In this document: in pieces, positions 1-64,000 of the stretch
How the letters are laid out: the number at the start of each line of letters is the position of its first letter
Position numbering within the stretch: position 1 is the first letter of the stretch
Origin: a virus
Taxonomy: Duplodnaviria; Caudoviricetes
Direction: 5' to 3' (one strand)
IMG/VR virus record: IMGVR_UViG_2671180073_000002
Location: 1,356 to 65,355 of that record
Length of the DNA: 64,000 bases
The notes under the pieces: model-generated
Databases searched by the model: none
What the model was told of the DNA's origin: nothing
What the model saw: only the letters and a program-made list of their open reading frames with translations
Position numbers and translations under genes: made by a program

Positions 1-6
1 ATAATG

Positions 7-963
7 CTATTTCTCCCTGCGCAGCATCTTACCCATTGCAGCAACGCCTTGCTTAAGGTGACTTGTCTCAAGATGAGAGTACAGGTCAGCCGTGATCGCA
101 ATGGTAGAGTGTCCTAACAAGTCGCGCAAGGCTACCAGATTTCCGCCTGATTGCAAGAACCAACTTGCGTATGTGTGCCGCAGGTCATGGAAGCGAACGT
201 GATCCAGCCCAGCGGTTGCGCGCGCCTTTTCAAAATATGTCCGGAGAGTTGAGTAAGTAATATCCAATGGTAAGGGAATGGCCAGCGCTTCATCTGGTAT
301 AGGCACAAGCCGGGGCTTGCCCGACTTCGCTACTTTTATGAAGATGCAGCCATCGCGGATATGGTCAGGCATAAGGTTCAGCAATTCGGTTTCCCGTAAT
401 CCCGACATGCACGCCAGCAGGATTGCATCAGCCACCCTTGGGTGCTCGCATACCGCAGCAAGGTTTGATGCTTGTTCGGGAGTAAGGTAAATGTCGCGGC
501 GCGCTTCGCCGGACAGAAGTTTGATTCGCTGTCCTAAACTTTGGTCTAGCCATCCCCACTGATCGTGGGCTAGATTCGCTACGCGGCGCAGGATGGCAAG
601 GCGGCGGTTTATGGTGGCAGGTTTTAATCCGGACTTTATGCCATCTGCTTTTATCGTTTCTGCAACCTTGACGATTTCATGCAGAGGGACGCCAGAACAG
701 TATGGTTCAATGGCCGACACTTTGCAGAGTAAATTCTGGTAACTTTTGAGTATCTTCGCCTCTCCGGTCAACCACTTTACCAACGCCTCTTCAATAGTTC
801 TTTTTGGGGCATGCCCGAGACGGCCCGCTACAGCATCCTTTCTGATCTTCGCTTCTAGCTGAAGCGCGTCTTGGCGCGTCGCTCCCCGTCCAAGAGAGAC
901 TTCAACGCCCCGACCTTTGATTTGTAGGCGGGCATACCAAATGTCGCCACGTTTCCGGGGCAT
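7..963 (-). CDS. int: Tyrosine integrase
   Basis: SGLRxxE, HDLRH, LGHS and Y catalytic motifs. Confidence 0.95.
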   Translation of the reverse strand: MPRKRGDIWYARLQIKGRGVEVSLGRGATRQDALQLEAKIRKDAVAGRLGHAPKRTIEEALVKWLTGEAKILKSYQNLLCKVSAIEPYCSGVPLHEIVKVAETIKADGIKSGLKPATINRRLAILRRVANLAHDQWGWLDQSLGQRIKLLSGEARRDIYLTPEQASNLAAVCEHPRVADAILLACMSGLRETELLNLMPDHIRDGCIFIKVAKSGKPRLVPIPDEALAIPLPLDITYSTLRTYFEKARATAGLDHVRFHDLRHTYASWFLQSGGNLVALRDLLGHSTIAITADLYSHLETSHLKQGVAAMGKMLRREK

Positions 964-1148
964 ATTTCCGTTTTCTCCGTATATGTGCGCAGCCGGGAAA
1001 TATAAGCGTTTAAGTCAGATTCCGCAATTAGAACCCTGCCTCGAACCCGGCAGACAGCTATTTCGCCGTCGTTGATTTCCCGCTCGAGCGTTCGCCGGGA
1101 GATTGATAACCGCTCTGCTGCTTGCGGAATTGTTAAAAGCCGTGTCAC
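855..1148 (-). CDS. xis: Excisionase-like HTH protein
   Basis: LLTIPQAAERLSISRRTL HTH_17 pattern, directly upstream of int. Confidence 0.85.
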   Translation of the reverse strand: MTRLLTIPQAAERLSISRRTLEREINDGEIAVCRVRGRVLIAESDLNAYISRLRTYTEKTEICPGNVATFGMPAYKSKVGALKSLLDGERRAKTRFS

Positions 1149-1149
1149 T

Positions 1150-1455
1150 TCAACCTTCCCTCAAGTGATACCGCAACTCAACCCTTCTTGCCGCATCCCT
1201 CAACTTGCTTGGCGTGCATAGTTTCATGGCCTCAATGCCGATCGCCATCATGGTTTCCAACTCCGCTCGCTCGTCGTCGCCCCATTTCATCAACTCAGCA
1301 ACGCACGAGATAAGCCGCTGATCTTTCATCTTCGAGATAGATTGAGCGAGATATTCCAGATCATTCCTCGGCAAGTTACCAGCGCCTTGCAGCAACTCTT
1401 TCGCCCGAGCTGTGCAACCGTCTATGATGGTTTGTTTGTCGAGTAGAGCGCTCAC
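1150..1455 (-). CDS. Hypothetical phage protein
   Basis: Coupled ORF in the early-left operon. Confidence 0.65.
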   Translation of the reverse strand: MSALLDKQTIIDGCTARAKELLQGAGNLPRNDLEYLAQSISKMKDQRLISCVAELMKWGDDERAELETMMAIGIEAMKLCTPSKLRDAARRVELRYHLREG

Positions 1456-1655
1456 TTCAACCGTCCCTCATCCCTAAGCCTATCCTTCAACTCGGGACCA
1501 ACCTTCGGCAGCGGCATCCATGCGGCCATACCGATCTGCCAGAGGCCTATAGTCGCGATCCCGCCAGCGTTGAGCATGAGTATCTTCGATCCCTTCGGCG
1601 GAGTCGAATCGTCTGGATGTAGCCATTCTCCGGGCGGCGCAGCGTGGTATCTCAT
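1452..1655 (-). CDS. DUF551-like small phage protein
   Basis: W..PP..AWMPLP pattern; 4-bp overlaps. Confidence 0.6.
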   Translation of the reverse strand: MRYHAAPPGEWLHPDDSTPPKGSKILMLNAGGIATIGLWQIGMAAWMPLPKVGPELKDRLRDEGRLK

Positions 1656-2311
1656 TGCCCAATCCTTTTGAATTCAATTGCCCAAACGAAAGGATTGGCG
1701 TCCCAACTACCCGCGCCGTTGATGGTTTCCCATAGGATTTTGTAGCAAGCGACGGCGGACTCAAGTGTCTGGATTTCGCCAAAATAGTCGCCCACCCAAT
1801 AAATGTGATCGATTTCCGAGTGGTCATGCTCTACCCCTTCGGCATAGCAGTCAGCCTCGCTTATATCCTGCAAGCGTTCGGCGCGAACGGCGGTAATTTC
1901 GAGCAGGATGCGGCTAAACTTGCGTGGCATGAAAATAGAAGGGCGCCAGCCGCCGAGCATCTTTGCAGCGCCCTCTGGAAAATCTCCGTCAGCGCGAAAA
2001 TGTATCTCGTCCGCTGTTGCGCGCAGATGAGTCTCCCGCACCCATAGCCTGTCGCCGGGTTGGCCGTAGGGACAGCGTTCCTCAATCAACCGAGCTATGT
2101 CGGTTCGGTGCTGCCACAAATGCATTCCGCCGTTTCTACGGTCAGCCTGATTTCCGGTAAGTGAATCAGTTTCTAGATAGCGCCAGCAATCATGGGTTGC
2201 CTGCACCCCATCTTTTCCGCGCAGTTTCACAACCCGCCTCGTCTGCGTCTTGCGGCCATCAAGCAACGCTTGAACCATCGGTGCACTAAATAAAATTGGG
2301 CGTTCTTTCAT
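1652..2311 (-). CDS. ASCH/PUA-like phage protein
   Basis: GRKTQTRR, CPYGQPGDRLWVRE, WRPSIFMPR, NPFVW motifs. Confidence 0.75.
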   Translation of the reverse strand: MKERPILFSAPMVQALLDGRKTQTRRVVKLRGKDGVQATHDCWRYLETDSLTGNQADRRNGGMHLWQHRTDIARLIEERCPYGQPGDRLWVRETHLRATADEIHFRADGDFPEGAAKMLGGWRPSIFMPRKFSRILLEITAVRAERLQDISEADCYAEGVEHDHSEIDHIYWVGDYFGEIQTLESAVACYKILWETINGAGSWDANPFVWAIEFKRIGQ

Positions 2312-2586
2312 GATTCCCTCGCCTTCGCTTCAGCTTTCAATGATGAGTACGAAACGCCGTCAAGCGCGCTGTCGAAGTGGAATCCTGCCGCCGTGAACAG
2401 CCGGACATTCTTGAGCGTCTCGAGTAGCAGCCAGCCATGAGCTTCGGTAAGACTCTGGCCGGTAATGGCGTTAAAAGCCTGAACAGTCGCCGCCATGCTG
2501 CGCTCACCTTCCGGCTTGTCGTAATCCCTGGCGCGCTCGTCCTGGATGCGTACAGCCGCTTTCAGGAAGTCTTGGGATGATTTCAT
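2308..2586 (-). CDS. DUF6378-like protein (nucleotide-metabolism associated)
   Basis: ERxxDY...LKxVR...DSxxDxxxY pattern. Confidence 0.6.
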   Translation of the reverse strand: MKSSQDFLKAAVRIQDERARDYDKPEGERSMAATVQAFNAITGQSLTEAHGWLLLETLKNVRLFTAAGFHFDSALDGVSYSSLKAEAKARES

Positions 2587-3314
2587 ATCGCAAATCTCCG
2601 GTATTTATCGTACAACTCCATGCTGTGCGGCAAATGCTTTCGAACAAGTTGGTCGACTGCTTCAGCATATTTTTGAGTGGGGCCCTGAGCATGGCCATGA
2701 TCCCGCCGTGCCAGAACGTTCATGAGATTATGCAGATCACATTGCCATATCCAATGGGTGTAGTGGTTGACGTGTAGGAATAGGCGCGCTTGCTCCATGG
2801 CTATGCCGTTTTCGATGGCCGCTTCATACCTCGCGTAGCTGTCGCGGCAGGCGTCGTCCAACGATATTTGGAAAGCCCTTGCCTTCCCCACTTCCCCCGG
2901 ATTAAAGACATCGACAGGTCGCCCGCCCTGCTTCTTATCAGTTGTTTGTAAGACGACTTCATCCAGAGTCGGGATATACCATTCCTTGGGCAATTGAACG
3001 TACCGAGCAGACGCTTCGTTCAATCGCGCCGTTCTGTGACGAACAAACTGGCGCGCGACGAAGATAGGGAGCTTCATTTCTAGCCACACCACAACTTGCT
3101 CGAAGGGACCGGTATGCCAGTTCTTCATAAGGTAGCTATCGAGGCGTAAATCTTCCTCTCTCGCACGATCCTTATCCTGTCCCTCGAATGAGAAGCGAGC
3201 TGCGTTGGCAGGGTCGGTATCGTCGGCGTCAAATGCTGCATCGGGGCGTCTGGTTGGTCCAGACATGTTCCTCAACAGAACAAAGCCATGATCGAGTACG
3301 GGGAGCTTATTCAT
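2583..3314 (-). CDS. thyX: FAD-dependent thymidylate synthase
   Basis: RHRx7S motif (RHRTARLNEASARY), HTGPFE. Confidence 0.93.
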   Translation of the reverse strand: MNKLPVLDHGFVLLRNMSGPTRRPDAAFDADDTDPANAARFSFEGQDKDRAREEDLRLDSYLMKNWHTGPFEQVVVWLEMKLPIFVARQFVRHRTARLNEASARYVQLPKEWYIPTLDEVVLQTTDKKQGGRPVDVFNPGEVGKARAFQISLDDACRDSYARYEAAIENGIAMEQARLFLHVNHYTHWIWQCDLHNLMNVLARRDHGHAQGPTQKYAEAVDQLVRKHLPHSMELYDKYRRFAI

Positions 3315-3663
3315 CTACTTTCCCCTCACTTTCGCTATCGACGAAGCATCGCATTGCAGCGATTAGTTGCGTATGGCCAAACTGAAAGACTCCATCTTTT
3401 TTTATTTCCATTGGAATCTCTGCATACCATGCGCCGTTTATTCGCGGTATGGTACTTATCTTCGCCTGCTCCATGAGCGGGCCACCTTGCGCCCAATTCT
3501 CCGAAGGCTTCCACTGCGCCACATGACATCTATACCGATTCTCGTTGGCAGGATCGAACCAGACCGGGATGGCGCCCCACATCCGCTGCTGCCAGCCGAG
3601 AGCTAGGGCCACTTGATCGTTTAGCGCTTCGCCGGATAGCGCTGATACCTTGATCTTGCTCAT
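3307..3663 (-). CDS. DUF2591/NinX-like phage protein
   Basis: LSGEALNDQVA, PSENWAQGGPL, LIAAMRCFV; start reassigned to ATG 3663. Confidence 0.75.
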   Translation of the reverse strand: MSKIKVSALSGEALNDQVALALGWQQRMWGAIPVWFDPANENRYRCHVAQWKPSENWAQGGPLMEQAKISTIPRINGAWYAEIPMEIKKDGVFQFGHTQLIAAMRCFVDSESEGKVDE

Positions 3664-3836
3664 GACTTCCCCCATAAATCCATTTGTGCCGGCACGGCGA
3701 ATGCCTTCTTGCGAGCGCTCGCCGCCCATTCCAACAAGGTGAAGCAGAACCCTCTTTGAGTTTGTATCCCCGCTCGCCGACGTGCCTCCTGTAGATAAAC
3801 TCTGGCGCGATGTATCGCCGCCTCTCTGTCCGTCAC
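3660..3836 (-). CDS. Small 58-aa phage protein (not in ORF track)
   Basis: GTG overlaps dut stop; MTDREAAIHRARVYLQEARRR...QMDLWGKS; stop overlaps next ATG. Confidence 0.6.
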   Translation of the reverse strand: MTDREAAIHRARVYLQEARRRAGIQTQRGFCFTLLEWAASARKKAFAVPAQMDLWGKS

Positions 3837-4252
3837 GATCCGCTACTCCCAAACCCATTCTCCCCGCGCTCAGTCTCATCCAGTTCGTCAACGACTACCG
3901 GATTCCAGAGTTCGACTTTCTGGATGACGAGCTGGGCTATGCGGTCGCCAGCCTTTATTTCGAATTGCCAGCGCTTTACGGTTGTGAGCGCCACTATCAA
4001 TTCACCGCGATAATCGCTATCGATCAGCCCTGCAAGTCGATCAACTCCATGCCTTATCGCCAGTCCAGAACGCGGATGAATAACGCCTGCGTATCCCGTC
4101 GGGATCGCCATCGCTACTCCTGTCTTAACCATCGCGATCTGATTCGGCAACACAATACAATCGTCCAGAGCATACAAATCCAGTCCCGCGTCGGTCGCAT
4201 TCGCCCGAGTCGGAACCTTAGCGTCGGGATGAAGCAATTTAATTTTCAGCAT
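3833..4252 (-). CDS. dut: Trimeric dUTPase
   Basis: AGLDL, PRSGL, GLIDSDYRGE, RIAQL, RGENGFGSSG. Confidence 0.96.
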   Translation of the reverse strand: MLKIKLLHPDAKVPTRANATDAGLDLYALDDCIVLPNQIAMVKTGVAMAIPTGYAGVIHPRSGLAIRHGVDRLAGLIDSDYRGELIVALTTVKRWQFEIKAGDRIAQLVIQKVELWNPVVVDELDETERGENGFGSSGS

Positions 4253-5211
4253 GATTTATCCTTGTTCAGTTCGGCGCGGAGGTTATCGGCAGTTGGTCCA
4301 GAGCCAAGCAGATCAAGAATCCTTAATGCTTCCGCCGCCTTCCTCAGTCCGTTGTCGGCGGGGGTGTTTGGCGACGCGACAGGCAGAGGGGAATGTTTCG
4401 GTTTTGCCGCTTGCTTTGCTCGAATCTGCTCAACCTTCTGCCAAATCCTTGCAAGCTCGACATCTCCGGATTTGTGCATGTCCAGTCCATGCGAAAGACA
4501 GAGCGCTGCTAGTGTCACCATTACCCCGCCAATCTCTTGGTGGATCATGCCCACTGGTCTGCCGTAAACATAATCAACTAACTGATGCGCCTCGTCCTGC
4601 GAGCATGCGCACGCCTGCACAAGCTCCAATGCCTCTTCCAGAAATCTGTGATTTCGTTCCACCTTATCAGCGGAGATTTTCTCGCCGAAGCACGCCATCA
4701 TCCATGGCTGCACGCGATACTGGAATGCTACCGGCTCAACCTCTGGCGCTGGCGGTGTCCATGTAACATCTTCCGGGCGCATGGCCTTAATGCTGCCGTC
4801 ACTCATCAGATAATCATTTATCCCAGTCGAGCCGCCGTAGGAATGGACGCGCGTAGCAACTGGCTCAACCTCCTGCGCTGGCGGTGTCGAGCGCAGCCTT
4901 GTCAACTCGATTAAGCAGTCTTGCAGCACAACATCAGGATCGGTTGCCTCGACAGGAATTCGCATTGCGGCATAACCGCTTTTTATCCGCTCTATCGCAG
5001 TCTCAATGCGCTCTTCGAGCGGCATGCCGGAATCTCGCATCGCAGGGAACCGTTCAACAGCTAATTGCATTGCCACTGGCGGCGTCGGGGCGGCTGCGAG
5101 TGCCACGGAAGCTTTATTCAGAAAGCTAGTAAGTCGGGACGCCTCATGGCCGTAAAGCGCGACTTCGATTTGTCCTAGTCCGTCCTGTACATTAATTTTG
5201 ACTATTTTCAT
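4246..5211 (-). CDS. Mosaic early protein with C-terminal MazG-like NTP pyrophosphohydrolase domain
   Basis: RFLEEALELVQA...QEIGGVMVTL EExxE pattern. Confidence 0.6.
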   Translation of the reverse strand: MKIVKINVQDGLGQIEVALYGHEASRLTSFLNKASVALAAAPTPPVAMQLAVERFPAMRDSGMPLEERIETAIERIKSGYAAMRIPVEATDPDVVLQDCLIELTRLRSTPPAQEVEPVATRVHSYGGSTGINDYLMSDGSIKAMRPEDVTWTPPAPEVEPVAFQYRVQPWMMACFGEKISADKVERNHRFLEEALELVQACACSQDEAHQLVDYVYGRPVGMIHQEIGGVMVTLAALCLSHGLDMHKSGDVELARIWQKVEQIRAKQAAKPKHSPLPVASPNTPADNGLRKAAEALRILDLLGSGPTADNLRAELNKDKSC

Positions 5212-5552
5212 TTCGTCTCCTTCATTGCGGCGTCGATTGTTTGCACGGATAGATTGACCTCAAATCCATAAGCCTCATCGACCCTGGCTTCTAAAGCATA
5301 TATTCCGCCATCAATTAGCCATTTGAGCCGCTCCGAATCTTTCTGCAACCGCTCAATCCCACATCTGCTATTCGCTGCTACATCGCATTTCTCGTGGAAT
5401 AGAATAGAAACGCGCTCCACTTCGGCCTTGAGCGCGACGTTTTCATCCGTTAGCCGCCCGATCTCCGTTTTAAAAATCCCTTTGTGCAGAGCGAGGTTGT
5501 TGATTACGTCGTTATCCACCCGCTTCTCGAACTCTCTATTTCCCATTTTCAA
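5208..5552 (-). CDS. Hypothetical phage protein
   Basis: Coupled ORF; DSERLKWL...IDAAM motif typical of early phage genes. Confidence 0.6.
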   Translation of the reverse strand: MKMGNREFEKRVDNDVINNLALHKGIFKTEIGRLTDENVALKAEVERVSILFHEKCDVAANSRCGIERLQKDSERLKWLIDGGIYALEARVDEAYGFEVNLSVQTIDAAMKETK

Positions 5553-6009
5553 CCTCCTTCAGCCGCTTAACTTCAGCCCTGAGTTCTTCGATTTCATCTT
5601 TAGCCAGATACCATTGCAACGTACGAAAGCTGAACCCAAGCTTCTTAGCCACCGCGTCCAGGCTACGTGTTTTCAGAGCCTTTTTGACCCAATGCCGCTT
5701 CTCTTGATACCTATCCCAAGCGGAGGTCTCTACCGTTTTTCTTTGGGATTTAAACTTCAGTCTCGCGGCTTTTAGCTCGGGGATTTTCCCGATATATTGG
5801 TTTAACCAAACTACCGAGCATCCGATGAGGTCAGCTATTTCTGCGCTGGATTTGCGATCTGCAACCATCAAGCGGATCAAATCATGATTGCGTTCGCATA
5901 CAGGCTGCTTGTCGATAATACGTGGCGAAACTAACAGCCCGTCCCATGAGCCTGCCGGGATAAACTCACCCCTTTGCAAGCGCCGGACTATTTGCGTTGA
6001 TTCGCTCAT
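5536..6009 (-). CDS. HTH-containing hypothetical protein
   Basis: Two HTH-like segments (SSAEIADLIGCS; LDAVAKKLGFSFRTL). Confidence 0.55.
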   Translation of the reverse strand: MSESTQIVRRLQRGEFIPAGSWDGLLVSPRIIDKQPVCERNHDLIRLMVADRKSSAEIADLIGCSVVWLNQYIGKIPELKAARLKFKSQRKTVETSAWDRYQEKRHWVKKALKTRSLDAVAKKLGFSFRTLQWYLAKDEIEELRAEVKRLKEVENGK

Positions 6010-6215
6010 AGCTGCATTCCTTGCTTAATCGGCATATCGAGTTCGATAGTCGGAGCGCAGTCGTACGTTACGACGGATAACTGAGGCTCTGCGCTGGCCG
6101 GTTCAAACCGAACGGACAGGGCGATAACTAGCAAGATAGCCAGCACGAAAGACGCAGCGCGATCTTTGTTGATCTTGGGGCGGGCCCTGAAGTTTTTCAT
6201 GTCGGTGTTCTTCAT
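6006..6215 (-). CDS. Small membrane-anchored protein
   Basis: Single hydrophobic segment; coupled. Confidence 0.5.
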   Translation of the reverse strand: MKNTDMKNFRARPKINKDRAASFVLAILLVIALSVRFEPASAEPQLSVVTYDCAPTIELDMPIKQGMQL

Positions 6216-6472
6216 TTCTTCCGGGCCTCCAGTAATGCATCCGCTTGCCTGTATGCATCTACAGCCACCGCCTCTAACTTATCTGCGAAGGTTATTGACC
6301 TATCTCCAAACGATGCGGCAAGTAGCGTCTGCATCGCCTTCGCTGCGAAATAATCCCTGAGTGTCATGCCAGGGTTATATGCGGTCGTGTAATCTCCTGA
6401 ATTACCAACCTCTTCCATTCCCGGAAATGCTGCGCCGCCGTTATTTTCTATGCTCATATCGATCCCCTTCAA
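6212..6472 (-). CDS. Conserved lambdoid early protein
   Basis: GGAAFP...[14 protein letters not shown]...[12 protein letters not shown]. Confidence 0.75.
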
Positions 6473-6903
6473 AAAGGTGTGTCGTCATCCATATCGGAAA
6501 AATCACCCTTTGGCGCGTCACCCGAAGGCTTACTCTGCTGGCGCGGCTCAGATTGCCGTGATTCGCCGCTTGGTTTATCACCCATCATCTTCATATCGCT
6601 GGCGATGATGTCCGTGGTATAGCGCTCAACGCCCGCCTTATCAGTCCATTTGCGAGTCTCAAGCCGCCCCTCTACGTATACCGGGCGACCTTTTTTCAGG
6701 TACTCGCCGGCGATTTCAGCGAGCTTGCGATAAAAGGTGACGCGATGCCATTCGGTTTTTTCCTGTTTTTCGCCGTTTTTATCCTTCCAATTTTCCGTGG
6801 TTGCCAAAGTGATATTGGTCACCGCGTCGCCATTTGGCATGTAACGCGTCTCAGGATCCTTGCCCAAATTGCCAATGAGTATTACCTTGTTTACTGATGC
6901 CAT
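6469..6903 (-). CDS. ssb: Single-stranded DNA-binding protein
   Basis: [18 protein letters not shown]; acidic DDDTPF tail. Confidence 0.97.
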
Positions 6904-6923
6904 TTAAGTTGTCCTTTTACTGG

Positions 6924-7799
6924 CTAAAACATGCGGTCGATGATCTCGACCAGATAGGCGGCGTTTACTTTTGCCGGGTCTTTCGCTTTCACGTCATCGA
7001 TAATCTGTATAAAGTATGCAGAGTCAACGCCAGTCAACTGATCCTCTAAAACCGCTGGGTTTGTCAGGTCAAGCTCGCTTATTTGCATCATCATTTTCAG
7101 CACTTGCCCGGCATTGATAACCCATCCGCGCTTTATGAATTTACGCAGGCGCATAACCGAGCAGACGGGATATTTGCTGCCAACGTAAACCAATTCTTTT
7201 GCCAACAAAGCCTCAAGGGCCAGGGGTCTTAGGGCCAGATTGCCATCCCAGATAGACCAGTAGTTGGTGCAATGGACGAAATCGTAGTTCTCGTGGATCT
7301 CGTTCGGTTCACCGTAGAACCGCAAAACTATTTGCATCTTGTGGGATAGGGTTATCGCGTTTGTGGAGAGGAATACAGGCCGATACTTTGGGGCGTCATC
7401 GTCAACGGCCGATAGCGCCGCCTGCTCAGCATCGTTGTACGTGTCCTCTATTTCCCCGGTATCTTGTAGCGTGCGAGCTTCTCCGGCTGTTTCGCCTCGA
7501 CGCCCAGACTCAACGACTATCCGGATGCGCCCATCGTCCTCTTCTTGAGCCTTAATCCCTGCGTTGTTGGCATCGTTGAACTTGCCAACGTAGTAATTAG
7601 CAACCGCCCAAGCGGCCTCTTTTGTTCTGAAGTAAATGTCAAAATCATTTACCGGCTCATTCAGAAGCATTGATGCAATTGCGCCTCCGGTAACAATCGT
7701 ATTCGCTCCGGCCAGAGCCTTTACTTTCTCGTCCTCGATAGAGTCAAGCCAACGGCCAATTTCCTTGTTGAGCACCGCTTTAATTGTCTTTGCTCTCAT
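6924..7799 (-). CDS. Putative Pol-beta superfamily nucleotidyltransferase
   Basis: TGGAIASMLLNEPVNDFDIYF (GG-x-DxD) motif. Confidence 0.55.
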   Translation of the reverse strand: MRAKTIKAVLNKEIGRWLDSIEDEKVKALAGANTIVTGGAIASMLLNEPVNDFDIYFRTKEAAWAVANYYVGKFNDANNAGIKAQEEDDGRIRIVVESGRRGETAGEARTLQDTGEIEDTYNDAEQAALSAVDDDAPKYRPVFLSTNAITLSHKMQIVLRFYGEPNEIHENYDFVHCTNYWSIWDGNLALRPLALEALLAKELVYVGSKYPVCSVMRLRKFIKRGWVINAGQVLKMMMQISELDLTNPAVLEDQLTGVDSAYFIQIIDDVKAKDPAKVNAAYLVEIIDRMF

Positions 7800-9415
7800 T
7801 ACGCTCTCCTTGCTTCTGCTGGCGATTGGGTAACATCAAGGTATGAATCAATCTCCCTCATGACCGCCGAGAGTTCCGTGATGGGCGCGAATTTCTTACG
7901 GAAACACACAAGTTCATGGCGGGCGAGGGCAACGAGAGCGGAGTTGCCGGACGGACCGGATGGCGAGCTGGCGCATGCCTTTACTGGTATCGGCCTTATT
8001 AGTGACTCTACGGGCTTCGGCGCATCAACTGGCTTAATTGCTGACGCTTGCTCAGCACGCACCTTTTCTTCAGCTTTTTTTTGCTCTTCAGCCCGGATGC
8101 TCGCACGCTCTTCTTCCAACTTCTTCGCTTCGTCGGCCTTATGCTGATCGATGCGATTTTTAACCAGCATTTGGAAGTCGTCTTCGGGCTTTTGGATAAT
8201 CTGCTGGAGGTCCGGAAAAAGGAGTTCGTAACCCTTAGAGTTTTCCTTGTGCCAGGCCAACTTCGCACGAACGTCCTTCGCGACCGAGTCAGCCGCTATT
8301 TTGGCGTTTGCAATCGCGGTATTTACCGAATCATGCAAACTGGCCAAAGTTCGCTTGTTCCTTGCGGCGGCAATAAGGTCGGGTTGTTGAACAACAAGGC
8401 GGATAGGATGAATCTCTGCATCAAGGGTGGCGATGTGATCCGCAAATGCCGTCTTCGCCTTCCTGATAATGTCTTCCTTAATCTGCTCCTTACGCGCCTT
8501 TACCATCCTCTCCAGCATCAACCGAGTCTTACGTGCCGTATCCGCATACAGAGCAACAGTACGGCGCATCTCGTCAACGTCAGCGGCTTGCGCGAGTGCG
8601 CTGGCTTCAGCTGCCTCAAGCGCATCCTGTGCCTTCTGGAGCGTCTTTACAGCGGCTTCAGCGTTCGCGAACCCCTGATCGTCAGTCGGCTCAAGATCGA
8701 GGCCATCCACGAACTCATTCAGTTTTTGGCCGAACAGATCAAGATTGGAAATAATGCTGATCTGGCCGGAAGTCTGGATGCTCAGGGAGGGTAGTTGCAT
8801 TACGGCTTCGGCTTCGGGCTTCTCGGGCCGAACTGCCGGGATGTAATCTGCGAGGTCGCGGGCGAATTGATGCCAGCCCTGAATGATGCGCTCCCTTAAC
8901 TCCATGTCTGGCTCATACCAGAAGTGCTTTGCTTCCAGCAGGTTTCCTTGGTCATCCCAATTGGATGCAAGAAATAGAACCTTCTCCGCGCCGGACACAA
9001 GGCACTGTTGCTCCATTTGGATGTGATACATTTCATCCAGATCAGCTACAGTTTGCGCGGCGCGAATAGCGTCATTCAGGCGTTTGTGCTCATAAGCAAT
9101 ATGCTCGAGCATCGTTAAGCCATCGAAGCTCGCTGAATGTTTGGCCTCTGTTCCTGTGACTGGATACAGCGACTCGCCGACTATTTCTTCTGCCAGCGAA
9201 CGCGCAAGATTCTCGAATCTATGCCCCTCGTCGAACCGACGCTGTGTGTGCGAATCAACCTCTGGCGCAATGCCTGTATGTAATTCATGAAGAAATTCTG
9301 AGCGAGTCTTGTATTTCGACACACCCATCATCGCCGGGGCATCGGAGGCGTTCCAGTGTGTGCGGCGGTGAGCATGCCACTCGGGCGAGCCTTGCTCTAA
9401 GTCATGAACTTGCAT
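7799..9415 (-). CDS. YqaJ/lambda-exonuclease family protein with long coiled-coil C-terminus
   Basis: QGSPEWHAHR, ASD, GHRFE, ASFDG, EHK, QMEQQ. Confidence 0.85.
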   Translation of the reverse strand: MQVHDLEQGSPEWHAHRRTHWNASDAPAMMGVSKYKTRSEFLHELHTGIAPEVDSHTQRRFDEGHRFENLARSLAEEIVGESLYPVTGTEAKHSASFDGLTMLEHIAYEHKRLNDAIRAAQTVADLDEMYHIQMEQQCLVSGAEKVLFLASNWDDQGNLLEAKHFWYEPDMELRERIIQGWHQFARDLADYIPAVRPEKPEAEAVMQLPSLSIQTSGQISIISNLDLFGQKLNEFVDGLDLEPTDDQGFANAEAAVKTLQKAQDALEAAEASALAQAADVDEMRRTVALYADTARKTRLMLERMVKARKEQIKEDIIRKAKTAFADHIATLDAEIHPIRLVVQQPDLIAAARNKRTLASLHDSVNTAIANAKIAADSVAKDVRAKLAWHKENSKGYELLFPDLQQIIQKPEDDFQMLVKNRIDQHKADEAKKLEEERASIRAEEQKKAEEKVRAEQASAIKPVDAPKPVESLIRPIPVKACASSPSGPSGNSALVALARHELVCFRKKFAPITELSAVMREIDSYLDVTQSPAEARRA

Positions 9416-9416
9416 G

Positions 9417-10463
9417 TTATTTACCCTCCTGTGCTGGCGCCCAAGATGCTATTTCTACCTTCTGCTCATCTGTCAGCGTTTCCTTGGTTTGTATGGTCGC
9501 GATAAGGGCGTTCACAGCTTTCTTGCCGGACTGGATGACTGCTTTCCAGCCTTCTTTCCGCTTCTCGAAACTATCTGCGGTACATACAGGCTTTCCGCCG
9601 CCATTACCTGCCGGGGAATCTCCTTGCTCAGCCTTGTTCTGCATAACGCTCTGCCAACTTGCCTCTCCGTCCTTGATCGCGCCGTAGATGCCGCGGAGTG
9701 TCACGATCTGCGCAGGAGAGCATTTTTCCAGACCATGCCCCAGGTAACCGGTCAGGTCGGTAGCGGTCACGCCAATTGCCGCGAACGCATCAACGATCTT
9801 CCGGCGCTCTGCATCGGGGTCCTTGGCTGCATCATCCAGGCGAATGCGCTTGATGATTTCCTCTGCCTCGTCGCACAGATCGCCTGGGATAATGCGCAGC
9901 CCAATGGTGCGGATGGCTTTCGAAATCAGGGCGCCGCGCTTGTTGAGCAGGTCGTCATCGGTTCCGAGAATGGTGAACGTATCCTTGCCGTAGCTGTTCT
10001 TGCGTACGCTGATATACGAGCCGTCGCTGTTCGGCTTTGCGCGCTCGACGGTCTTGGAAACCCGTACGTCCAGCGGGTAGGTGATGTTTGCCTCAAGGTC
10101 GGTAACTGATACGCGGTGAACCTCTTTAACCTCATCCTCGAAGATCATGGTCGTTTCAACCAGAACGTTCTTCATGCAGCGAAGAGCGACCTCAACAAAG
10201 CGGATACCCAGCCCCTCCACACCGTTACCGATAGGCTTGATGTAGTAGGCGCTCTTGTTATTGGCAAACGAAGGTCGGCGGCATTCTTTGATGAGGTCTG
10301 TCCGCACCTGATCCCAATTGCGCGGGTTGCGCATAGCCATGATGTAACGTGATTCAATCATTGCCTTGGATTGAGCCGCCACAGCGGTTGATGCTGTCTC
10401 GACGACCGCCATTGTTTGACTTGTTCCGCCAAACTCCTGGCGGGTTGATAGGGCTGTGTTCAT
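9417..10463 (-). CDS. Putative single-strand annealing/recombination protein
   Basis: Position next to exonuclease and ssb; family not recognised. Confidence 0.5.
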   Translation of the reverse strand: MNTALSTRQEFGGTSQTMAVVETASTAVAAQSKAMIESRYIMAMRNPRNWDQVRTDLIKECRRPSFANNKSAYYIKPIGNGVEGLGIRFVEVALRCMKNVLVETTMIFEDEVKEVHRVSVTDLEANITYPLDVRVSKTVERAKPNSDGSYISVRKNSYGKDTFTILGTDDDLLNKRGALISKAIRTIGLRIIPGDLCDEAEEIIKRIRLDDAAKDPDAERRKIVDAFAAIGVTATDLTGYLGHGLEKCSPAQIVTLRGIYGAIKDGEASWQSVMQNKAEQGDSPAGNGGGKPVCTADSFEKRKEGWKAVIQSGKKAVNALIATIQTKETLTDEQKVEIASWAPAQEGK

Positions 10464-10490
10464 TGTTTTTCTCCTTGTTGTTTTATTCTG

Positions 10491-10673
10491 TTATTGCGGG
10501 ACTTCGACTCGCACATCAACCCGCGCAAGTTCCATCTTGAAAACCATCTCAGAGTTGGCGAGATCGGTAATCACGCCGACCATCTGCCCGTCATAAGGCA
10601 ACTCACTTTGAGCAAGAAGCGTCCGCGCCTTCTGCATCGCGTTTACCGCTTCGCTGATTTGTCTTGCATTCAT
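10491..10673 (-). CDS. Hypothetical protein
   Basis: AGGA RBS, early-left operon. Confidence 0.55.
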   Translation of the reverse strand: MNARQISEAVNAMQKARTLLAQSELPYDGQMVGVITDLANSEMVFKMELARVDVRVEVPQ

Positions 10674-10688
10674 GACTGTTCCTCTAAT

Positions 10689-10961
10689 TTAATGTCTGTT
10701 CTTTGTGTGCGCGTCGGCGACTTGCCCGGAAATGCGAGTGATTTCGTTCATAACCGCATCAGCCCCATCCTGGTCTAAAGCCGCATACATACTCCCGGCA
10801 GGCGCTGCAAGCAGAGCGGCATAAAAAATTACGCTCAATTCGGGACCCATTGCGCAACTGAGCGGATTAAGGACGTCACAGGAAAGTTGCTTGCCCAGTT
10901 CGTGGCCGAGCTTGAATACGTCCTGCTCATTTTTTAAGTCGTAATTCTCAAGACTAATCAC
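10689..10961 (-). CDS. Hypothetical protein
   Basis: Coupled ORF. Confidence 0.55.
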   Translation of the reverse strand: MISLENYDLKNEQDVFKLGHELGKQLSCDVLNPLSCAMGPELSVIFYAALLAAPAGSMYAALDQDGADAVMNEITRISGQVADAHTKNRH

Positions 10962-11293
10962 TCGTTCGCCTCCTTAAATTTGCCCGCAGCCAAATCAATC
11001 GCGTCCCTGAAAGACGCATCAATCGTGCGTTGACCGTCGCAGATAATCACGTGATGGCCTATCGTTGTTTTGGTCGGCTCAACGTACTCGTACTCATCGC
11101 AATACTCGCCGAACCAGTCGAGCCGCTGCGTATCCGTCATTTCAAGCGGAGCGGGGCGCTTTTCTACCAACTCGAACCGGCTGCGCTGCGATAGAATCGT
11201 TTCATCGCTGGCCTCTGCCGCCCTCGTGTGCCAGTTGAGGGCTTCTAGAGCGCTCACGATTGAGCCGGCTCTGATGAGGAACCTGCATTCCAA
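10958..11293 (-). CDS. Hypothetical protein (start uncertain)
   Basis: TDTQRLDW...FRDAIDLA motif typical of phage early genes. Confidence 0.55.
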   Translation of the reverse strand: MECRFLIRAGSIVSALEALNWHTRAAEASDETILSQRSRFELVEKRPAPLEMTDTQRLDWFGEYCDEYEYVEPTKTTIGHHVIICDGQRTIDASFRDAIDLAAGKFKEANE

Positions 11294-11472
11294 CGACGCG
11301 CCACTTCTTCAGCCAACTTTGAAGATTCGTAGCTTTCTCCAAAATGGATTGACTTGTCGCCGATGGTGAGAACCGCGCCCCCGCCATAGCCATATCCGTC
11401 GCCGCTGCCTACGGGCAAGAAGCCGACCACAGCCACGGCCTTTTTCATCTTTTTTTCCTTTTCAGTTTCCAT
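11254..11472 (-). CDS. Hypothetical protein
   Basis: AGGAGG RBS before ATG 11472; ARRWN motif. Confidence 0.55.
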   Translation of the reverse strand: METEKEKKMKKAVAVVGFLPVGSGDGYGYGGGAVLTIGDKSIHFGESYESSKLAEEVARRWNAGSSSEPAQS

Positions 11473-11496
11473 CTTCCCCTCCTGTAGTAACTGGTA

Positions 11497-11612
11497 GAGT
11501 GTGGCCGGCACTGACTTCTTCCGGCTTGTCGGCGTTACAAGGTACGGTTGCGACCCGTTTGTCCTATCCGACCGAGGTTCCTTCTGTCCCATCAGCCTGG
11601 GCATTCACACTC
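11497..11612 (-). ncRNA. Structured RNA resembling the Proteo-phage-1 motif
   Basis: Outer stem GAGTGTG/CACACTC; GAATGCCCAGGCTGATGGG hairpin; GCCGG..CCGGC hairpin whose loop TCAGT can pair with GCTGA; family name from recall. Confidence 0.6.
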
Positions 11613-11719
11613 TTCGGGAACGACTCTCAGGGTTCCAACAGCGATGCCTGGTAGTTGGATGTACCAGGTAGCAATGCAACGCCACCTGAAAGCCGCTTCC
11701 GAAGAAGCCTGTTTCCAGG

Positions 11720-12037
11720 CTAATCTTCCCAAGTATCCCGATCCTGATTCGCTGCGACCGCTCCGAACAAGAGCCCTGTGGCAACCGATAGCGCGAACCA
11801 TGTTCCAACGAAAAACAGTGATTCAATCAGCATGATTTTTTCCTGTTTATTTCTTAACGCAAGAATGCTTGCTCTAACTCGGTCCAGCACATCCGCGCCA
11901 GCAAGCTCCAACTTGATCTGCTTCGCCACCTGCTCGCAGACCGCTCTACTCTCGAAGTCATGAGTCATTACGCTCACAGCCTTGACTCCACCTTGAAGGT
12001 GAATGGTTGTAATTACAGCAATCAGAATCCAACTCAC
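11720..12037 (-). CDS. Membrane protein
   Basis: TAAGGAG RBS before GTG 12037; hydrophobic N- and C-terminal segments. Confidence 0.5.
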   Translation of the reverse strand: MSWILIAVITTIHLQGGVKAVSVMTHDFESRAVCEQVAKQIKLELAGADVLDRVRASILALRNKQEKIMLIESLFFVGTWFALSVATGLLFGAVAANQDRDTWED

Positions 12038-12055
12038 GGCTATCTCCTTATTCGT

Positions 12056-12075
12056 TGCCGTCTCTCCGGCTGTCA
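12056..12075 (-). repeat. TGACAGCCGGAGAGACGGCA hairpin motif, copy 1
   Basis: Near-identical to 12372-12393. Confidence 0.7.
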
Positions 12076-12183
12076 CGCATTCCGATGGCGGCCCAAACGT
12101 GGGTTTTCGGCAGCGTTTACCTGATTCCTGTCGGCCATCCGTCCGCAGTTATAGGGGTCATGCGGCAAAGCTTCGTAGCCCTA

Positions 12184-12231
12184 GCTCCTACGCTTTCGCG
12201 TTTCGATGCATTTCAGCATCTCATCAGGGGC
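12184..12231 (-). ncRNA. Type I hammerhead ribozyme core
   Basis: CUGAUGA-GAUGC(UGAAAU)GCAUC-GAAAC-GC(GAAA)GC-GUA; stem I short and bulged. Confidence 0.65.
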
Positions 12232-12371
12232 GCCGGATTCTTTCCGTCCGGCGTAAGTCATGCATTGGTTGCAACCCGGAGCGATTGGTAGACATTTATA
12301 GGGACCGTCTTGAACCGCCGCAAAACCATCCAGTCCCGGTAAACACACTCTAAAAATGCCCTTACCGGGGC

Positions 12372-12393
12372 TGCCTGTCTTTCCAGGCTGTCA
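12372..12393 (-). repeat. TGACAGCCTGGAAAGACAGGCA hairpin motif, copy 2
   Basis: Same motif as copy 1 with one extra T-A pair. Confidence 0.7.
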
Positions 12394-12471
12394 GCGGCTC
12401 TAATTTTCTCCGCACGCCACCGCAGTTAAGGATTGCGGCTCCTGGGACAGAAATGGGTTGAATAACGCCCC

Positions 12472-12681
12472 TTATTCCTTGCTTTGCTCATCAGTACCGG
12501 AAGCAACACTATCCGGCCACAGATGACCTTCTATTCCGCACAGTGCCTTTGCATATTCAAGGAGATCAGAGGAGGGAACTCTTGTGAGCGGCATGTCATC
12601 CCGGTAGATGACAACCTCGGTTCCTTCCTGCACGAACTGAGTTCCTTTACCTGCAACAAAATTAACAGGAGCGATATTCAT
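12472..12681 (-). CDS. Hypothetical early protein
   Basis: AAGG RBS; in the pL transcript. Confidence 0.45.
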   Translation of the reverse strand: MNIAPVNFVAGKGTQFVQEGTEVVIYRDDMPLTRVPSSDLLEYAKALCGIEGHLWPDSVASGTDEQSKE

Positions 12682-12874
12682 GTATTTTTACCTTTTCAAA
12701 AGTGACAAAAACAGTCAGTGGTACTGGAGGCTCAACGCTGATAACCATAAAACTATTGCTGATGGATCAGAGGGTTACCACAACAAACAAGACGCTTTGC
12801 ATGGCATCAACCTGGTTAAGTCGCTTGCGTCCACATCACCTATTCTCGATAGCTCGCTGAAAAGTTGGGTGTAA
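12680..12874 (+). CDS. YegP/DUF1508 family protein
   Basis: QWYWRLNADNHKTIADGSEGYHNKQDALHGI; AGGAG RBS; own terminator. Confidence 0.85.
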   Translation: MYFYLFKSDKNSQWYWRLNADNHKTIADGSEGYHNKQDALHGINLVKSLASTSPILDSSLKSWV

Positions 12875-12897
12875 GCAAGCTCCGCCTTCTGTTCCTC

Positions 12898-12917
12898 ACC
12901 CGCTTCGGCGGGTTTTT
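12898..12917 (+). terminator. Intrinsic terminator after the YegP-like gene
   Basis: ACCCGC-TTCG-GCGGGT followed by a T run. Confidence 0.85.
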
Positions 12918-12990
12918 CATTTCTGCTACAACCTTCCCGCGCTTGACGACTCATGGAAGGCAATTCGTTTTGTTCGTGAGGCATGGGAGA

Positions 12991-13056
12991 ATCTTAGCAA
13001 ACTAAGATACATGAGTCAAGAGAAATATTAGTGCACTAAGATCATTCTGCTACAAT
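12991..13056. promoter_or_regulatory. pL promoter with operators OL1/OL2, plus a divergent extended -10 promoter
   Basis: Minus strand TTGACT-17-TAAGAT; operators ATCTTAGCAAACTAAGAT (12991-13008) and ATATTAGTGCACTAAGAT (13025-13042); plus strand TGcTACAAT. Confidence 0.85.
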
Positions 13057-13087
13057 AGTCCCATGATGTTTAGAAGGGGCTTATGGG

Positions 13088-13384
13088 ATGGATCAGGAAA
13101 TTGCCGAGGACAAGCAGATGCAGAAACAGGCAGTTCGATTAGTTATGATCGAATGGAAAGACAGTAGACGAGTGATTGATGGCTGGTCCGGGTTGGCCGA
13201 GATAGGAAAACAGAACTGCTGCGATTGTGTGTCAGTCGGATTTTTGATCCAGGATGACGAAAACGTGAAGGTGCTCGTGGCGAATGTCGCGGACGTGGAG
13301 TTCGATATGCAGGCGACAGCGGGAATCGTAATACCCACTGGCGCCGTTACTGCTATAAAGCCCCTGGTTGAGCGCTTAACTTAA
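13088..13384 (+). CDS. Hypothetical protein
   Basis: LVMIEWKDS...CVSVGFL...IPxGAV pattern; follows the divergent promoter. Confidence 0.7.
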   Translation: MDQEIAEDKQMQKQAVRLVMIEWKDSRRVIDGWSGLAEIGKQNCCDCVSVGFLIQDDENVKVLVANVADVEFDMQATAGIVIPTGAVTAIKPLVERLT

Positions 13385-13412
13385 TTGAGGTGAAATATGG
13401 AAAACAATGTAA

Positions 13413-13649
13413 TTATTGAGTGGCTTGAAGGCGCGCCAGTGACGCCTGAATGCTTGAAATCACTTTCTGGGCAATTTCGGGATGAATCGAAAACATCATT
13501 GGAGTTGGTATGGGTAGAGCCTCCACAGTCGTTGCTACCGATAACTGAAGAAGCACGCAGCCTTTCTCAAAATCAACTGCGCCACGGCTAGTCACAACAT
13601 ATAGCAAATCATCGCTATTTATCTTTTCATACGTTACATTCTGAGACAT
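13413..13649 (-). CDS. Hypothetical protein
   Basis: AGGGAA RBS; antisense to ORF 13397..13591. Confidence 0.45.
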   Translation of the reverse strand: MSQNVTYEKINSDDLLYVVTSRGAVDFEKGCVLLQLSVATTVEALPIPTPMMFSIHPEIAQKVISSIQASLARLQATQ

Positions 13650-13784
13650 TTTGATTCCCTCGTTCGTGAAGTTGTAATGCGGAATGGCCGCTCACCTGCC
13701 TACCAGGTGTGGCCGCTTCCCATATTACAAATTAAGGGAAATCATGATATTGGACTAACGTACACCAGAACTTGAGTGGGGGTA

Positions 13785-14018
13785 TTAATTCCTCTTTCCG
13801 GTCCTGGCATTCGAATGATTACCCGGCGCTATCGTGCGCTTCCGGTTCTCCGTAGCAACATGCAGCAAATGCAGTTCTCGTCGCGCCATTTCGGTGAGCC
13901 TCAGCAACTCGTCCGTTTTAACCTTTAATTCAGATCGCTTTCCGACAGTCGGCAGCTCGCGCACTATCTTGTCGATAGCGTCCAAGTTGGCAAGGAGGCG
14001 GGTTGTTGATTCGTCCAT
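13785..14018 (-). CDS. Hypothetical protein
   Basis: Follows the nuclease in the cI operon. Confidence 0.45.
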   Translation of the reverse strand: MDESTTRLLANLDAIDKIVRELPTVGKRSELKVKTDELLRLTEMARRELHLLHVATENRKRTIAPGNHSNARTGKRN

Positions 14019-14027
14019 AGCGGCAGG

Positions 14028-14477
14028 TTAAACGTACTGCACTACTCGAGATAAAGTATGACGTCTCATTTTTCGGAATTCCCATGGTGGGATAGGGGAG
14101 GGCTCGGACCATAAACCGCGCTTTTCTACCTTTGCGCCATGCTCCAGAACATATAGATCGTGATCCTTGGCGTATTGCCGATATACCCAGGCCATACCTC
14201 GGCTGACCTGCTCAGCGTTGGCGTCAACGCCATCACACTTGATCCGGGCAACCGTTCGTTTATACCGATCTTTTGCTTGAGGCTTCACCTCTGCCTGTTT
14301 GCCGAAGCAAAGATCAGAAAGTGATTGCTTGGAGCGTGTGCCAAACGCCTGACGTTTCTCGGGTGCGTCAATCTCAGCGAGGCGGATCTTGATCTGCTGT
14401 TTATCCGGAGTCAAAACGGTGAGCGTATCACCATCGGAAATGCCGATTACGGTAGCGAGGAAGGCGGCAAGGAGCAC
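14028..14477 (-). CDS. Thermonuclease (SNase-like)
   Basis: SDGDT, IRLAEIDAPE, DRYKR, RGLW, PPWEFR. Confidence 0.93.
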   Translation of the reverse strand: MLLAAFLATVIGISDGDTLTVLTPDKQQIKIRLAEIDAPEKRQAFGTRSKQSLSDLCFGKQAEVKPQAKDRYKRTVARIKCDGVDANAEQVSRGMAWVYRQYAKDHDLYVLEHGAKVEKRGLWSEPSPIPPWEFRKMRRHTLSRVVQYV

Positions 14478-14483
14478 AGTGGC

Positions 14484-15197
14484 TCACTTCTGAGAAGGTT
14501 TATCGAGTTCTCCATGAAACTCGACATAACCAGGAAGCTCGCTTGATGGAGTGGTCGCCTCCGGCATTATTGCTCGAACCCGACGCACAACCTCTTTAAA
14601 GCGGGCATCATAGGATTTTTCAATCCATTTCGGGTTATTCCGCAAGATTTCGTCCTGTCTTAGAGCCTCATCCCATGCACCAGGATCGTTTGCCTCCCAA
14701 TGAGTAATGTAGTGGTTGCGGTTTTTTGCTTGAGCAACCTGTTCTTCGACGCTTGGTTTAGTTTGAGAATTGGTCTTTGTTGTTTTCTTCCCGCACACCG
14801 CGTGGAATACGCTTTCTCCTACAGAGCCTGGCATTATTGCGGACTTGCCTTCGCTTTCGCTTTTGGGTGTGGCGCGGTCTGCAACCTTTCCTTTGCCGTC
14901 TGTTTCTGAATAAAAAACCAGTTCTTTAAGGATGCTCGTCCTTTTTGGGCAGTCTATTATCGATAGTGATTTCGTCGAGAAATACGTGATTCCAATCGCA
15001 TTCTTCTGGATGTTGGCATAATTTATCAGTTGCCAAAACTCAAAACGATTTTTTTCCTTGATCATGGATGGTTCGTGTACAAAATACATATCGTCATCAT
15101 AGGAACTCGTTATGTAGATCCATTCCGATGATGGATTGCTCGACGCAGAATGCGGCCACATCATAAATATGACGAGGGCTGCCGCCACTTTTAACAT
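14484..15197 (-). CDS. Exported protein: signal peptide + surface-adhesin-E-like domain + copy of a scaffold-protein segment
   Basis: MLKVAAALVIFMMWPHSASS signal; W...IDC...PGS...VC domain; C-terminal 66 aa match the scaffold protein. Confidence 0.8.
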   Translation of the reverse strand: MLKVAAALVIFMMWPHSASSNPSSEWIYITSSYDDDMYFVHEPSMIKEKNRFEFWQLINYANIQKNAIGITYFSTKSLSIIDCPKRTSILKELVFYSETDGKGKVADRATPKSESEGKSAIMPGSVGESVFHAVCGKKTTKTNSQTKPSVEEQVAQAKNRNHYITHWEANDPGAWDEALRQDEILRNNPKWIEKSYDARFKEVVRRVRAIMPEATTPSSELPGYVEFHGELDKPSQK

Positions 15198-15231
15198 TTT
15201 TCCCTCTCTTAACGGTGAAACAATTGATAGT

Positions 15232-15492
15232 CTAGTCATTAATCGGAGACTTGCTGATTATTTGCCGCAGCAGTTTTGCCACGAGCACCAGAAGCATCCC
15301 GACTGCGAAGGTCGCATTCCTATGCAACTCTCCGGCAGTATTCGTAACGTAACTTCGTCTCGGTTTTTTATACATGGCAGCAAAGGCAATGCCTATTAGC
15401 TTCCCCATTTTTGCATCATTCAGCAGGTCCTGAAGAGCTTCGACGGTGCTATGGGATATGGTGTCGTCGGTGAGTACAAACGGGGGTTTCAT
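15232..15492 (-). CDS. Hypothetical protein coupled to cI; paralogue of 48858..49151
   Basis: ATGA overlap with cI stop; shared LLxxAxxGxxIGxA...GM...AKLL pattern. Confidence 0.7.
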   Translation of the reverse strand: MKPPFVLTDDTISHSTVEALQDLLNDAKMGKLIGIAFAAMYKKPRRSYVTNTAGELHRNATFAVGMLLVLVAKLLRQIISKSPIND

Positions 15493-16004
15493 AAGTCATT
15501 CTTCCTTCTGCGTTGATTCTCCATATCGGAGACGTGCTGATAATCGGATGGCCCGTCGTAATCTATTTCCCCTTTTCTCCTGGCCGGCGCTTTATCTTTC
15601 GGGTTTCTATTTTTATTTTGTTTCGATTTTATTGGTTGGGTTTCGTCTGTATCAGCTGAGTTTTCAGTAGGGGTTATCCCGGATTTCTTCATTAAGAAAA
15701 CGCATAGATCTGAAACATGTTTCAGATCATCTTCTTGCAGCGAATACATTGCTTCCGAGATCTGATTCATGAGCTTCTCGCTTTCAGAAAGAGCGTGATC
15801 TCCGGTTCCTTTCGACAGCCATTCAGGGCGAACGCCCAGTATCCTGGCCGCACACAAAAGGTTCTTTCCTTTTATCTCTGTTTCCGGGTTATTAAACCAA
15901 TGTGAGATAGCTCCGGACGATAGACCGCACCCCTTCCATATATCTGTTTTCTTTTTGCCTGATTTATCCAAGGCAAACTTCAGGCGTTCGGCAAGCGTTT
16001 TCAT
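15489..16004 (-). CDS. cI: CI-like repressor (XRE HTH, no recognisable S24 peptidase domain)
   Basis: TLAERLK...LSSGAISHW...LGVRPEWLSKGTG; divergent from cro. Confidence 0.85.
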   Translation of the reverse strand: MKTLAERLKFALDKSGKKKTDIWKGCGLSSGAISHWFNNPETEIKGKNLLCAARILGVRPEWLSKGTGDHALSESEKLMNQISEAMYSLQEDDLKHVSDLCVFLMKKSGITPTENSADTDETQPIKSKQNKNRNPKDKAPARRKGEIDYDGPSDYQHVSDMENQRRRKNDL

Positions 16005-16067
16005 CTTAGTATAGTAAACAAAAAATATCTTAGTGCGCTTGCATCATGATTCTTAGTGTGCTAAGAT
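16003..16067. promoter_or_regulatory. OR3/OR2/OR1 operators with pR and pRM
   Basis: Three TCTTAG-based 18-mers (16003, 16027, 16050); pR TTGCAT-17-TAAGAT. Confidence 0.85.
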
Positions 16068-16073
16068 TTATCC

Positions 16074-16265
16074 ATGAACATTCCAGATAACGAAATCATT
16101 GATGCGCTCGGCGGCTCTTCCGCTGTTGCTGTTTTGTGCGAGGTCACTGTAGGCGCTGTGTCGCAGTGGAAGACTGATGGCATACCGAAGGCACGCCTAA
16201 TGTATCTCAAAGTCATCCGCCCAGACATCTTCCTCTCCCCCTCCAAATCAAAGGAGGTGGCGTGA
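16074..16265 (+). CDS. cro: Cro-like repressor
   Basis: IIDALGGSSAVAVLCEVTVGAVSQWKTDGIP. Confidence 0.88.
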   Translation: MNIPDNEIIDALGGSSAVAVLCEVTVGAVSQWKTDGIPKARLMYLKVIRPDIFLSPSKSKEVA

Positions 16266-16441
16266 ACGATAAAGAACGGGCAGCGCTAGAAACTGCGCGA
16301 TACGAACTCGTAACGCTTGATGGTCTGACTGCGGCAGATGGTGCTGCGCCAGATAAAACCTTTGTCATAAACACCAGAAAAAGTATTGCGCTGATTGACG
16401 AAGTGCTTAACGAATCCTCAGGGGCAAATAAACATCCTTGA
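16262..16441 (+). CDS. Small 59-aa protein (not in ORF track)
   Basis: GGAGGT RBS; GTGA overlap with cro stop. Confidence 0.5.
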   Translation: MNDKERAALETARYELVTLDGLTAADGAAPDKTFVINTRKSIALIDEVLNESSGANKHP

Positions 16442-16619
16442 TGTGCGCGGCGAAGTACTGACCTTTTGAATGGGATGCCATTAGACGAGCATGAATCGTA
16501 TCCGGAACGCCAGAGAAGCGATAAATGCCGCCATTGATGAATTCGATTTCGAGTTTTCTGGTTTTAGGATCATAGCCCACCGCACGAATGCTGGTGGATG
16601 AAACAAAAACTCTGTCCAT
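16407..16619 (-). CDS. KTSC domain protein
   Basis: VSSTSIRAVGYD...LEIEF.NGGIY...VP...SKGQYF. Confidence 0.9.
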   Translation of the reverse strand: MDRVFVSSTSIRAVGYDPKTRKLEIEFINGGIYRFSGVPDTIHARLMASHSKGQYFAAHIKDVYLPLRIR

Positions 16620-16768
16620 GGAGATTCCTTTTATGAAGTTTGATGTGGAACTCAAACTCTACCATAACCGGAATCTCCGCCCATTACCCGCCCGGCCGTT
16701 TCCCTCCCTCTTGTGCCGGACGGCTTTCCCTCTCCGCAATGGAGGGGGACTTTTTTAAGGATTGAAAC

Positions 16769-17026
16769 ATGGATGCCAAATTTGCACGATCCGGCAGAAC
16801 CTCGGTGAGAGGAAAGCGTGGCGAGCGTCTGGAGTTCCAGACAGACCCCGAAACCTTGGAAATCATCAGCCTTCTTGCTGTGCGAGCCGGTATGCCCCGG
16901 TCTGAATTTATCAATGAAATCATTACAGTATTTGCTCACGGCCAGCAGTCGATAGAGGAAGCATACATCAACAGAACGAGAATGATTGCCGGAAGAATCT
17001 CGGGACAAATTCGGGACGAACTATGA
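16769..17026 (+). CDS. CII-position DNA-binding protein (RHH-like)
   Basis: Position; GMPRSEFINEII pattern. Confidence 0.55.
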   Translation: MDAKFARSGRTSVRGKRGERLEFQTDPETLEIISLLAVRAGMPRSEFINEIITVFAHGQQSIEEAYINRTRMIAGRISGQIRDEL

Positions 17027-17334
17027 AGACCGCCGTACAGGATAGCTCAATCGCGGCTTACCGCGCATTGCCGGTAAAGCAGTTGGCGACTCAGGCGGAT
17101 CGCATCTGCAACATCGTTGAAACGCGCGGCGGTGACTGGAGCCTGTCGGAAATCCAAGCGGTTTACATCTCGATCCACGGCGGGAATATCCAAGTCGGGA
17201 CCGTCTCAGCTCGCGTAAACGAATTGATCGCAGCAAAGAGGCTGGAACGCCTCGAAACGATACGCAGCTGCAAGGTTAACGAGGACCGAGGCATTCACCC
17301 GGTTCGGATTCCGGTTCAGGAATCGCTGCAATGA
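17023..17334 (+). CDS. Winged-HTH-like phage protein
   Basis: SIAAY...TVSARVNEL motif. Confidence 0.6.
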   Translation: MKTAVQDSSIAAYRALPVKQLATQADRICNIVETRGGDWSLSEIQAVYISIHGGNIQVGTVSARVNELIAAKRLERLETIRSCKVNEDRGIHPVRIPVQESLQ

Positions 17335-19835
17335 AGCATCAGGATTACATCGATTTCCTGAGCAAGAAAATTCCGATGGCCTCATTCGATGGCAATGAGA
17401 TTGGGGATCACGAAATCCATCCGATCCTGAAGCCGCACCAACGCGCATGCGTTCAGTGGGCAGTGAAGGGCGGCAACAGGGCGCTATTTGAATCCTTCGG
17501 CTTGGGCAAATCCCTGCAACAGATCGAAATCGTACGCCTCACCCGGCAACGCGTCGGGGGCAAAGCTCTGATCGTCTGCCCGCTTGGGGTTCGTCAAGAA
17601 TTCAAACGCGACGGCGCCATGGTTGGAATAGATTTCCAATTCATTCGCCGGCCGGAAGAGATGGGGGAGGGCGATTTCTACCTCACGAACTACGAAAGCA
17701 TTCGGGATGGAAAACTCGATCCTCGGCTGTTCTCTGTCGTGAGCCTGGATGAAGCCAGCGTACTGCGCAGCTACGGGAGCAAGACATATCAAGAGTTCTT
17801 GCCACTGTTCGCCGGGGTAAAGCATAAGTTCGTTGCCACAGCGACACCTTCCCCTAACCGCTACAAAGAACTGATTCACTACGCAGGCTTCCTCGGCGTT
17901 ATGGACACTGGCCAGGCCTTGACCCGGTTCTTTCAGCGCGACAGCACGCAGGCTAACAACCTTACGCTCTATCCACATAAAGAAAAAGAATTCTGGATGT
18001 GGCTGAACTCGTGGGCGATCTTCCTGCAACGTCCGTCCGATCTCGGATTCTCGGACGATGGTTACGATCAGCCTGATCTGCAGGTGACCTATCACGAAGT
18101 CCGGACTGAGGTTATTTCCGGCGGGTTCGAGAAGGATGGCCAGGGGATCATGTTCAAGGATGCCGCGCTCGGCCTACAGGCCGCCGCTACCGAAAAGCGG
18201 GATAGCCTGGATAACCGTATCGAAAAGATGATGGAGATCATCAACGCCTCGCCCGATGCCCATTTCATTATTTGGCACGATCTGGAAGCTGAGCGTCACG
18301 CTATCCAGAAGGCGCTACCCGAAGCTGTATCCATCTACGGATCGCAAGACCTGGAAAAGCGCGAACAGGCGATTGTCGATTTCTCGAATGGCAAATTCCA
18401 ATACCTTTCAGCAAAGCCAGAGATAGCAGGATCCGGGTGTAACTTTCAGCGCCATTGCCACAAAGCAATATTCCTCGGCATTGGCTACAAGTTCAACGAT
18501 TTTATCCAAGCCATTCACCGCATTAAACGCTTCCTGCAAACCCACGCTTGCGAGATTCACATTATCCATTCCGAAGCTGAGCGGGAAATCCTCAAATCGC
18601 TGCTAATGAAGTGGAAGCAGCACGACAGCATGGTGGCAAACATGACGGAAATCATCAAGGAACACGGCTTGAACCATCTCTCAATGGCCGACATTCTCAC
18701 CCGAACCATAGGCGTCGAACGCCTGGAAGTGCGCGGAGAGCATTTCACGGTAGCGAATAACGATTGCGTCATTGAGGCGCGCCGGCAGGATGAGAACTCG
18801 GTCAGTTTGATCGTTACCTCTATCCCGTTCGCGAATCATTACGAGTACACCCCCAGCTACAACGATTTCGGGCATACCGCGAACAACGATCACTTTTGGG
18901 CGCAGATGGATTTTCTCACGCCGGAACTTCTTCGGGTATTGCAGCCCGGCCGCATGTATGCCTGCCACGTCAAAGACCGGATCCTGTTCGGTAATGTGAC
19001 CGGCGCCGGCGTCCCTACTGTAAGCCCTTTTCATTGCGAAGCCATCATGCATGCGCGCAAGCACGGCTTCGACTACATGGGCATGATCACGGTGGTAACC
19101 GATGTGGTGCGCGAGAACAATCAAACATACCGACTGGGTTGGTCTGAGCAGTGCAAGGACGGTACCAAGATGGGTGTGGGCTCGCCTGAGTATGTGTTGT
19201 TGTTCAGGAAGCCGCAGAGCGATCGGACGCGTGGATATGCAGATGTTCCGGTAACGAAGAGCAAGAGCGATTACACCCGGGCCCGGTGGCAAACGGATGC
19301 TCACGCGTTCTGGCGCTCGAGCGGTAACCGTCAATTGACCGCGGAAGAGATGGCCAGCTACGGACCAGTCAAACTCGCAAAGATGTTCACGGATTACAGC
19401 CTGCGGAACATCTACGACCATCAGTTTCATGTGCGGATCGGGGAAGAACTGGACGCGATGTCCGCTCTGCCTTCTACCTTCATGAGCCTGGCGCCCGGCA
19501 GCCATCATCAGGACGTTTGGCATGACGTAAACCGCATGATCACGCTCAATGGCGCTCAGACTCAGCGAGGCCTACAGAATCACGTATGCCCCTTACAGTT
19601 CGATATTGTTGACCGGTTGATAGAACGGTACTCCAACAAAGGCGAGGTCGTCTACGACCCGTTTGGCGGCTTAATGACCGTTCCTTACCGGGCAATAAAA
19701 CTCGGCAGGAAAGGCCGCGCAAGCGAACTCAACACATCCTATTTCTTTGATGGGGTTCAGTACCTAAAAACCATCGAGAAAGAAATGTCGATGCCTGATC
19801 TGTTCGCATTCGAGCAAGAGGAGGCGATAGCGTGA
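17331..19835 (+). CDS. SNF2-like helicase domain fused to an N4/N6 DNA methyltransferase
   Basis: GLGKS, DEAS, TAT, QAIHRIKRF; then TSIPF and YDPFGG MTase motifs. Confidence 0.85.
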   Translation: MKHQDYIDFLSKKIPMASFDGNEIGDHEIHPILKPHQRACVQWAVKGGNRALFESFGLGKSLQQIEIVRLTRQRVGGKALIVCPLGVRQEFKRDGAMVGIDFQFIRRPEEMGEGDFYLTNYESIRDGKLDPRLFSVVSLDEASVLRSYGSKTYQEFLPLFAGVKHKFVATATPSPNRYKELIHYAGFLGVMDTGQALTRFFQRDSTQANNLTLYPHKEKEFWMWLNSWAIFLQRPSDLGFSDDGYDQPDLQVTYHEVRTEVISGGFEKDGQGIMFKDAALGLQAAATEKRDSLDNRIEKMMEIINASPDAHFIIWHDLEAERHAIQKALPEAVSIYGSQDLEKREQAIVDFSNGKFQYLSAKPEIAGSGCNFQRHCHKAIFLGIGYKFNDFIQAIHRIKRFLQTHACEIHIIHSEAEREILKSLLMKWKQHDSMVANMTEIIKEHGLNHLSMADILTRTIGVERLEVRGEHFTVANNDCVIEARRQDENSVSLIVTSIPFANHYEYTPSYNDFGHTANNDHFWAQMDFLTPELLRVLQPGRMYACHVKDRILFGNVTGAGVPTVSPFHCEAIMHARKHGFDYMGMITVVTDVVRENNQTYRLGWSEQCKDGTKMGVGSPEYVLLFRKPQSDRTRGYADVPVTKSKSDYTRARWQTDAHAFWRSSGNRQLTAEEMASYGPVKLAKMFTDYSLRNIYDHQFHVRIGEELDAMSALPSTFMSLAPGSHHQDVWHDVNRMITLNGAQTQRGLQNHVCPLQFDIVDRLIERYSNKGEVVYDPFGGLMTVPYRAIKLGRKGRASELNTSYFFDGVQYLKTIEKEMSMPDLFAFEQEEAIA

Positions 19836-19880
19836 GCCAAAATTTACAAACCATAAAGAAAGACAAGGTGGAGGTTTAGC

Positions 19881-20720
19881 ATGGCTCGTGCCAGAAATAT
19901 TAAGCCATCGTTTTTTCAGAATGATGTTCTCGGAGAGTTACCGCCCCTAGATCGGCTCGCCTTTATCGGAATGTGGACGATAGCCGATTTTAAGGGATGT
20001 CTTGAGCATAGGCCGAAGAGACTGAAAGCCCAACTTCTGCCTTACGACGACTGCGACTTTGAAGTAATCGCGAATAATCTGGATAAATCTGGATTTGTAC
20101 GGATTTACTCTGTGCAAGGTCAACGCTACATCAAGATTATCAATTTCGTTAAGCATCAGAACCCGCATAAGAATGAGAAGGAAGCGGGCAGCGAGATACC
20201 TGATCTTGATGAAAATGACAATACAATCAACGCGGTAGGTGGACTCGCGATTAATCGCGATAAAAACGGAACTGCTCCGGCTGATTCCCCCTTCCTGAAT
20301 CCCTCTTCCTTGATTCCTGATTCCCCTTCCCTTAATCCCGATTCACTGAATCCCTCAAACCCTAAAAAACCAAAAGCAGATGCACCGCGAGGATCGCGGT
20401 TGCCTGCTGACTGGATGTTGCCGAAGTCCTGGGGGGAATGGGCAGCGAAAAACCGTAAGGATTTATCCGTTCTGGACATCCGGGAAATAGGAGCTTCGTT
20501 TAAAGACCACTGGATTGCACAACCTGGGCGGCAAGGGGTAAAGGCGGATTGGGAAGCTACTTGGCGTAACTGGATCCGGAAAGAGCGGGTTAAGCCTGTC
20601 ATTTCCTTTGCAGACAGAAAGGCCAAAGAAAAGGCGGATGCCGAGGCTGCTGTTGATGCCTGGGCTAATGGCGTTCCGGTTGGCTCCACCTACATCGAAG
20701 GAGAATTCGGCCGTGCGTGA
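19881..20720 (+). CDS. Phage replication initiator
   Basis: MARARNIKPSFF N-terminus; DWEATWRNW C-terminus; internal iterons. Confidence 0.85.
   Translation: MARARNIKPSFFQNDVLGELPPLDRLAFIGMWTIADFKGCLEHRPKRLKAQLLPYDDCDFEVIANNLDKSGFVRIYSVQGQRYIKIINFVKHQNPHKNEKEAGSEIPDLDENDNTINAVGGLAINRDKNGTAPADSPFLNPSSLIPDSPSLNPDSLNPSNPKKPKADAPRGSRLPADWMLPKSWGEWAAKNRKDLSVLDIREIGASFKDHWIAQPGRQGVKADWEATWRNWIRKERVKPVISFADRKAKEKADAEAAVDAWANGVPVGSTYIEGEFGRA
20281..20356. repeat. Iteron-like repeats, probable replication origin
   Basis: Repeated CTGATTCC/CTGAATCC units inside the initiator gene. Confidence 0.65.
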
Positions 20721-21375
20721 TAACGACAAACAGCATTTTGCGAAACTGATGATCGCGACCATGGCGGTTTATGACAAACCGGTCAATCCTGACGTGATCG
20801 GGATCTGGTGGAACGCGCTTTCCGAGCATGAATTCCCGGACGTGAGGGATGCGTTTTCTGCCCACATCAAGCGCGGTGAATTTGCGCCACGACCAGCAAG
20901 CATTATTTCAATCCTGAACGAAATGCGCCCGGATGGCAGGCCTTCTGCAGATGAAGCGTGGGCGATGATCCCGCGAGACGAGGATGCGAGCGTCGTTATG
21001 ACTGAGGAAATGGCAGAGGCGCTACACATTGCGCGCCCACTGCTTGATACCGGAGACCAGATAGCGGCTCGCATGGCATTTAAGGCGGCATATGAGCGGC
21101 TAACCGAAGCGAATAGAAATTCTGGCGTCAAACCAAAGTGGTTCCCATCGCTAGGCCATGACAAGCAGGGCAGGGATGCCGCGATAAATGAGGCTGTACG
21201 GCTCGGCAGATTGGGGTCGGAACATGCCAAAAGTCTCGCCGTAAATCAAGACACGCTTATGGCGCTTGAGGATAAAAGCGGTGTGTCAATGGAGCAGGCG
21301 AAGGCGAATATCGCGAAGATTAAAGCCATGCTGACCTCTAAAGTGGCGCAGAACGTCGATACAGAGGTTGCATGA
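20713..21375 (+). CDS. Replication protein (helicase loader/DUF6475-like)
   Basis: FAPRPA, GRPSADEAWA, AARMAFKAAY, WFPSLG; GTG start. Confidence 0.7.
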   Translation: MRDNDKQHFAKLMIATMAVYDKPVNPDVIGIWWNALSEHEFPDVRDAFSAHIKRGEFAPRPASIISILNEMRPDGRPSADEAWAMIPRDEDASVVMTEEMAEALHIARPLLDTGDQIAARMAFKAAYERLTEANRNSGVKPKWFPSLGHDKQGRDAAINEAVRLGRLGSEHAKSLAVNQDTLMALEDKSGVSMEQAKANIAKIKAMLTSKVAQNVDTEVA

Positions 21376-22682
21376 TTTACGGCTCCGTCTGCTCCGGAAT
21401 AGAAGCGGCCAGCGCGGCCTGGCATCCGCTTGGTTGGAAAGCCGCCTTCTTTTCCGAGATAGAAAAATTCCCATGCTCGGTACTTGACCATCACTACCCG
21501 ACAGTCCCGAACCTGGGCGACATGACAAAGTTTAAGGAGTGGCCTGATGCAATCATCAATGTCCTTGTGGGAGGAACCCCTTGTCAATCATTCAGTATCG
21601 CCGGACTCAGAAAAGGACTGGATGATCCGCGTGGCAACCTCATGCTTACCTATCTTGCCATTGCTGCAAGGTATCGCCCCCGCTTCTTGGTATGGGAGAA
21701 CGTCCCCGGCGTACTGTCCAGTAACGGAGGAAGGGATTTTGGAACCTTCCTTGGAGGGTTGGGGCAACTCGGGTATGGGTTCGCCTACCGCGTTCTTGAC
21801 GCTCAGCACTTTGGAGTTCCCCAGCGGCGCCGTCGCGTCTTCGTTGTCGGATGTCTTGGAGACTGGAGACGTGCCGCAGCGGTACTTTTTGAGCGCCACA
21901 GCCTGTCGGGGAATCCTGCGCCGAGCAGAGAAAAGGGGAAAGGATTTGCCCACGACACTGCGCCATGCCTTACAAGCAGTGGCCGGGGCGTCGAGCGATC
22001 AGGCGACACAAGAGGACAAGACCCGGTTATAGCGGTGGCTGGGCCGCTCACCACAAGGCCATACGCTGATAACGCATCGCAAGAATATAACCTCATCGCT
22101 CATTCCCTACGCGGCGAAGGCTTTGACGCAAGCAAGGATGGAACGGGGCGCGGTACGCCGCTGGTTCCGGTAGCAATTCAAAACGCCACTCGCGGCAAGA
22201 GTCAGAACGGCCTCGGCATCGGTGGCGATGTAATGTTCACGCTGGATCAGGGCTCGCAGCATGCCATCGCCTTCGACTGCAAAGCATCCGGGCAGAATGG
22301 ATTCGGGGTGGGAAACGTTGCTTCAACTCTGCGAAGCATGGGGCATGCCAATTCGCATCAAAACGGCGGAGGACATCAAGCGGTTTGTTTTGCTCAAAAC
22401 ACAAGGGACGAGGTTCGTGAAATGGCGGTTGTAGGCGCCCTTGCCGCACAACCAGGTATGAAGCAAACCAGTTACATAAGACAGTCAATGCAAGTACGCC
22501 GCCTTACCCCGCGGGAATGCGCCCGATTGCAGGGATTCCCTGATGACTACCTGGACATCCTCCACAACGGAAAGCCTGCAGCCGATGGACCGAAGTACAA
22601 GGCATTGGGTAACTCTATGGCTGTTCCTTGCATGGCTTGGATAGGCGAGCGCATCGCCATGGTTAATCGGATAGAGGCGTGA
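21372..22682 (+). CDS. C5 cytosine DNA methyltransferase
   Basis: SVCSGIE, GGTPCQ, WENVPG, QRRRRVF, RRLTPRECARLQGFP, GNSMAVP. Confidence 0.95.
   Translation: MIYGSVCSGIEAASAAWHPLGWKAAFFSEIEKFPCSVLDHHYPTVPNLGDMTKFKEWPDAIINVLVGGTPCQSFSIAGLRKGLDDPRGNLMLTYLAIAARYRPRFLVWENVPGVLSSNGGRDFGTFLGGLGQLGYGFAYRVLDAQHFGVPQRRRRVFVVGCLGDWRRAAAVLFERHSLSGNPAPSREKGKGFAHDTAPCLTSSGRGVERSGDTRGQDPVIAVAGPLTTRPYADNASQEYNLIAHSLRGEGFDASKDGTGRGTPLVPVAIQNATRGKSQNGLGIGGDVMFTLDQGSQHAIAFDCKASGQNGFGVGNVASTLRSMGHANSHQNGGGHQAVCFAQNTRDEVREMAVVGALAAQPGMKQTSYIRQSMQVRRLTPRECARLQGFPDDYLDILHNGKPAADGPKYKALGNSMAVPCMAWIGERIAMVNRIEA
21547..22032 (+). CDS. Overprinted ORF inside the C5 MTase (beta-polypeptide-like)
   Basis: TAAGGAG 7 nt before ATG; SLSDVLE...YFLS...GILRRA.KRGK.LP motif. 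Confidence 0.6.
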   Translation: MQSSMSLWEEPLVNHSVSPDSEKDWMIRVATSCLPILPLLQGIAPASWYGRTSPAYCPVTEEGILEPSLEGWGNSGMGSPTAFLTLSTLEFPSGAVASSLSDVLETGDVPQRYFLSATACRGILRRAEKRGKDLPTTLRHALQAVAGASSDQATQEDKTRL

Positions 22683-22871
22683 AATGGTAACGAATCTCCG
22701 ACTACGCAATAACCAACGGACGGGAATTCAGCGGCCCGAAAGACGCATATCGGCACGGTACTCACATTATCAGCAGGAATGGAAATCGGTACGCGCTATA
22801 TCAAGGGGATCAGATGATCGCAGTTCGCGGATCGGCGGAAGAGTTGAAACGAATGGTGAAGGAGGTGGCAA

Positions 22872-23147
22872 ATGTTGGGATGTAAGCCTAATGATCTAGC
22901 AATGGTGCTGCGAGGGCCCTATTCAGGTCATTTTGTAACGGTTAAGGAATTTATTGGGACTAGCTTGTTGTGGCGCCCCGTGAATACGGCTTATGAATTG
23001 TGGGACAGGTTGTGGAAAGTGGATGCCCCCACTATCCCTTTAAACGGTTTTAGGGTGAACTGCATTCCAGACGAATATCTCTTCCCCATCCGCCCCGGCG
23101 ACCTGAAAGAAGTTGAGGAAACGGAGAAGGAGATTGAGAGTGTCTGA
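22872..23147 (+). CDS. Hypothetical phage protein
   Basis: GGAGGT RBS; CKPNDLA...LFPIRP. Confidence 0.7.
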   Translation: MLGCKPNDLAMVLRGPYSGHFVTVKEFIGTSLLWRPVNTAYELWDRLWKVDAPTIPLNGFRVNCIPDEYLFPIRPGDLKEVEETEKEIESV

Positions 23148-23307
23148 TTTTCAGAAGGGAATTGTTTTTGTGTTGCTCGCGATAGCCGGATGTACCTTTT
23201 CGTTTGCTGTGGGCGTAAATACTACGAAAGGTGTGGTTGCTTCTGATTGTGCGGATTACGGCGCAGTCAAGCTCAACGGCAAATTGTACGAGTGCAAGCT
23301 GAAATGA
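23140..23307 (+). CDS. Small membrane-anchored protein
   Basis: GTG start; hydrophobic N-terminus; C...YEC. Confidence 0.55.
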   Translation: MSDFQKGIVFVLLAIAGCTFSFAVGVNTTKGVVASDCADYGAVKLNGKLYECKLK

Positions 23308-23723
23308 CTGAAATTGCCTTCACTATCCCCGGTACGCCCATTGCCAAGGGCCGTCCACGTTTCGCCCGCCGCGGAAACTACGTCACGGCCTACACTCCCA
23401 AAAAGACAGCAAATTACGAAAGCCTTGTGCGGATATACGCGTCCCAGGCAATGCAGGGAGTCTCTGTAATCGATGGCGCTGTATCGGTCTCGATATGCCT
23501 GTATGTCGCCCCGCCCGCCAGTTGGCCTAAGAAAAAGAGGCTGAGCGCGCTCAATGGCGAGATTTACCCGACAAGCCGCCCTGATGCCGAGAACATAGCT
23601 AAGGCCATCAATGACGCTTGCAATGCATTGGTCTGGGCTGATGACAGCCAGATCGTTGATCAGTTTGTCAGTAAACGGTATTCAGAGAGCGCTCGGGCTG
23701 TTGTGCAGGTGAGGGCGCTATGA
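23304..23723 (+). CDS. rusA: RusA-family Holliday junction resolvase
   Basis: PIAKGRPR, RPDAENIAKAINDA, WADDSQIV. Confidence 0.9.
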   Translation: MTEIAFTIPGTPIAKGRPRFARRGNYVTAYTPKKTANYESLVRIYASQAMQGVSVIDGAVSVSICLYVAPPASWPKKKRLSALNGEIYPTSRPDAENIAKAINDACNALVWADDSQIVDQFVSKRYSESARAVVQVRAL

Positions 23724-24208
23724 GCCTTCCTGCTAAACAGCCAAGCAAGAAGAAAAAGCGCGTAATGCTCCGCGTCATCAAAGGTGGACTCATCCCAGCT
23801 GATCCTTGGGCCGCTTCCGAATTGCGCCAGAAGGGTTACAAGGTCGGCGATGTTCTTGGCGCCGATCTCAGCAAGTTGCGCAATCCAAAATTTAACGGAC
23901 TGGTTCACCGGATCGGCCAGTTGTGCGTAAGGAATATCGGGGAATTCAAGTACAGCGATGCGCATGACGTGCTGAAGAGGCTGCAGCTCGAGGCGAATAT
24001 TGCTTGTGATGAGGTAGCAATAAGGCTGCCAGGCTACGGCATGGCGTTTCACCGGGTGCCGCGGAGCCTGAGTTTCGACTCGATGGACGAGGGCGTCTTT
24101 CACCAGACAGCGAAGGCATTTTGTTCGTACATCGCGGAGACGTACTGGTCGGACATGGATGCAGAGCAGATTGAGGAAATGGCCGAATCTTTCGTGGACG
24201 AGACGTGA
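23720..24208 (+). CDS. Nin-region protein (DUF1367/NinB-like)
   Basis: RNPKF, PRSLSFDSMDE. Confidence 0.6.
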   Translation: MSLPAKQPSKKKKRVMLRVIKGGLIPADPWAASELRQKGYKVGDVLGADLSKLRNPKFNGLVHRIGQLCVRNIGEFKYSDAHDVLKRLQLEANIACDEVAIRLPGYGMAFHRVPRSLSFDSMDEGVFHQTAKAFCSYIAETYWSDMDAEQIEEMAESFVDET

Positions 24209-24504
24209 GCAAGATAACCGAATCAGCCAGGAACGAAGATTGCCAAATCCGGATCCCGGGCATCTGCAATTTCAACCCTGAGACAACCGTATGGTGCCAT
24301 GGCAACGGATCAGCAGCAGGGAAGGGGATGTGGATGAAGGCAAATGACATCCTCGGCGCCTATGGCTGCAGCTCATGCCATGACGTGTACGACCGTCGCG
24401 CGCCTGTTCCGGAAGGGATGACGTACATGGAAGTGAAACTATATTTCTTGGAGGGCTTGATGCGGTCTTTGTTGATCTTGATAAAAAAGGGGCTGGTGAA
24501 ATGA
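24205..24504 (+). CDS. DUF1364/YbcO-like putative nuclease
   Basis: CQIRIPGIC...ETTVWCH...AYGCSSCHD. Confidence 0.85.
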   Translation: MSKITESARNEDCQIRIPGICNFNPETTVWCHGNGSAAGKGMWMKANDILGAYGCSSCHDVYDRRAPVPEGMTYMEVKLYFLEGLMRSLLILIKKGLVK

Positions 24505-24701
24505 TCGGAAAAGGAAAGTTGGCCTTAGCAGCTGCATTTGGTTTATCAGCGACAAGCATTTTTGATCCAATGATTGCAAAAAATGACGGCATTGCACGGC
24601 TCGGCTCAGGCCCTTCCGGATCACCCAAGCGCAACCAAGAGCGATCCATCAAGCGCCAGGCTCAGCGTTCCCGAGTGATTAACAGGATGCGTGGCCGATG
24701 A
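24501..24701 (+). CDS. Hypothetical basic protein
   Basis: Coupled ORF. Confidence 0.45.
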   Translation: MIGKGKLALAAAFGLSATSIFDPMIAKNDGIARLGSGPSGSPKRNQERSIKRQAQRSRVINRMRGR

Positions 24702-24898
24702 AATTCCCCGCGATCCTCGAAGGGTGGAGATACGGAAACCCAGAAAACATCATGGATGGTGTGATCGCGCTAAACCGCCGACATGAGCAACAGGCCGAGA
24801 AACCCAAGTCAGTACGCAAAGACGATTACTACCGCCAGAGTAGATCGATAAAAATAAAAGAGATAGTCAAGAGGGCTAAGAACGGAGGATTTAAATGA
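24698..24898 (+). CDS. Hypothetical protein
   Basis: Coupled ORF. Confidence 0.5.
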   Translation: MKFPAILEGWRYGNPENIMDGVIALNRRHEQQAEKPKSVRKDDYYRQSRSIKIKEIVKRAKNGGFK

Positions 24899-25392
24899 TA
24901 TTTCGCAGCCCGGAGCATGCCCTGAAGTGGGCGTATGAAACAACGAGCAGACCGATCGTTAAAATCTCATCCGTTAACGCGATGCGTGGGGCCTCAGGCT
25001 CGAATAACGATGAGTTGACTGCTCATGATAAGCACGCGCAGGCTGCGTTCATCCTGGCCCTTTGTGAGCGTGTTTTGACCTCGCTGCACATGGCTTATGT
25101 CCAAGCTCAGTTCGGGCGTGACCGGAGCGGATTTGACTTGCTGGTGCGGCACATGGCAACCAACTTCGGGACCGGTATACATAGTCGCCGAGGTATCGAG
25201 CAAATTATCCGATCGTACTGTGGCGAGAAGGGCGGTTTGCGCGAGATTAAGAAATCAATGTCTACCGGATTACTGAAAGCCGCGTCGTTTCGTAACAGGG
25301 GGTATGACGCGCTGGATGCCATTCACGCACAGGCAATGAGCGTTTTGTGGGATGAGATGCAGGGCAGGATGTTGCTGGCTGCCGGGGCGTAA
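24895..25392 (+). CDS. Q-like late antiterminator
   Basis: Last early-right gene, followed by a promoter and tandem terminators. Confidence 0.6.
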   Translation: MIFRSPEHALKWAYETTSRPIVKISSVNAMRGASGSNNDELTAHDKHAQAAFILALCERVLTSLHMAYVQAQFGRDRSGFDLLVRHMATNFGTGIHSRRGIEQIIRSYCGEKGGLREIKKSMSTGLLKAASFRNRGYDALDAIHAQAMSVLWDEMQGRMLLAAGA

Positions 25393-25434
25393 ACAGGGAA
25401 TATAAAATATTTTAACCTCTTTCAAAACAATTGC

Positions 25435-25463
25435 TTGACTCCTTCAGGTACATGATTTATCAT
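25435..25463 (+). promoter_or_regulatory. Late promoter pR'
   Basis: TTGACT-17-TATCAT. Confidence 0.75.
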
Positions 25464-25533
25464 TAATCCCTAGTATCGAGTTTTATTCTCTACCACCTTA
25501 TATCTTGTTAACCCACTGGGTTAACTAAACGGA

Positions 25534-25594
25534 ACCCACCCCTAACCCGGTGGGTTTTTCATTTCTGGCCTGCCAATTTCGGCGGGCTTTTTTT
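25534..25594 (+). terminator. Tandem terminators (tR'-like)
   Basis: ACCCACC..GGTGGGT-T run and CCTGCC..GGCGGG-T run. Confidence 0.8.
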
Positions 25595-25945
25595 ATGGAC
25601 GAAAACAAAATGAACTCCAGGGGCGGAATGGCAGATTTGCGTGCAACGAAGATTCGGGTGGATAGCGGTCTTAACGAAGAGGCCGTAATGCGGGAAAAAT
25701 GCAGCGGCCGCGTATTGGAGAGTCTAGATCATCAGGCCCAGCGGCTCGAAATGCTCGTCACCAGTTTGGAGCAAGCTTTCTTTGGCGTGCTTCGGCCTGA
25801 TTCTGTATCCAACGGCAGCGTTAACGGATCTGAGCCGGCGTTGTCGCCTATGCCAGAGTTTCTGGAACAACTCAATCAGCGCATTAATTCCATCGACTCA
25901 AGTCTGGGCCGTATCCAGTCCATGATCCATCGCAGCGAACTGTAA
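25595..25945 (+). CDS. Hypothetical coiled-coil protein
   Basis: First late ORF. Confidence 0.55.
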   Translation: MDENKMNSRGGMADLRATKIRVDSGLNEEAVMREKCSGRVLESLDHQAQRLEMLVTSLEQAFFGVLRPDSVSNGSVNGSEPALSPMPEFLEQLNQRINSIDSSLGRIQSMIHRSEL

Positions 25946-25952
25946 TCCAGCA

Positions 25953-26345
25953 ATGGGACTGATCCTTGCATTCCTCGCTGTCTTTGCCGTCGGGAACATT
26001 TCAGGCGGGGTCATCATGCATTGGAAGAGCGGCGCCGAGGTTGCGCTGGCTGTGTCTGATAAAGAGAAGGTGGAATCGCGTAACTCAATACTTGAAGCCG
26101 CCAATGGTAACTGCGCCACTGACATCGAAGGTGTGCGGCAAGGCGTGAAAGTGATCACAGATGCCGTGAGTGAGCGCGAAAAGGCGGCAAGCGCCGCAAT
26201 GCGTGATGCCCAGGCGCTGGTCGCGAAGCACAAGGCTGCGGCTGTAGCTATCAAAGCGCTGCCTGTAGTTCCTCAAGCCGAGCAGTGCGAGGCAATTGAA
26301 CGGGAGCAGATCGAATATGTGGCGGCACGACATGCGGCTGAATAG
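25953..26345 (+). CDS. i-spanin (Rz-like)
   Basis: N-terminal TM plus Ala-rich coiled coil; overlaps a lipoprotein gene. Confidence 0.7.
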   Translation: MGLILAFLAVFAVGNISGGVIMHWKSGAEVALAVSDKEKVESRNSILEAANGNCATDIEGVRQGVKVITDAVSEREKAASAAMRDAQALVAKHKAAAVAIKALPVVPQAEQCEAIEREQIEYVAARHAAE

Positions 26346-26598
26346 CGCAATCTTGGCTTTAGCGCTTGCCGGGTGCGCAGGAAAGCCAATCATTGAGACA
26401 AAGATTGTAGACAGACCAGTCCCGGTCTTTTGCGAAGTCACGCTTCCTGCTGAATGCAAAGACGCCTACGCAGTTGACAAAGTGTCCACCAAAGACGACA
26501 TGCTGACATTGAATAGAGCGCTCAGATCAGAAATATACGAACGTTCCGCGTGCGAGGTAATGCTACGTGCCGCAGTGAAAGGTTGTAATAAGCAGTGA
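26332..26598 (+). CDS. o-spanin lipoprotein (Rz1-like)
   Basis: LAGC lipobox; VDRPVPVFC. Confidence 0.75.
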   Translation: MRLNSAILALALAGCAGKPIIETKIVDRPVPVFCEVTLPAECKDAYAVDKVSTKDDMLTLNRALRSEIYERSACEVMLRAAVKGCNKQ

Positions 26599-26987
26599 GC
26601 GTACCGAAGGACTGCGGTTTCGTCGTTCACGACGCTGGGCACTTTTACACGCTCGGCGCTCTTGATGGGTATCAAACTCAGTATCTGCGGTTCGTGAAAC
26701 GGTTTGATAGGGATGATCCCTCGAAGTATCCAGGTAATAAGGGCGCGTACTCTGGTACGACGTTGCAAATAGTTCTCCGTGTCCTTCTCAACCGCGTCAA
26801 ATATCTCCAAGGGCAAAAGTGGTGTGTCGAGAACGTCATGATCCGACTCTGCTTGATGCTGGCGATATGGTTGCTGGAGTTTCGTGCCGCACGTCGTCAT
26901 GGTCGCGGTTATTGGCATGGGTTGGATTTCGCCTCGCATCAGCATCTGTGTGAGCAATGCGGGCATACAGTCTGTGAGCACTCATGA
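26595..26987 (+). CDS. Tad1-like putative nucleotide-signal sponge
   Basis: GHxY..LRF..GTT..LxxLxxRxxxxQ..CxEN..A..R..RR pattern resembles Tad1. Confidence 0.5.
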   Translation: MSVPKDCGFVVHDAGHFYTLGALDGYQTQYLRFVKRFDRDDPSKYPGNKGAYSGTTLQIVLRVLLNRVKYLQGQKWCVENVMIRLCLMLAIWLLEFRAARRHGRGYWHGLDFASHQHLCEQCGHTVCEHS

Positions 26988-27505
26988 GCGAAGTAAAGAA
27001 ACCGGCAGTTAAATCCGTTCGCAAGCCCGCGCCGAAGAAGCCCGCCAAAAGGAAAGTAGGCGCACCAACGATCAAGACGCCGGCTTTACTGGAAAAGATT
27101 TGTACCGGCATCGCAATGGGCGTATCAGCCCGCGCAATGTGCCTTGAACTGAAAATAAGCCAACGAGTTCTCTGGAATTGGCTAGCGAGCGATGAAGAGT
27201 TCATGCAGCAATACGCGCGCGCGAAAGAGCGCTGTGCTGATGTCTACGCCGAGGAAATCATTGAGATTGCCGACGACAACCGTTTTGACATCCGCGTTAA
27301 AGATGATGGCTCCGAAGTAACGGATAACGAGGTTGTGCAGCGTTCCCGGCTGCGAGTTGATGCGCGTAAATGGTACGCCTCAAAGTTGGCGCCGAAGAAG
27401 TACGGGGATCGCGTTGTGAACGAACATGAAGGTGGCGATCCCGACAAGCCGCTTCTCTCGAAAATCGAGATTTCATTCGTTCCAACTCAAAAGCCTCAAT
27501 CGTAG
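26984..27505 (+). CDS. terS: Terminase small subunit
   Basis: YARAKE...EEIIEIAD...RSRLRVDARKWYASKLAPKKYG. Confidence 0.92.
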   Translation: MSEVKKPAVKSVRKPAPKKPAKRKVGAPTIKTPALLEKICTGIAMGVSARAMCLELKISQRVLWNWLASDEEFMQQYARAKERCADVYAEEIIEIADDNRFDIRVKDDGSEVTDNEVVQRSRLRVDARKWYASKLAPKKYGDRVVNEHEGGDPDKPLLSKIEISFVPTQKPQS

Positions 27506-27555
27506 AGGCGATATGAGCGATTTAAATTGGGGTGGCAATACCTAAGCATGCAATC

Positions 27556-27602
27556 TTTTCCACAAAATCTGTGGATAACTACGGTATGCACCCGGTGGAT
27601 AA
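27556..27602. promoter_or_regulatory. Cluster of three DnaA-box-like 9-mers
   Basis: TTTTCCACA, TGTGGATAA, GGTGGATAA. Confidence 0.45.
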
Positions 27603-27662
27603 CGTTAACCAGACGCCCTGTTCATGCGGGTTTTTATATTTAGATTAAAAATTAATCAAGAA

Positions 27663-27977
27663 ATGACACCAGAACAATTTTGCTATTGGCTACAAGGCCG
27701 AGCCGAGATGCAGCCGGATAATCCGCCAAGCGCGGAAGAGTGGAAGATTATTGCGGATCATCTGCAGTTGGTATTTCGGAAAGTGGATCAGGTCAAGAAA
27801 ACGGATCAAGTTTCGTCATTAGTGCGTCCATCAGTTTTAGAGCAACTTGTTAAAGCCAATGAGCGTATTTGCCGGGAACGCTTGCAACAACACCCATTAA
27901 GCGGAGTGGCGGGGCAACCGCAGTGCGGGACAAGTCAAGATACACAGTTCGGGCGCAATCAATCTAGCGTTTGCTGA
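27663..27977 (+). CDS. Hypothetical phage protein
   Basis: MTPEQFCYWLQG...WxIIxDHLxLVF motif. Confidence 0.7.
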   Translation: MTPEQFCYWLQGRAEMQPDNPPSAEEWKIIADHLQLVFRKVDQVKKTDQVSSLVRPSVLEQLVKANERICRERLQQHPLSGVAGQPQCGTSQDTQFGRNQSSVC

Positions 27978-28186
27978 TGACCGTCAAATACATCATCGCA
28001 TGGCCTATTGGCTGGACTCTTTACTGGCTCGGCCATGCCGCATCGAAAGTCCTTGAGGCTTCCTGGGGTGATAAATACGAGTGGTGGGCAGACATTTTTT
28101 ATCCGCTATATAACCGCCTCATGATCTGGTCTTACTTGTTGAGCGATTGGGCTCAACTCGGGATATGGGGCGATGACCGCACATAG
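27977..28186 (+). CDS. Small membrane protein
   Basis: Trp-rich hydrophobic ORF, coupled. Confidence 0.55.
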   Translation: MTVKYIIAWPIGWTLYWLGHAASKVLEASWGDKYEWWADIFYPLYNRLMIWSYLLSDWAQLGIWGDDRT

Positions 28187-29426
28187 AGCCGAATTTCCCG
28201 AGAAACTCGAGTTCCTGTTTCACCCGGCGAGATATAAGTGCCTCTACGGTGGTCGTGGCGGCGCGAAGTCCTGGGGCGTAGCCAGAGCATTACTGATTCA
28301 AGCCGCGGCTTCACCCTTGCGCATCTTGTGCGCCAGAGAGTTCCAGAACTCCATAGTTGAGTCTGTGCATCACCTGCTGCAGTCTCAGATTTCATCGCTC
28401 AAGTTGGATTCGTTCTACGAGATACAGAACGCCACGATCAAGGGCGCGAATGGATCTGAGTTCGTATTTGCTGGCCTACGCAACAACGTTACCAAGATCA
28501 AATCATTTGAGGGTATTGATCGGGTTTGGGTCGAAGAGGCGCAAACGGTCAGCAAGTCGAGTTGGGATACCTTGATCCCGACTATCCGCAAAGACGGCTC
28601 GGAAATATGGCTCACGTACAACCCAGAGTTGGAGACAGACGAGACGCATCAGCGGTTTGTGGTCAAGCCACAACCAGATTCAGTCGTGGTTAAGATTAAT
28701 TGGGACGATAACCCCTGGTTCCCCGAGACGCTGCGAAAAGAGAAGGATTCGCTGAAAGAACGTGATCCCGACGCTTATCAGAACGTCTGGCAAGGAAATT
28801 GCCGGGTAACGCTCGATGGAGCGATTTACGCGAAGGAACTACGCCAGGCGCAGGAAGAGGGAAGGATCAGGAATGTACCTTATGACTCTACGAAGCAAGT
28901 TCACACGTTTTTTGACTTGGGTTGGGCGGATAACACGAGTATATGGTTCGCGCAAACGATCGGTGGCGAATTCAGGCTTATCGACTTCTACACGAACAGC
29001 CAACAATCAATCCAGCACTACGTTGCCGTGTTACAAAATCGGGGTTACATCTACGGGACAGATTACTTGCCACATGACGCACGAGCCCGATCTCTCGCTA
29101 CCGGAAGAAGCGTGGAAGAGATTATGACTTCTGTTGGCCGCAAGGTTCAGATAGTACCGAATCTCTCTGTGTTTGACGGCATCAACGCTGCCAGGACCGT
29201 TTTCAACAGGTGCTACTTTGACGAGCAGAAATGCTCAGAAGGATTACAGAGCTTGAGGCGATATAGATACGACGTTGATCCGGATTCGAAGCAATTCAGT
29301 GGTCGGCCGTTGCATGATTTCCATAGCCACGCAGCTGATGCTTTTCGCTATTTCGCTGTGGCGATTGAAGAAGATAAGCCTGCATCGAGCGCAAGGGGCA
29401 TTCGGATGGGGGGATGGAGAGCGTGA
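28173..29426 (+). CDS. terL: Terminase large subunit (PBSX family)
   Basis: YGGRGGAKS Walker A, WVEEA Walker B, DLG, HAADAFRY. Confidence 0.95.
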   Translation: MTAHRAEFPEKLEFLFHPARYKCLYGGRGGAKSWGVARALLIQAAASPLRILCAREFQNSIVESVHHLLQSQISSLKLDSFYEIQNATIKGANGSEFVFAGLRNNVTKIKSFEGIDRVWVEEAQTVSKSSWDTLIPTIRKDGSEIWLTYNPELETDETHQRFVVKPQPDSVVVKINWDDNPWFPETLRKEKDSLKERDPDAYQNVWQGNCRVTLDGAIYAKELRQAQEEGRIRNVPYDSTKQVHTFFDLGWADNTSIWFAQTIGGEFRLIDFYTNSQQSIQHYVAVLQNRGYIYGTDYLPHDARARSLATGRSVEEIMTSVGRKVQIVPNLSVFDGINAARTVFNRCYFDEQKCSEGLQSLRRYRYDVDPDSKQFSGRPLHDFHSHAADAFRYFAVAIEEDKPASSARGIRMGGWRA

Positions 29427-29596
29427 TTTATATCGCACTAGCCATTGTTTGCTTGCCTATATGGGCTGTCGTAATCGCTGAGCGGATCGCTATCTATTAC
29501 GTATGGCGCGAGTTCGATTGCCACTACCGTACTGACCATCGGTTTCGTGGGCTGCACGGATGGGTGGTTGCGATGTTGAGGGGGCGCAATCTATGA
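29414..29596 (+). CDS. Small membrane protein
   Basis: Fills the terL-portal gap, coupled. Confidence 0.45.
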   Translation: MESVIYIALAIVCLPIWAVVIAERIAIYYVWREFDCHYRTDHRFRGLHGWVVAMLRGRNL

Positions 29597-31641
29597 CAGC
29601 TGAAGCTCCAATCAAATCGGATATATCGATCGAGGCGTACGACAAGATATGCCGCGATATAAGAAACGCTCCCAAGTGGCGGGTCGACTCGGATACCGAT
29701 TGCGATTACTACGATGGAATGCAGACCAGCAAGGATGTTATTGAGCGACTGAAGCAAGCCGGCATACCTCCGCAAGACAGCAACCTGATCAAGCCGACGA
29801 TCAATGCCGTATTAGGCCTTGAGGCTCGTTCACGCACCGATTACAAGGTTACCTCAGACGACGAGCAGCAAGCCGAGATAGCCGAAGGCTTGTCCGCCAA
29901 GATCAAAGAGGTAGAAACCGAGTCACGCGCCGATCGGGCAATGTCCGACGCCTACTCGAGCATGATCCGCGCCGGTATTGGCTGGGTTGAGGTGTCCCGC
30001 GAGTTCGATCCGCTCAAGTATCCCTATCGGGTGCGTGAAGTCCATAGAAACGAAATCCACTGGGACTGGACAGCCAAGGAACCTGACCTATCCGACGCCC
30101 GTTACCTCCGCCGTGATAAGTGGGTTGACCGCGAGCAGGCCTTGAAGATGTTTCCGGATGAGGTTGCGATCATTCAGAACTCATGGAATCGCTGGACCTC
30201 GCTTGATGTGTACGATGGTGCCGATACCAACATGGCCAGGGCGTACGAGGTCGAGCAGACTTGGGGCAAGAATCAAGAGGATTATCTGAATCACTCTTCC
30301 GGCATGATTCGCCTATCAGAGTTGTGGTATCGGCATTACGAAGATTCGCACGTCCTGGCGCTGCCTACCGGCCAATCCATTGAGTACATCGAGGATAGGC
30401 TAGACCATCAAGCCGCCGTCGCTCAAGGGCTGGTGCAGGTCCAAAAAGCGTTATTGCCTCGAGTGCGCGTATCAATCTGGCTTGGGCCGCACAAACTTAT
30501 GGACGTGCCAACACCGCTTCCGCACACCAATTTCCCTTACGTTCCATTCTGGTGTTTCCGCAAGGATAGAAGCCGGACGCCCTACGGCCTAATACGCGAC
30601 ATGCGGGGGCCGCAGGATCAGATTATCGACTTGGATATTCTGCTCTACGAGGTCCTGAATTCGGTAAAAGTCGAGGTGGACAATGACGCGCTGGATCTGA
30701 GCCAGAATTCATATCAGGAAGTCGCGCAGAACATGCAGTCACTGCGTTCAATGACCGTATTGAACGCACAGAGACGGAGCGCGAACGGCTTTAAAGTTAC
30801 CCGGGAACATGCTCTTGCTCAGCAAGTGTTCCAGCTCATGCAACAGCGTGAAAGCCGCATTGAGTCGGTTGGCGGCATATACCGAGCAATGTTGGGTGCA
30901 TCGACTCAAGCCACCAGTGGCGTCGCCATTAATAACCTGGTTGAACAAGGATCAACTGTTTTAGCTGAGCCCAATGATAACTTCCGTTACGCCCGCCGTA
31001 TCGTTGGCGAGCAGCTTATCGCTTTTGTGAAGCAGGATATGCTGGGCAGGCCAACTCAGGTTGCGGTTCAGCAAGGTAATAAACAAAAAGTCGTTTACTT
31101 TAACAGGCAGATCATGACCGATTCCGGGCCTGCGGTAGAAAACGACATAGCGGCCGCGCAGGTGAAGGTGGTGCTGGAAGATATACCGGCTACCCCGACT
31201 TACCGCGCACAGCAGTTGCAATCCTTTAGTCAGATGGTTACTGCCGCGCCACCTCAGTTCCAGGCTGTGCTATATCCGGCCATGCTCGAGCTATCTGATG
31301 TGCCGAACCGGCATGAGTTGGCCGATCAGTTGCGGATGATGGCGGGCACTGGTGGGGCTGATGAGCAAGTGCAGAAACTCCAGCAGCAGGCACAACAGGC
31401 CATGCAAGAGCAGCAAGCCCAGTTCCAGGCACAGATGGAGCAGATGGGGCAGGTAGTACAGGGATTGCAAGCTCAACTTGCGGAATCCAAGCAAGCTATT
31501 GATGACAAGTCTCGCGAGCTTGACCTTAAAGAGCGCGATTTGGACATTAAGGCGGAGAAGGTCGAGATAGATGCTCAACTTGCGGCAGAGAAGTTATCGC
31601 TTGAACACGTCAATAAAGCGTTATCTGAAAGGACAATCTAA
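29593..31641 (+). CDS. Portal protein (P22-like, long helical C-terminal barrel)
   Basis: DYYDGMQ, NLIKPTIN, GIGWVEV, FPYVPFW, SGVAI; Gln-rich tail. Confidence 0.9.
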   Translation: MTAEAPIKSDISIEAYDKICRDIRNAPKWRVDSDTDCDYYDGMQTSKDVIERLKQAGIPPQDSNLIKPTINAVLGLEARSRTDYKVTSDDEQQAEIAEGLSAKIKEVETESRADRAMSDAYSSMIRAGIGWVEVSREFDPLKYPYRVREVHRNEIHWDWTAKEPDLSDARYLRRDKWVDREQALKMFPDEVAIIQNSWNRWTSLDVYDGADTNMARAYEVEQTWGKNQEDYLNHSSGMIRLSELWYRHYEDSHVLALPTGQSIEYIEDRLDHQAAVAQGLVQVQKALLPRVRVSIWLGPHKLMDVPTPLPHTNFPYVPFWCFRKDRSRTPYGLIRDMRGPQDQIIDLDILLYEVLNSVKVEVDNDALDLSQNSYQEVAQNMQSLRSMTVLNAQRRSANGFKVTREHALAQQVFQLMQQRESRIESVGGIYRAMLGASTQATSGVAINNLVEQGSTVLAEPNDNFRYARRIVGEQLIAFVKQDMLGRPTQVAVQQGNKQKVVYFNRQIMTDSGPAVENDIAAAQVKVVLEDIPATPTYRAQQLQSFSQMVTAAPPQFQAVLYPAMLELSDVPNRHELADQLRMMAGTGGADEQVQKLQQQAQQAMQEQQAQFQAQMEQMGQVVQGLQAQLAESKQAIDDKSRELDLKERDLDIKAEKVEIDAQLAAEKLSLEHVNKALSERTI

Positions 31642-32216
31642 TGATTCGATTTCTAAACGATGAAACTGTGGCAGGCCATAGGCACGGCAAAGGTACGATC
31701 GCACTATTCGATTCCGCAACTGAAGCCGCGCTTATAACGGCGGGTGACGCTGAAGATTATCCGGCAGTCGTTCAGCCGGTTGAAGTGCTGTCGAGTTCCG
31801 CTGTTGCTGTATCGTGCGCATCGACTGCTGCAGATGAAGTTTTGGCCTCGTTTACGATTCGGGCGGGCATATTCGGTGTCAACAGCATCCTTCAGATCGA
31901 ACCACTTTGGACACACACGAATAGCGCGAATAACAAGCTCCTGAAGGTCAAGGTAGGCGGCTCTACAATCTACACAGCCACACGCACCACGACAGCGAAG
32001 GAAGCGCCTTTGATCGTTCTGGCGAACCGGAATAGCCTTTCTGCACAGATTCAGCCATACGATAACACTTATGTAACGGCTGGCTCGGGCGCCCCTGCTA
32101 CGTACGCAATAGACTTTTCCGCGGCGGTTGATGTTGAGATAACTGGCCAACGGGCAAACGGGGTTGATACGCTGGCATTGCAGTATTTCCGCGCATTGCA
32201 CTTCGTGGGCGCCTAA
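31641..32216 (+). CDS. Putative virion structural protein
   Basis: Beta-rich; coupled to portal. Confidence 0.55.
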   Translation: MIRFLNDETVAGHRHGKGTIALFDSATEAALITAGDAEDYPAVVQPVEVLSSSAVAVSCASTAADEVLASFTIRAGIFGVNSILQIEPLWTHTNSANNKLLKVKVGGSTIYTATRTTTAKEAPLIVLANRNSLSAQIQPYDNTYVTAGSGAPATYAIDFSAAVDVEITGQRANGVDTLALQYFRALHFVGA

Positions 32217-33824
32217 ATGACCGCCTGGTACGTCCGGCCCGACACGAGCCACTCAGCCACGCGCGACGGCACAACGTATGCAACAGCATGGGGTGGATGG
32301 TCGGAGATAGTATGGGGAGCGTCGGGCGTATATGGAGTGAATGACGACACCTTGTATGTATGCGGCGCCCACGCTTACGCAGCCATTATTGCCGTCGGGG
32401 CGCACCTCGGGACAGCGGCGCATAGAGCGACCATTCGCGGAGACTATGCCGCTGATCTCGGCAGCATTACATTCTCCGCAGGCACTTACAACCTGACTTG
32501 TGCGCGGAACTATACAACGATCAGCAATCTGCGAATCAATGCCGGCGACTACGGTTGCATCGTCTTGGGTAATGTCGCGCTGACAGGCGTGTGGATACTC
32601 AACAACTATTTGAACGCGAGCGGCGCATCCACAGGCGGCCTGCTGCGTATGCAGAGCTTCGATACATGGAACTATGTCAATACGGTTATAGATAACAATG
32701 ATTTCGTGGGGGGGTCTGGCTCGGTTGGTGGCGGTGGAATAACTTGGTGGGCCACATCAACTACCGCCGTAACCTTCGTCAATAATATCAAGATAAGCAA
32801 TAACAGATTTACGCGGGTGTCTGCGGCGCGCGCGGTCATTGTCCTTATCGCCTCCACTGGCTTGCCTTCTGACACTCCCTCCGGCTGCAAATTGCTCGAC
32901 GTGCAAGTCTACGGCAATACCTTTGCTAATTGCTTTGCGGCAACGATGGAGATATACGCCAATATCTCAGGTCGTAATACAGGAGTCAGGATTTGCGACA
33001 ACGTGATTCGGGATCAGTCAGAAATCGGTGGATTGGGCGGAGGGATAGTTCTTGGCGGCTTCGCTCAATCGCTCACCAGCGGCTTCGGCTCCAACATCGT
33101 GACGCGCAATCAGGCTTACGAACTGTATGGAATAAGCGGTTTCGTAAACCTGTTCTACGGCACTTACAGGGTATTTAACAACTTTGCTGATGGTATTGGC
33201 ACGTCCACTATCGACGGCAATGGCGTCTTGTTTGACCACGGCTGCGATAACTGCGAGGCATTCTGCAACGAATTCCACAATATTCGCGGCACTGGCGCGG
33301 AGGGTTATTACAGCGGCGGCTTTGGCATATTGGTGCTTGATGCTACCAACTGCAAAGCCTACGGCAACGTGGTAGATGGATGCGTTACCGGGGTCGCATT
33401 CGGCAACAAGGACGGCGGGCAGTCGGCAAATGTATTTAACAATAGCTTCCTCAATTGTTCGCAAGCAGGCGCATACCTCGTTGGCGGCGCTGAGATCACA
33501 AACAACCTTGTGCGCAATAATATTTTTACAGCCACACGCAGTGCAGCTTCGGCAGTGAAAAATAGTGCAGCCGCATGGACGGGCGAGTCCGGCAATTGCT
33601 ACCACGGCTTCGGATCTACCCAAGGGCATACGTTGCATGCCTCAACCACTGACGTTGACCCTGAACTGGATGCTGATTACCGGCCGCGCTGCGCTACTTT
33701 AAAACGCGCAGGAACATATTTTGGCGGCAAGGATTTTAGCGGTAAGCCTTTTTATAACCCGCCGAATATCGGAGCGGTGGATGATGTAACGACGACGCCG
33801 AGATACGCATTAATACATAAATAA
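32217..33824 (+). CDS. Right-handed parallel beta-helix (pectin-lyase-like) protein, possible depolymerase
   Basis: WYVRP start; repeated IxNNxF/VxGN rungs; PNIGA end. Confidence 0.75.
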   Translation: MTAWYVRPDTSHSATRDGTTYATAWGGWSEIVWGASGVYGVNDDTLYVCGAHAYAAIIAVGAHLGTAAHRATIRGDYAADLGSITFSAGTYNLTCARNYTTISNLRINAGDYGCIVLGNVALTGVWILNNYLNASGASTGGLLRMQSFDTWNYVNTVIDNNDFVGGSGSVGGGGITWWATSTTAVTFVNNIKISNNRFTRVSAARAVIVLIASTGLPSDTPSGCKLLDVQVYGNTFANCFAATMEIYANISGRNTGVRICDNVIRDQSEIGGLGGGIVLGGFAQSLTSGFGSNIVTRNQAYELYGISGFVNLFYGTYRVFNNFADGIGTSTIDGNGVLFDHGCDNCEAFCNEFHNIRGTGAEGYYSGGFGILVLDATNCKAYGNVVDGCVTGVAFGNKDGGQSANVFNNSFLNCSQAGAYLVGGAEITNNLVRNNIFTATRSAASAVKNSAAAWTGESGNCYHGFGSTQGHTLHASTTDVDPELDADYRPRCATLKRAGTYFGGKDFSGKPFYNPPNIGAVDDVTTTPRYALIHK

Positions 33825-33845
33825 TCTTTCCAAACAAAACACTAG

Positions 33846-33866
33846 GCCGCCTTGAGCGGCTTTTTT
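33846..33866 (+). terminator. Intrinsic terminator
   Basis: GCCGC-loop-GCGGC-T6; near-identical hairpins at 40079, 44994, 48556, 50909. Confidence 0.8.
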
Positions 33867-33935
33867 ATTGCCCACGATTTGCAGAAAACGCTAAGGCTCC
33901 GGGCGTGACGGAGCCACATTAAGGAGAAAGCAAAG

Positions 33936-34262
33936 ATGAACGACGCACAGTTAGAGCAGTTAATCGCGGCAACGCCTAACGAGAAAGTGACGAAAGAGAG
34001 TATTGAGGCGCGAATTGAGAAAGTGGATTACATGATTCTGCCTAATTCGACAGTGACAGTCTGCAACATTACTTTGGAGAACGGTTTTTCGGTGCGCGGC
34101 GAGTCTGCCTGTGTGGATGCTCGCAATTTCGACATGGAGATCGGCAGGCAGATTGCCTACCGCGATTCGTTCAACAGACTCTGGCAGTTGGAAGGCTATC
34201 TGCTGGCTGAGCGCCGGCATCAACTGCTGAAACGTACTTTTGAAGAAAAGTCACTGGCGTAA
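33936..34262 (+). CDS. N4 Gp49/Sf6 gp66 family protein (Acb4-like candidate)
   Basis: TVCNITLENGFSVRGESACVD..NFD.EIGRQIA..LWQLEGYLL. Confidence 0.85.
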   Translation: MNDAQLEQLIAATPNEKVTKESIEARIEKVDYMILPNSTVTVCNITLENGFSVRGESACVDARNFDMEIGRQIAYRDSFNRLWQLEGYLLAERRHQLLKRTFEEKSLA

Positions 34263-34426
34263 CAGGAGCGGGGGCGAAAGCCCCTTTCTGCGTTCATGGA
34301 GACGAACTCCCTTTACCGGCAAGGTAAATGAAGTTTGTTTTCTCAAACCGCGCTAACGGCGATACCGCAGTTTTTATCAACCCCGAAAGGGCGCGCTCAC
34401 TGCGTTAAGAAGTGGAGATGAAGGCA

Positions 34427-35380
34427 ATGGAAGTAGATCAGCTTACGGATGAGCAAATTGCAAACCTTACGCCGGAACAAATCGAAGAGTTGGAGAACGA
34501 CCCCAGCAAAGTCGACGAAATTCTCGGCAAGCAAGCGGCAAAGGATGAGTCCAAACCGGAAGTGAAAAGCGTGGCTAACGACGCGGACAAAGAAGAGCCG
34601 GTCGTTCTGAATAAGAGCGGCAAGGGGATTATTCCTTACGAGAAGCACAAGGAATTGCGAGTGGAGAATTCAGCGTTGCGTGAACAACTGCAGTCTGCCC
34701 AAGCGGAAAACGCGAAGGCAACCGAGAAGTTGGAATCGCTGCTGAAGGCTAGGGAAGCGGCCACGACCGGCAAGGATGAGGCGAATGCAGATGATGCCAT
34801 AGCCAAGCATCTGGCCACGCTCAAGAACGATATGCCCGAACTCCACGAAGTAATTACCTCTGTCCTCAAAGGAAGTCGTGAGCAAGGCGAAAAGCTGAAC
34901 GAAACGCTGCAAGAGCTGAAGCGCGAGAAGGAGGAATCCGACCGCGTTAAGCAATTGAGCGTTGCCGAGCAAGTCGCTGAAGCCAAGGACAATAACCCTG
35001 ACTTGACACATTGGGAGAGCAACGATCCGGAAGCTTGGGACGAAGCCATGAAGCAGGACGAGATTCTTCGGAATACCAGCAAATGGGCCGGAAAGCCCTA
35101 CGCTGAGCGGTTCGAGGAAGTAGCCCGCCGAGTGCGCGCCATTATGCCTGACGCCTCTGCACCAAAGAAAGCAGATGAGCCGGAGCAGACCAAGGCTAAG
35201 GCGAAAGCCAAGCTAGACGCTGCGCCGGCACGGAAACCTACAACCCTTTCGGATATTCAAGGTGGCGCGCCTGTTTCTGAAGGTGACGAGATCGCGAATC
35301 TGAAGCCGCATGAACTTACGGCCAGGCTCATGAAAATGTCGCCACAGAAAGCTGCCGCCATGAGAGCCGAATTAGACTAA
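34427..35380 (+). CDS. Capsid scaffolding protein
   Basis: Acidic helical protein directly before MCP; IIPYE motif; alternative starts at 34412/34418. Confidence 0.8.
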   Translation: MEVDQLTDEQIANLTPEQIEELENDPSKVDEILGKQAAKDESKPEVKSVANDADKEEPVVLNKSGKGIIPYEKHKELRVENSALREQLQSAQAENAKATEKLESLLKAREAATTGKDEANADDAIAKHLATLKNDMPELHEVITSVLKGSREQGEKLNETLQELKREKEESDRVKQLSVAEQVAEAKDNNPDLTHWESNDPEAWDEAMKQDEILRNTSKWAGKPYAERFEEVARRVRAIMPDASAPKKADEPEQTKAKAKAKLDAAPARKPTTLSDIQGGAPVSEGDEIANLKPHELTARLMKMSPQKAAAMRAELD

Positions 35381-35392
35381 GGAAATACTGAA

Positions 35393-36664
35393 ATGGCTGA
35401 AACAAATGTAGCAAGTGGCAGTTCGATTGCCATTAAACACTATAGCGCGGCACTTTTCGCCAATACGCTGAAAGGCGCGTCTGCAATTGAAAACCTCGTC
35501 GGTCCTGTCGAGCCCAATTCCGCGATGGAAAAGGTGGCAGGCCAGACTGAACCGGGGATGCCGATCGTTCGCATCGATAACCTGATGAAGTCGGCGGGCG
35601 ACATCGTTTCGCTGGATCTGGTTGATACGATCAGCGGCGAACCTCTCATGGGCGATGTCAACCGTGAAGGCAAGGGTGACGCGCTTTCCTTCTCTTCGAT
35701 GGAAATCAAGATCAACCTTTCCAGTAAAGTGATCGATGCGGGCGGCAGTATGAGCCAACAACGCACGAAGCACCAGTTGCGTGAAATTGCTCTTGCCCAG
35801 TTGTCCGGCTACTTCCCGCGGCTGGATAACCAGGAAACTCTGGTGCACCTTGCTGGCGCGCGCGGTTCGCAGACCGGCTCCGATTGGACGATTCCCGTTC
35901 AATCGAGCGCCAAGTTTACGGACATCATGGTCAATGCGGTAAAGGCCCCGACCTATAACCGCCATTTCGTGGTGAACGGCGCGGGCTTGACCGCTGGCGG
36001 GCAGCAACTCAATTCCATCGCCTCTACCGATCAACTGAAACTGGTTCATCTTGACCTGCTCCGCAAGCGCCTGGATGACATGGACCAGCCTTTACAATCG
36101 GTGAAGCTCGCCGGTGATCGCGCTGCTCAGACCTCCAAAATGTGGGTATTCCTTGCCACGCCCAATCAGTACTCGGTATTGCTGAGCGAAGGCTCGCTGC
36201 GCGCATTTCAGCAAAACGCCGTGAACCGTGCTGCGTATCTCGATAGCCGTCATCCGCTGTTCGCCGGTGAAGTCGGCATGTGGAATGGCATTCTGGTGAT
36301 CAAGAATGAGCGGGCAATCCGCTTCATGCCCGGCGAGAACACCAGTATCGTTACTGCCGCGAATGCGCCGACCGCTACCGAAACCAGCCAGGCTGTAAGT
36401 GGTTCGCTGACCGCCGGTTACGCTGTCGAACGCGGCCTGTTGCTCGGTGCGCAAGCCCTGGGTGTCGCCTACGGCAAGACTAAGGTTTCCGGTATGCAGT
36501 TCGGCTGGAAAGAGCACTGGTACAACTTCGAGAGCAATCTGGAGGTCATGGGTGAGAAAGTGTGCGGCAAGAGCAAGGTGCGCTTCTCGGTCGATGACGG
36601 TACCGGTTCCAAGGTTCCTACCGACTTCGGCGTGATCGCGGTTGACTCTGCGGTTCCTCTCTAA
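35393..36664 (+). CDS. Major capsid protein (N4-gp56/DUF4043 type)
   Basis: LMKSAGDIVS, GGSMSQQRT, PLFAGEVGMWNGI, LLGAQAL, DFGVIAVD. Confidence 0.9.
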   Translation: MAETNVASGSSIAIKHYSAALFANTLKGASAIENLVGPVEPNSAMEKVAGQTEPGMPIVRIDNLMKSAGDIVSLDLVDTISGEPLMGDVNREGKGDALSFSSMEIKINLSSKVIDAGGSMSQQRTKHQLREIALAQLSGYFPRLDNQETLVHLAGARGSQTGSDWTIPVQSSAKFTDIMVNAVKAPTYNRHFVVNGAGLTAGGQQLNSIASTDQLKLVHLDLLRKRLDDMDQPLQSVKLAGDRAAQTSKMWVFLATPNQYSVLLSEGSLRAFQQNAVNRAAYLDSRHPLFAGEVGMWNGILVIKNERAIRFMPGENTSIVTAANAPTATETSQAVSGSLTAGYAVERGLLLGAQALGVAYGKTKVSGMQFGWKEHWYNFESNLEVMGEKVCGKSKVRFSVDDGTGSKVPTDFGVIAVDSAVPL

Positions 36665-36728
36665 CCAGTAATGACATGGCGGGGCTGGTATAGCCCCCTA
36701 GTCCCTTAATTCGAAAGGAGTTTTATCA

Positions 36729-37172
36729 ATGCCTGCAACCTATAGTGCAGTAGATTTGAATACCAAAGCCCGGCACATGGGCGGTTACGGCAATGCCGTG
36801 ATTCACCATGGCTCGGTTACGCCCACTACTGGAGCGGTTGGCGATGTCTACCGTCCGGTCCGGATACCGGCTGGCACGCTGCTGACAGACCTGTCTTTTG
36901 TTACCGGCGATCTGGACACCGGAACCGGCACAATCTCCGCGAAAGTTGGGTATGCGCCTGTCGATTCAGATGGACCGGCTGCGGTTGATGATTATTTTGC
37001 CGCAACCGCCACAACCCTGTTGGCGGCCGCTGGGCGCAAGGAGATGTCTTTTCAGCCCATCAAGTTTGAGAAGGACGTGTTTATCACCGTCACTTTGACG
37101 ATTGCTGCTAACGCTTTCGCTGCTGTTGCGGTGACGGCGATTGCCAAAGGTATCGGCGAAGGCGTCAAGTAA
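36729..37172 (+). CDS. Capsid decoration/cement protein
   Basis: Position after MCP; IPAG..DLD..VG pattern. Confidence 0.65.
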   Translation: MPATYSAVDLNTKARHMGGYGNAVIHHGSVTPTTGAVGDVYRPVRIPAGTLLTDLSFVTGDLDTGTGTISAKVGYAPVDSDGPAAVDDYFAATATTLLAAAGRKEMSFQPIKFEKDVFITVTLTIAANAFAAVAVTAIAKGIGEGVK

Positions 37173-37230
37173 GTTTTACCTGGGGCTGTTATTGGGGCGC
37201 TCTTCGGGGCGCCTTTTTTTTGGAGCAAAG

Positions 37231-37614
37231 ATGCCACAAGTTAAATATACCGCTGCCGGTATCAAGACCGACAGCATACGCGGCGTTGGCTTGAGATGGG
37301 AGCCGGGGCAGGTGCGCAATGTGACGGCAGAGGTTGCGGAAAGACTGCTGGTCTATACCGATACGTGGGCAGAAGTAAAAGAATCGCCTGTAGGGGCTGA
37401 GAACGCGCCTAGCGACGAGATTGGATTGGTTCAGGACGAGAAGCCAGCCGAAGAGCCACTACCAGTCGTCAACTTCCACGCCATGGACAAGAAAGCCCTG
37501 CTCGAATTCGCTGAGACGAAATACGGCGAGAAGTTCGACAAGCGCAAAAGTGAAATCGATCTGCGGCACAGAGTGATTGACCTTGCCGCGAAACATGCGA
37601 TGGAAGCCGAGTAA
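37231..37614 (+). CDS. Hypothetical virion-associated protein
   Basis: GGAG RBS; C-terminal HeH-like segment. Confidence 0.6.
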   Translation: MPQVKYTAAGIKTDSIRGVGLRWEPGQVRNVTAEVAERLLVYTDTWAEVKESPVGAENAPSDEIGLVQDEKPAEEPLPVVNFHAMDKKALLEFAETKYGEKFDKRKSEIDLRHRVIDLAAKHAMEAE

Positions 37615-37946
37615 TGGCCTTCACTTATCAATCGGTCGTTGACCTTGCTCGGATACCACTGAATGACGCGGACGGCGCGCGATATACCGACGAGACGCTG
37701 CTTGCGTTCGTCAATCATGGGCTGCTCGTCGTGGTCAAGCGTAGGCCGGATTTGTTCGTTGGTAACTTTTCCAACCTGCCGACTGGCGAGAAGACGCTGA
37801 CTGATGCGTTCCCGCTGCCGGCTGAATACATTCAGTTGATTGCCGATTACGTTACTTTCCGGGCCGAGAGTGCCGACGATGAGCATGTAAATTCAGGTCG
37901 GGCCGCCGCATTCGCTAACCTCTTTGGCGCAGAGGCTCCGGCATGA
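37614..37946 (+). CDS. Head-tail adaptor (DUF6682-like)
   Basis: LND..RY..LL..N....RPD. Confidence 0.65.
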   Translation: MAFTYQSVVDLARIPLNDADGARYTDETLLAFVNHGLLVVVKRRPDLFVGNFSNLPTGEKTLTDAFPLPAEYIQLIADYVTFRAESADDEHVNSGRAAAFANLFGAEAPA

Positions 37947-38569
37947 TCGCCCCATGGATTCAGTTCATGGATTACGTTTTACCAGACGTTCCGGGCTGCC
38001 CTATTCCCGCTGCCAACATCGCAATTCGCCAAGCCACTATTGCCTTCTGCGAACAGTCTCTAGCCTATAAAGCCACCCATCCAGATATAGCGGTTGTCGC
38101 CGGTACAGCCGAATATGACTTTGTTCCGCCTGATGAAACAGTAGTGCACGTCATCACCTACGCAGCATTCAACGGTGACGAGCTTCAGTCCCGCGTGGGC
38201 GAATACGGAATAAGCAATCCTGACTGGCGCTCGGAAGAAGGAACACCCAAGTACATCTTTGGCGGTATGACTTCGTTGATGCTTATTCCGGCGCCTGATG
38301 TCGATGGCACGTTGATCATGACGGTCGCGCTAAAGCCCTCGCCTGACGCTACCGGGATAGATGGTTCCATATTCAACGAATTCAGGGAGGCGATCATACA
38401 CGGCGCCCTGTCTCGACTGATGCTGTCGCCTAAAAAGCCATATTCGAACCCTTCGCTTGCCACCTATCACAATCAGCAATTCACCATTATGACCGGACAA
38501 GCCGGGACGCGGACTGCGCGCAGTTTTACCAGAGCGCCGTTGCAGACATCTATTTTGAGACGAGGATAG
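37943..38569 (+). CDS. Adaptor/tail tubular protein
   Basis: PDVPGCP..FCE..ALKPS..I.HGAL.RL..P.KP. Confidence 0.65.
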   Translation: MIAPWIQFMDYVLPDVPGCPIPAANIAIRQATIAFCEQSLAYKATHPDIAVVAGTAEYDFVPPDETVVHVITYAAFNGDELQSRVGEYGISNPDWRSEEGTPKYIFGGMTSLMLIPAPDVDGTLIMTVALKPSPDATGIDGSIFNEFREAIIHGALSRLMLSPKKPYSNPSLATYHNQQFTIMTGQAGTRTARSFTRAPLQTSILRRG

Positions 38570-38573
38570 GACC

Positions 38574-39455
38574 TTGAATAAATTTAGTAATTTTGGGAAA
38601 GCTATAGTCGGCTCAGCCCCATCTGGCACGAGCGGGCTAAGCTTCACCGTCGAGGCTGGCAAGGGACTGCTCTTTCCGGCATTGGCCGCTGGAGATTACT
38701 TCTATGGCACATTCAAGGATGCCTCGGGCAATCGTGAGGTCGTGAAGATCGATGCGCGAAACAGTGACGCGATGACGATAGCCGTAGGCGGGCGCGGACT
38801 GGATGGAACGACTGCAAGAACATGGAACGCTGGTGATTACTTTGTGGCCAGCCTGACCAATATCGCACTACAGGAAACGCTGTCGAATGCCAATTTGGTG
38901 GCGTTGGGGGCGCTTTCTTCTGCCGCCGACAAACTGCCGTACTTCACGGGATCGGGCGCGGCGGCACTGGCTGGCTTGACTGCCGCTGCCCGGACGCTTC
39001 TGGATGATACGGACATGGCCGCGATGCGGGCGACCCTCGGCATCTATGAAATTCCGACCGGCACGGTCATGTCATTTTTTCAAGCCGCTGCACCGACCGG
39101 CTGGACGCAGTTAACGACGCATAACAATAAAGCACTGCGCGTAGTAAGTGCGGCAGGTGGGGGTTCGGGAGGATCGGTTGCGTTTACTACTGCGTTTGCT
39201 TCAAAAGCAGTAAGCGGCGTGGTTGGGGCAACGACACTTACCGAGGCGCAAATCCCCTCGCATGTTCACTACAGTGGAAAGGGATTGCAGGGGCACGGAG
39301 GTACAGCGGATGTTCTGGTAGTTGGGAACGATGCACCGTTAACCACCGCGACTACCGCGACCGGAGGCGGTGGCTCGCACACTCACACATTCACAGGTAC
39401 CGCGATTGATTTGGCCGTGCAATACATCGACATGATCCTAGCGAGCAAGAACTAA
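38574..39455 (+). CDS. Tail fibre protein
   Basis: RGLDGTTARTW, ADKLPYFTG, collar IPTGTV..APTGW, HxH motifs. Confidence 0.8.
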   Translation: MNKFSNFGKAIVGSAPSGTSGLSFTVEAGKGLLFPALAAGDYFYGTFKDASGNREVVKIDARNSDAMTIAVGGRGLDGTTARTWNAGDYFVASLTNIALQETLSNANLVALGALSSAADKLPYFTGSGAAALAGLTAAARTLLDDTDMAAMRATLGIYEIPTGTVMSFFQAAAPTGWTQLTTHNNKALRVVSAAGGGSGGSVAFTTAFASKAVSGVVGATTLTEAQIPSHVHYSGKGLQGHGGTADVLVVGNDAPLTTATTATGGGGSHTHTFTGTAIDLAVQYIDMILASKN

Positions 39456-39781
39456 TGGAAACCAAAATCGCAGATTGCCCGCTCGGGGCGAAGTGTGAAG
39501 AGGCCAGAACCGAGAACGGCAAGCCGGTTTTATACCGCTGCCCTTGGTATATCCAGGTTCGTGGCAACGACGTGAATACTGGTACGGAAATCGACAATTG
39601 GGGTTGCGCTATCGCATGGATGCCAACCTTGATGATTAACACCGCCAATGAGTCGCGCAAGGGCGTAGCAGCTACCGAATCGTTCAGGAATGAAATGGTG
39701 AAGCAGGGGGAGCAAACGCAACAGGTGATGCTGGCGGCGGCGCAACTTGCGAATCGCCCGGAGAAATTACTTAATGGCTGA
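39455..39781 (+). CDS. Cys-rich tail-fibre-associated protein
   Basis: CPL..C..CPW..WGCAIAWMP..ESFRNE. Confidence 0.65.
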   Translation: METKIADCPLGAKCEEARTENGKPVLYRCPWYIQVRGNDVNTGTEIDNWGCAIAWMPTLMINTANESRKGVAATESFRNEMVKQGEQTQQVMLAAAQLANRPEKLLNG

Positions 39782-40052
39782 TTGCACATCCACGCCACCC
39801 CGCGTCAAAACCTTCTGGACAGGATTGCGCGATCAAAGCGCCCACATGTTCTACGGCTTGTGCCTTATGTTCGCCTTCACATTCCCGGTTCCGGTCTGGG
39901 GCGCAACGATCCTTGTAATGGCGGTCGCGACAGAGCGTGAACTTGAGCAGCATGATTGGGACATTACCAGAGTTGGCCGCACCGACTTATTCTTCTGGTT
40001 CCTATCCTGCCTGATATTCAATGCCGTTTATTACGGAGTAAAGTATTTATAA
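39774..40052 (+). CDS. Membrane protein
   Basis: Several hydrophobic segments. Confidence 0.55.
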   Translation: MADCTSTPPRVKTFWTGLRDQSAHMFYGLCLMFAFTFPVPVWGATILVMAVATERELEQHDWDITRVGRTDLFFWFLSCLIFNAVYYGVKYL

Positions 40053-40161
40053 ATCATTGCATTACGTTTCACGAACAGGCCGCCACTGAGCGGCTTTTTT
40101 ATTGGGAGTCTGCATGACTCGTTACCGCAAGACGCACGCTTTACTTTATAGGAGCAAGGCA

Positions 40162-40335
40162 ATGGCACTCGATGACAAAGCAAAAGAAGCGCTGAAGTTT
40201 GTGCAGGATGGCTACGACAAAGCCGAGGAAGAGGTTGACGGATGGTTCGTGCGGAACAAGCTCTCGGTAGCAATACTGACTGGCGTCGCCGTCGGCATCG
40301 CCCTGTTGGCAATTGCTGTACTCGCGCTGCTGTAA
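40162..40335 (+). CDS. Small C-terminally anchored membrane protein
   Basis: AGGAG RBS; TM tail. Confidence 0.6.
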   Translation: MALDDKAKEALKFVQDGYDKAEEEVDGWFVRNKLSVAILTGVAVGIALLAIAVLALL

Positions 40336-40338
40336 ATC

Positions 40339-40533
40339 ATGGACGTATCAGACCGCGCTACCGAACAGGAAGAGATTCATCGCGAGGCGGCGCGGGCTGC
40401 AAGAAAACCTGTTTTAAAGCATGACGGTTACTGCCTGAGTTGCTTTGAGCGATCAATTACCCCGCTTTGCGGTATGGAATGCCAAAAAGCATACGAAACA
40501 GACGAAAGCGCGAGGATACGAAATGGGCTGTGA
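40339..40533 (+). CDS. TraR/DksA-like C4 zinc-finger protein
   Basis: MDxxDRA motif; CxxC..CxxxC. Confidence 0.7.
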   Translation: MDVSDRATEQEEIHREAARAARKPVLKHDGYCLSCFERSITPLCGMECQKAYETDESARIRNGL

Positions 40534-40819
40534 TGAAGGTGAAAAGGAGGAAAGGAGAAGGCGCGGCCCATCGAATTACACGCTGTCATTCGGCGGGATT
40601 ATCGCGGTAGCCGGTCTGCTCGCTTCTGGCGTTGCGACCTATAACGCGGTGCAGAACGATATTGCGGCGCTCAAGCGCGGCGAGGTTTATCAGGAGCGCA
40701 CCAATGAGCGCTTGAGCGCTGAGATTAAGTCGGCAAGGGTCGAGCAGCGGGAAACCATGAAGGAGTTTAACGAGAAGCTCGACAGGATCATTGATCACTG
40801 GAACAGGAGGGGGCGATGA
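40523..40819 (+). CDS. Holin/antiholin-like protein (1 TM + coiled coil)
   Basis: ERRR-TM-coiled coil-KLDR pattern. Confidence 0.55.
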   Translation: MGCDEGEKEERRRRGPSNYTLSFGGIIAVAGLLASGVATYNAVQNDIAALKRGEVYQERTNERLSAEIKSARVEQRETMKEFNEKLDRIIDHWNRRGR

Positions 40820-41070
40820 AATACTTGATTATAGTCGCAGCCGTTTTCGCCGCGGCTTGTGTTGAGCCGAAGGTAGTGCCGGATAAGACCGATGCCGTGG
40901 TGATACTGCCGACTGTAGGGGCCCATGCAACCCGGGAGCCGGCAGAGGAACCGGCGAAGACATCAAGGCCTACGGTCAGACTCAATGTCCCGACGTGCAA
41001 GGGCATTGATACCGGGGATGAGAAGGAATCGCTGAATCTGAAGCTCGATTGCATGCTGGATGGAAAATGA
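40816..41070 (+). CDS. Putative lipoprotein
   Basis: MKYLIIVAAVFAAAC lipobox. Confidence 0.55.
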   Translation: MKYLIIVAAVFAAACVEPKVVPDKTDAVVILPTVGAHATREPAEEPAKTSRPTVRLNVPTCKGIDTGDEKESLNLKLDCMLDGK

Positions 41071-41348
41071 AGTTCGTTGAGAACTGGGAAGCGATTCTAA
41101 AGGGCGCCTGGAGCGTACGACTGGCCGCTGTCGCGTCAATCCTGATCAGCATATCCGAATCGGCCTCGTTCGTGCCTACCGGGATCTTGGGCATAACCCC
41201 TGAACTGGTCGCTGATGGAGCGTCTGCTTTCAAGTATCTCGGCTGGTTTTTCTACGCTGCCGGGGCATTTGCTGCGCGATTCATTAACCAGGGGATTGCG
41301 GACGCGCAAATCCAGGCGGCACTGGACGCGGCAAAGGAGCAGTCATGA
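41067..41348 (+). CDS. Holin
   Basis: MKFVENW..AWSVRL..ARFINQ two-TM pattern. Confidence 0.7.
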   Translation: MKFVENWEAILKGAWSVRLAAVASILISISESASFVPTGILGITPELVADGASAFKYLGWFFYAAGAFAARFINQGIADAQIQAALDAAKEQS

Positions 41349-41713
41349 AACCATCTGTAAATCAGGTTATCTCGACTGTAGGCGATGACGGCAAACTGCT
41401 GTTCTGGTGTCCCGGCTGCGATAGGACGCATGGGATACAACATGGCGAAGGGAAGGGCCCGCGATGGGATTGGAATGGAGATGTGAGGCGACCAACTATC
41501 ACGCCATCAATACTGGTTCGCAGAACTAAGCTCACGGTTAGCGATGAAGAGGCAATGACAAGGGCCGCTGCCGGCGAGAAGGAATTGCCGCACGTAGAGA
41601 CGATTTGCCATTCGTTCATCACTGATGGCCGCATCCAATTCCTGACAGATTGCACGCATACCTTGGCAGGCCAGACAGTTGATCTACCTAATTATGGAGC
41701 GGGCCATGATTAA
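41345..41713 (+). CDS. DUF6527-like zinc-binding protein
   Basis: FWCPGC..H..WNGD..PT.TPSI..CHSFITDG..DCTH. Confidence 0.75.
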   Translation: MKPSVNQVISTVGDDGKLLFWCPGCDRTHGIQHGEGKGPRWDWNGDVRRPTITPSILVRRTKLTVSDEEAMTRAAAGEKELPHVETICHSFITDGRIQFLTDCTHTLAGQTVDLPNYGAGHD

Positions 41714-42242
41714 ACCATCTGTGACGCAGGTTCGGTCTGCCGTGGCGCTGATGATGGTTAGCGCAAGCCTGTATGTTGGCATCGCCCAGCATGAGGGCTA
41801 TGTCGAGGTTGCCGCGCCGCCGGTCGCTGGGGACGTGCCTACTAACGGATTTGGCTCTACTGCTGGCGTCCGACTGGGAGATAAAACAACGCCAGTCCGC
41901 GCCATGATCCGCCTGCTTAACGAGATCGAGGACGTCTATGCCGCCGGTGTGCGCAAGTGCGTCGCCGTGCCGCTTTATCAGCACGAGTTCGATGCATATG
42001 TGAGCCTCGCCTATAACGTGGGCGTGGGCGCAGTGTGCCGCAAAGCCGACAAACGGACGGTTGACGATCAAGGTAAGCCGAAGCTACCGGAGCCGGACAG
42101 ATTAATTGACGTGCTGAATCAGGGCGATTATGAGGAAGCCTGTAGGCGCATCAAGTCATTTAATAGGTTCCAAGGAAAGGTTATGCGCGGGCTGACCATT
42201 CGTCGCGAGGCTGAATATAAGCAGTGCTTGGGGTTGGCGTGA
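41706..42242 (+). CDS. GH24 lysozyme, SAR-type endolysin
   Basis: N-terminal Ala-rich TM; EG..D.PT.GFG; AYNVG; GLxxRR.AE. Confidence 0.92.
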   Translation: MIKPSVTQVRSAVALMMVSASLYVGIAQHEGYVEVAAPPVAGDVPTNGFGSTAGVRLGDKTTPVRAMIRLLNEIEDVYAAGVRKCVAVPLYQHEFDAYVSLAYNVGVGAVCRKADKRTVDDQGKPKLPEPDRLIDVLNQGDYEEACRRIKSFNRFQGKVMRGLTIRREAEYKQCLGLA

Positions 42243-42454
42243 ATAATTTCGTTCCATGGTTCGTGACTGCTGTTATGTGCAGTTTGATGGCTATGGTTTT
42301 CTATTCCTATGCCAACTGGCTTCCGATAAGAGTATTCGATGTTTTTCTGATGGCCTGGATGAGTTGGGCGGCCATCGTTGTCGTTCGCGGTTACTTCAAG
42401 ATTTACGCGATCTTTGATCGGATGGACAGGAGAGCTAAGGATGGTCGGGTGTGA
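42239..42454 (+). CDS. Small two-TM protein
   Basis: Coupled to the endolysin. Confidence 0.5.
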   Translation: MNNFVPWFVTAVMCSLMAMVFYSYANWLPIRVFDVFLMAWMSWAAIVVVRGYFKIYAIFDRMDRRAKDGRV

Positions 42455-42792
42455 ACGGTCTGCCCGGTAACTTCGTCATCGTCGATGGCTTGCTCACAGT
42501 AGAAGCAATCCTGAAACCGTCTTGGCTGGTACGCCGTCGCGTTGATGATCGATCGATAACGGGCCCTTATGTCTGGGTTGCCACTATCGCGCAGCAAGAA
42601 GAGCCGAGCGCGTATGACGTCAAGGGGCACGTTGCGAGAGACGAGCATCCCATGGTCATCAGCGACCGTCGCGCACTGAAAAGAATAGTGCGGGAACTCG
42701 GTTTTACCTCTGGAAAATACGAAAGAGTAGACGAGAACGGCCAAGGTCGCGCATCACATAATTTCGATAGAAATGCACAAAAAACAGGCTGA
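42451..42792 (+). CDS. Hypothetical protein
   Basis: Coupled ORF. Confidence 0.5.
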   Translation: MNGLPGNFVIVDGLLTVEAILKPSWLVRRRVDDRSITGPYVWVATIAQQEEPSAYDVKGHVARDEHPMVISDRRALKRIVRELGFTSGKYERVDENGQGRASHNFDRNAQKTG

Positions 42793-42901
42793 ATTTCAGG
42801 CGTTCTAAGCGATTTAAATCACAAGGTATAGGGTAAGACAAGGGTTATAAAAAAGGCGTTTTAGCTGTTTATCCCATTGCATCTAAATAAGAGTTTTGTC
42901 T

Positions 42902-44941
42902 ATGGCAGCATTCCGAATCGCCGGTTTTTCCGGCCTTGTGCCGAGGCTGGCCAAGCAACTGCTGAGCCCGAATCAGGCGCAAGTAGCGACCAATTGCATT
43001 CTAACCTCTGGCGACTTGCGTCCACGTAACGGACCTCTTCTGATCGCTTCGCCGGTTATCGCCAACGACATCAAATCCATGTTCCGGATGGAAAAAGATG
43101 GCAATGAAAAATGGCTGGCATGGGATAAGGATGTAGATGTTGCTCGTTCGCCCATCGCAGCCAATACCGAAAGGCGGTTCTACTACACCGGCGACGGCGA
43201 ACCCCGGGTATCGGATTACGATACCGCGACTGCTGGCATAGGCCCATACCCTTCAGGCTGCTTTGTGCTTGGGGTGACGCCTCCAATAACAAAGCCTTCC
43301 GTGTCTGCCAGTGGCGGTACCGGCGCTGATGTTACTCGGGCATACGTTTATACCTTCGTTACGCCATGGGGCGAGGAATCGGCGCCTTCTCCGGCTTCTA
43401 CGCTGGCTACCGGCAAAGAGTCGGGTGCGACCTGGGCATTAAGCGGGATGGATGTTGCGCCGCCGAATTCGGGCACGGTAACCGGTGCGGTCAAAGATAC
43501 GCCGTCTGCTGGTTACGTTGAGATCACGCTTGATAAGGTTTATGGGCTGCGCGCTGGCGAGACTGTGACATTTTCTGGTGTTACCGGCATGACTGACCTC
43601 AATGGTGCGTTCACCCTTAATAACGTTGATTCTGTCACCAAGAAAGTCAGGGTCATCCTATCGACCACACAGACTTATTCATCCGGCGGCACGTGGACGC
43701 GGCAGGCCCCACATAACACCAACGGGATGAACAAACGCATCTATCGCACGCTGACCACTTCGAGTGGCACTGAGTACCACTACGTTGTCACCATTGCTGC
43801 AATCACCGCGACTTACAGCGATACGGCGAGTGATGAGACTGTCGCGCTGGGCGAAGTATTGCCCTCTACCACCTGGCTCATGCCGCCGGCAGACCTAAAG
43901 GGTATCGTCATTCTTGCCAACGGAATCGCGGCTGGTTTCACCGGAAATGAAGTCTGCTTCTCGGAGCCATTCAAGCCCTATGCCTGGCCGACCGCTTACC
44001 GGCAGACCTACGATCAGGACATTGTTGCAATCGGAGTTACCGGGACAACCCTTGTTGGCATGACGAAAGGCAATCCGTTCAGCATTACCGGCGTGGACCC
44101 GGTAACGATGGGCGGAGGCATGGAGAAGCTGGGCGTTGCATGGCCGTGCATGGCTAAGCGCGGCATGGCGAGTTTTGCATTCGGCGTAGGCTACCCGGCT
44201 CCGCAAGGGTTGGTTATCGCTGGCATCAATACGGACATTGTGACCAAGGATCTGTTCACGCAAAAGGAATGGGCTGAGCTTAACCCCAATACATTCATTG
44301 CCGCCTCTGCCGACAATCGTTACTACTGCGGATATACGGTTGATGACAGTTCGCTCATGTTCGTGATCGACAAGGCTGAATCTGCTTCATTCATCAAGGT
44401 TAATCAGAAGATTACGGCGATATGGGCTGATCCCTGGACCGGAAAACTTTACGTCGCAGCCGACAAGAAAATCTACCAGTGGGAAGGCGACGTCGGGACA
44501 AAGCTCGCCTACGAATGGAAGAGCAAGAAGTTCATTACGGCGCCGCCTATCAACTATGGCGCGGCCAAGATCGATGCTGATTTTGATATGACCGAAGCCG
44601 AATCCGCTTCATCCGGCGCATCGTTTGAGGCTTCTATTGCAGCAAATCAGGCGCTGATCGACGGCAGATTAATGGATGATGGATTAGCAGATGCGGAATT
44701 GGGTGAGCGTGAGCTATGCGGGGATGCGATGGAATCTACGCCTTCACTGGTTATCGACTCGCTGCAATTCCAACTATGGGCGGATGGCGTGCTGAAGTTT
44801 ACCAAGCAGGTAACGAATACCCGCGCCTTCCGGCTGCCAGGTGGCTACAAGGCAGACAATGTTGAAGTTGTGCTATCGGGTAACGTGAAAGTTACAGGCG
44901 TGGTGCTGGCTGAGACTATGGATGGATTGAAGGGCGCGTAA
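42902..44941 (+). CDS. Tail nozzle/packaged-DNA stabilisation protein
   Basis: F.GLVPR, RAYVYTFVT.WGEESAPSP, FSEP..PYAWP, WKSKKF, FRLP. Confidence 0.75.
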   Translation: MAAFRIAGFSGLVPRLAKQLLSPNQAQVATNCILTSGDLRPRNGPLLIASPVIANDIKSMFRMEKDGNEKWLAWDKDVDVARSPIAANTERRFYYTGDGEPRVSDYDTATAGIGPYPSGCFVLGVTPPITKPSVSASGGTGADVTRAYVYTFVTPWGEESAPSPASTLATGKESGATWALSGMDVAPPNSGTVTGAVKDTPSAGYVEITLDKVYGLRAGETVTFSGVTGMTDLNGAFTLNNVDSVTKKVRVILSTTQTYSSGGTWTRQAPHNTNGMNKRIYRTLTTSSGTEYHYVVTIAAITATYSDTASDETVALGEVLPSTTWLMPPADLKGIVILANGIAAGFTGNEVCFSEPFKPYAWPTAYRQTYDQDIVAIGVTGTTLVGMTKGNPFSITGVDPVTMGGGMEKLGVAWPCMAKRGMASFAFGVGYPAPQGLVIAGINTDIVTKDLFTQKEWAELNPNTFIAASADNRYYCGYTVDDSSLMFVIDKAESASFIKVNQKITAIWADPWTGKLYVAADKKIYQWEGDVGTKLAYEWKSKKFITAPPINYGAAKIDADFDMTEAESASSGASFEASIAANQALIDGRLMDDGLADAELGERELCGDAMESTPSLVIDSLQFQLWADGVLKFTKQVTNTRAFRLPGGYKADNVEVVLSGNVKVTGVVLAETMDGLKGA

Positions 44942-45033
44942 CAGGAAACTTGCGCAAATACTCAGTTTGCACAAATTCGCAAACTGAAACACCAGCCGCT
45001 CATTTGGGCGGCTTTTTTATTGGAGAAATGAAA

Positions 45034-45429
45034 ATGGCTTTAGGATATAACGCAACACTCAGAAATACGATGCTGAACGCTATCACCACGGCGGCAGGGG
45101 CAAGTGCATTGCTTCGCATATACAGCGGCTCCAGACCGGCAACAGGCGGCACAGCAACGACGCTGCTTGCACAGTTGACATGCAACGCCACATTCGCGCC
45201 TGCGGCCTCTGGCGGTGTCCTGACTCTCAATGCAATCGCCGACGACTCAAGCGCGGATGCTACCGGGACGGCATCATGGTTTCGCATCGTGAAATCCGAC
45301 GGGACGACTCATGTGCTTGATGGAAACGTTGGCACAAGCGGTTCCGATTTGAATCTGACCACGACAAGCATTGTTGCGGCGCAGCCGGTAAGTGTGACCA
45401 GTTTCACGATCAGCGAAGGCAATCCGTAA
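45034..45429 (+). CDS. Putative virion protein
   Basis: LRIYSGSRP..GTASWFRI..DG.VG pattern. Confidence 0.65.
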   Translation: MALGYNATLRNTMLNAITTAAGASALLRIYSGSRPATGGTATTLLAQLTCNATFAPAASGGVLTLNAIADDSSADATGTASWFRIVKSDGTTHVLDGNVGTSGSDLNLTTTSIVAAQPVSVTSFTISEGNP

Positions 45430-45869
45430 TGGCAAACGTACTGAACCGCACAACCAATGAGTTTCGGCGCAGCGTTCATGAGCCGAATTACCCAGCAGGG
45501 GAGTGGATCATCAATCCTAATTTGGCGGCAGTTGAAGGCTTTGAGTCCAAATACTGGATCATTACCGGCGATACCGTGACTCTCATGGATCAAGCTGCGC
45601 GAAACGCTGTTGATTTGGCTGAGCTAGAAACGCAGCGCGACGCCATCGCTAGTATGTTCACGAACCCAGAGGATGTGCTTCGGGCGTTCATGCGGGTAGT
45701 GCTGAATGAGTTTAACGCTCATGCAGACTTCCAAAACCAGATTCTGAATGGGATACGCACCGCCACGTCGCTTGCTGATTTAAAGGCTAAAGCCACAGCC
45801 AAACAGGATTATCCTGACCGGACTGTTGACGATCTTATCACTGCTATCCGTAATAACTTAGGAAGTTAA
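45429..45869 (+). CDS. Hypothetical protein
   Basis: Coupled ORF. Confidence 0.6.
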   Translation: MANVLNRTTNEFRRSVHEPNYPAGEWIINPNLAAVEGFESKYWIITGDTVTLMDQAARNAVDLAELETQRDAIASMFTNPEDVLRAFMRVVLNEFNAHADFQNQILNGIRTATSLADLKAKATAKQDYPDRTVDDLITAIRNNLGS

Positions 45870-45871
45870 AA

Positions 45872-46354
45872 ATGGCGACCTCAGAAATTATCCTCCCGAT
45901 TTTAAGTGGAGTAAAGGATGCGTCATTTCCGCCTGGTCTGTTGTGGATCGGCAACGTTCCATACCTCACCCTTGATGGAACGGATGATGAAATCATTACT
46001 TTCTCTTTCCGCATGCCAGATAATTTCGCTTCTGGCCTTACGGTAAAATGGCAGTATTCAATGGTTTCCGCAACAACGGGAGTCGTTGCAATCCGGACTC
46101 AGTTTGCGGCCTCTTCTGTTGGGGATAATATAGTTTCAAGAACGGCTGCTGCCATCGAGAAATCGGCGGACAACACCGTTCCAGGAACAGCAGGAGTTCT
46201 TAAAGAAATATCCTACTCGCCCGCTGTTCTTGATTCGCTTGCAGGTGGCGATCAAATTGCTATTCGCATTGGTCGCGAGAATGGAACTACCGGAACAAAC
46301 GCAACAGGCGACATGGCGGTCTGGGCAATCTCGCTCACCTACACGACAACTTAA
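45872..46354 (+). CDS. Putative beta-rich virion protein
   Basis: Coupled; beta-strand pattern. Confidence 0.6.
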   Translation: MATSEIILPILSGVKDASFPPGLLWIGNVPYLTLDGTDDEIITFSFRMPDNFASGLTVKWQYSMVSATTGVVAIRTQFAASSVGDNIVSRTAAAIEKSADNTVPGTAGVLKEISYSPAVLDSLAGGDQIAIRIGRENGTTGTNATGDMAVWAISLTYTTT

Positions 46355-47938
46355 ATGGCAATAGATCTCGGATCGAGTAATACAACTCGATACCACTCAT
46401 TAGCGGATCACGCCGATTTCTCGCTCCCGAATGCCGATTGGACTTGGTTAGCGCTGGTATATCCAGAAAGTACGGCTGATATAAAATACCTAATTTCCAC
46501 AGGACTGTACGGAAATCCAGCGAGCTTCAATCTATTTGTCTACAACACTGCCGCAGGTAAGGGGGCTGGGCTAAAGGTTGAAAGTGGGTATCCAGAACTA
46601 GCCACGACAACCCCGGTTGCGCATGACAAATGGAATTGGCTGTATGCCACCAGGCGGTCTGGGCAAATGTATGTGGGGCAGATTGGCTTGGGGGATTCGT
46701 CCGCGATAGAGTCCACTGGAACGGCGAACTTCGGCTCTTCTGATTCGTCTGTTGGCCCCTATATCGGCTCGCGTTCTGATTTAACAGCAAATCGGATGTG
46801 GAAAGGTCGCTGGGGGCAGGTATCATTTATCTCAGGGTCGGGACTAACGGCAGCGCAAGCTGTTGAACTTGCCAACGGGGCGCCCATTCTCGGAATGCAT
46901 TTCGCGCCGAATATCAAGTTCTTGCTCCACGGTAGAACGGCGAGTGCGACGGCGATAATAGACATCGTAGGCGGCAAAACTGCGACCCGCTTTGGCACAA
47001 CCTACGGCACAAACGAAGAAGATACGCAGACTCCGTATATCTGGGCCCCGCAATACATAAGAAGTATCGCAAGCGCAGGCGCGGCGGTAACTGGCACGGT
47101 AGCCTATACCAACGTTAACGACACATCTTCAGCATCAGGCACAACGACTATCACCGGATCCGTCGCAGCAACCAACGCTAACGATACATCGGCGGCATAC
47201 GGCACGACCACAGTTACCGGCAGTTCGGCCACCACAAACGCAAACGACACCGTATCCGCCACAGGCTCACCGGTTATCGTCGGAACGTCTGCCACGACCA
47301 ATGCCAATGACGCCTGCTCGGCAAGCGGCGTAGTTGGCTCAGCCGTAACTGGCTCAGTCGCCTACACCAACATTGATGATACAGCGTCGGCTTCAGGCAC
47401 GACAACTGTAACGGGATCGGTAGCCGCATCGAACGCAAACGATACCAGCAGCGCGAGCGGCACAACGACCGTCGTTGGCTTTTCCGCTACCACAAATGCA
47501 GATGATATTTGCGCCGCAACTGGCACGGTAGAAGCGACCGCAATTGTTGGTACGGTAGCCTACGTCAACATTGACGACATAGCGAATGCCAGTGGCACGA
47601 CAACTGTCGTCGGTTCGTCCTTCACAACCAACACCAATGACGCGGTATCCGCATACGGGCTTGTCAACAACGGCACGATAGTCGAAGCCGCCCTAACCAC
47701 CGGCATCACCTCAACCGACAAGATAAAAAAACCCGGCATCCCGGTAGACGCACCGGCCTGGCTCAAAACCTTCCTTGAAACCATCGCTGGCCGCCGCGGA
47801 AACAAGATTACGCCACCTGCATTTCAAGATTTACAGTTCTCTGCAACGCCCACGAAAGCCGAATGCGAGGCGCTTTATCAGTACGTCAACCAAGTCCGGA
47901 CTTCGGTTCAGGACATTCTAACGAGGCTGGATAGCTAA
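46355..47938 (+). CDS. LamG/ConA-like domain + Thr/Ala repeat stalk + short helical C-terminal domain
   Basis: WTW..W..YIGSR..WKG lectin-like pattern; 9 repeats; PTKAECEAL tail. Confidence 0.7.
   Translation: MAIDLGSSNTTRYHSLADHADFSLPNADWTWLALVYPESTADIKYLISTGLYGNPASFNLFVYNTAAGKGAGLKVESGYPELATTTPVAHDKWNWLYATRRSGQMYVGQIGLGDSSAIESTGTANFGSSDSSVGPYIGSRSDLTANRMWKGRWGQVSFISGSGLTAAQAVELANGAPILGMHFAPNIKFLLHGRTASATAIIDIVGGKTATRFGTTYGTNEEDTQTPYIWAPQYIRSIASAGAAVTGTVAYTNVNDTSSASGTTTITGSVAATNANDTSAAYGTTTVTGSSATTNANDTVSATGSPVIVGTSATTNANDACSASGVVGSAVTGSVAYTNIDDTASASGTTTVTGSVAASNANDTSSASGTTTVVGFSATTNADDICAATGTVEATAIVGTVAYVNIDDIANASGTTTVVGSSFTTNTNDAVSAYGLVNNGTIVEAALTTGITSTDKIKKPGIPVDAPAWLKTFLETIAGRRGNKITPPAFQDLQFSATPTKAECEALYQYVNQVRTSVQDILTRLDS
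47087..47665 (+). repeat. Nine ~21-aa tandem coding repeats
   Basis: Consensus VTGSVAxTNxNDTxSASGTTT. Confidence 0.9.
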
Positions 47939-48531
47939 TGGATCTTGTGTCACTTTTAAAAGCTCATGTTGGGCAGACTCTCACGCCTGAGTTGGCCGCT
48001 GATATTTGCATGGTTGCAAACCAGATTCCTTCCCTTATTCCCTTCGATGTTATCGAGCGGATCAAGCCTGCCGAGTACCGGGAATTCACCTTTGCCGTAG
48101 AGCGGATCGAGGATATTGCGGATGAGATCAAGCCTTTGCATAAATGTCATTGGGATGAGACTGAAGCGCACCGGCATGGGCTACCTTTCAACCCGGATTA
48201 TGAAACCTTTTTTAGGTATGAACGCGCTGGGCGCTACATTCTTTTCACGCTGAGAAAGGATGGGGAATTGCTGGGCGACTGCGCCATGTATCTGGATAAG
48301 AGCGCACATACCCAAACTCTCATCGCTACTGAGGACACGCTGTATTTGTTGCCCGAAGCCCGCCGAGGTAGGGCGGCAATCAAGTTTGTTGCTTACGTGG
48401 AAAGCGCTTTGAAACAGTTGGGAGCACGTGAAATCAATATTACCGTCAAGACCGTGAATACAGCGGGCCGGTTCTTTCAAGCGCTTGGGTATTCACACGT
48501 GGAAAACGGATTGATGAAAGTGCTGGATTAA
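47938..48531 (+). CDS. GNAT acetyltransferase
   Basis: LYLLPEARRGR; FFQALGY. Confidence 0.85.
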   Translation: MDLVSLLKAHVGQTLTPELAADICMVANQIPSLIPFDVIERIKPAEYREFTFAVERIEDIADEIKPLHKCHWDETEAHRHGLPFNPDYETFFRYERAGRYILFTLRKDGELLGDCAMYLDKSAHTQTLIATEDTLYLLPEARRGRAAIKFVAYVESALKQLGAREINITVKTVNTAGRFFQALGYSHVENGLMKVLD

Positions 48532-48594
48532 ACGTACCGAGTCTGAAAGCACGAGGCCGCTCAATGAAGCGGCTTTTTTTATTTCCGAAAATCA

Positions 48595-48623
48595 TTGACA
48601 TAAGGAATGCAAATATGTATTGT
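48595..48623 (+). promoter_or_regulatory. Sigma70 promoter of the c4/antirepressor operon
   Basis: TTGACA-17-TATTGT. Confidence 0.8.
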
Positions 48624-48728
48624 TCACTTGCCGCTGAACATTCAGCGGTCGAGATTGACGTCTCGGAAACAGGGCGGGCGACCGCTGGAAAGCGGTTTTT
48701 TTACGCCTGTAGCATGGCTACCCCTTTA

Positions 48729-48804
48729 TGGGCGGGTCGTGTGGGGAGCAGAAATGCTCACCGGTTCCCTTGTTCCGGCACGTCAACCCATGCGATTCCG
48801 CCCA
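48729..48804 (+). ncRNA. C4-type antisense RNA
   Basis: Cloverleaf TGGGCGG/CCGCCCA with GAGCA-GAAA-TGCTC arm; loops CCCTTGTT and ACGTCAA complementary to flanking targets. Confidence 0.85.
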
Positions 48805-48857
48805 CCCGATTGACGTCGGGAGCGGAAAACTCAAACCGCTTAACAAGGAGTTTCACC

Positions 48858-49151
48858 ATGTCCAAATCCAAAGGCGCAACCGCGCCAGCCGTAAAACCTG
48901 CCCTGAAACTCGCCACACCTAGTTTAAAACTAGCCTCCACACTAGCGCCCAAATCGGATTATGTCGATTCGATGCGAGAGCTGCTGCGCCGAGCTGAGCG
49001 CGGAGAGAATATTGGCCTCGCTTATGTCGAAATAAACAGCAACAAGACGTTTAGTACAGAGGCTATAGGAATAGCGGGAAAATCCACGTTGTCCTGTTTG
49101 GGCATGATTGAAACGCTTAAGGCCAAATTACTGAAAAAGGTGCTGGCATGA
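48858..49151 (+). CDS. icd-position protein upstream of the antirepressor
   Basis: AAGGAG RBS overlaps the c4 target; ATGA-coupled to ant. Confidence 0.75.
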   Translation: MSKSKGATAPAVKPALKLATPSLKLASTLAPKSDYVDSMRELLRRAERGENIGLAYVEINSNKTFSTEAIGIAGKSTLSCLGMIETLKAKLLKKVLA

Positions 49152-49912
49152 ACGAACTCATTAAAGTTGAAGGACGTTCCGACGTCACAATGTCCAGTCT
49201 TGAGCTTGTGGAATTCATCAACGGCCAGCGTAAGCCGGAAGAAGCTGAATTGCGGCATGCGGATTTCTTGGTGAAGGTTCCTAAAGTCCTTGGAAAAGAT
49301 GAACGAAATTTTTCGTCCATCTATTTTGACAGCCTGAATCGTGAGAAGCCCTGCTATCGCTTCCTTAAGCGCGAGGCTTGCCTGATGGCCATGTCCTACA
49401 GCTACGACTTACAGGCCAAAGTATTCGACCGGATGACTGAGCTTGAGCAGAAAACCGCGAATGCGCCATCGCTGCCAGACTTCACTAAGCCCGCAGTAGC
49501 TGCAAGAGCCTGGGCGGAGCAGTACGAAGCCCGAGAAGTTGCCGTGGCTCAATTGGAAGCCGCCAAGCCCGCCCTCGATTTTGTAGAACGATACGTTGAC
49601 GCAAGAACAAGCCAGTGCATTACAGACGTTGCCAAGATCATCGGATGGAGGCCTCGTGCATTTACGAAGCAGCTTGAGCAGGATGGCGTGATCTTCATGC
49701 GCGGGGTCTGGCTACCGTACCAAGAGCACATTAATGCCGGCAGGTTTGAAGTAAAGACCGGGGAAAATGACGGCTTCGGATTCCGCCAGACGAGGGTAAC
49801 GCCAAAAGGCATCACCTGGCTCGCGGAGAAATACGGGAAAGATGAAATGCCAGAGGTCAGCGGCGCCGCTCTAAAGAAGCCAAGATCAACGAGCGCATCG
49901 AAACACAACTAA
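49148..49912 (+). CDS. ant: Antirepressor (Rha-like N-terminus + KilAC/ANT C-terminus)
   Basis: TMSSLEL, LPDFTKPAVAARAWAEQ, PYQ..GRFEVK, VTPKG. Confidence 0.9.
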   Translation: MNELIKVEGRSDVTMSSLELVEFINGQRKPEEAELRHADFLVKVPKVLGKDERNFSSIYFDSLNREKPCYRFLKREACLMAMSYSYDLQAKVFDRMTELEQKTANAPSLPDFTKPAVAARAWAEQYEAREVAVAQLEAAKPALDFVERYVDARTSQCITDVAKIIGWRPRAFTKQLEQDGVIFMRGVWLPYQEHINAGRFEVKTGENDGFGFRQTRVTPKGITWLAEKYGKDEMPEVSGAALKKPRSTSASKHN

Positions 49913-49975
49913 GGTTTAAGTTGCCTCCCTGTTGGGTCTGATAGAATACACAGACTCAACAGCGGGGGCTTTGCT

Positions 49976-50500
49976 ATGCGGCGCTTATTGGTTTGTGTGG
50001 GGGCGCTAAGTGTGTTCTTGCTTACGGGGTTTAATTTGTGGGGGCCTAGTTCCTTTGAGGAATGTCGCGATCAGGCTGCCAGAGAAGCAAAAACAGAAGC
50101 AGGAATGGGCATTCTTATAAGAAGCTGCCGCAAGCAATTTCCTAAGTTATCTGAACTTAAGGGTGAATGGGCGCGATTTGCGAGAGTTGCCAAAAATTAT
50201 AGATATGATCGCTCCATTCCTGCGGCACGCTCAGAGCCAACTAACCGAACAGGAAAAGACTACGGAGAGTTCTTTGCGGATAAATATGGTGGCAAGAGTG
50301 GGAGTTCGCTTGGTGACTACATAGAAGATATGTTTCCGTCGCACCAAACGGCTGAAGGTAGGGCCGAACTTCTTGCGTCAAAAAAATTCATGAATTGGTT
50401 TATCGGCCAACCGGATTATCTTAAAGCATTGGTTGTTTCGCCTATGCTTCAGGCGAACGAAGATAAGATATTTGAGGCTTATGGAGCCACGATATATTGA
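49976..50500 (+). CDS. Exported moron protein carrying an ejection-protein motif
   Basis: Hydrophobic N-terminus; own TGaTAGAAT promoter; DYGEFFADKYGG. Confidence 0.75.
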   Translation: MRRLLVCVGALSVFLLTGFNLWGPSSFEECRDQAAREAKTEAGMGILIRSCRKQFPKLSELKGEWARFARVAKNYRYDRSIPAARSEPTNRTGKDYGEFFADKYGGKSGSSLGDYIEDMFPSHQTAEGRAELLASKKFMNWFIGQPDYLKALVVSPMLQANEDKIFEAYGATIY

Positions 50501-50612
50501 GTGAAAGAGCCCCAGTCAGCAGGAGTGGACGTACTTCAGTCCAATGGAGTTGGATTGCAGAGAAACCTTATAATTCCTGTCCTGCGCAGAATTTAACCAA
50601 AGGAGGAGAAGA

Positions 50613-50891
50613 ATGGGAAATATCATTGCAATCGCCGCGGTGGCTGTAGCGCTCGCGCTACCTGTTGCATCAAGCGCGCAATCTTATGGGAATAACTACG
50701 GGTTTGATCCGAGCATTCAGCGGCGAACACAAGAGATGCAGCAGCAGCAAATGCAGCAAATGGAAGCGCAGCGCATGCATCAAGATCGAATGATGCAGCA
50801 ACAGCAAATGCAGCAATCCATAGATCAAACGCGCCAGCAGCAACATTGGGACAGCATGAATAACAACGTTTCAAGGCCGTACCGATACTGA
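50613..50891 (+). CDS. Small exported Gln/Met-rich protein
   Basis: AGGAGG RBS; signal peptide ending in ASSA; terminator at 50909-50932. Confidence 0.7.
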   Translation: MGNIIAIAAVAVALALPVASSAQSYGNNYGFDPSIQRRTQEMQQQQMQQMEAQRMHQDRMMQQQQMQQSIDQTRQQQHWDSMNNNVSRPYRY

Positions 50892-50956
50892 ACTCGCAAA
50901 AAACCACCAAGCCGCCACTAGCGGCTTTTTTTATGCCTAAAAAAGGAGAAATAGTT

Positions 50957-52147
50957 ATGTGTAGTTCGAAGCCACCGAAGGCCGATCCACTTGTGGGGCA
51001 GTCCGCAATGGCAAACGCAGAAATATCGAAAGAAATGGCGGGAGTTGCGCGGGACACTTTAGCTTGGAATAAAGACCGTGCGGCGCAACAAGATCCATTA
51101 ATAGAGAAAGTGGTGCAGCAGCAGATCGACTCTGCGGACACGAACGCGGCGCGCGCTGAAAGTCAGTGGAATATATACAAAAACCTCTTCGCTCCCATCG
51201 AAGAGAAAATGGTGGACGATGCTAACAATTGGGACTCACCGGAGCGGCAGGAACGCATGGCCAGTCAAGCGGCTGGAGATGTGAGGAAGAGCTACCAAGG
51301 TGCGCTCGACTCAAACCAGCGCGGAATGGAGCGGATGGGGATCAATCCCAATTCTGGCCGATTCCAAGCGATACAAAATGAAACTAACCTTGGTTTGGCA
51401 AGGGATGCAGCGGGCGCGATGAACGGCGCACGGCGCGCCACTGAACAGCAGGGGGTGGCACTACGTACCGGCGCAGCGCAGTTCGGGAGGAATATGCCAA
51501 ATACGGGAATTGCTGCGGACTCGCTCGCTCTGAACGGCGGAAACTCTGCCGTTGGAAATATGGCCGCTGGCGCGAATATAAACAATGCCGGCACCAATGC
51601 TGCGGTGAATTGGTTTGGAGGCGCCCAAGCAGGGAATAATTCAGCGGGCGGATTGATGAATAACCTGTATGGAAATCAACTGAACGCCTGGAGCCAGGAC
51701 CAGCAGATGAAGGCTCAATCAATGGCGGGAATAGGAAGTCTGCTCGGAACCGCCGGCGGTGCGGCGGCCATGATGTTGCGCAAGGGCGGCGTGATCAAAA
51801 ACAACTCAGCGCACGGCTTGTCCGGGAAACCGCTCTCCAGACCAAACGCCTCTTCTGGCGGATTGGGCATGCTGAGGCGCAGTGGGTACGCAGAAGGCGG
51901 CATGATCGAGGGGCCGGGTACCGGGACAAGCGATTCCATTCCGGCAAGTATCGAAGGCGTTCAGCCTATCCGCTTATCGAATGGTGAGGCGGTGCTGAAC
52001 AAGGAAGCCGTGGGGTTGATCGGAGAAGATGCGGTGCATCGACTTAACGCTGGCGGCCTGATGATGCTGGAAAAAAGCAAGGGCAGGGCGGCGGGGCGGG
52101 GCGCGGGTGGGTCCAGGGGCGGGCTGTCAATGTTGGCTAAACACTAA
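50957..52147 (+). CDS. DNA ejection/internal virion protein
   Basis: MCSSKPPKADP; GINPNSGRF; GPGTGTSDSIPA..LSNGE. Confidence 0.75.
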   Translation: MCSSKPPKADPLVGQSAMANAEISKEMAGVARDTLAWNKDRAAQQDPLIEKVVQQQIDSADTNAARAESQWNIYKNLFAPIEEKMVDDANNWDSPERQERMASQAAGDVRKSYQGALDSNQRGMERMGINPNSGRFQAIQNETNLGLARDAAGAMNGARRATEQQGVALRTGAAQFGRNMPNTGIAADSLALNGGNSAVGNMAAGANINNAGTNAAVNWFGGAQAGNNSAGGLMNNLYGNQLNAWSQDQQMKAQSMAGIGSLLGTAGGAAAMMLRKGGVIKNNSAHGLSGKPLSRPNASSGGLGMLRRSGYAEGGMIEGPGTGTSDSIPASIEGVQPIRLSNGEAVLNKEAVGLIGEDAVHRLNAGGLMMLEKSKGRAAGRGAGGSRGGLSMLAKH

Positions 52148-52160
52148 AGGGGAATAAACC

Positions 52161-53900
52161 ATGAATTTTGGCGCATTAGCAGGTGGAATGGCAAACGGAC
52201 TGGCGAGCGGGCTCCAGATTGGGCGGAATATCAAACACCAAGGCGGTTTGATGGATTTGGAGAATAAAAGATATGAATTAGATAAGGAGAAATTTCAGTT
52301 CGATAAGGACAAGATAAAGAACGGATGGCAAATGGTTGGCGATCTGCTCACTCCGGCAGGAGGGGGGGCGGCGCTTCAATTCAAGACGGACGGAAGCGGG
52401 CAGATAGCTGACCCGCAGCAGTCATCGGCTCTACTTCCGCCAGAGCAGCGCCCAGATTATGGAATTAGAGGTTTCGCCAGTGGCGGGCTGGCAATGCTGG
52501 ACTCAAGGTATGTCAATGGCGGAATATTCAAAAACGCGAATATGGGGGGCGGGCTTTCATCGTCCAAGCCTAAGGGGTTTGCTGAAGGAGGTGTGGCAAG
52601 AATACCAGATGCGGCTTTTGCGCAAGCGGGGCTAGGAACTCCCAGGCAGATGCAGTCGCTTAACAGCGAGCAGCCGTCAAGCATGAGCCTAGGGGATTTT
52701 GACCGCCAGCAAAAGGCACAGCGCCAGCAGCTACAACAAAGCCAGCAGGCTCAAGAGCCAGAACAACTCAGCCCGCAGAAAAAACTGATGAAGGCGATGG
52801 TAAGTGGCACGCTTGATGCCGACAAGTTAGACCAGATCAGCATGGTCTTTCATCAAATGGGTATCGGCAAAGAAATGACGCCGTGGCTGGAGCGTGCTTA
52901 CTCAGCGAAAAAGAGCGGCTTGGCGGATGGCGTTATGCATTTGATGCGCGGGCAAGTGGACGAAGCCATCCCTTTTTTGAAGAGGGGCGGCATAGAGTTG
53001 GCAGATCGCCCTACAAGAATAGATGGCAATAAGTGGAAGATAAATATTGCTGGCGTGGGTGAGCAAGAAATGGACCTGGGAGACCTGTTGCAAACGACCT
53101 TTGACCCTGAGAAATACCTCGAACACCAACTGAAGCGGAATGAATCAGAGGGGCGAAGGGGTGTATCTGATGCTCAGGTTCGGAACTATGATGCCAGTGC
53201 GCGCGACAATGACGCGAGCGCATTAAAGAATAGGGCGATGGGCGCTTACTACTTGGGAGCAAAAACCAATGAAGCCGCGGCGCGGGCAGGTCGTTATGAT
53301 CGCATGGGCGTTGGTAGCGACAAACCGGAAAAAATAGACGCTGCAATCAAGCGCAGAGATTCCGCGTTGGACGCGCTAAGTTCTGTTACGGGCGATGATG
53401 GAAAGCCGTTCGTTGACCCACAGAAACGCATGACATATTCAAGCCTTTCGGTTGATGCCGAACAAGCAGTATCGGATATGCTCGGCGGCCGCGACTTAAC
53501 GGCACGAGAGCAACATGCGCTAACTGACATGATACGCACCGCTCCGCTTGGTAATGGACCGGCGATGAGCCAATGGGCAAAGCAGTTGCAACAGCGCTTC
53601 GGCGGCGGCAAACCGACGGCAAAACCTCAGGGCAGACTTGATACGCCTCGACCGGCACCGCAAGCCAACGCCGCGCCGCTTGGGGAATCAAGGGAGTCTC
53701 CGGCAGTGAATCCAAGTCCCGGCGGGATTGCGCAACGCCGCACCCCACAGCAAGAGCAGATTCACCAAGCAAGGTTTAACCCCATGGATCAACTTCGATT
53801 GAAAGAATTGCATCACGAGGTTACCGCGTCGAACCTTACGCCAAGCGACAGAGAAAAACTTGAGGCTGAGATTCAAGCCATTGTGGCGAGGAACGCTTAG
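52161..53900 (+). CDS. DNA ejection/internal virion protein
   Basis: FGALAGG N-terminus; position. Confidence 0.7.
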   Translation: MNFGALAGGMANGLASGLQIGRNIKHQGGLMDLENKRYELDKEKFQFDKDKIKNGWQMVGDLLTPAGGGAALQFKTDGSGQIADPQQSSALLPPEQRPDYGIRGFASGGLAMLDSRYVNGGIFKNANMGGGLSSSKPKGFAEGGVARIPDAAFAQAGLGTPRQMQSLNSEQPSSMSLGDFDRQQKAQRQQLQQSQQAQEPEQLSPQKKLMKAMVSGTLDADKLDQISMVFHQMGIGKEMTPWLERAYSAKKSGLADGVMHLMRGQVDEAIPFLKRGGIELADRPTRIDGNKWKINIAGVGEQEMDLGDLLQTTFDPEKYLEHQLKRNESEGRRGVSDAQVRNYDASARDNDASALKNRAMGAYYLGAKTNEAAARAGRYDRMGVGSDKPEKIDAAIKRRDSALDALSSVTGDDGKPFVDPQKRMTYSSLSVDAEQAVSDMLGGRDLTAREQHALTDMIRTAPLGNGPAMSQWAKQLQQRFGGGKPTAKPQGRLDTPRPAPQANAAPLGESRESPAVNPSPGGIAQRRTPQQEQIHQARFNPMDQLRLKELHHEVTASNLTPSDREKLEAEIQAIVARNA

Positions 53901-53938
53901 ATTGAGATCAAGCGTTTAGTAGATAAAAGGATAATGAT

Positions 53939-56900
53939 ATGCCAGAAGGTTTAGACGAGTTCAGCAATCTGTTTGCTAAAAAGTACGGTGGCGCTGGAAA
54001 TTCCGCTATCAGAACCGAAGATGAAACCGCCGACCTGGGCGGTTTTTTTTCGTCCAAGTATGGAGCGCCTGCTGAACCCGAGAAACCGGCCATACCCAAT
54101 GAACAAGGCGGTTTTATCGCCTCTGCCAAGCGTGCAGCCGGCGCTGGCATCAAAGGCGCTGGCCAAGCCGCGGCCGACTTCATCCCCGGAGTCGGCCAAG
54201 ATAACGCTCTCAAGCGCGCTGGGCAGGGAATCATCGACGCCAATCCCACGGCAGTAAATAGCCTTGAGGATATTGCCGACAAGCCCGGTACCGCCGTGGC
54301 TGAAGCAACAGGCAATGCCGCCTCATCGATGGCCGGTATTGTCGGGGCAAGGGCAGTAGGGCAGGGCATCACCGCATTATCTCCATTGGCCGGTCCCGCT
54401 GCGCCACTGGTTGCCGCTGCCGGACAGGTTGTGTCATGGCTTGGACCTGCCGCTATTGCCGCTCTGCCTTCCTTTGGTGGAATCCGTGACAAGCAGATTC
54501 TGGCTGATCCAGACAATCAGGATTCAGCTAAATCCAAGGCCGTTGCTGCGCTGGGCGCTGCAACCGTAGGCGCTATCGAATCCCGCTTTGGTCCGCAGAA
54601 TTGGGCACTTGCTGCGATGACGAAAGAGGGCAGGGCGAAGCTGGCTGAGAAGTTTGCGGCTACCACGCTGAAGGGATCGATCGGCAAAGGGATAGTGAAG
54701 GGTGCCGCAATCGAAGGCGCTGAAGAGCTTGTTCAGAATCCCGTTGAGCAACTTGCCTCATTCGAAAACCCGACTACGCCAGAGAATATAGATGAAACGC
54801 TGTTCGGTGGCGCCATGGGTGCTATTGGCGGCGGGGTTCTTGGCGGTGGAACGGGCGCGGTATTTCGCCGACAGGAAAATGCTGAGCACGTTAAAACAAT
54901 CCTCGGCAAACCAGTAACCGAAGTCTCCGATGGCGTCCTAAAATACACCTCGAACCGTGGCGGCGAACGCGCGAAGGCTGCGGCTCAAACTGAATTGAAT
55001 CGTCGCGCGACTGAAGGCGTTGATCCTTCCGTTGCGGATGCCCCAGAATCAGCCAGCGAAGCCGTAGACCGCATCATTTCTACCGGACGGGATAAGGCAG
55101 ACGAAATACGGGAAACGCGGCAGGCGGCTTCTGATGCGATTCAGGATGGCGTGTTTGATGAGCCAAGCCATGTTAACGACGCCATTAATATGGTTGATGC
55201 CCCCACTCCCGAGCGCATCGAAACGCTCAACGCGCAAATGGATGCCCTCGCAGAAGGCCGTAAGCCTGGCGTGTTGCTGACACCCGGCGAACCTATGCCG
55301 CATTCCCTGCCTGAAGGCGTTCAAGCCGCCGAGATACCGGGCCGGGGCACTCTTCTGTATCGCGATGACGCTACGCTACAAGCCGCCCTCGATAACCGCA
55401 TGGGCGAGGCGCTGGGCTATGGCATCGATGAGAAGCCGGGAACGGATCAGGTTGTCACTGCGCGGGACGCGAACGGCACCGTGATCCAGGACGTGGCTAC
55501 CGATGGAAGGCCGGAAGTGGAGCAGGCTGCGGCTGGCGTGGCGGGGGAGCATGGATCCGTTGAGGTCAGGCCGGTTGGTGAGGCGATGGCTGAGCGGGCG
55601 GCTAATTCCCGAGAATTCGATGGAATTAAAACCCAGGCCGATGTCGTGATTCCGACATCGAATAAAAATCAATCAGTTACGACCGATACGGGAATCCCCG
55701 TAACGCAAGCCATCGGTCCTGCAAGGGAAACCCGCCCCACGCAACAACCTTCTATCGAAGATAAATCACGTGAGGCGCAATCTCCCGCAGGGAATGAAAG
55801 CGTATCAGAGGAAGCCGGAGCTGTACAGCCTGCAAAGAAGGCTCTAAAGCCTAAGAAGAAGGAAATTAGAGCAAACCTGGAAGATCATTTCCGGCCCGGC
55901 AATATCATCAGAAATAGTTATTGGAGAAATCATGAGCGGGTCTTATCGTTCAATCAGAGCGACAATAACTGGTCTGTTACTGTCCAAACAGTAAAAAAGG
56001 ATGCCGCCGGAAATTGGGTAAACACTGAGGCACCGCGTACGCATAGAACGTTTCCCTCGTTCGATAAAGATATTGTGGTTGAGCGTCATCCAGTGATTCA
56101 TCCAGAACCGGGAAGTGCAGATTCTTCTAGCGAAATAAATGCGCAAGAATCACATCCTATTCGCGCCCATCTGGAATCGTTAATCAAACGCCGCGCCCCT
56201 GCAAAACAGGGCGGGAAAGACTTGTCCAAAGCAATTGAGCGCGCCAAAGAAGTAATGGAAGGTAAGCGGGAGGCATCAACTGTCGAGCATAGATATTTCC
56301 GCCTGCACGCCAAGGCGTTCGAGAAGGCTGATATGGAATCAGCTAAGATTTTGCGGAAGATTGCGGAGGCGGTGAAGCCGAAGGCGCTTGAGACTCAGGC
56401 CGCCAGTTCGTCATTTGAACGCTTCGCCGCACTCGGGCATGAGATTGGGACTGCAAAGCAAGCGCTGGCCGATGCAGAAGAAATAACCGGGCTGCGCCTT
56501 GGGCTGCAAATTGCTTATGTGAAACTCAGGGCTGGCAACCCGGCTCGATTTGTGCCAGAAAGTCGTACGCTGGAGGTTTCGAGGGACTGGAAATACCCAA
56601 GGTCTGAGGGCGCCCAGTATCTGGCAGAAGAGCTATTCCATGCCGTTGATGTCTTGTCGGGCGACCGGACGCTGAGCGCATCCAGTAAACGACTGGATTT
56701 AAAGACTGGCGATATAGCTCAGGAGGTCATTAGCCATTACGACGATAAAAGCGCTTATACGGAATTTCTATCTTACCCTCTTGGCGACAACAGTTTGTCC
56801 GACTCGGTTAAAAAAGCTGAACTTTTTGCGCGGCTTGCTGTACTATATTTCGGTGAGCCTGCAAGGATGCAGCGCTATTTGCCAACAGCTTATGGAGCAT

Positions 56901-59900
56901 TCAATGAAATATTCCGGTTCTCAATTAACCCAGTTACTGGGGAAATATCACGAAGCCTTTGGTCCTTTGCCGGAGGGCGTCCACCGTTGGGCAGCGAACA
57001 CGGGGCAAGTGGACAGGATGTATCTGGGAATGGAGGAATCTCTCAAAGTGGGCAAAGAGCCGAACTGGGAAGACTACGTAAATCTATCTGGCGTGTCTTC
57101 AAGGCCGACCCCTTGGGAGGAAAGGTCTCTTTCAGTCGCGTAGATACAAGGTCATTCAAATCTCGCCTGCAGGCGTATAAGGAAAAGAGCGCGAGGAAAA
57201 GCGAATCTCCGAAGTTCAGCCGCGATGCAGCTCAAATAGCAGAAACCCGTAATCGACTAAAAGCAGCATCCGCTAAATCCAAACAGGCCGCCAAACAAGG
57301 TGGCCTTTCTGTTTCTGACGTCAAGAAATTCATTGAGCCCTTGCAACAAGCCGGGTTCAAGAAGATCAATATTGCCGCTACTCAGAATGATCTCCCTCAG
57401 AAAATAAAGGAACAGATCAAGTCTCAGAAAGCAGGAGGCGTGCGCGGGGTTTATCTCCCGACAACGGATGAAATCTGGCTGGTTGCCGATCAGCTAAATG
57501 ATGCGTTTGAAGTGGCTATGGTTACCATGCATGAGGCGCGTCACCGGGGCCTGAGAAAGATGTTCGGTGCGGACGTTGATCCGATCATGCGGCAAATATA
57601 CGCCACGAATAAGCGCGTGCGCGATGCCGCCGATAGGATGATGAAAGCACATGCTGGCATGTCCAAGGAAACGGCTGTCGAGGAAGTTCTCGCCGATATG
57701 TCCATTGACAGGGTGAGGGCGCTCAACGGATGGAAGAAGCTCGTGCGCTTCATTCAGCAGTGGATCTCGGAAAAGTTCGACATTACATTTACTGATGCCA
57801 TGGTAGAGCAATTGGTGGCCGGGGCGGAAGTTGTGGGCATGGCGGAGAACGAGGTATCGCTGTTCGATGAGAAACAGGCGGAGGTTTATAGGGATGCGTC
57901 GGATGGCACGATGTTCAGCCGCATGCCACCCCAGCCCGGCGGCAACGCATCATGGGACGCGCCAGAGCCCTCAAAGCTCGATAACCTAATCTACTCACTC
58001 CAGAATAAACATATCGACATGAAGCGCGTTATGGAGTCCGTGCGTGAGTCTGGACAGCAACTCGCCGAGAAGTTTGACGCCTATTTGCAAGAAGAGCTAT
58101 TCCATGGAAGATCGGCGAAGCGCACCAAGGATTTCGTAAACAGCGAACTCAAGCCGCTCATCGCCGGGCTGAAGCTGCGCGGCCTGTCGATCGATGAACT
58201 GGATAAGTACCTGCACGCTCGGCACGCGCAAGAGGCTAACGCGCTTATCGCTCAACGTGACCCCAATATGCCCGACGGCGGCTCGGGCATGACGAATCAG
58301 GAGGCCAGGGATTACTTTGCCAATCTGCCAGCCGATAAGAAACGTAAGCTCGAGCAGACCGCGAAGAAGGTCGATGACATCATTTCCCAGACCCGCGACC
58401 TGTACGTTTCCTATGGGCTCATCAGCCAGGCAGAGGCCGATAGCTGGGCGCAGATGTTCAAGTTTTATGTGCCGCTCATGCGCGAGGATAAAGATGGCGG
58501 CATGGGTATCGGGCAGGGCTTTTCCATTAAAGGGAAAGAGGCAAAGCATCGGACCGGTTCGAAACGTGCCGTGGTTGATATTCTGGCCAACATCGCTTTG
58601 CAGCGTGAGAGGGCGATTGTGCGCGGGGAAAAGAACAGGGTTGCCGTTTCGCTCTACGGGTTGGCGAAACTGAATCCGAATGATGAATTCTGGACCACAG
58701 AAAACGTTCCCCAGCGTCATTACGACGAAAAGACCGGGCAGGTGGTTGAGCGCGCCGACCCTCGATATAAAGAACGAGCGAATGTAGTGGTATCCAAGAT
58801 TGTCGATAGCAAGGGGCGGGTAACTGAGCGAGCCGTGATCTTCAACGAGAACGACGAACGAGCTATGCGCATGGCCCAGGCAATCAAGAATCTGGATGCT
58901 TCGCAGCTCGAGGGGCTGATGGGCGTATCTGCCAAGGTCACGCGCTACTTTGCCGCGATCAACACTCAGTACAATCCGGTCTTTGGTATCGTTAACCTGA
59001 CGCGCGACTTGCAGGCTTCTTTGCTCAATCTTTCGTCTACGCCTATCGCCGGACACAAGGCTGCGGTGCTCGGCAATATCCTCCCGGCCATTCGCGCTAT
59101 TTATGCATCCTCCCGGGGCGAACGCAAAGGCAATCAGTCAACGTCTACCATGGCCGCCCTATGGGATGAGATGCAGAAAGAAGGCGGCATGACCGGTTAC
59201 CGCGACCTGTTCAAAACCAGCGAGGATCGGGCAAATGCAATCAAGCGCGAACTGGATCCGACTGCCTGGATGAATAGCGGTTTGGGAAAGATATTTACCG
59301 CCGGCGGGGCCCTGAAAGTTCCGCTGGCCATCGCTCAGAAGCGGGCAGGGTGGTTGTTCGACTGGCTATCTGATTACAACCAAACGCTGGAAGGGGCAAT
59401 GCGGCTGTCGGTTTATAAGGTAGCGATCGATAAAGGCTTGAGCAAGGCGCGGGCGGCGAGCATTGCAAAAAATATTTCAGTTAATTTCAATCGGAAAGGC
59501 TCTTCTGGCCAGCAAGCCGGGGCCTTGTATGCATTCTTCAATGCTGCCATGCAAGGAACCGCGCGCATCGGCGAGACCATGACGACCATGGAAAAAGGGG
59601 ATATTAAAACATTCCGCTTCAATAAGGCCGGGAAGCAAATCATCGCTGGTGGGATCACGCTCGGCGCGGTTCAAGCGCTTGCACTCGCTGCCGCTGGATT
59701 CGATGATGACGAGCCGCCTGAGTTCGTGCGCGAGCGCAGCCTGATCATTCCGATAGGTGACAAGAAGTATGTAACCATTCCAATGCCGCTCGGCTTTCAC
59801 GCTATCCCGAACATAGGGCGCATTAGTACCGAGTTTGCCATGGGCGGTTTCAAGAAGCCGGCAGACCATACTATGCGACTCGCCGCGGTATTCGCTGAAG

Positions 59901-60622
59901 CGTTCAATCCAATCGGTAGCGCGGGATTCTCTATTCAGACCATCGCGCCTACCGCGATCGATTCGCTTGTCGCACTATCCGAAAACAAGGATTGGACCGG
60001 GAAGCCGATAGCCAAGGAGGATTTCAACAAGCTATCCCCGACACCCGGATTTTCTCGAAACAAAAATACCGCCAGCGATCCGGCAAAATGGATAGCGGAA
60101 GCGATCAATACTATCTCCGGCGGAAATAAGTATGTACCGGGTGTATTCAGTCCAACTGCAGATCAAATTGATTATCTTGCTGGGCAGGTAACCGGTGGAG
60201 TAGGGCGCGAATCAGGGAAGGCGCAGCAATCGGTTGCGGCTGTGCTGACCGGTGAGGATTTGCCGCCGCACAAGATCCCGCTGGTCGGGCGCTTCTATGG
60301 GAACAGTGAAAACTCATCTAGCCAAGGCAACGCCTTCTACTCCAACCTTAAACGAATCAATGAACTAGAAGCTGAACTTAAAGGAAGGCGGAAGGATCGT
60401 TTGCCGATCGATGAGTTTAAAGCCGAGAATCCGGAGCATCGGCTTGTTGTGCGCGCCAATCTGATCGAGCGACTGGTATCCAAGCAGCGAAAGATGAAAT
60501 CGGAACTGATTGAGAAAGACGCGCCCAATGAACAAGTGAAAGCCGTTGAGGAACGCATTACGAAGCTCATGACGGGCTTTAACGTTCGAGTAAAGGAGTT
60601 ACGACAAGAGGCCCGCCAGTAG
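53939..60622 (+). CDS. Large ejection/polyvalent protein (metallopeptidase-like HExxH, LPD38-like C-terminus)
   Basis: EGAEEL.Q, HEARH, VNFNRKG, FFNAAMQG, ENKDWTG.PI. Confidence 0.85.
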   Translation: MPEGLDEFSNLFAKKYGGAGNSAIRTEDETADLGGFFSSKYGAPAEPEKPAIPNEQGGFIASAKRAAGAGIKGAGQAAADFIPGVGQDNALKRAGQGIIDANPTAVNSLEDIADKPGTAVAEATGNAASSMAGIVGARAVGQGITALSPLAGPAAPLVAAAGQVVSWLGPAAIAALPSFGGIRDKQILADPDNQDSAKSKAVAALGAATVGAIESRFGPQNWALAAMTKEGRAKLAEKFAATTLKGSIGKGIVKGAAIEGAEELVQNPVEQLASFENPTTPENIDETLFGGAMGAIGGGVLGGGTGAVFRRQENAEHVKTILGKPVTEVSDGVLKYTSNRGGERAKAAAQTELNRRATEGVDPSVADAPESASEAVDRIISTGRDKADEIRETRQAASDAIQDGVFDEPSHVNDAINMVDAPTPERIETLNAQMDALAEGRKPGVLLTPGEPMPHSLPEGVQAAEIPGRGTLLYRDDATLQAALDNRMGEALGYGIDEKPGTDQVVTARDANGTVIQDVATDGRPEVEQAAAGVAGEHGSVEVRPVGEAMAERAANSREFDGIKTQADVVIPTSNKNQSVTTDTGIPVTQAIGPARETRPTQQPSIEDKSREAQSPAGNESVSEEAGAVQPAKKALKPKKKEIRANLEDHFRPGNIIRNSYWRNHERVLSFNQSDNNWSVTVQTVKKDAAGNWVNTEAPRTHRTFPSFDKDIVVERHPVIHPEPGSADSSSEINAQESHPIRAHLESLIKRRAPAKQGGKDLSKAIERAKEVMEGKREASTVEHRYFRLHAKAFEKADMESAKILRKIAEAVKPKALETQAASSSFERFAALGHEIGTAKQALADAEEITGLRLGLQIAYVKLRAGNPARFVPESRTLEVSRDWKYPRSEGAQYLAEELFHAVDVLSGDRTLSASSKRLDLKTGDIAQEVISHYDDKSAYTEFLSYPLGDNSLSDSVKKAELFARLAVLYFGEPARMQRYLPTAYGAFNEIFRFSINPVTGEISRSLWSFAGGRPPLGSEHGASGQDVSGNGGISQSGQRAELGRLRKSIWRVFKADPLGGKVSFSRVDTRSFKSRLQAYKEKSARKSESPKFSRDAAQIAETRNRLKAASAKSKQAAKQGGLSVSDVKKFIEPLQQAGFKKINIAATQNDLPQKIKEQIKSQKAGGVRGVYLPTTDEIWLVADQLNDAFEVAMVTMHEARHRGLRKMFGADVDPIMRQIYATNKRVRDAADRMMKAHAGMSKETAVEEVLADMSIDRVRALNGWKKLVRFIQQWISEKFDITFTDAMVEQLVAGAEVVGMAENEVSLFDEKQAEVYRDASDGTMFSRMPPQPGGNASWDAPEPSKLDNLIYSLQNKHIDMKRVMESVRESGQQLAEKFDAYLQEELFHGRSAKRTKDFVNSELKPLIAGLKLRGLSIDELDKYLHARHAQEANALIAQRDPNMPDGGSGMTNQEARDYFANLPADKKRKLEQTAKKVDDIISQTRDLYVSYGLISQAEADSWAQMFKFYVPLMREDKDGGMGIGQGFSIKGKEAKHRTGSKRAVVDILANIALQRERAIVRGEKNRVAVSLYGLAKLNPNDEFWTTENVPQRHYDEKTGQVVERADPRYKERANVVVSKIVDSKGRVTERAVIFNENDERAMRMAQAIKNLDASQLEGLMGVSAKVTRYFAAINTQYNPVFGIVNLTRDLQASLLNLSSTPIAGHKAAVLGNILPAIRAIYASSRGERKGNQSTSTMAALWDEMQKEGGMTGYRDLFKTSEDRANAIKRELDPTAWMNSGLGKIFTAGGALKVPLAIAQKRAGWLFDWLSDYNQTLEGAMRLSVYKVAIDKGLSKARAASIAKNISVNFNRKGSSGQQAGALYAFFNAAMQGTARIGETMTTMEKGDIKTFRFNKAGKQIIAGGITLGAVQALALAAAGFDDDEPPEFVRERSLIIPIGDKKYVTIPMPLGFHAIPNIGRISTEFAMGGFKKPADHTMRLAAVFAEAFNPIGSAGFSIQTIAPTAIDSLVALSENKDWTGKPIAKEDFNKLSPTPGFSRNKNTASDPAKWIAEAINTISGGNKYVPGVFSPTADQIDYLAGQVTGGVGRESGKAQQSVAAVLTGEDLPPHKIPLVGRFYGNSENSSSQGNAFYSNLKRINELEAELKGRRKDRLPIDEFKAENPEHRLVVRANLIERLVSKQRKMKSELIEKDAPNEQVKAVEERITKLMTGFNVRVKELRQEARQ
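56904..57143 (+). CDS. Candidate overprinted 79-aa gene inside the large ejection gene
   Basis: GGAG RBS; protein-like sequence over a Gly/Ser-rich linker of the main frame. Confidence 0.45.
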   Translation: MKYSGSQLTQLLGKYHEAFGPLPEGVHRWAANTGQVDRMYLGMEESLKVGKEPNWEDYVNLSGVSSRPTPWEERSLSVA

Positions 60623-60745
60623 CGTATAGATGACCGATAGCCCCATGCCGAACCATGTCAGCGCCAACAGTATCTGCATGAACTGGTGCGGGGCTATCGC
60701 TACCAGGGCGAGGAATGCGATGAAGAAGAGGATGAGCAGGGCCAT
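60599..60745 (-). CDS. 48-aa two-TM membrane protein (not in ORF track)
   Basis: MALLILFFIAFLALVAIAPHQFMQILLALTWFGMGLSVIYTLLAGLLS. Confidence 0.5.
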   Translation of the reverse strand: MALLILFFIAFLALVAIAPHQFMQILLALTWFGMGLSVIYTLLAGLLS

Positions 60746-60764
60746 CTGAGAAGGCGTTCTAATT

Positions 60765-60786
60765 CCCTCGAAATTCGAGGGTTTTT
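60765..60786 (+). terminator. Terminator at the end of the late operon
   Basis: CCCTCGAA-A-TTCGAGGG-T5. Confidence 0.6.
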
Positions 60787-60858
60787 AACAGAGAAAATAA
60801 GGAAGTCGGTGCATTTTCTGGGCAGTAATCGCTGAAACCCGCATGGATACTCGTTCTA

Positions 60859-60904
60859 CGAGGGATTTTAAGTCCCTTGTGTCTACCAATTTCACCATCC
60901 GGGC
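60859..60904 (-). pseudogene. 5' half of tRNA-Leu(TAA) = attR core
   Basis: GCCCGGATGGTGAAATTGGTAGACACAAGGGACTTAAAATCCCTCG; no T-arm or acceptor 3' strand follows. Confidence 0.85.
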
Positions 60905-61396
60905 AATAGATTTTATTCATTATTTCCAGACAAAGTTTGATTGAACTTTCCCCCTGCGTTCCCGCTATATGACGATACAAAAGGAAAGCCTTCAACTGAA
61001 AACGCGTTTGATTTTATCACACCCAAAAATCATTGTATTGCCTAGGTTTGCTTCACTTTGTCGCTTACCTTGTTCCCACCTCGATAGCAATAGCAGCTCC
61101 TGCTCCGCCGTTCAGCTTGCAAGTCAGCATTATCTCTATCCCCCTTAGCTCGGCAGGTGTACCAAAGTCCAATAGTCATTATCTTCGAAGTACGTAAGAT
61201 GAGGCTTCGCAAAAGCGTGGCAGACTGGCTGGATGGTCCCTCTCGCTGAAAATGGGAGGCGTATTTCAATGCTATTGAATTCTATTCAAGGGATCCATTC
61301 ATGCTTTGGAGATGTGACCTGGTGTCAAGATGGGCAAAACGACCGGGTTTCCCATTCGCGTTCAGCCCGACCGTTTGTCTCCTGCAGGACGAATAA

Positions 61397-64000
61397 ATGC
61401 GTGGGCCCCGTATTCAAAAATCATCTGAATCATCTGATTCCTTACCTTTGCCTTTAAACCGTTGCCTGGCAAAGTCACGAAAAACGGATGAAGGCGCCAT
61501 ATTACCCGGAAGGCTGGTGCTGAGCCATTGCAACATCGTGGGTGAAGTGGCGCGGGCGATGATGATGCGAATGCCGAATTGGTTGCGGGCGGAATTGTTT
61601 CCAGATGGCGCTGAATTGATCGCTGCTGCCCATGATATCGGAAAGGTCAGCCCGACTTTTCAGAAGAAAATTTATTCCGCGCTTTCTCGAAAAGATGATG
61701 CCGTGCTTTCATCGGTGAAGGCGCATAACGCTGAGGCCGAGAAATGCTGGGGAGGGCACGGCGGCGTCAGCCAAGCGACAGCGGAAGCTCGGAACGTTGG
61801 AAAATATATTCCGGAAATCCTGGGCCAGCATCATGGATTTTCGCCAAATTTAGCTGCTTACCAAGCTGTCAGCGAAGTATTTGGCGGCGAGTCCTGGCAA
61901 GCGCAACGCATCGAATTGCTGGCGCAACTCAAACAGACACTGAATACCAATTTTCCTATCGTGAAGGATGCGTTGCAGGCGCGCGTGCTCGCCGGGCTCA
62001 CCACGGTCTCCGACTGGATCGGATCAGGCTCGCTATTTGAAGACCCCGACGGCGATTGGCGGCTCAAAATCGAACAAGCATTGGATTCCGCCGGATTTAT
62101 GCAGCCACAGCTGAAATCCGGTTCAAGTTTCCTCGAAGTATTCGGCTTTGCACCTAAAGCCGCTCAAATCAGGCTGATCGAGGCGGCGGATCAGCCTGGC
62201 GTGTATGTGCTCGAAGCCCCGATGGGATTGGGAAAAACCGAGGCTGCCCTGTATGCGGCTTATCAATTACTGCAAAAAAAACTGGCCACGGGCATTTATT
62301 TCGCGCTGCCTACCCAACTTACTTCGGACAAAATCCATGAGCGGGTCAATGCATTCCTGGGCCAAATTCTGGAGGACGACTCGCCTCATAAGCAGGCCTT
62401 GCTGGTCCACGGCAACGCATGGCTGAAGCAGTTCGAAATGGGCGAGGAGGGTAACCCCGGCGGCGCTTGGTTTGCGCAAGGAAAGCGTGGCATTCTGGCG
62501 CCATTTGCCGTGGGTACGGTTGACCAGGCCCTCATGGCGGTGATGAATGTCAAACACGGCTTTGTCCGCACCTTCGGCTTGGCAGGCAAAGTGGTGATAC
62601 TGGATGAAGTGCATTCATACGACAGCTTTACCGGCACGATTCTGGATGCGCTCGTTAGAGCGCTGCGCCAACTGGGATGCACCGTCATTATCCTGAGCGC
62701 CACGCTGACGCAGGAGCGCAGGGCCAAATTGCTGGGCATCGCGCCACAGGGTAATGCTTGCCCTCTGAGTCCTTACCCTTTGATTACCGCACAGCCTAAG
62801 GATGGTGGTTTCACAGAAATATCCGTGGAACGAATTCCCGATATTTCAGTAACCATTGCTCATCGCTTCGAAACCGACGCTATTGATGAGGTTTTGCGTC
62901 GGGCTGAAGAAGGCCAGCAAGTACTGTGGATAGAAAACACCGTAAAGGAGGCGCAGGATCTCTACCGGAAGCTCGCCGCACGCACCAGTGGAATGGAGGT
63001 GAAGTGCGGCCTGTTGCATTCGCGCTTTACCAAAACCGATCGGGCCGCCAATGAAGATGCATGGGTTAACTGTTTTGGCAAAGGCGGTGCCGAGGCCCGC
63101 ACACGGCAGGGGCGCATTCTCGTCGGCACGCAAGTGCTCGAACAATCTCTGGATATCGACGTCGATTTCCTGGTTACCCGTATCGCCCCTACCGACATGC
63201 TTCTGCAAAGGCTGGGGCGTTTATGGCGACACATGGAAACCCGGCGCCCATACGGCGCCCAGTGCGAGGCTTGGATACTCTCGCCCGATCTGGCAGAGGC
63301 AATCATATCCCCCGAACTGGCATTTGGCGCGACGTCGAAGATTTACGCACCATATGTGCTTTGCCGCAGCCTGGCAGTCTGGCAGGGCATTAATCAAGTT
63401 CGTTTGCCAAGCCAGATTCGCGAGCTGATCGAAGCGACCTATGCCGCGCAAGAGGAGGGCGAGCATATGGCCCGGCACCTGCACCAGGTGGAGGTCATGC
63501 GAGCCCGGCTTGAACGCCTGGCGTTGCATGGGCTATCGAAAGGCGGCACCACGCAGCCGGAAGAAAAAGCCCAAACGCGCCACAGCGACTTGGAATCCAC
63601 TGAAGTGCTCCTGATTCGCACCTATCAGCACGACCCGCTAACGAAAGGGACATGGGTTACCTTGCTGGATAACGAGAGGCTATGGGTCCCGCATAATGGA
63701 CGTTCCCTCAAGCGCAAGCAATGGCACGAGATCAGCGCAATGCTGATGCAAAACACATTGAAAGTCGCTGATTATCTCGCTCCGGACGTCGTTAATAAAA
63801 CACGGATCAACTGGCTCGGCGATTATTTTTACCTGGGGAGGCCCGAATATGAAGAAAGCGTCATGCTGCGCGTGGCACTGGTTGATGAAAGCGGAGCGGT
63901 CAAATCGCTCGACAACAGTTTGGCGAACAGCAGCTACCGTATCCACTATGACTCATTGATCGGCTATCAAACCATAAAAAAGGAAGGAGCAAAAATATGA
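61397..64000 (+). CDS. cas3: CRISPR-associated helicase/nuclease Cas3 (probably type I-E)
   Basis: HDIGK, HHG, SDWIGS HD domain; APMGLGKTE, DEVH, SAT, QRLGRLWRH. Confidence 0.96.
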   Translation: MRGPRIQKSSESSDSLPLPLNRCLAKSRKTDEGAILPGRLVLSHCNIVGEVARAMMMRMPNWLRAELFPDGAELIAAAHDIGKVSPTFQKKIYSALSRKDDAVLSSVKAHNAEAEKCWGGHGGVSQATAEARNVGKYIPEILGQHHGFSPNLAAYQAVSEVFGGESWQAQRIELLAQLKQTLNTNFPIVKDALQARVLAGLTTVSDWIGSGSLFEDPDGDWRLKIEQALDSAGFMQPQLKSGSSFLEVFGFAPKAAQIRLIEAADQPGVYVLEAPMGLGKTEAALYAAYQLLQKKLATGIYFALPTQLTSDKIHERVNAFLGQILEDDSPHKQALLVHGNAWLKQFEMGEEGNPGGAWFAQGKRGILAPFAVGTVDQALMAVMNVKHGFVRTFGLAGKVVILDEVHSYDSFTGTILDALVRALRQLGCTVIILSATLTQERRAKLLGIAPQGNACPLSPYPLITAQPKDGGFTEISVERIPDISVTIAHRFETDAIDEVLRRAEEGQQVLWIENTVKEAQDLYRKLAARTSGMEVKCGLLHSRFTKTDRAANEDAWVNCFGKGGAEARTRQGRILVGTQVLEQSLDIDVDFLVTRIAPTDMLLQRLGRLWRHMETRRPYGAQCEAWILSPDLAEAIISPELAFGATSKIYAPYVLCRSLAVWQGINQVRLPSQIRELIEATYAAQEEGEHMARHLHQVEVMRARLERLALHGLSKGGTTQPEEKAQTRHSDLESTEVLLIRTYQHDPLTKGTWVTLLDNERLWVPHNGRSLKRKQWHEISAMLMQNTLKVADYLAPDVVNKTRINWLGDYFYLGRPEYEESVMLRVALVDESGAVKSLDNSLANSSYRIHYDSLIGYQTIKKEGAKI

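Follow-up and report, generated by a model that had tools for sequence, protein, structure and literature searches.

The gene at 14484-15197 on the minus strand of the window (the whole stretch of viral DNA analysed here, 64,000 nucleotides) encodes a fusion protein in which a domain homologous to the core of a phage head-assembly protein stands behind a putative signal peptide and an adhesin-like domain. The evidence gives good support to the view that this protein is a bead-on-a-string product apparently made for export, that its helical domain separated long ago, as a paralogue, from the best-conserved domain of the head-assembly family, and that its gene is an accessory (moron-type) gene of a prophage immunity operon. 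A small number of other prophages encode similar proteins, and this recurrence hints, from sequence comparison, at an undescribed defence against related phages.

The prophage extends from an integrase (7-963) to a giant protein (53939-60622). Its assignment as a short-tailed type of about 60 kb, with a Nitrosospira-like (ammonia-oxidising) host and head genes of the Sp5/933W kind, is well supported. The features used below are the following.

16074..16265, plus strand: cro-like gene, divergent from cI, with 72-80% identical copies opposite cI in genomes G170 and G166
15489..16004, minus strand: cI-like HTH repressor (HTH_3 at 21.7 bits, just below the cut-off; phrog_4, E 6e-10; DicA-like)
15232..15492, minus strand: orf86, conserved together with cI, with copies behind cI in related prophages
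14484..15197, minus strand: fusion gene (from the ORF list), 237 aa, product identical to database protein P0001
15141..15197, minus strand: putative Sec signal peptide, residues 1-19 of the fusion protein, MLKVAAALVIFMMWPHSASS (hydrophobic-run rule, pLDDT <50)
14784..15122, minus strand: Protein-E/Adhesin_E domain, residues 26-138 (PF16747, Foldseek, cysteine columns)
14754..14783, minus strand: flexible linker, residues 139-148 (low pLDDT: <50 at 142-144, block mean 64)
14547..14753, minus strand: five-helix domain, residues 149-217 (BLASTP, phrog_479, phrog_10114, pLDDT >90)
14487..14546, minus strand: disordered tail, residues 218-237, SSELPGYVEFHGELDKPSQK (alignment A1, low pLDDT)
14028..14477, minus strand: SNase-family nuclease (PF00565, E 1e-21)
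29560..31641, plus strand: P22-like portal protein (PF16510, E 9e-110)
34412..35380, plus strand: head-assembly (scaffold-like) protein, 322 aa, of the Sp5-ORF61/phrog_479 family, its gene immediately preceding that of the major capsid protein
34958..35164, plus strand: conserved core domain of the head-assembly protein, residues 183-251, paralogous to 14547-14753
35393..36664, plus strand: major capsid protein (PF13252, E 2e-150)
53939..60622, plus strand: giant polyvalent protein of 2227 aa that carries an LPD38 domain (PF18857, E 2e-43)

The fusion protein has four parts: a hydrophobic leader is followed by a Protein-E/Adhesin_E domain, which a flexible linker joins to a helical domain of 69 aa. 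An alternative start, the ATG at 15239, would give a product of 251 aa, but the ATG at 15197 is preferred because it is preceded, at a distance of 5-9 nt, by an SD-like GAGGG, which the other start lacks. The leader call rests on the sequence MLKVAAALVIFMMWPHSASS, a crude hydrophobic-run rule and low model confidence over residues 1-19. There is no cysteine in residues 1-25, hence no lipobox, and the putative leader resembles the signal peptidase I type. The model of the whole protein reaches a pTM of 0.52. The tail SSELPGYVEFHGELDKPSQK is common to the fusion protein, P0003 and P0004 (alignment A1), and a search for a second copy of it in the same genome found none.

The front part matches the Adhesin_E model PF16747 over its full length (residues 26-136, E 7e-17, 62.1 bits against a cut-off of 23.7), which upholds the leader plus adhesin-E-like architecture proposed in the first-pass annotation, the leader being putative and called from the sequence. 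Its model, a beta sheet with a C-terminal helix, matches Protein E of Haemophilus influenzae in Foldseek (6gus, 3zh5, 3zh7; E 1e-5 to 8e-5, target-normalised TM 0.57-0.68, rmsd 3.5-4.5 over about 120 columns). Two cysteine columns are kept across the Adhesin_E-bearing orthologues in alignment A1, and a beta domain resembling that of Protein E, with a cysteine pair as its staple, is well supported. The front domain is thus like Protein E (PF16747; PDB 3ZH5, 6GUS) in passing the Pfam cut-off and sharing the fold. It differs in that identity is only 14-17%, that an extra helical domain is present, and that the leader has no lipobox cysteine, Protein E being a lipoprotein. Protein E is an adhesin that forms dimers; since the host here is a soil or water nitrifier, an adhesin role toward animal cells is not expected.

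The helical domain is the part that ties this protein to head assembly. BLASTP aligns fusion residues 149-217 with head-assembly residues 183-251 without gaps (46/69 identical, 55/69 positive, E 2e-30), in agreement with an earlier hand count of 45/66, and the all-against-all comparison of the window's ORFs, a check that had been proposed for the prophage proteome, returns these two proteins as the only strong paralogous pair. Profile matches point the same way (phrog_479, E 4e-16 over residues 140-219; phrog_10114, E 3e-10). At the nucleotide level, 135 of 207 positions are identical, distributed over the first, second and third codon positions as 55/69, 56/69 and 24/69, and the same codon is used for 17 of the 46 identical residues, which bears out the many synonymous differences noted before. 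The NG86 estimate of dN is 0.22, with dS saturated and not computable. Judged from these substitutions, the domain is under purifying selection at the protein level. The idea that it is a copy of the phage's own scaffold had to be given up in its simple form: because synonymous sites are saturated and the phage's own scaffold (46/69) is no closer than others, lying mid-range among 53 scaffold loci of the genus (38-49/69), the domain is not a recent copy.

In the predicted model (pLDDT >90) the domain is a compact independent fold on a floppy linker. Searches with it returned little: the best PDB match in Foldseek had an E of only 1.3; the best hit in VIA wide (InvH pilotin, Z 6.1, rmsd 4.9, 67 residues) fell below the noise of helical models; the sole BFVD match was an uncharacterised 335-aa phage protein; and the ESM Atlas gave no usable match. 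The profile of the head-assembly family found coiled-coil noise only among PDB sequences, and neither a Pfam model nor a solved relative of the domain was found. In these searches the modelled domain thus matched no known fold, which does not in itself show that the fold is novel.

The product of 34412-35380 belongs to a family with a known essential member. It matches phrog_479 (E 1e-55), and orf52 of VT2-Sakai matches the family profile with a probability of 100% (E 3e-40); from gene order we infer that this orf52 is the ORF61 of the Sp5 literature. According to the Sp5 study, deletion of ORF61 leaves no head-like particles, and an antibody against ORF61 did not label virions (PMC5155283). 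The authors of that study give the scaffold role to ORF65 and not to ORF61 (PMC5155283). Of the "capsid scaffold" named in the first-pass annotation, the head-assembly family therefore stands, and "scaffold", as used here for the 34412-35380 protein, is a presumptive label. Among phage records, this protein matched only Achromobacter phage CF418P1 (29%). Across 65 diverse family members, 9 of 13 nearly invariant columns fall in the core domain, and the nearly invariant residues of its motif, NP.L..W...DP..W..A...D..LR..P.W..K...RF.EV, are retained in the fusion protein.

The genetic context would suit expression with the repressor. The gene order and the SNase match (PF00565, E 1e-21) support the position behind cI and next to a nuclease that had been read from the window. 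The cI-like repressor has no S24 peptidase domain. Genes on this minus strand are closely packed, and that of the repressor overlaps orf86 by 4 nt. Copies of orf86 behind cI are 51% identical in G170 and 31% in G166, and more cI-orf86 pairs lie on contigs C25 and C34 of the genome that carries the window's prophage. The slot behind these pairs is a variable cargo site in related prophages: it holds HicB/HicA in G166, four exported proteins and an SNase in G170, and a lipoprotein in C25. The front part of P0061-type domain proteins resembles one protein of the G170 slot, with 40% identity across 60 aa. In the window, the SNase gene begins 6 nt downstream of the fusion gene and in the same reading frame. 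Its product has a short, hydrophobic N-terminus that is conserved in the copies of the genus; export of the Nitrosospira SNase is uncertain because this leader is very short. PADLOC-DB 2.0 contains no family (0) matching the fusion protein, orf86, cI or the scaffold, and for the SNase only a weak match to an SNc+LTD candidate (E 3e-4). A BLASTP likeness of orf86 to the scaffold N-terminus (35%, 48 aa) was rejected, as profile comparison gave it a probability of 0.13%, and a gappy, weak tblastn alignment of the scaffold C-terminus past the fusion stop into the SNase was taken as chance. The product of 49976-50500, which had been proposed as a second component of a mimicry system, is not significantly similar to any protein of the window (best E 1.0-1.3), and Pfam, PHROG, PADLOC and NCBIfam gave no match for it; the proposed link is unsupported.

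The recurrence predicted for other prophages was found in Herminiimonas (provirus L160) and in Aeromonas (L151 and L152). In L160, the order is a LexA-type repressor, P0082 (a leader, a coiled coil and two copies of the domain), a 62-aa leader protein and an SNase with a canonical leader. In the Aeromonas proviruses, a lipoprotein ending in the helical domain (2207-2887 in L151) is encoded beside the giant-protein gene; it has no adjoining SNase, and phiARM81mr, a related Aeromonas phage, does not have it. The helical domain thus ends exported proteins with differing front parts. Across eight relatives of the fusion protein it is 59-84% conserved, and it stays constant where the front drifts or is swapped (domain against front identity of 84/24% in P0005, 78/37% in P0003 and 75/17% in P0066). 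Tandem pairs occur in P0082 and P0098, and short leaderless forms in P0063, P0073, P0074, P0078, P0084 and P0095.

All 20 of the 20 exported domain copies are nearer to some scaffold than to the exported copies of another lineage, and the 12 Nitrosospira-type copies show 62-80% identity to scaffolds against 37-44% to exported copies of other lineages. The expectation that each exported copy tracks its cognate scaffold failed in L160, where the two copies are 37% and 44% identical to the cognate, which ranks only 66th and 16th among scaffolds. A quick tree, together with the pairwise identities, suggests but does not establish independent origins of the exported forms. In AU tests, neither one common origin for every exported copy (p 0.31) nor a grouping of the fusion domain with its own scaffold (p 0.46) was rejected.

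The exported form is rare. The scaffold type occurs in 37 of 42 other genomes of the genus, and the fusion only broken (G177) or in fragments (G140). The exported form was found in none (0) of 70 viral-contig loci, and the four matching genomes of an order-level sample of 401 all carried scaffold-type frames, with no exported form. Phage records matched neither the DNA at 13000-17000 nor the fusion protein; viral contigs held no relative of the fusion protein alone, and none of P0139, P0163 or P0119; and metagenome contigs gave no match to the coiled-coil-type alignment A4.

We favour, at somewhat less than even odds, the reading of the fusion protein as an envelope-located block on the entry of related phages. 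The core domain of the head-assembly protein would hold another phage protein while the procapsid assembles. Because the scaffold is cytoplasmic and should depart from the head, mimicry in the periplasm is plausible only for a domain whose partner is later ejected. The proposed partner would be an internal protein that passes through the envelope, either the giant LPD38 protein or some other internal protein of the virion. The giant protein (53939-60622) is a conjectural candidate both for such an ejected internal protein and for the partner of the domain. Its homologue gp47 of phi24B is, according to a preprint, abundant in virions and proposed to be ejected into the periplasm (10.64898/2026.04.10.717836). 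In a lysogen, the exported copy of the domain would wait in the periplasm or at the surface of a membrane and, when a related phage injects, capture the ejected partner and spoil the trans-envelope conduit, so that DNA entry is blocked. The downstream SNase, paired with the domain protein here and in the distant provirus, may then destroy DNA leaking into the periplasm. On this reading the Adhesin_E, coiled-coil and lipoprotein domains at the front would serve as exchangeable carriers or anchors, with the helical domain as the working end. We consider unlikely the wider proposal of a two-part envelope exclusion system in Sp5/933W-type immunity operons, made of an exported decoy, an exported SNase and a leaderless cytoplasmic counterpart. 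In such a system the decoy would show the cargo-recruiting domain and seize the ejected internal proteins of a relative, the SNase would cut the exposed DNA, and the leaderless short forms would poison head assembly in the cytoplasm.

Several observations count against the entry block. The head-assembly protein is cytoplasmic and not known from virions, which leaves the reading in need of a hypothetical partner. The fusion gene is rare and decays, as in G177 and G140, with no exported form in the viral-contig loci; the L160 copies are distant from their cognate scaffold, and leaderless short forms exist. A close relative of the prophage, with a 92% identical capsid protein, is also present in its host genome, and exclusion of relatives would therefore not be absolute, or the order of arrival mattered.

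The main rival, which we judge possible but rather doubtful, takes the helical domain for a generic self-association domain, which prophages repeatedly took from available DNA as a means of multimerising exported proteins such as adhesins and lipoproteins; the product would then be a surface or periplasmic protein of lysogenic conversion with no tie to phage entry. Scaffolding proteins generally self-associate, the domain is a compact fold on a floppy linker, it occurs in tandem in P0082 and P0098 and in forms with and without a leader, the Protein E that models the front domain is a dimer-forming adhesin, and a rare, easily decaying gene would suit such a role. A self-binder, however, need not track the scaffolds of the host's phages, and the Nitrosospira-type copies keep 62-80% identity to these, even with synonymous sites saturated, while the fronts fall to 17-38%; also left unexplained are the repeated linkage to a repressor operon and an SNase and the swapping of carriers around a constant domain. 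A second rival is a partnership with the nuclease, in which the domain protein would act on its neighbour: it anchors, inhibits or targets the adjacent SNase in the envelope for DNA scavenging, turnover of biofilm DNA or general defence against incoming DNA, the likeness to the scaffold being a by-product of origin. The spacing of 6 nt in frame, the same pairing in the distant L160 and the SNase that also ends the exported-protein cassette of G170 are all consistent with it. It is nonetheless improbable: many SNase copies of the genus have no domain protein (six places in G147), the exported proteins beside the G170 SNase do not carry the domain, and the Aeromonas lipoprotein has no neighbouring SNase.

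The protein might instead serve the lytic cycle of the phage itself, by stopping particles, once released, from attaching again to cells that are lysed or lysogenic, or by helping lysis or release, and not be directed against other phages. This would fit a prophage-encoded product that stays similar to scaffolds from phages with the same host genus. We regard it as quite improbable, as the gene lies in the repressor operon and not in the late or lysis region, and its absence from most related prophages shows that its function is not a core one. Least probable is a functionless chimera produced by illegitimate recombination: the broken and fragmentary copies in two other genomes would be expected of it, but the reading frame is unbroken, dN stays at 0.22 although synonymous sites are saturated, conservation of the domain across eight relatives of the protein is 59-84%, and independent architectures carry it.

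If the entry-block reading is true and the exported domain captures a protein of the infecting phage, it would represent a new logic of superinfection exclusion, with a piece of the phage's own assembly machinery used as bait outside the cytoplasm, and would give the first functional handle on the core of the Sp5-ORF61 family, which is essential in Shiga-toxin-converting phages. Regardless of function, the analysis defines an undescribed 69-aa domain that is predicted to fold with confidence, a variable cargo slot behind cI-orf86 in prophages of ammonia oxidisers, and a recurrent order of repressor, exported domain protein and SNase. Markers of phage-phage competition in nitrifiers are useful because prophage traffic there has been little studied.

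The lack of a described precedent asserted at the outset held in the literature searched: among the matches listed on superinfection exclusion, scaffolding protein, signal peptide and prophage, none was found, and those listed on Nitrosospira prophages contained nothing relevant. Among the closest known systems is the family of Sp5 (VT2-Sakai) ORF61/ECs1222 and phrog_479, to whose core the C-terminal domain of the fusion protein is homologous. Unlike members of this family, the fusion protein has no DGKH.IPY motif, coiled coil or C-terminal SLSDIPGG region, bears a leader and an Adhesin_E domain never seen in the family, and is encoded in the immunity operon instead of between the portal and capsid genes. 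It matches only positions 182-263 of the 333 in the phrog_479 profile. On these grounds, it has one domain in common with the family without belonging to it.

Temperate phages encode exported superinfection-exclusion proteins, such as Llp of T5, Cor of phi80 and N15, Ltp of TP-J34 and gp15 of HK97, of which Ltp and gp15 are believed to target the internal or tape-measure protein of the injecting phage. Like these, the fusion protein is a small, putative envelope protein encoded by a prophage and apparently placed for expression in the lysogen; unlike them, it has no sequence relation to any of the four, and we know of none among them with a domain from a head-assembly protein. Its gene lies downstream of the repressor gene and on the same strand, as do rexA and rexB of lambda. 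These are co-transcribed with cI, and their products act from the inner membrane and the cytoplasm by abortive infection, whereas the products of the fusion locus appear to be exported and have no homology to them. The alternative scaffolds of satellites, CpmB of SaPI and Sid of P4, are cytoplasmic and affect the size of the capsid. They resemble the present case in that a mobile element carries a scaffold-like protein, theirs interfering with a phage; by analogy, CpmB and Sid may be better counterparts of the leaderless P0063 and P0074 than of the exported fusion protein.

The fusion gene lies among tightly packed minus-strand genes (one 4-nt overlap, one 6-nt gap) of the prophage, in the following setting.

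7-963 to 53939-60622: extent of the prophage, from the integrase to a 2227-aa LPD38 protein; a Cas3 gene lies beyond
start 16074, divergent from cI: cro-like gene
15489-16004, minus: cI-like repressor, first in minus-strand order
15232-15492, minus: orf86, between the repressor and the fusion gene
14484-15197, minus: fusion gene
14028-14477, minus: SNase, with two small ORFs next
34412-35380, plus: scaffold, the 322-aa protein among the head genes (Sf6-type small terminase, large terminase, P22-like portal, 322-aa protein, PF13252 capsid protein, SU10-type adaptor)

The fusion protein has 237 aa (251 if the alternative ATG at 15239 is used; GAGGG lies 5-9 nt upstream of the ATG at 15197). Its residues 149-217 align without gaps to scaffold residues 183-251, with 46/69 identical (BLASTP, E 2e-30), which confirms the scaffold-like C-terminal segment reported in the first-pass annotation, and when all ORFs of the window were compared with each other by BLASTP this was the sole strong paralogous pair. 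In the DNA of the segment, 135/207 bases are identical, with 55, 56 and 24 identities at the 69 first, second and third codon positions and the same codon at 17 of the 46 identical residues; dN is 0.22 and dS is saturated. The BLASTP match, the codon-position identities and these rates indicate that the shared segment is real, ancient and under purifying selection; selection on the protein had been suggested in the annotation.

The same annotation took the segment for a copy of the phage's own scaffold. We compared it with the scaffolds of the genus at 53 loci, several of which are one genome reached by two tools: 38-49 of the 69 residues are common, and the own scaffold (46/69) is mid-range. 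Scaffolds of the genus share 49-65/69 residues with each other, with third positions similarly saturated. The segment is thus not a recent copy of the own scaffold. All 20 exported copies of the domain are nearer some scaffold than exported copies of another lineage, by a wide margin in the 12 Nitrosospira-type copies (62-80% vs 37-44%) and by a small one in the others. In trees, exported copies fall inside different scaffold clades; because there are only 69 columns, AU tests reject neither one origin of the exported copies (p 0.31) nor a clade of the fusion and its own scaffold (p 0.46). The genome carries a second related prophage (C33:51418-58041), with capsid, portal and head-assembly proteins 92%, 77% and 69% identical to those of the window, which makes the strain a double lysogen of closely related phages. 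Elsewhere in this genome (C15:161252-161347; L005:1453-1593), a 46-aa ORF flanked by a large protease-like ORF and a second ORF keeps only the domain's last helix (RFKEVVRRVRAIMP) and looks like a relic.

In an AlphaFold model of the fusion protein (alignment A5; mean pLDDT 83.2, pTM 0.52), confidence is poor over the leader (residues 1-19) and low in the linker between a beta domain, which includes a helix at 126-138, and a helical domain (150-210, pLDDT > 90); the tail is disordered, and the pTM value points to two domains that are independent of each other. The front domain is Adhesin_E (PF16747, residues 26-136, Pfam E 7e-17) and matches the solved Protein E of H. influenzae (Foldseek E 1e-5, TM normalised to target 0.57-0.68). 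Its fold also matches, weakly (E 0.02, TM normalised to target 0.48), chain B of the P. aeruginosa muramidase entry 9m3l in PDB. Modelled alone (alignment A3), the helical domain forms five short helices (pLDDT 82.7); fold searches of PDB and BFVD gave no convincing relative, and the scaffold-family profile gave only coiled-coil noise against solved sequences.

The scaffold belongs to phrog_479 (E 1e-55), a family without assigned function. Phage records matched by its more distant members number 301 and 197; most are of short-tailed Stx phages, and Vibrio and Aeromonas phages also occur. In 65 diverse members, 13 columns are nearly invariant, and 9 of these fall within the shared segment. In VT2-Sakai the homologue (probability 100%, E 3e-40 against the family profile) is encoded between portal and capsid protein and is, by gene order, ORF61 (ECs1222) of the Sp5 study. 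In the available portions of that study (PMC5155283), ORF61 deletion gave no head-like particles and no packaging, an ORF61 antibody left virions unlabelled, and the authors left its role open and named ORF65 as scaffold. By gene order, ORF65 is a 223-aa gene directly before the SU10-type adaptor gene (PF24175, E 5e-31; L072, VT2-Sakai, 7850-9171; window 37943-38569). These labels may need revisiting, because it is the ORF61 family, encoded near the portal, that has the position and build usual for a scaffold.

How widely is the domain exported? Among 5.8 billion clustered proteins, four Adhesin_E-bearing relatives of the fusion protein were found (P0002 to P0005). Residues 140-237 gave 103 matches among 1.84 billion representatives (E ≤ 1e-3): 73 of scaffold length (305-386 aa), 6 scaffold fragments, 15 exported-type or Adhesin_E-bearing, 7 short without leader and 2 doubtful repeat proteins (P0081, P0085). 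Exported front parts comprise one or two Adhesin_E domains (two in P0139), a leader with a GGF-motif coiled coil (P0057, P0061, P0067, P0119) and lipoprotein types (P0098); in P0151 and P0163 the domain directly follows the leader. Among relatives the domain is kept and the front part drifts: domain and front-part identities are 84% vs 24% in P0005, 78% vs 37% in P0003 and 75% vs 17% in P0066. Three short leaderless proteins (P0063, P0074, P0073) consist of coiled coil and domain, terminate at the domain end, without the region that forms the C-terminus of the head-assembly protein; they might act in assembly as dominant-negative or satellite-type proteins. The scaffold type occurs in 37 of 42 other genus genomes, and the fusion only as a broken copy in N. 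tenuis Nv1 (L036) and fragments in N. multiformis Nl18 (L071), both in chromosomal settings (the tallies include unpublished genomes G151 and G164, on neither of which any result rests). The exported form was found in 0/70 viral-contig loci, and the 4 matching genomes of an order-wide sample of 401 all have scaffold frames.

Fusions of a leader with the scaffold segment recur in other proviruses. In a 56-kb provirus (L160, source name Herminiimonas sp. CN), a LexA-type repressor (HTH_3 and Peptidase_S24) is followed by P0082 (leader, coiled coil, two domain copies), a 62-aa leader protein and an SNase with canonical leader. This phage is distant from ours (capsid protein 39%, scaffold 33% identical). 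In two 58-kb Aeromonas proviruses (L151, L152), a 226-237-aa lipoprotein ends in one domain copy; its gene adjoins that of a 2546-aa giant protein on the opposite strand and is missing from the related phage phiARM81mr. As to whether each copy tracks its cognate scaffold, the copies in P0082 are not close to theirs (ranks 66 and 16), and for the Aeromonas lipoproteins the cognate one comes 2nd to 4th of all scaffolds compared (45-48%).

Related prophages retain cI-orf86 and vary in the genes behind; this slot is an island of variable cargo. In G170 (L149:3910-5673), four small exported proteins (Cys-rich, lipoprotein, GGF coiled coil, 89 aa) precede SNase, and one of the four shares 40% identity over 60 aa with the P0061 front part. 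G166 (L150:3164-3604) has a HicB/HicA pair there, and contig C25 of the own genome a lipoprotein. In these prophages orf86 always follows the cI-like repressor (31-51% identity; window 15232-15492, minus; L149:3600-3857; L150:3641-3886; C25:68827-69078; C34:93038-93280); no family matches it, and it may contribute to immunity. SNase genes are multi-copy in Nitrosospira genomes (69-76% nucleotide identity; e.g., six places in G147:C1), and their products always begin ML.A.FLATVIGISDGDT; for a hydrophobic N-terminus this is unusually short. Only TGA and two codons (14478-14486) separate the fusion gene from SNase, which is in the same frame, and read-through, if it occurred there, would link nuclease and domain protein in one chain.

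Judged from sequence, these data fit an accessory gene with predicted expression in the lysogen. Its constant part, the one under selection, would be the head-assembly core domain, displayed outside the cytoplasm on interchangeable carriers. We tentatively favour a mechanism in which the domain, once exported, would serve as a decoy for its ejected partner, perhaps with help from the SNase. In the available text of the phi24B cryo-EM preprint (10.64898/2026.04.10.717836), the giant LPD38 protein gp47 is abundant in virions and proposed to be ejected and to bridge the periplasm; scaffold and gp70/gp71 go unmentioned there. The main rival, in our view somewhat less likely, takes the domain for a generic association module. 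The proposed partnership with 49976-50500 found no support. This plus-strand gene lies behind an antirepressor gene; its 174-aa product has a hydrophobic N-terminus, matches no family and shows no significant similarity to any window protein (best E 1.0, ORF 2583-3314, 39 residues; next, the giant-protein start, 18 residues E 1.3 and 11 residues E 2.8).

The fusion protein, orf86, cI and scaffold match no defence model in PADLOC-DB 2.0, and the helical domain has no Pfam model and no solved relative among those searched. In line with the lack of precedent noted earlier, the accessible parts of the literature searched contain no description of exported proteins that carry a domain of the head-assembly kind. 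We class the fusion protein as a putative member of the prophage-encoded envelope accessory or exclusion proteins, among which the decoy mechanism would be new if shown.
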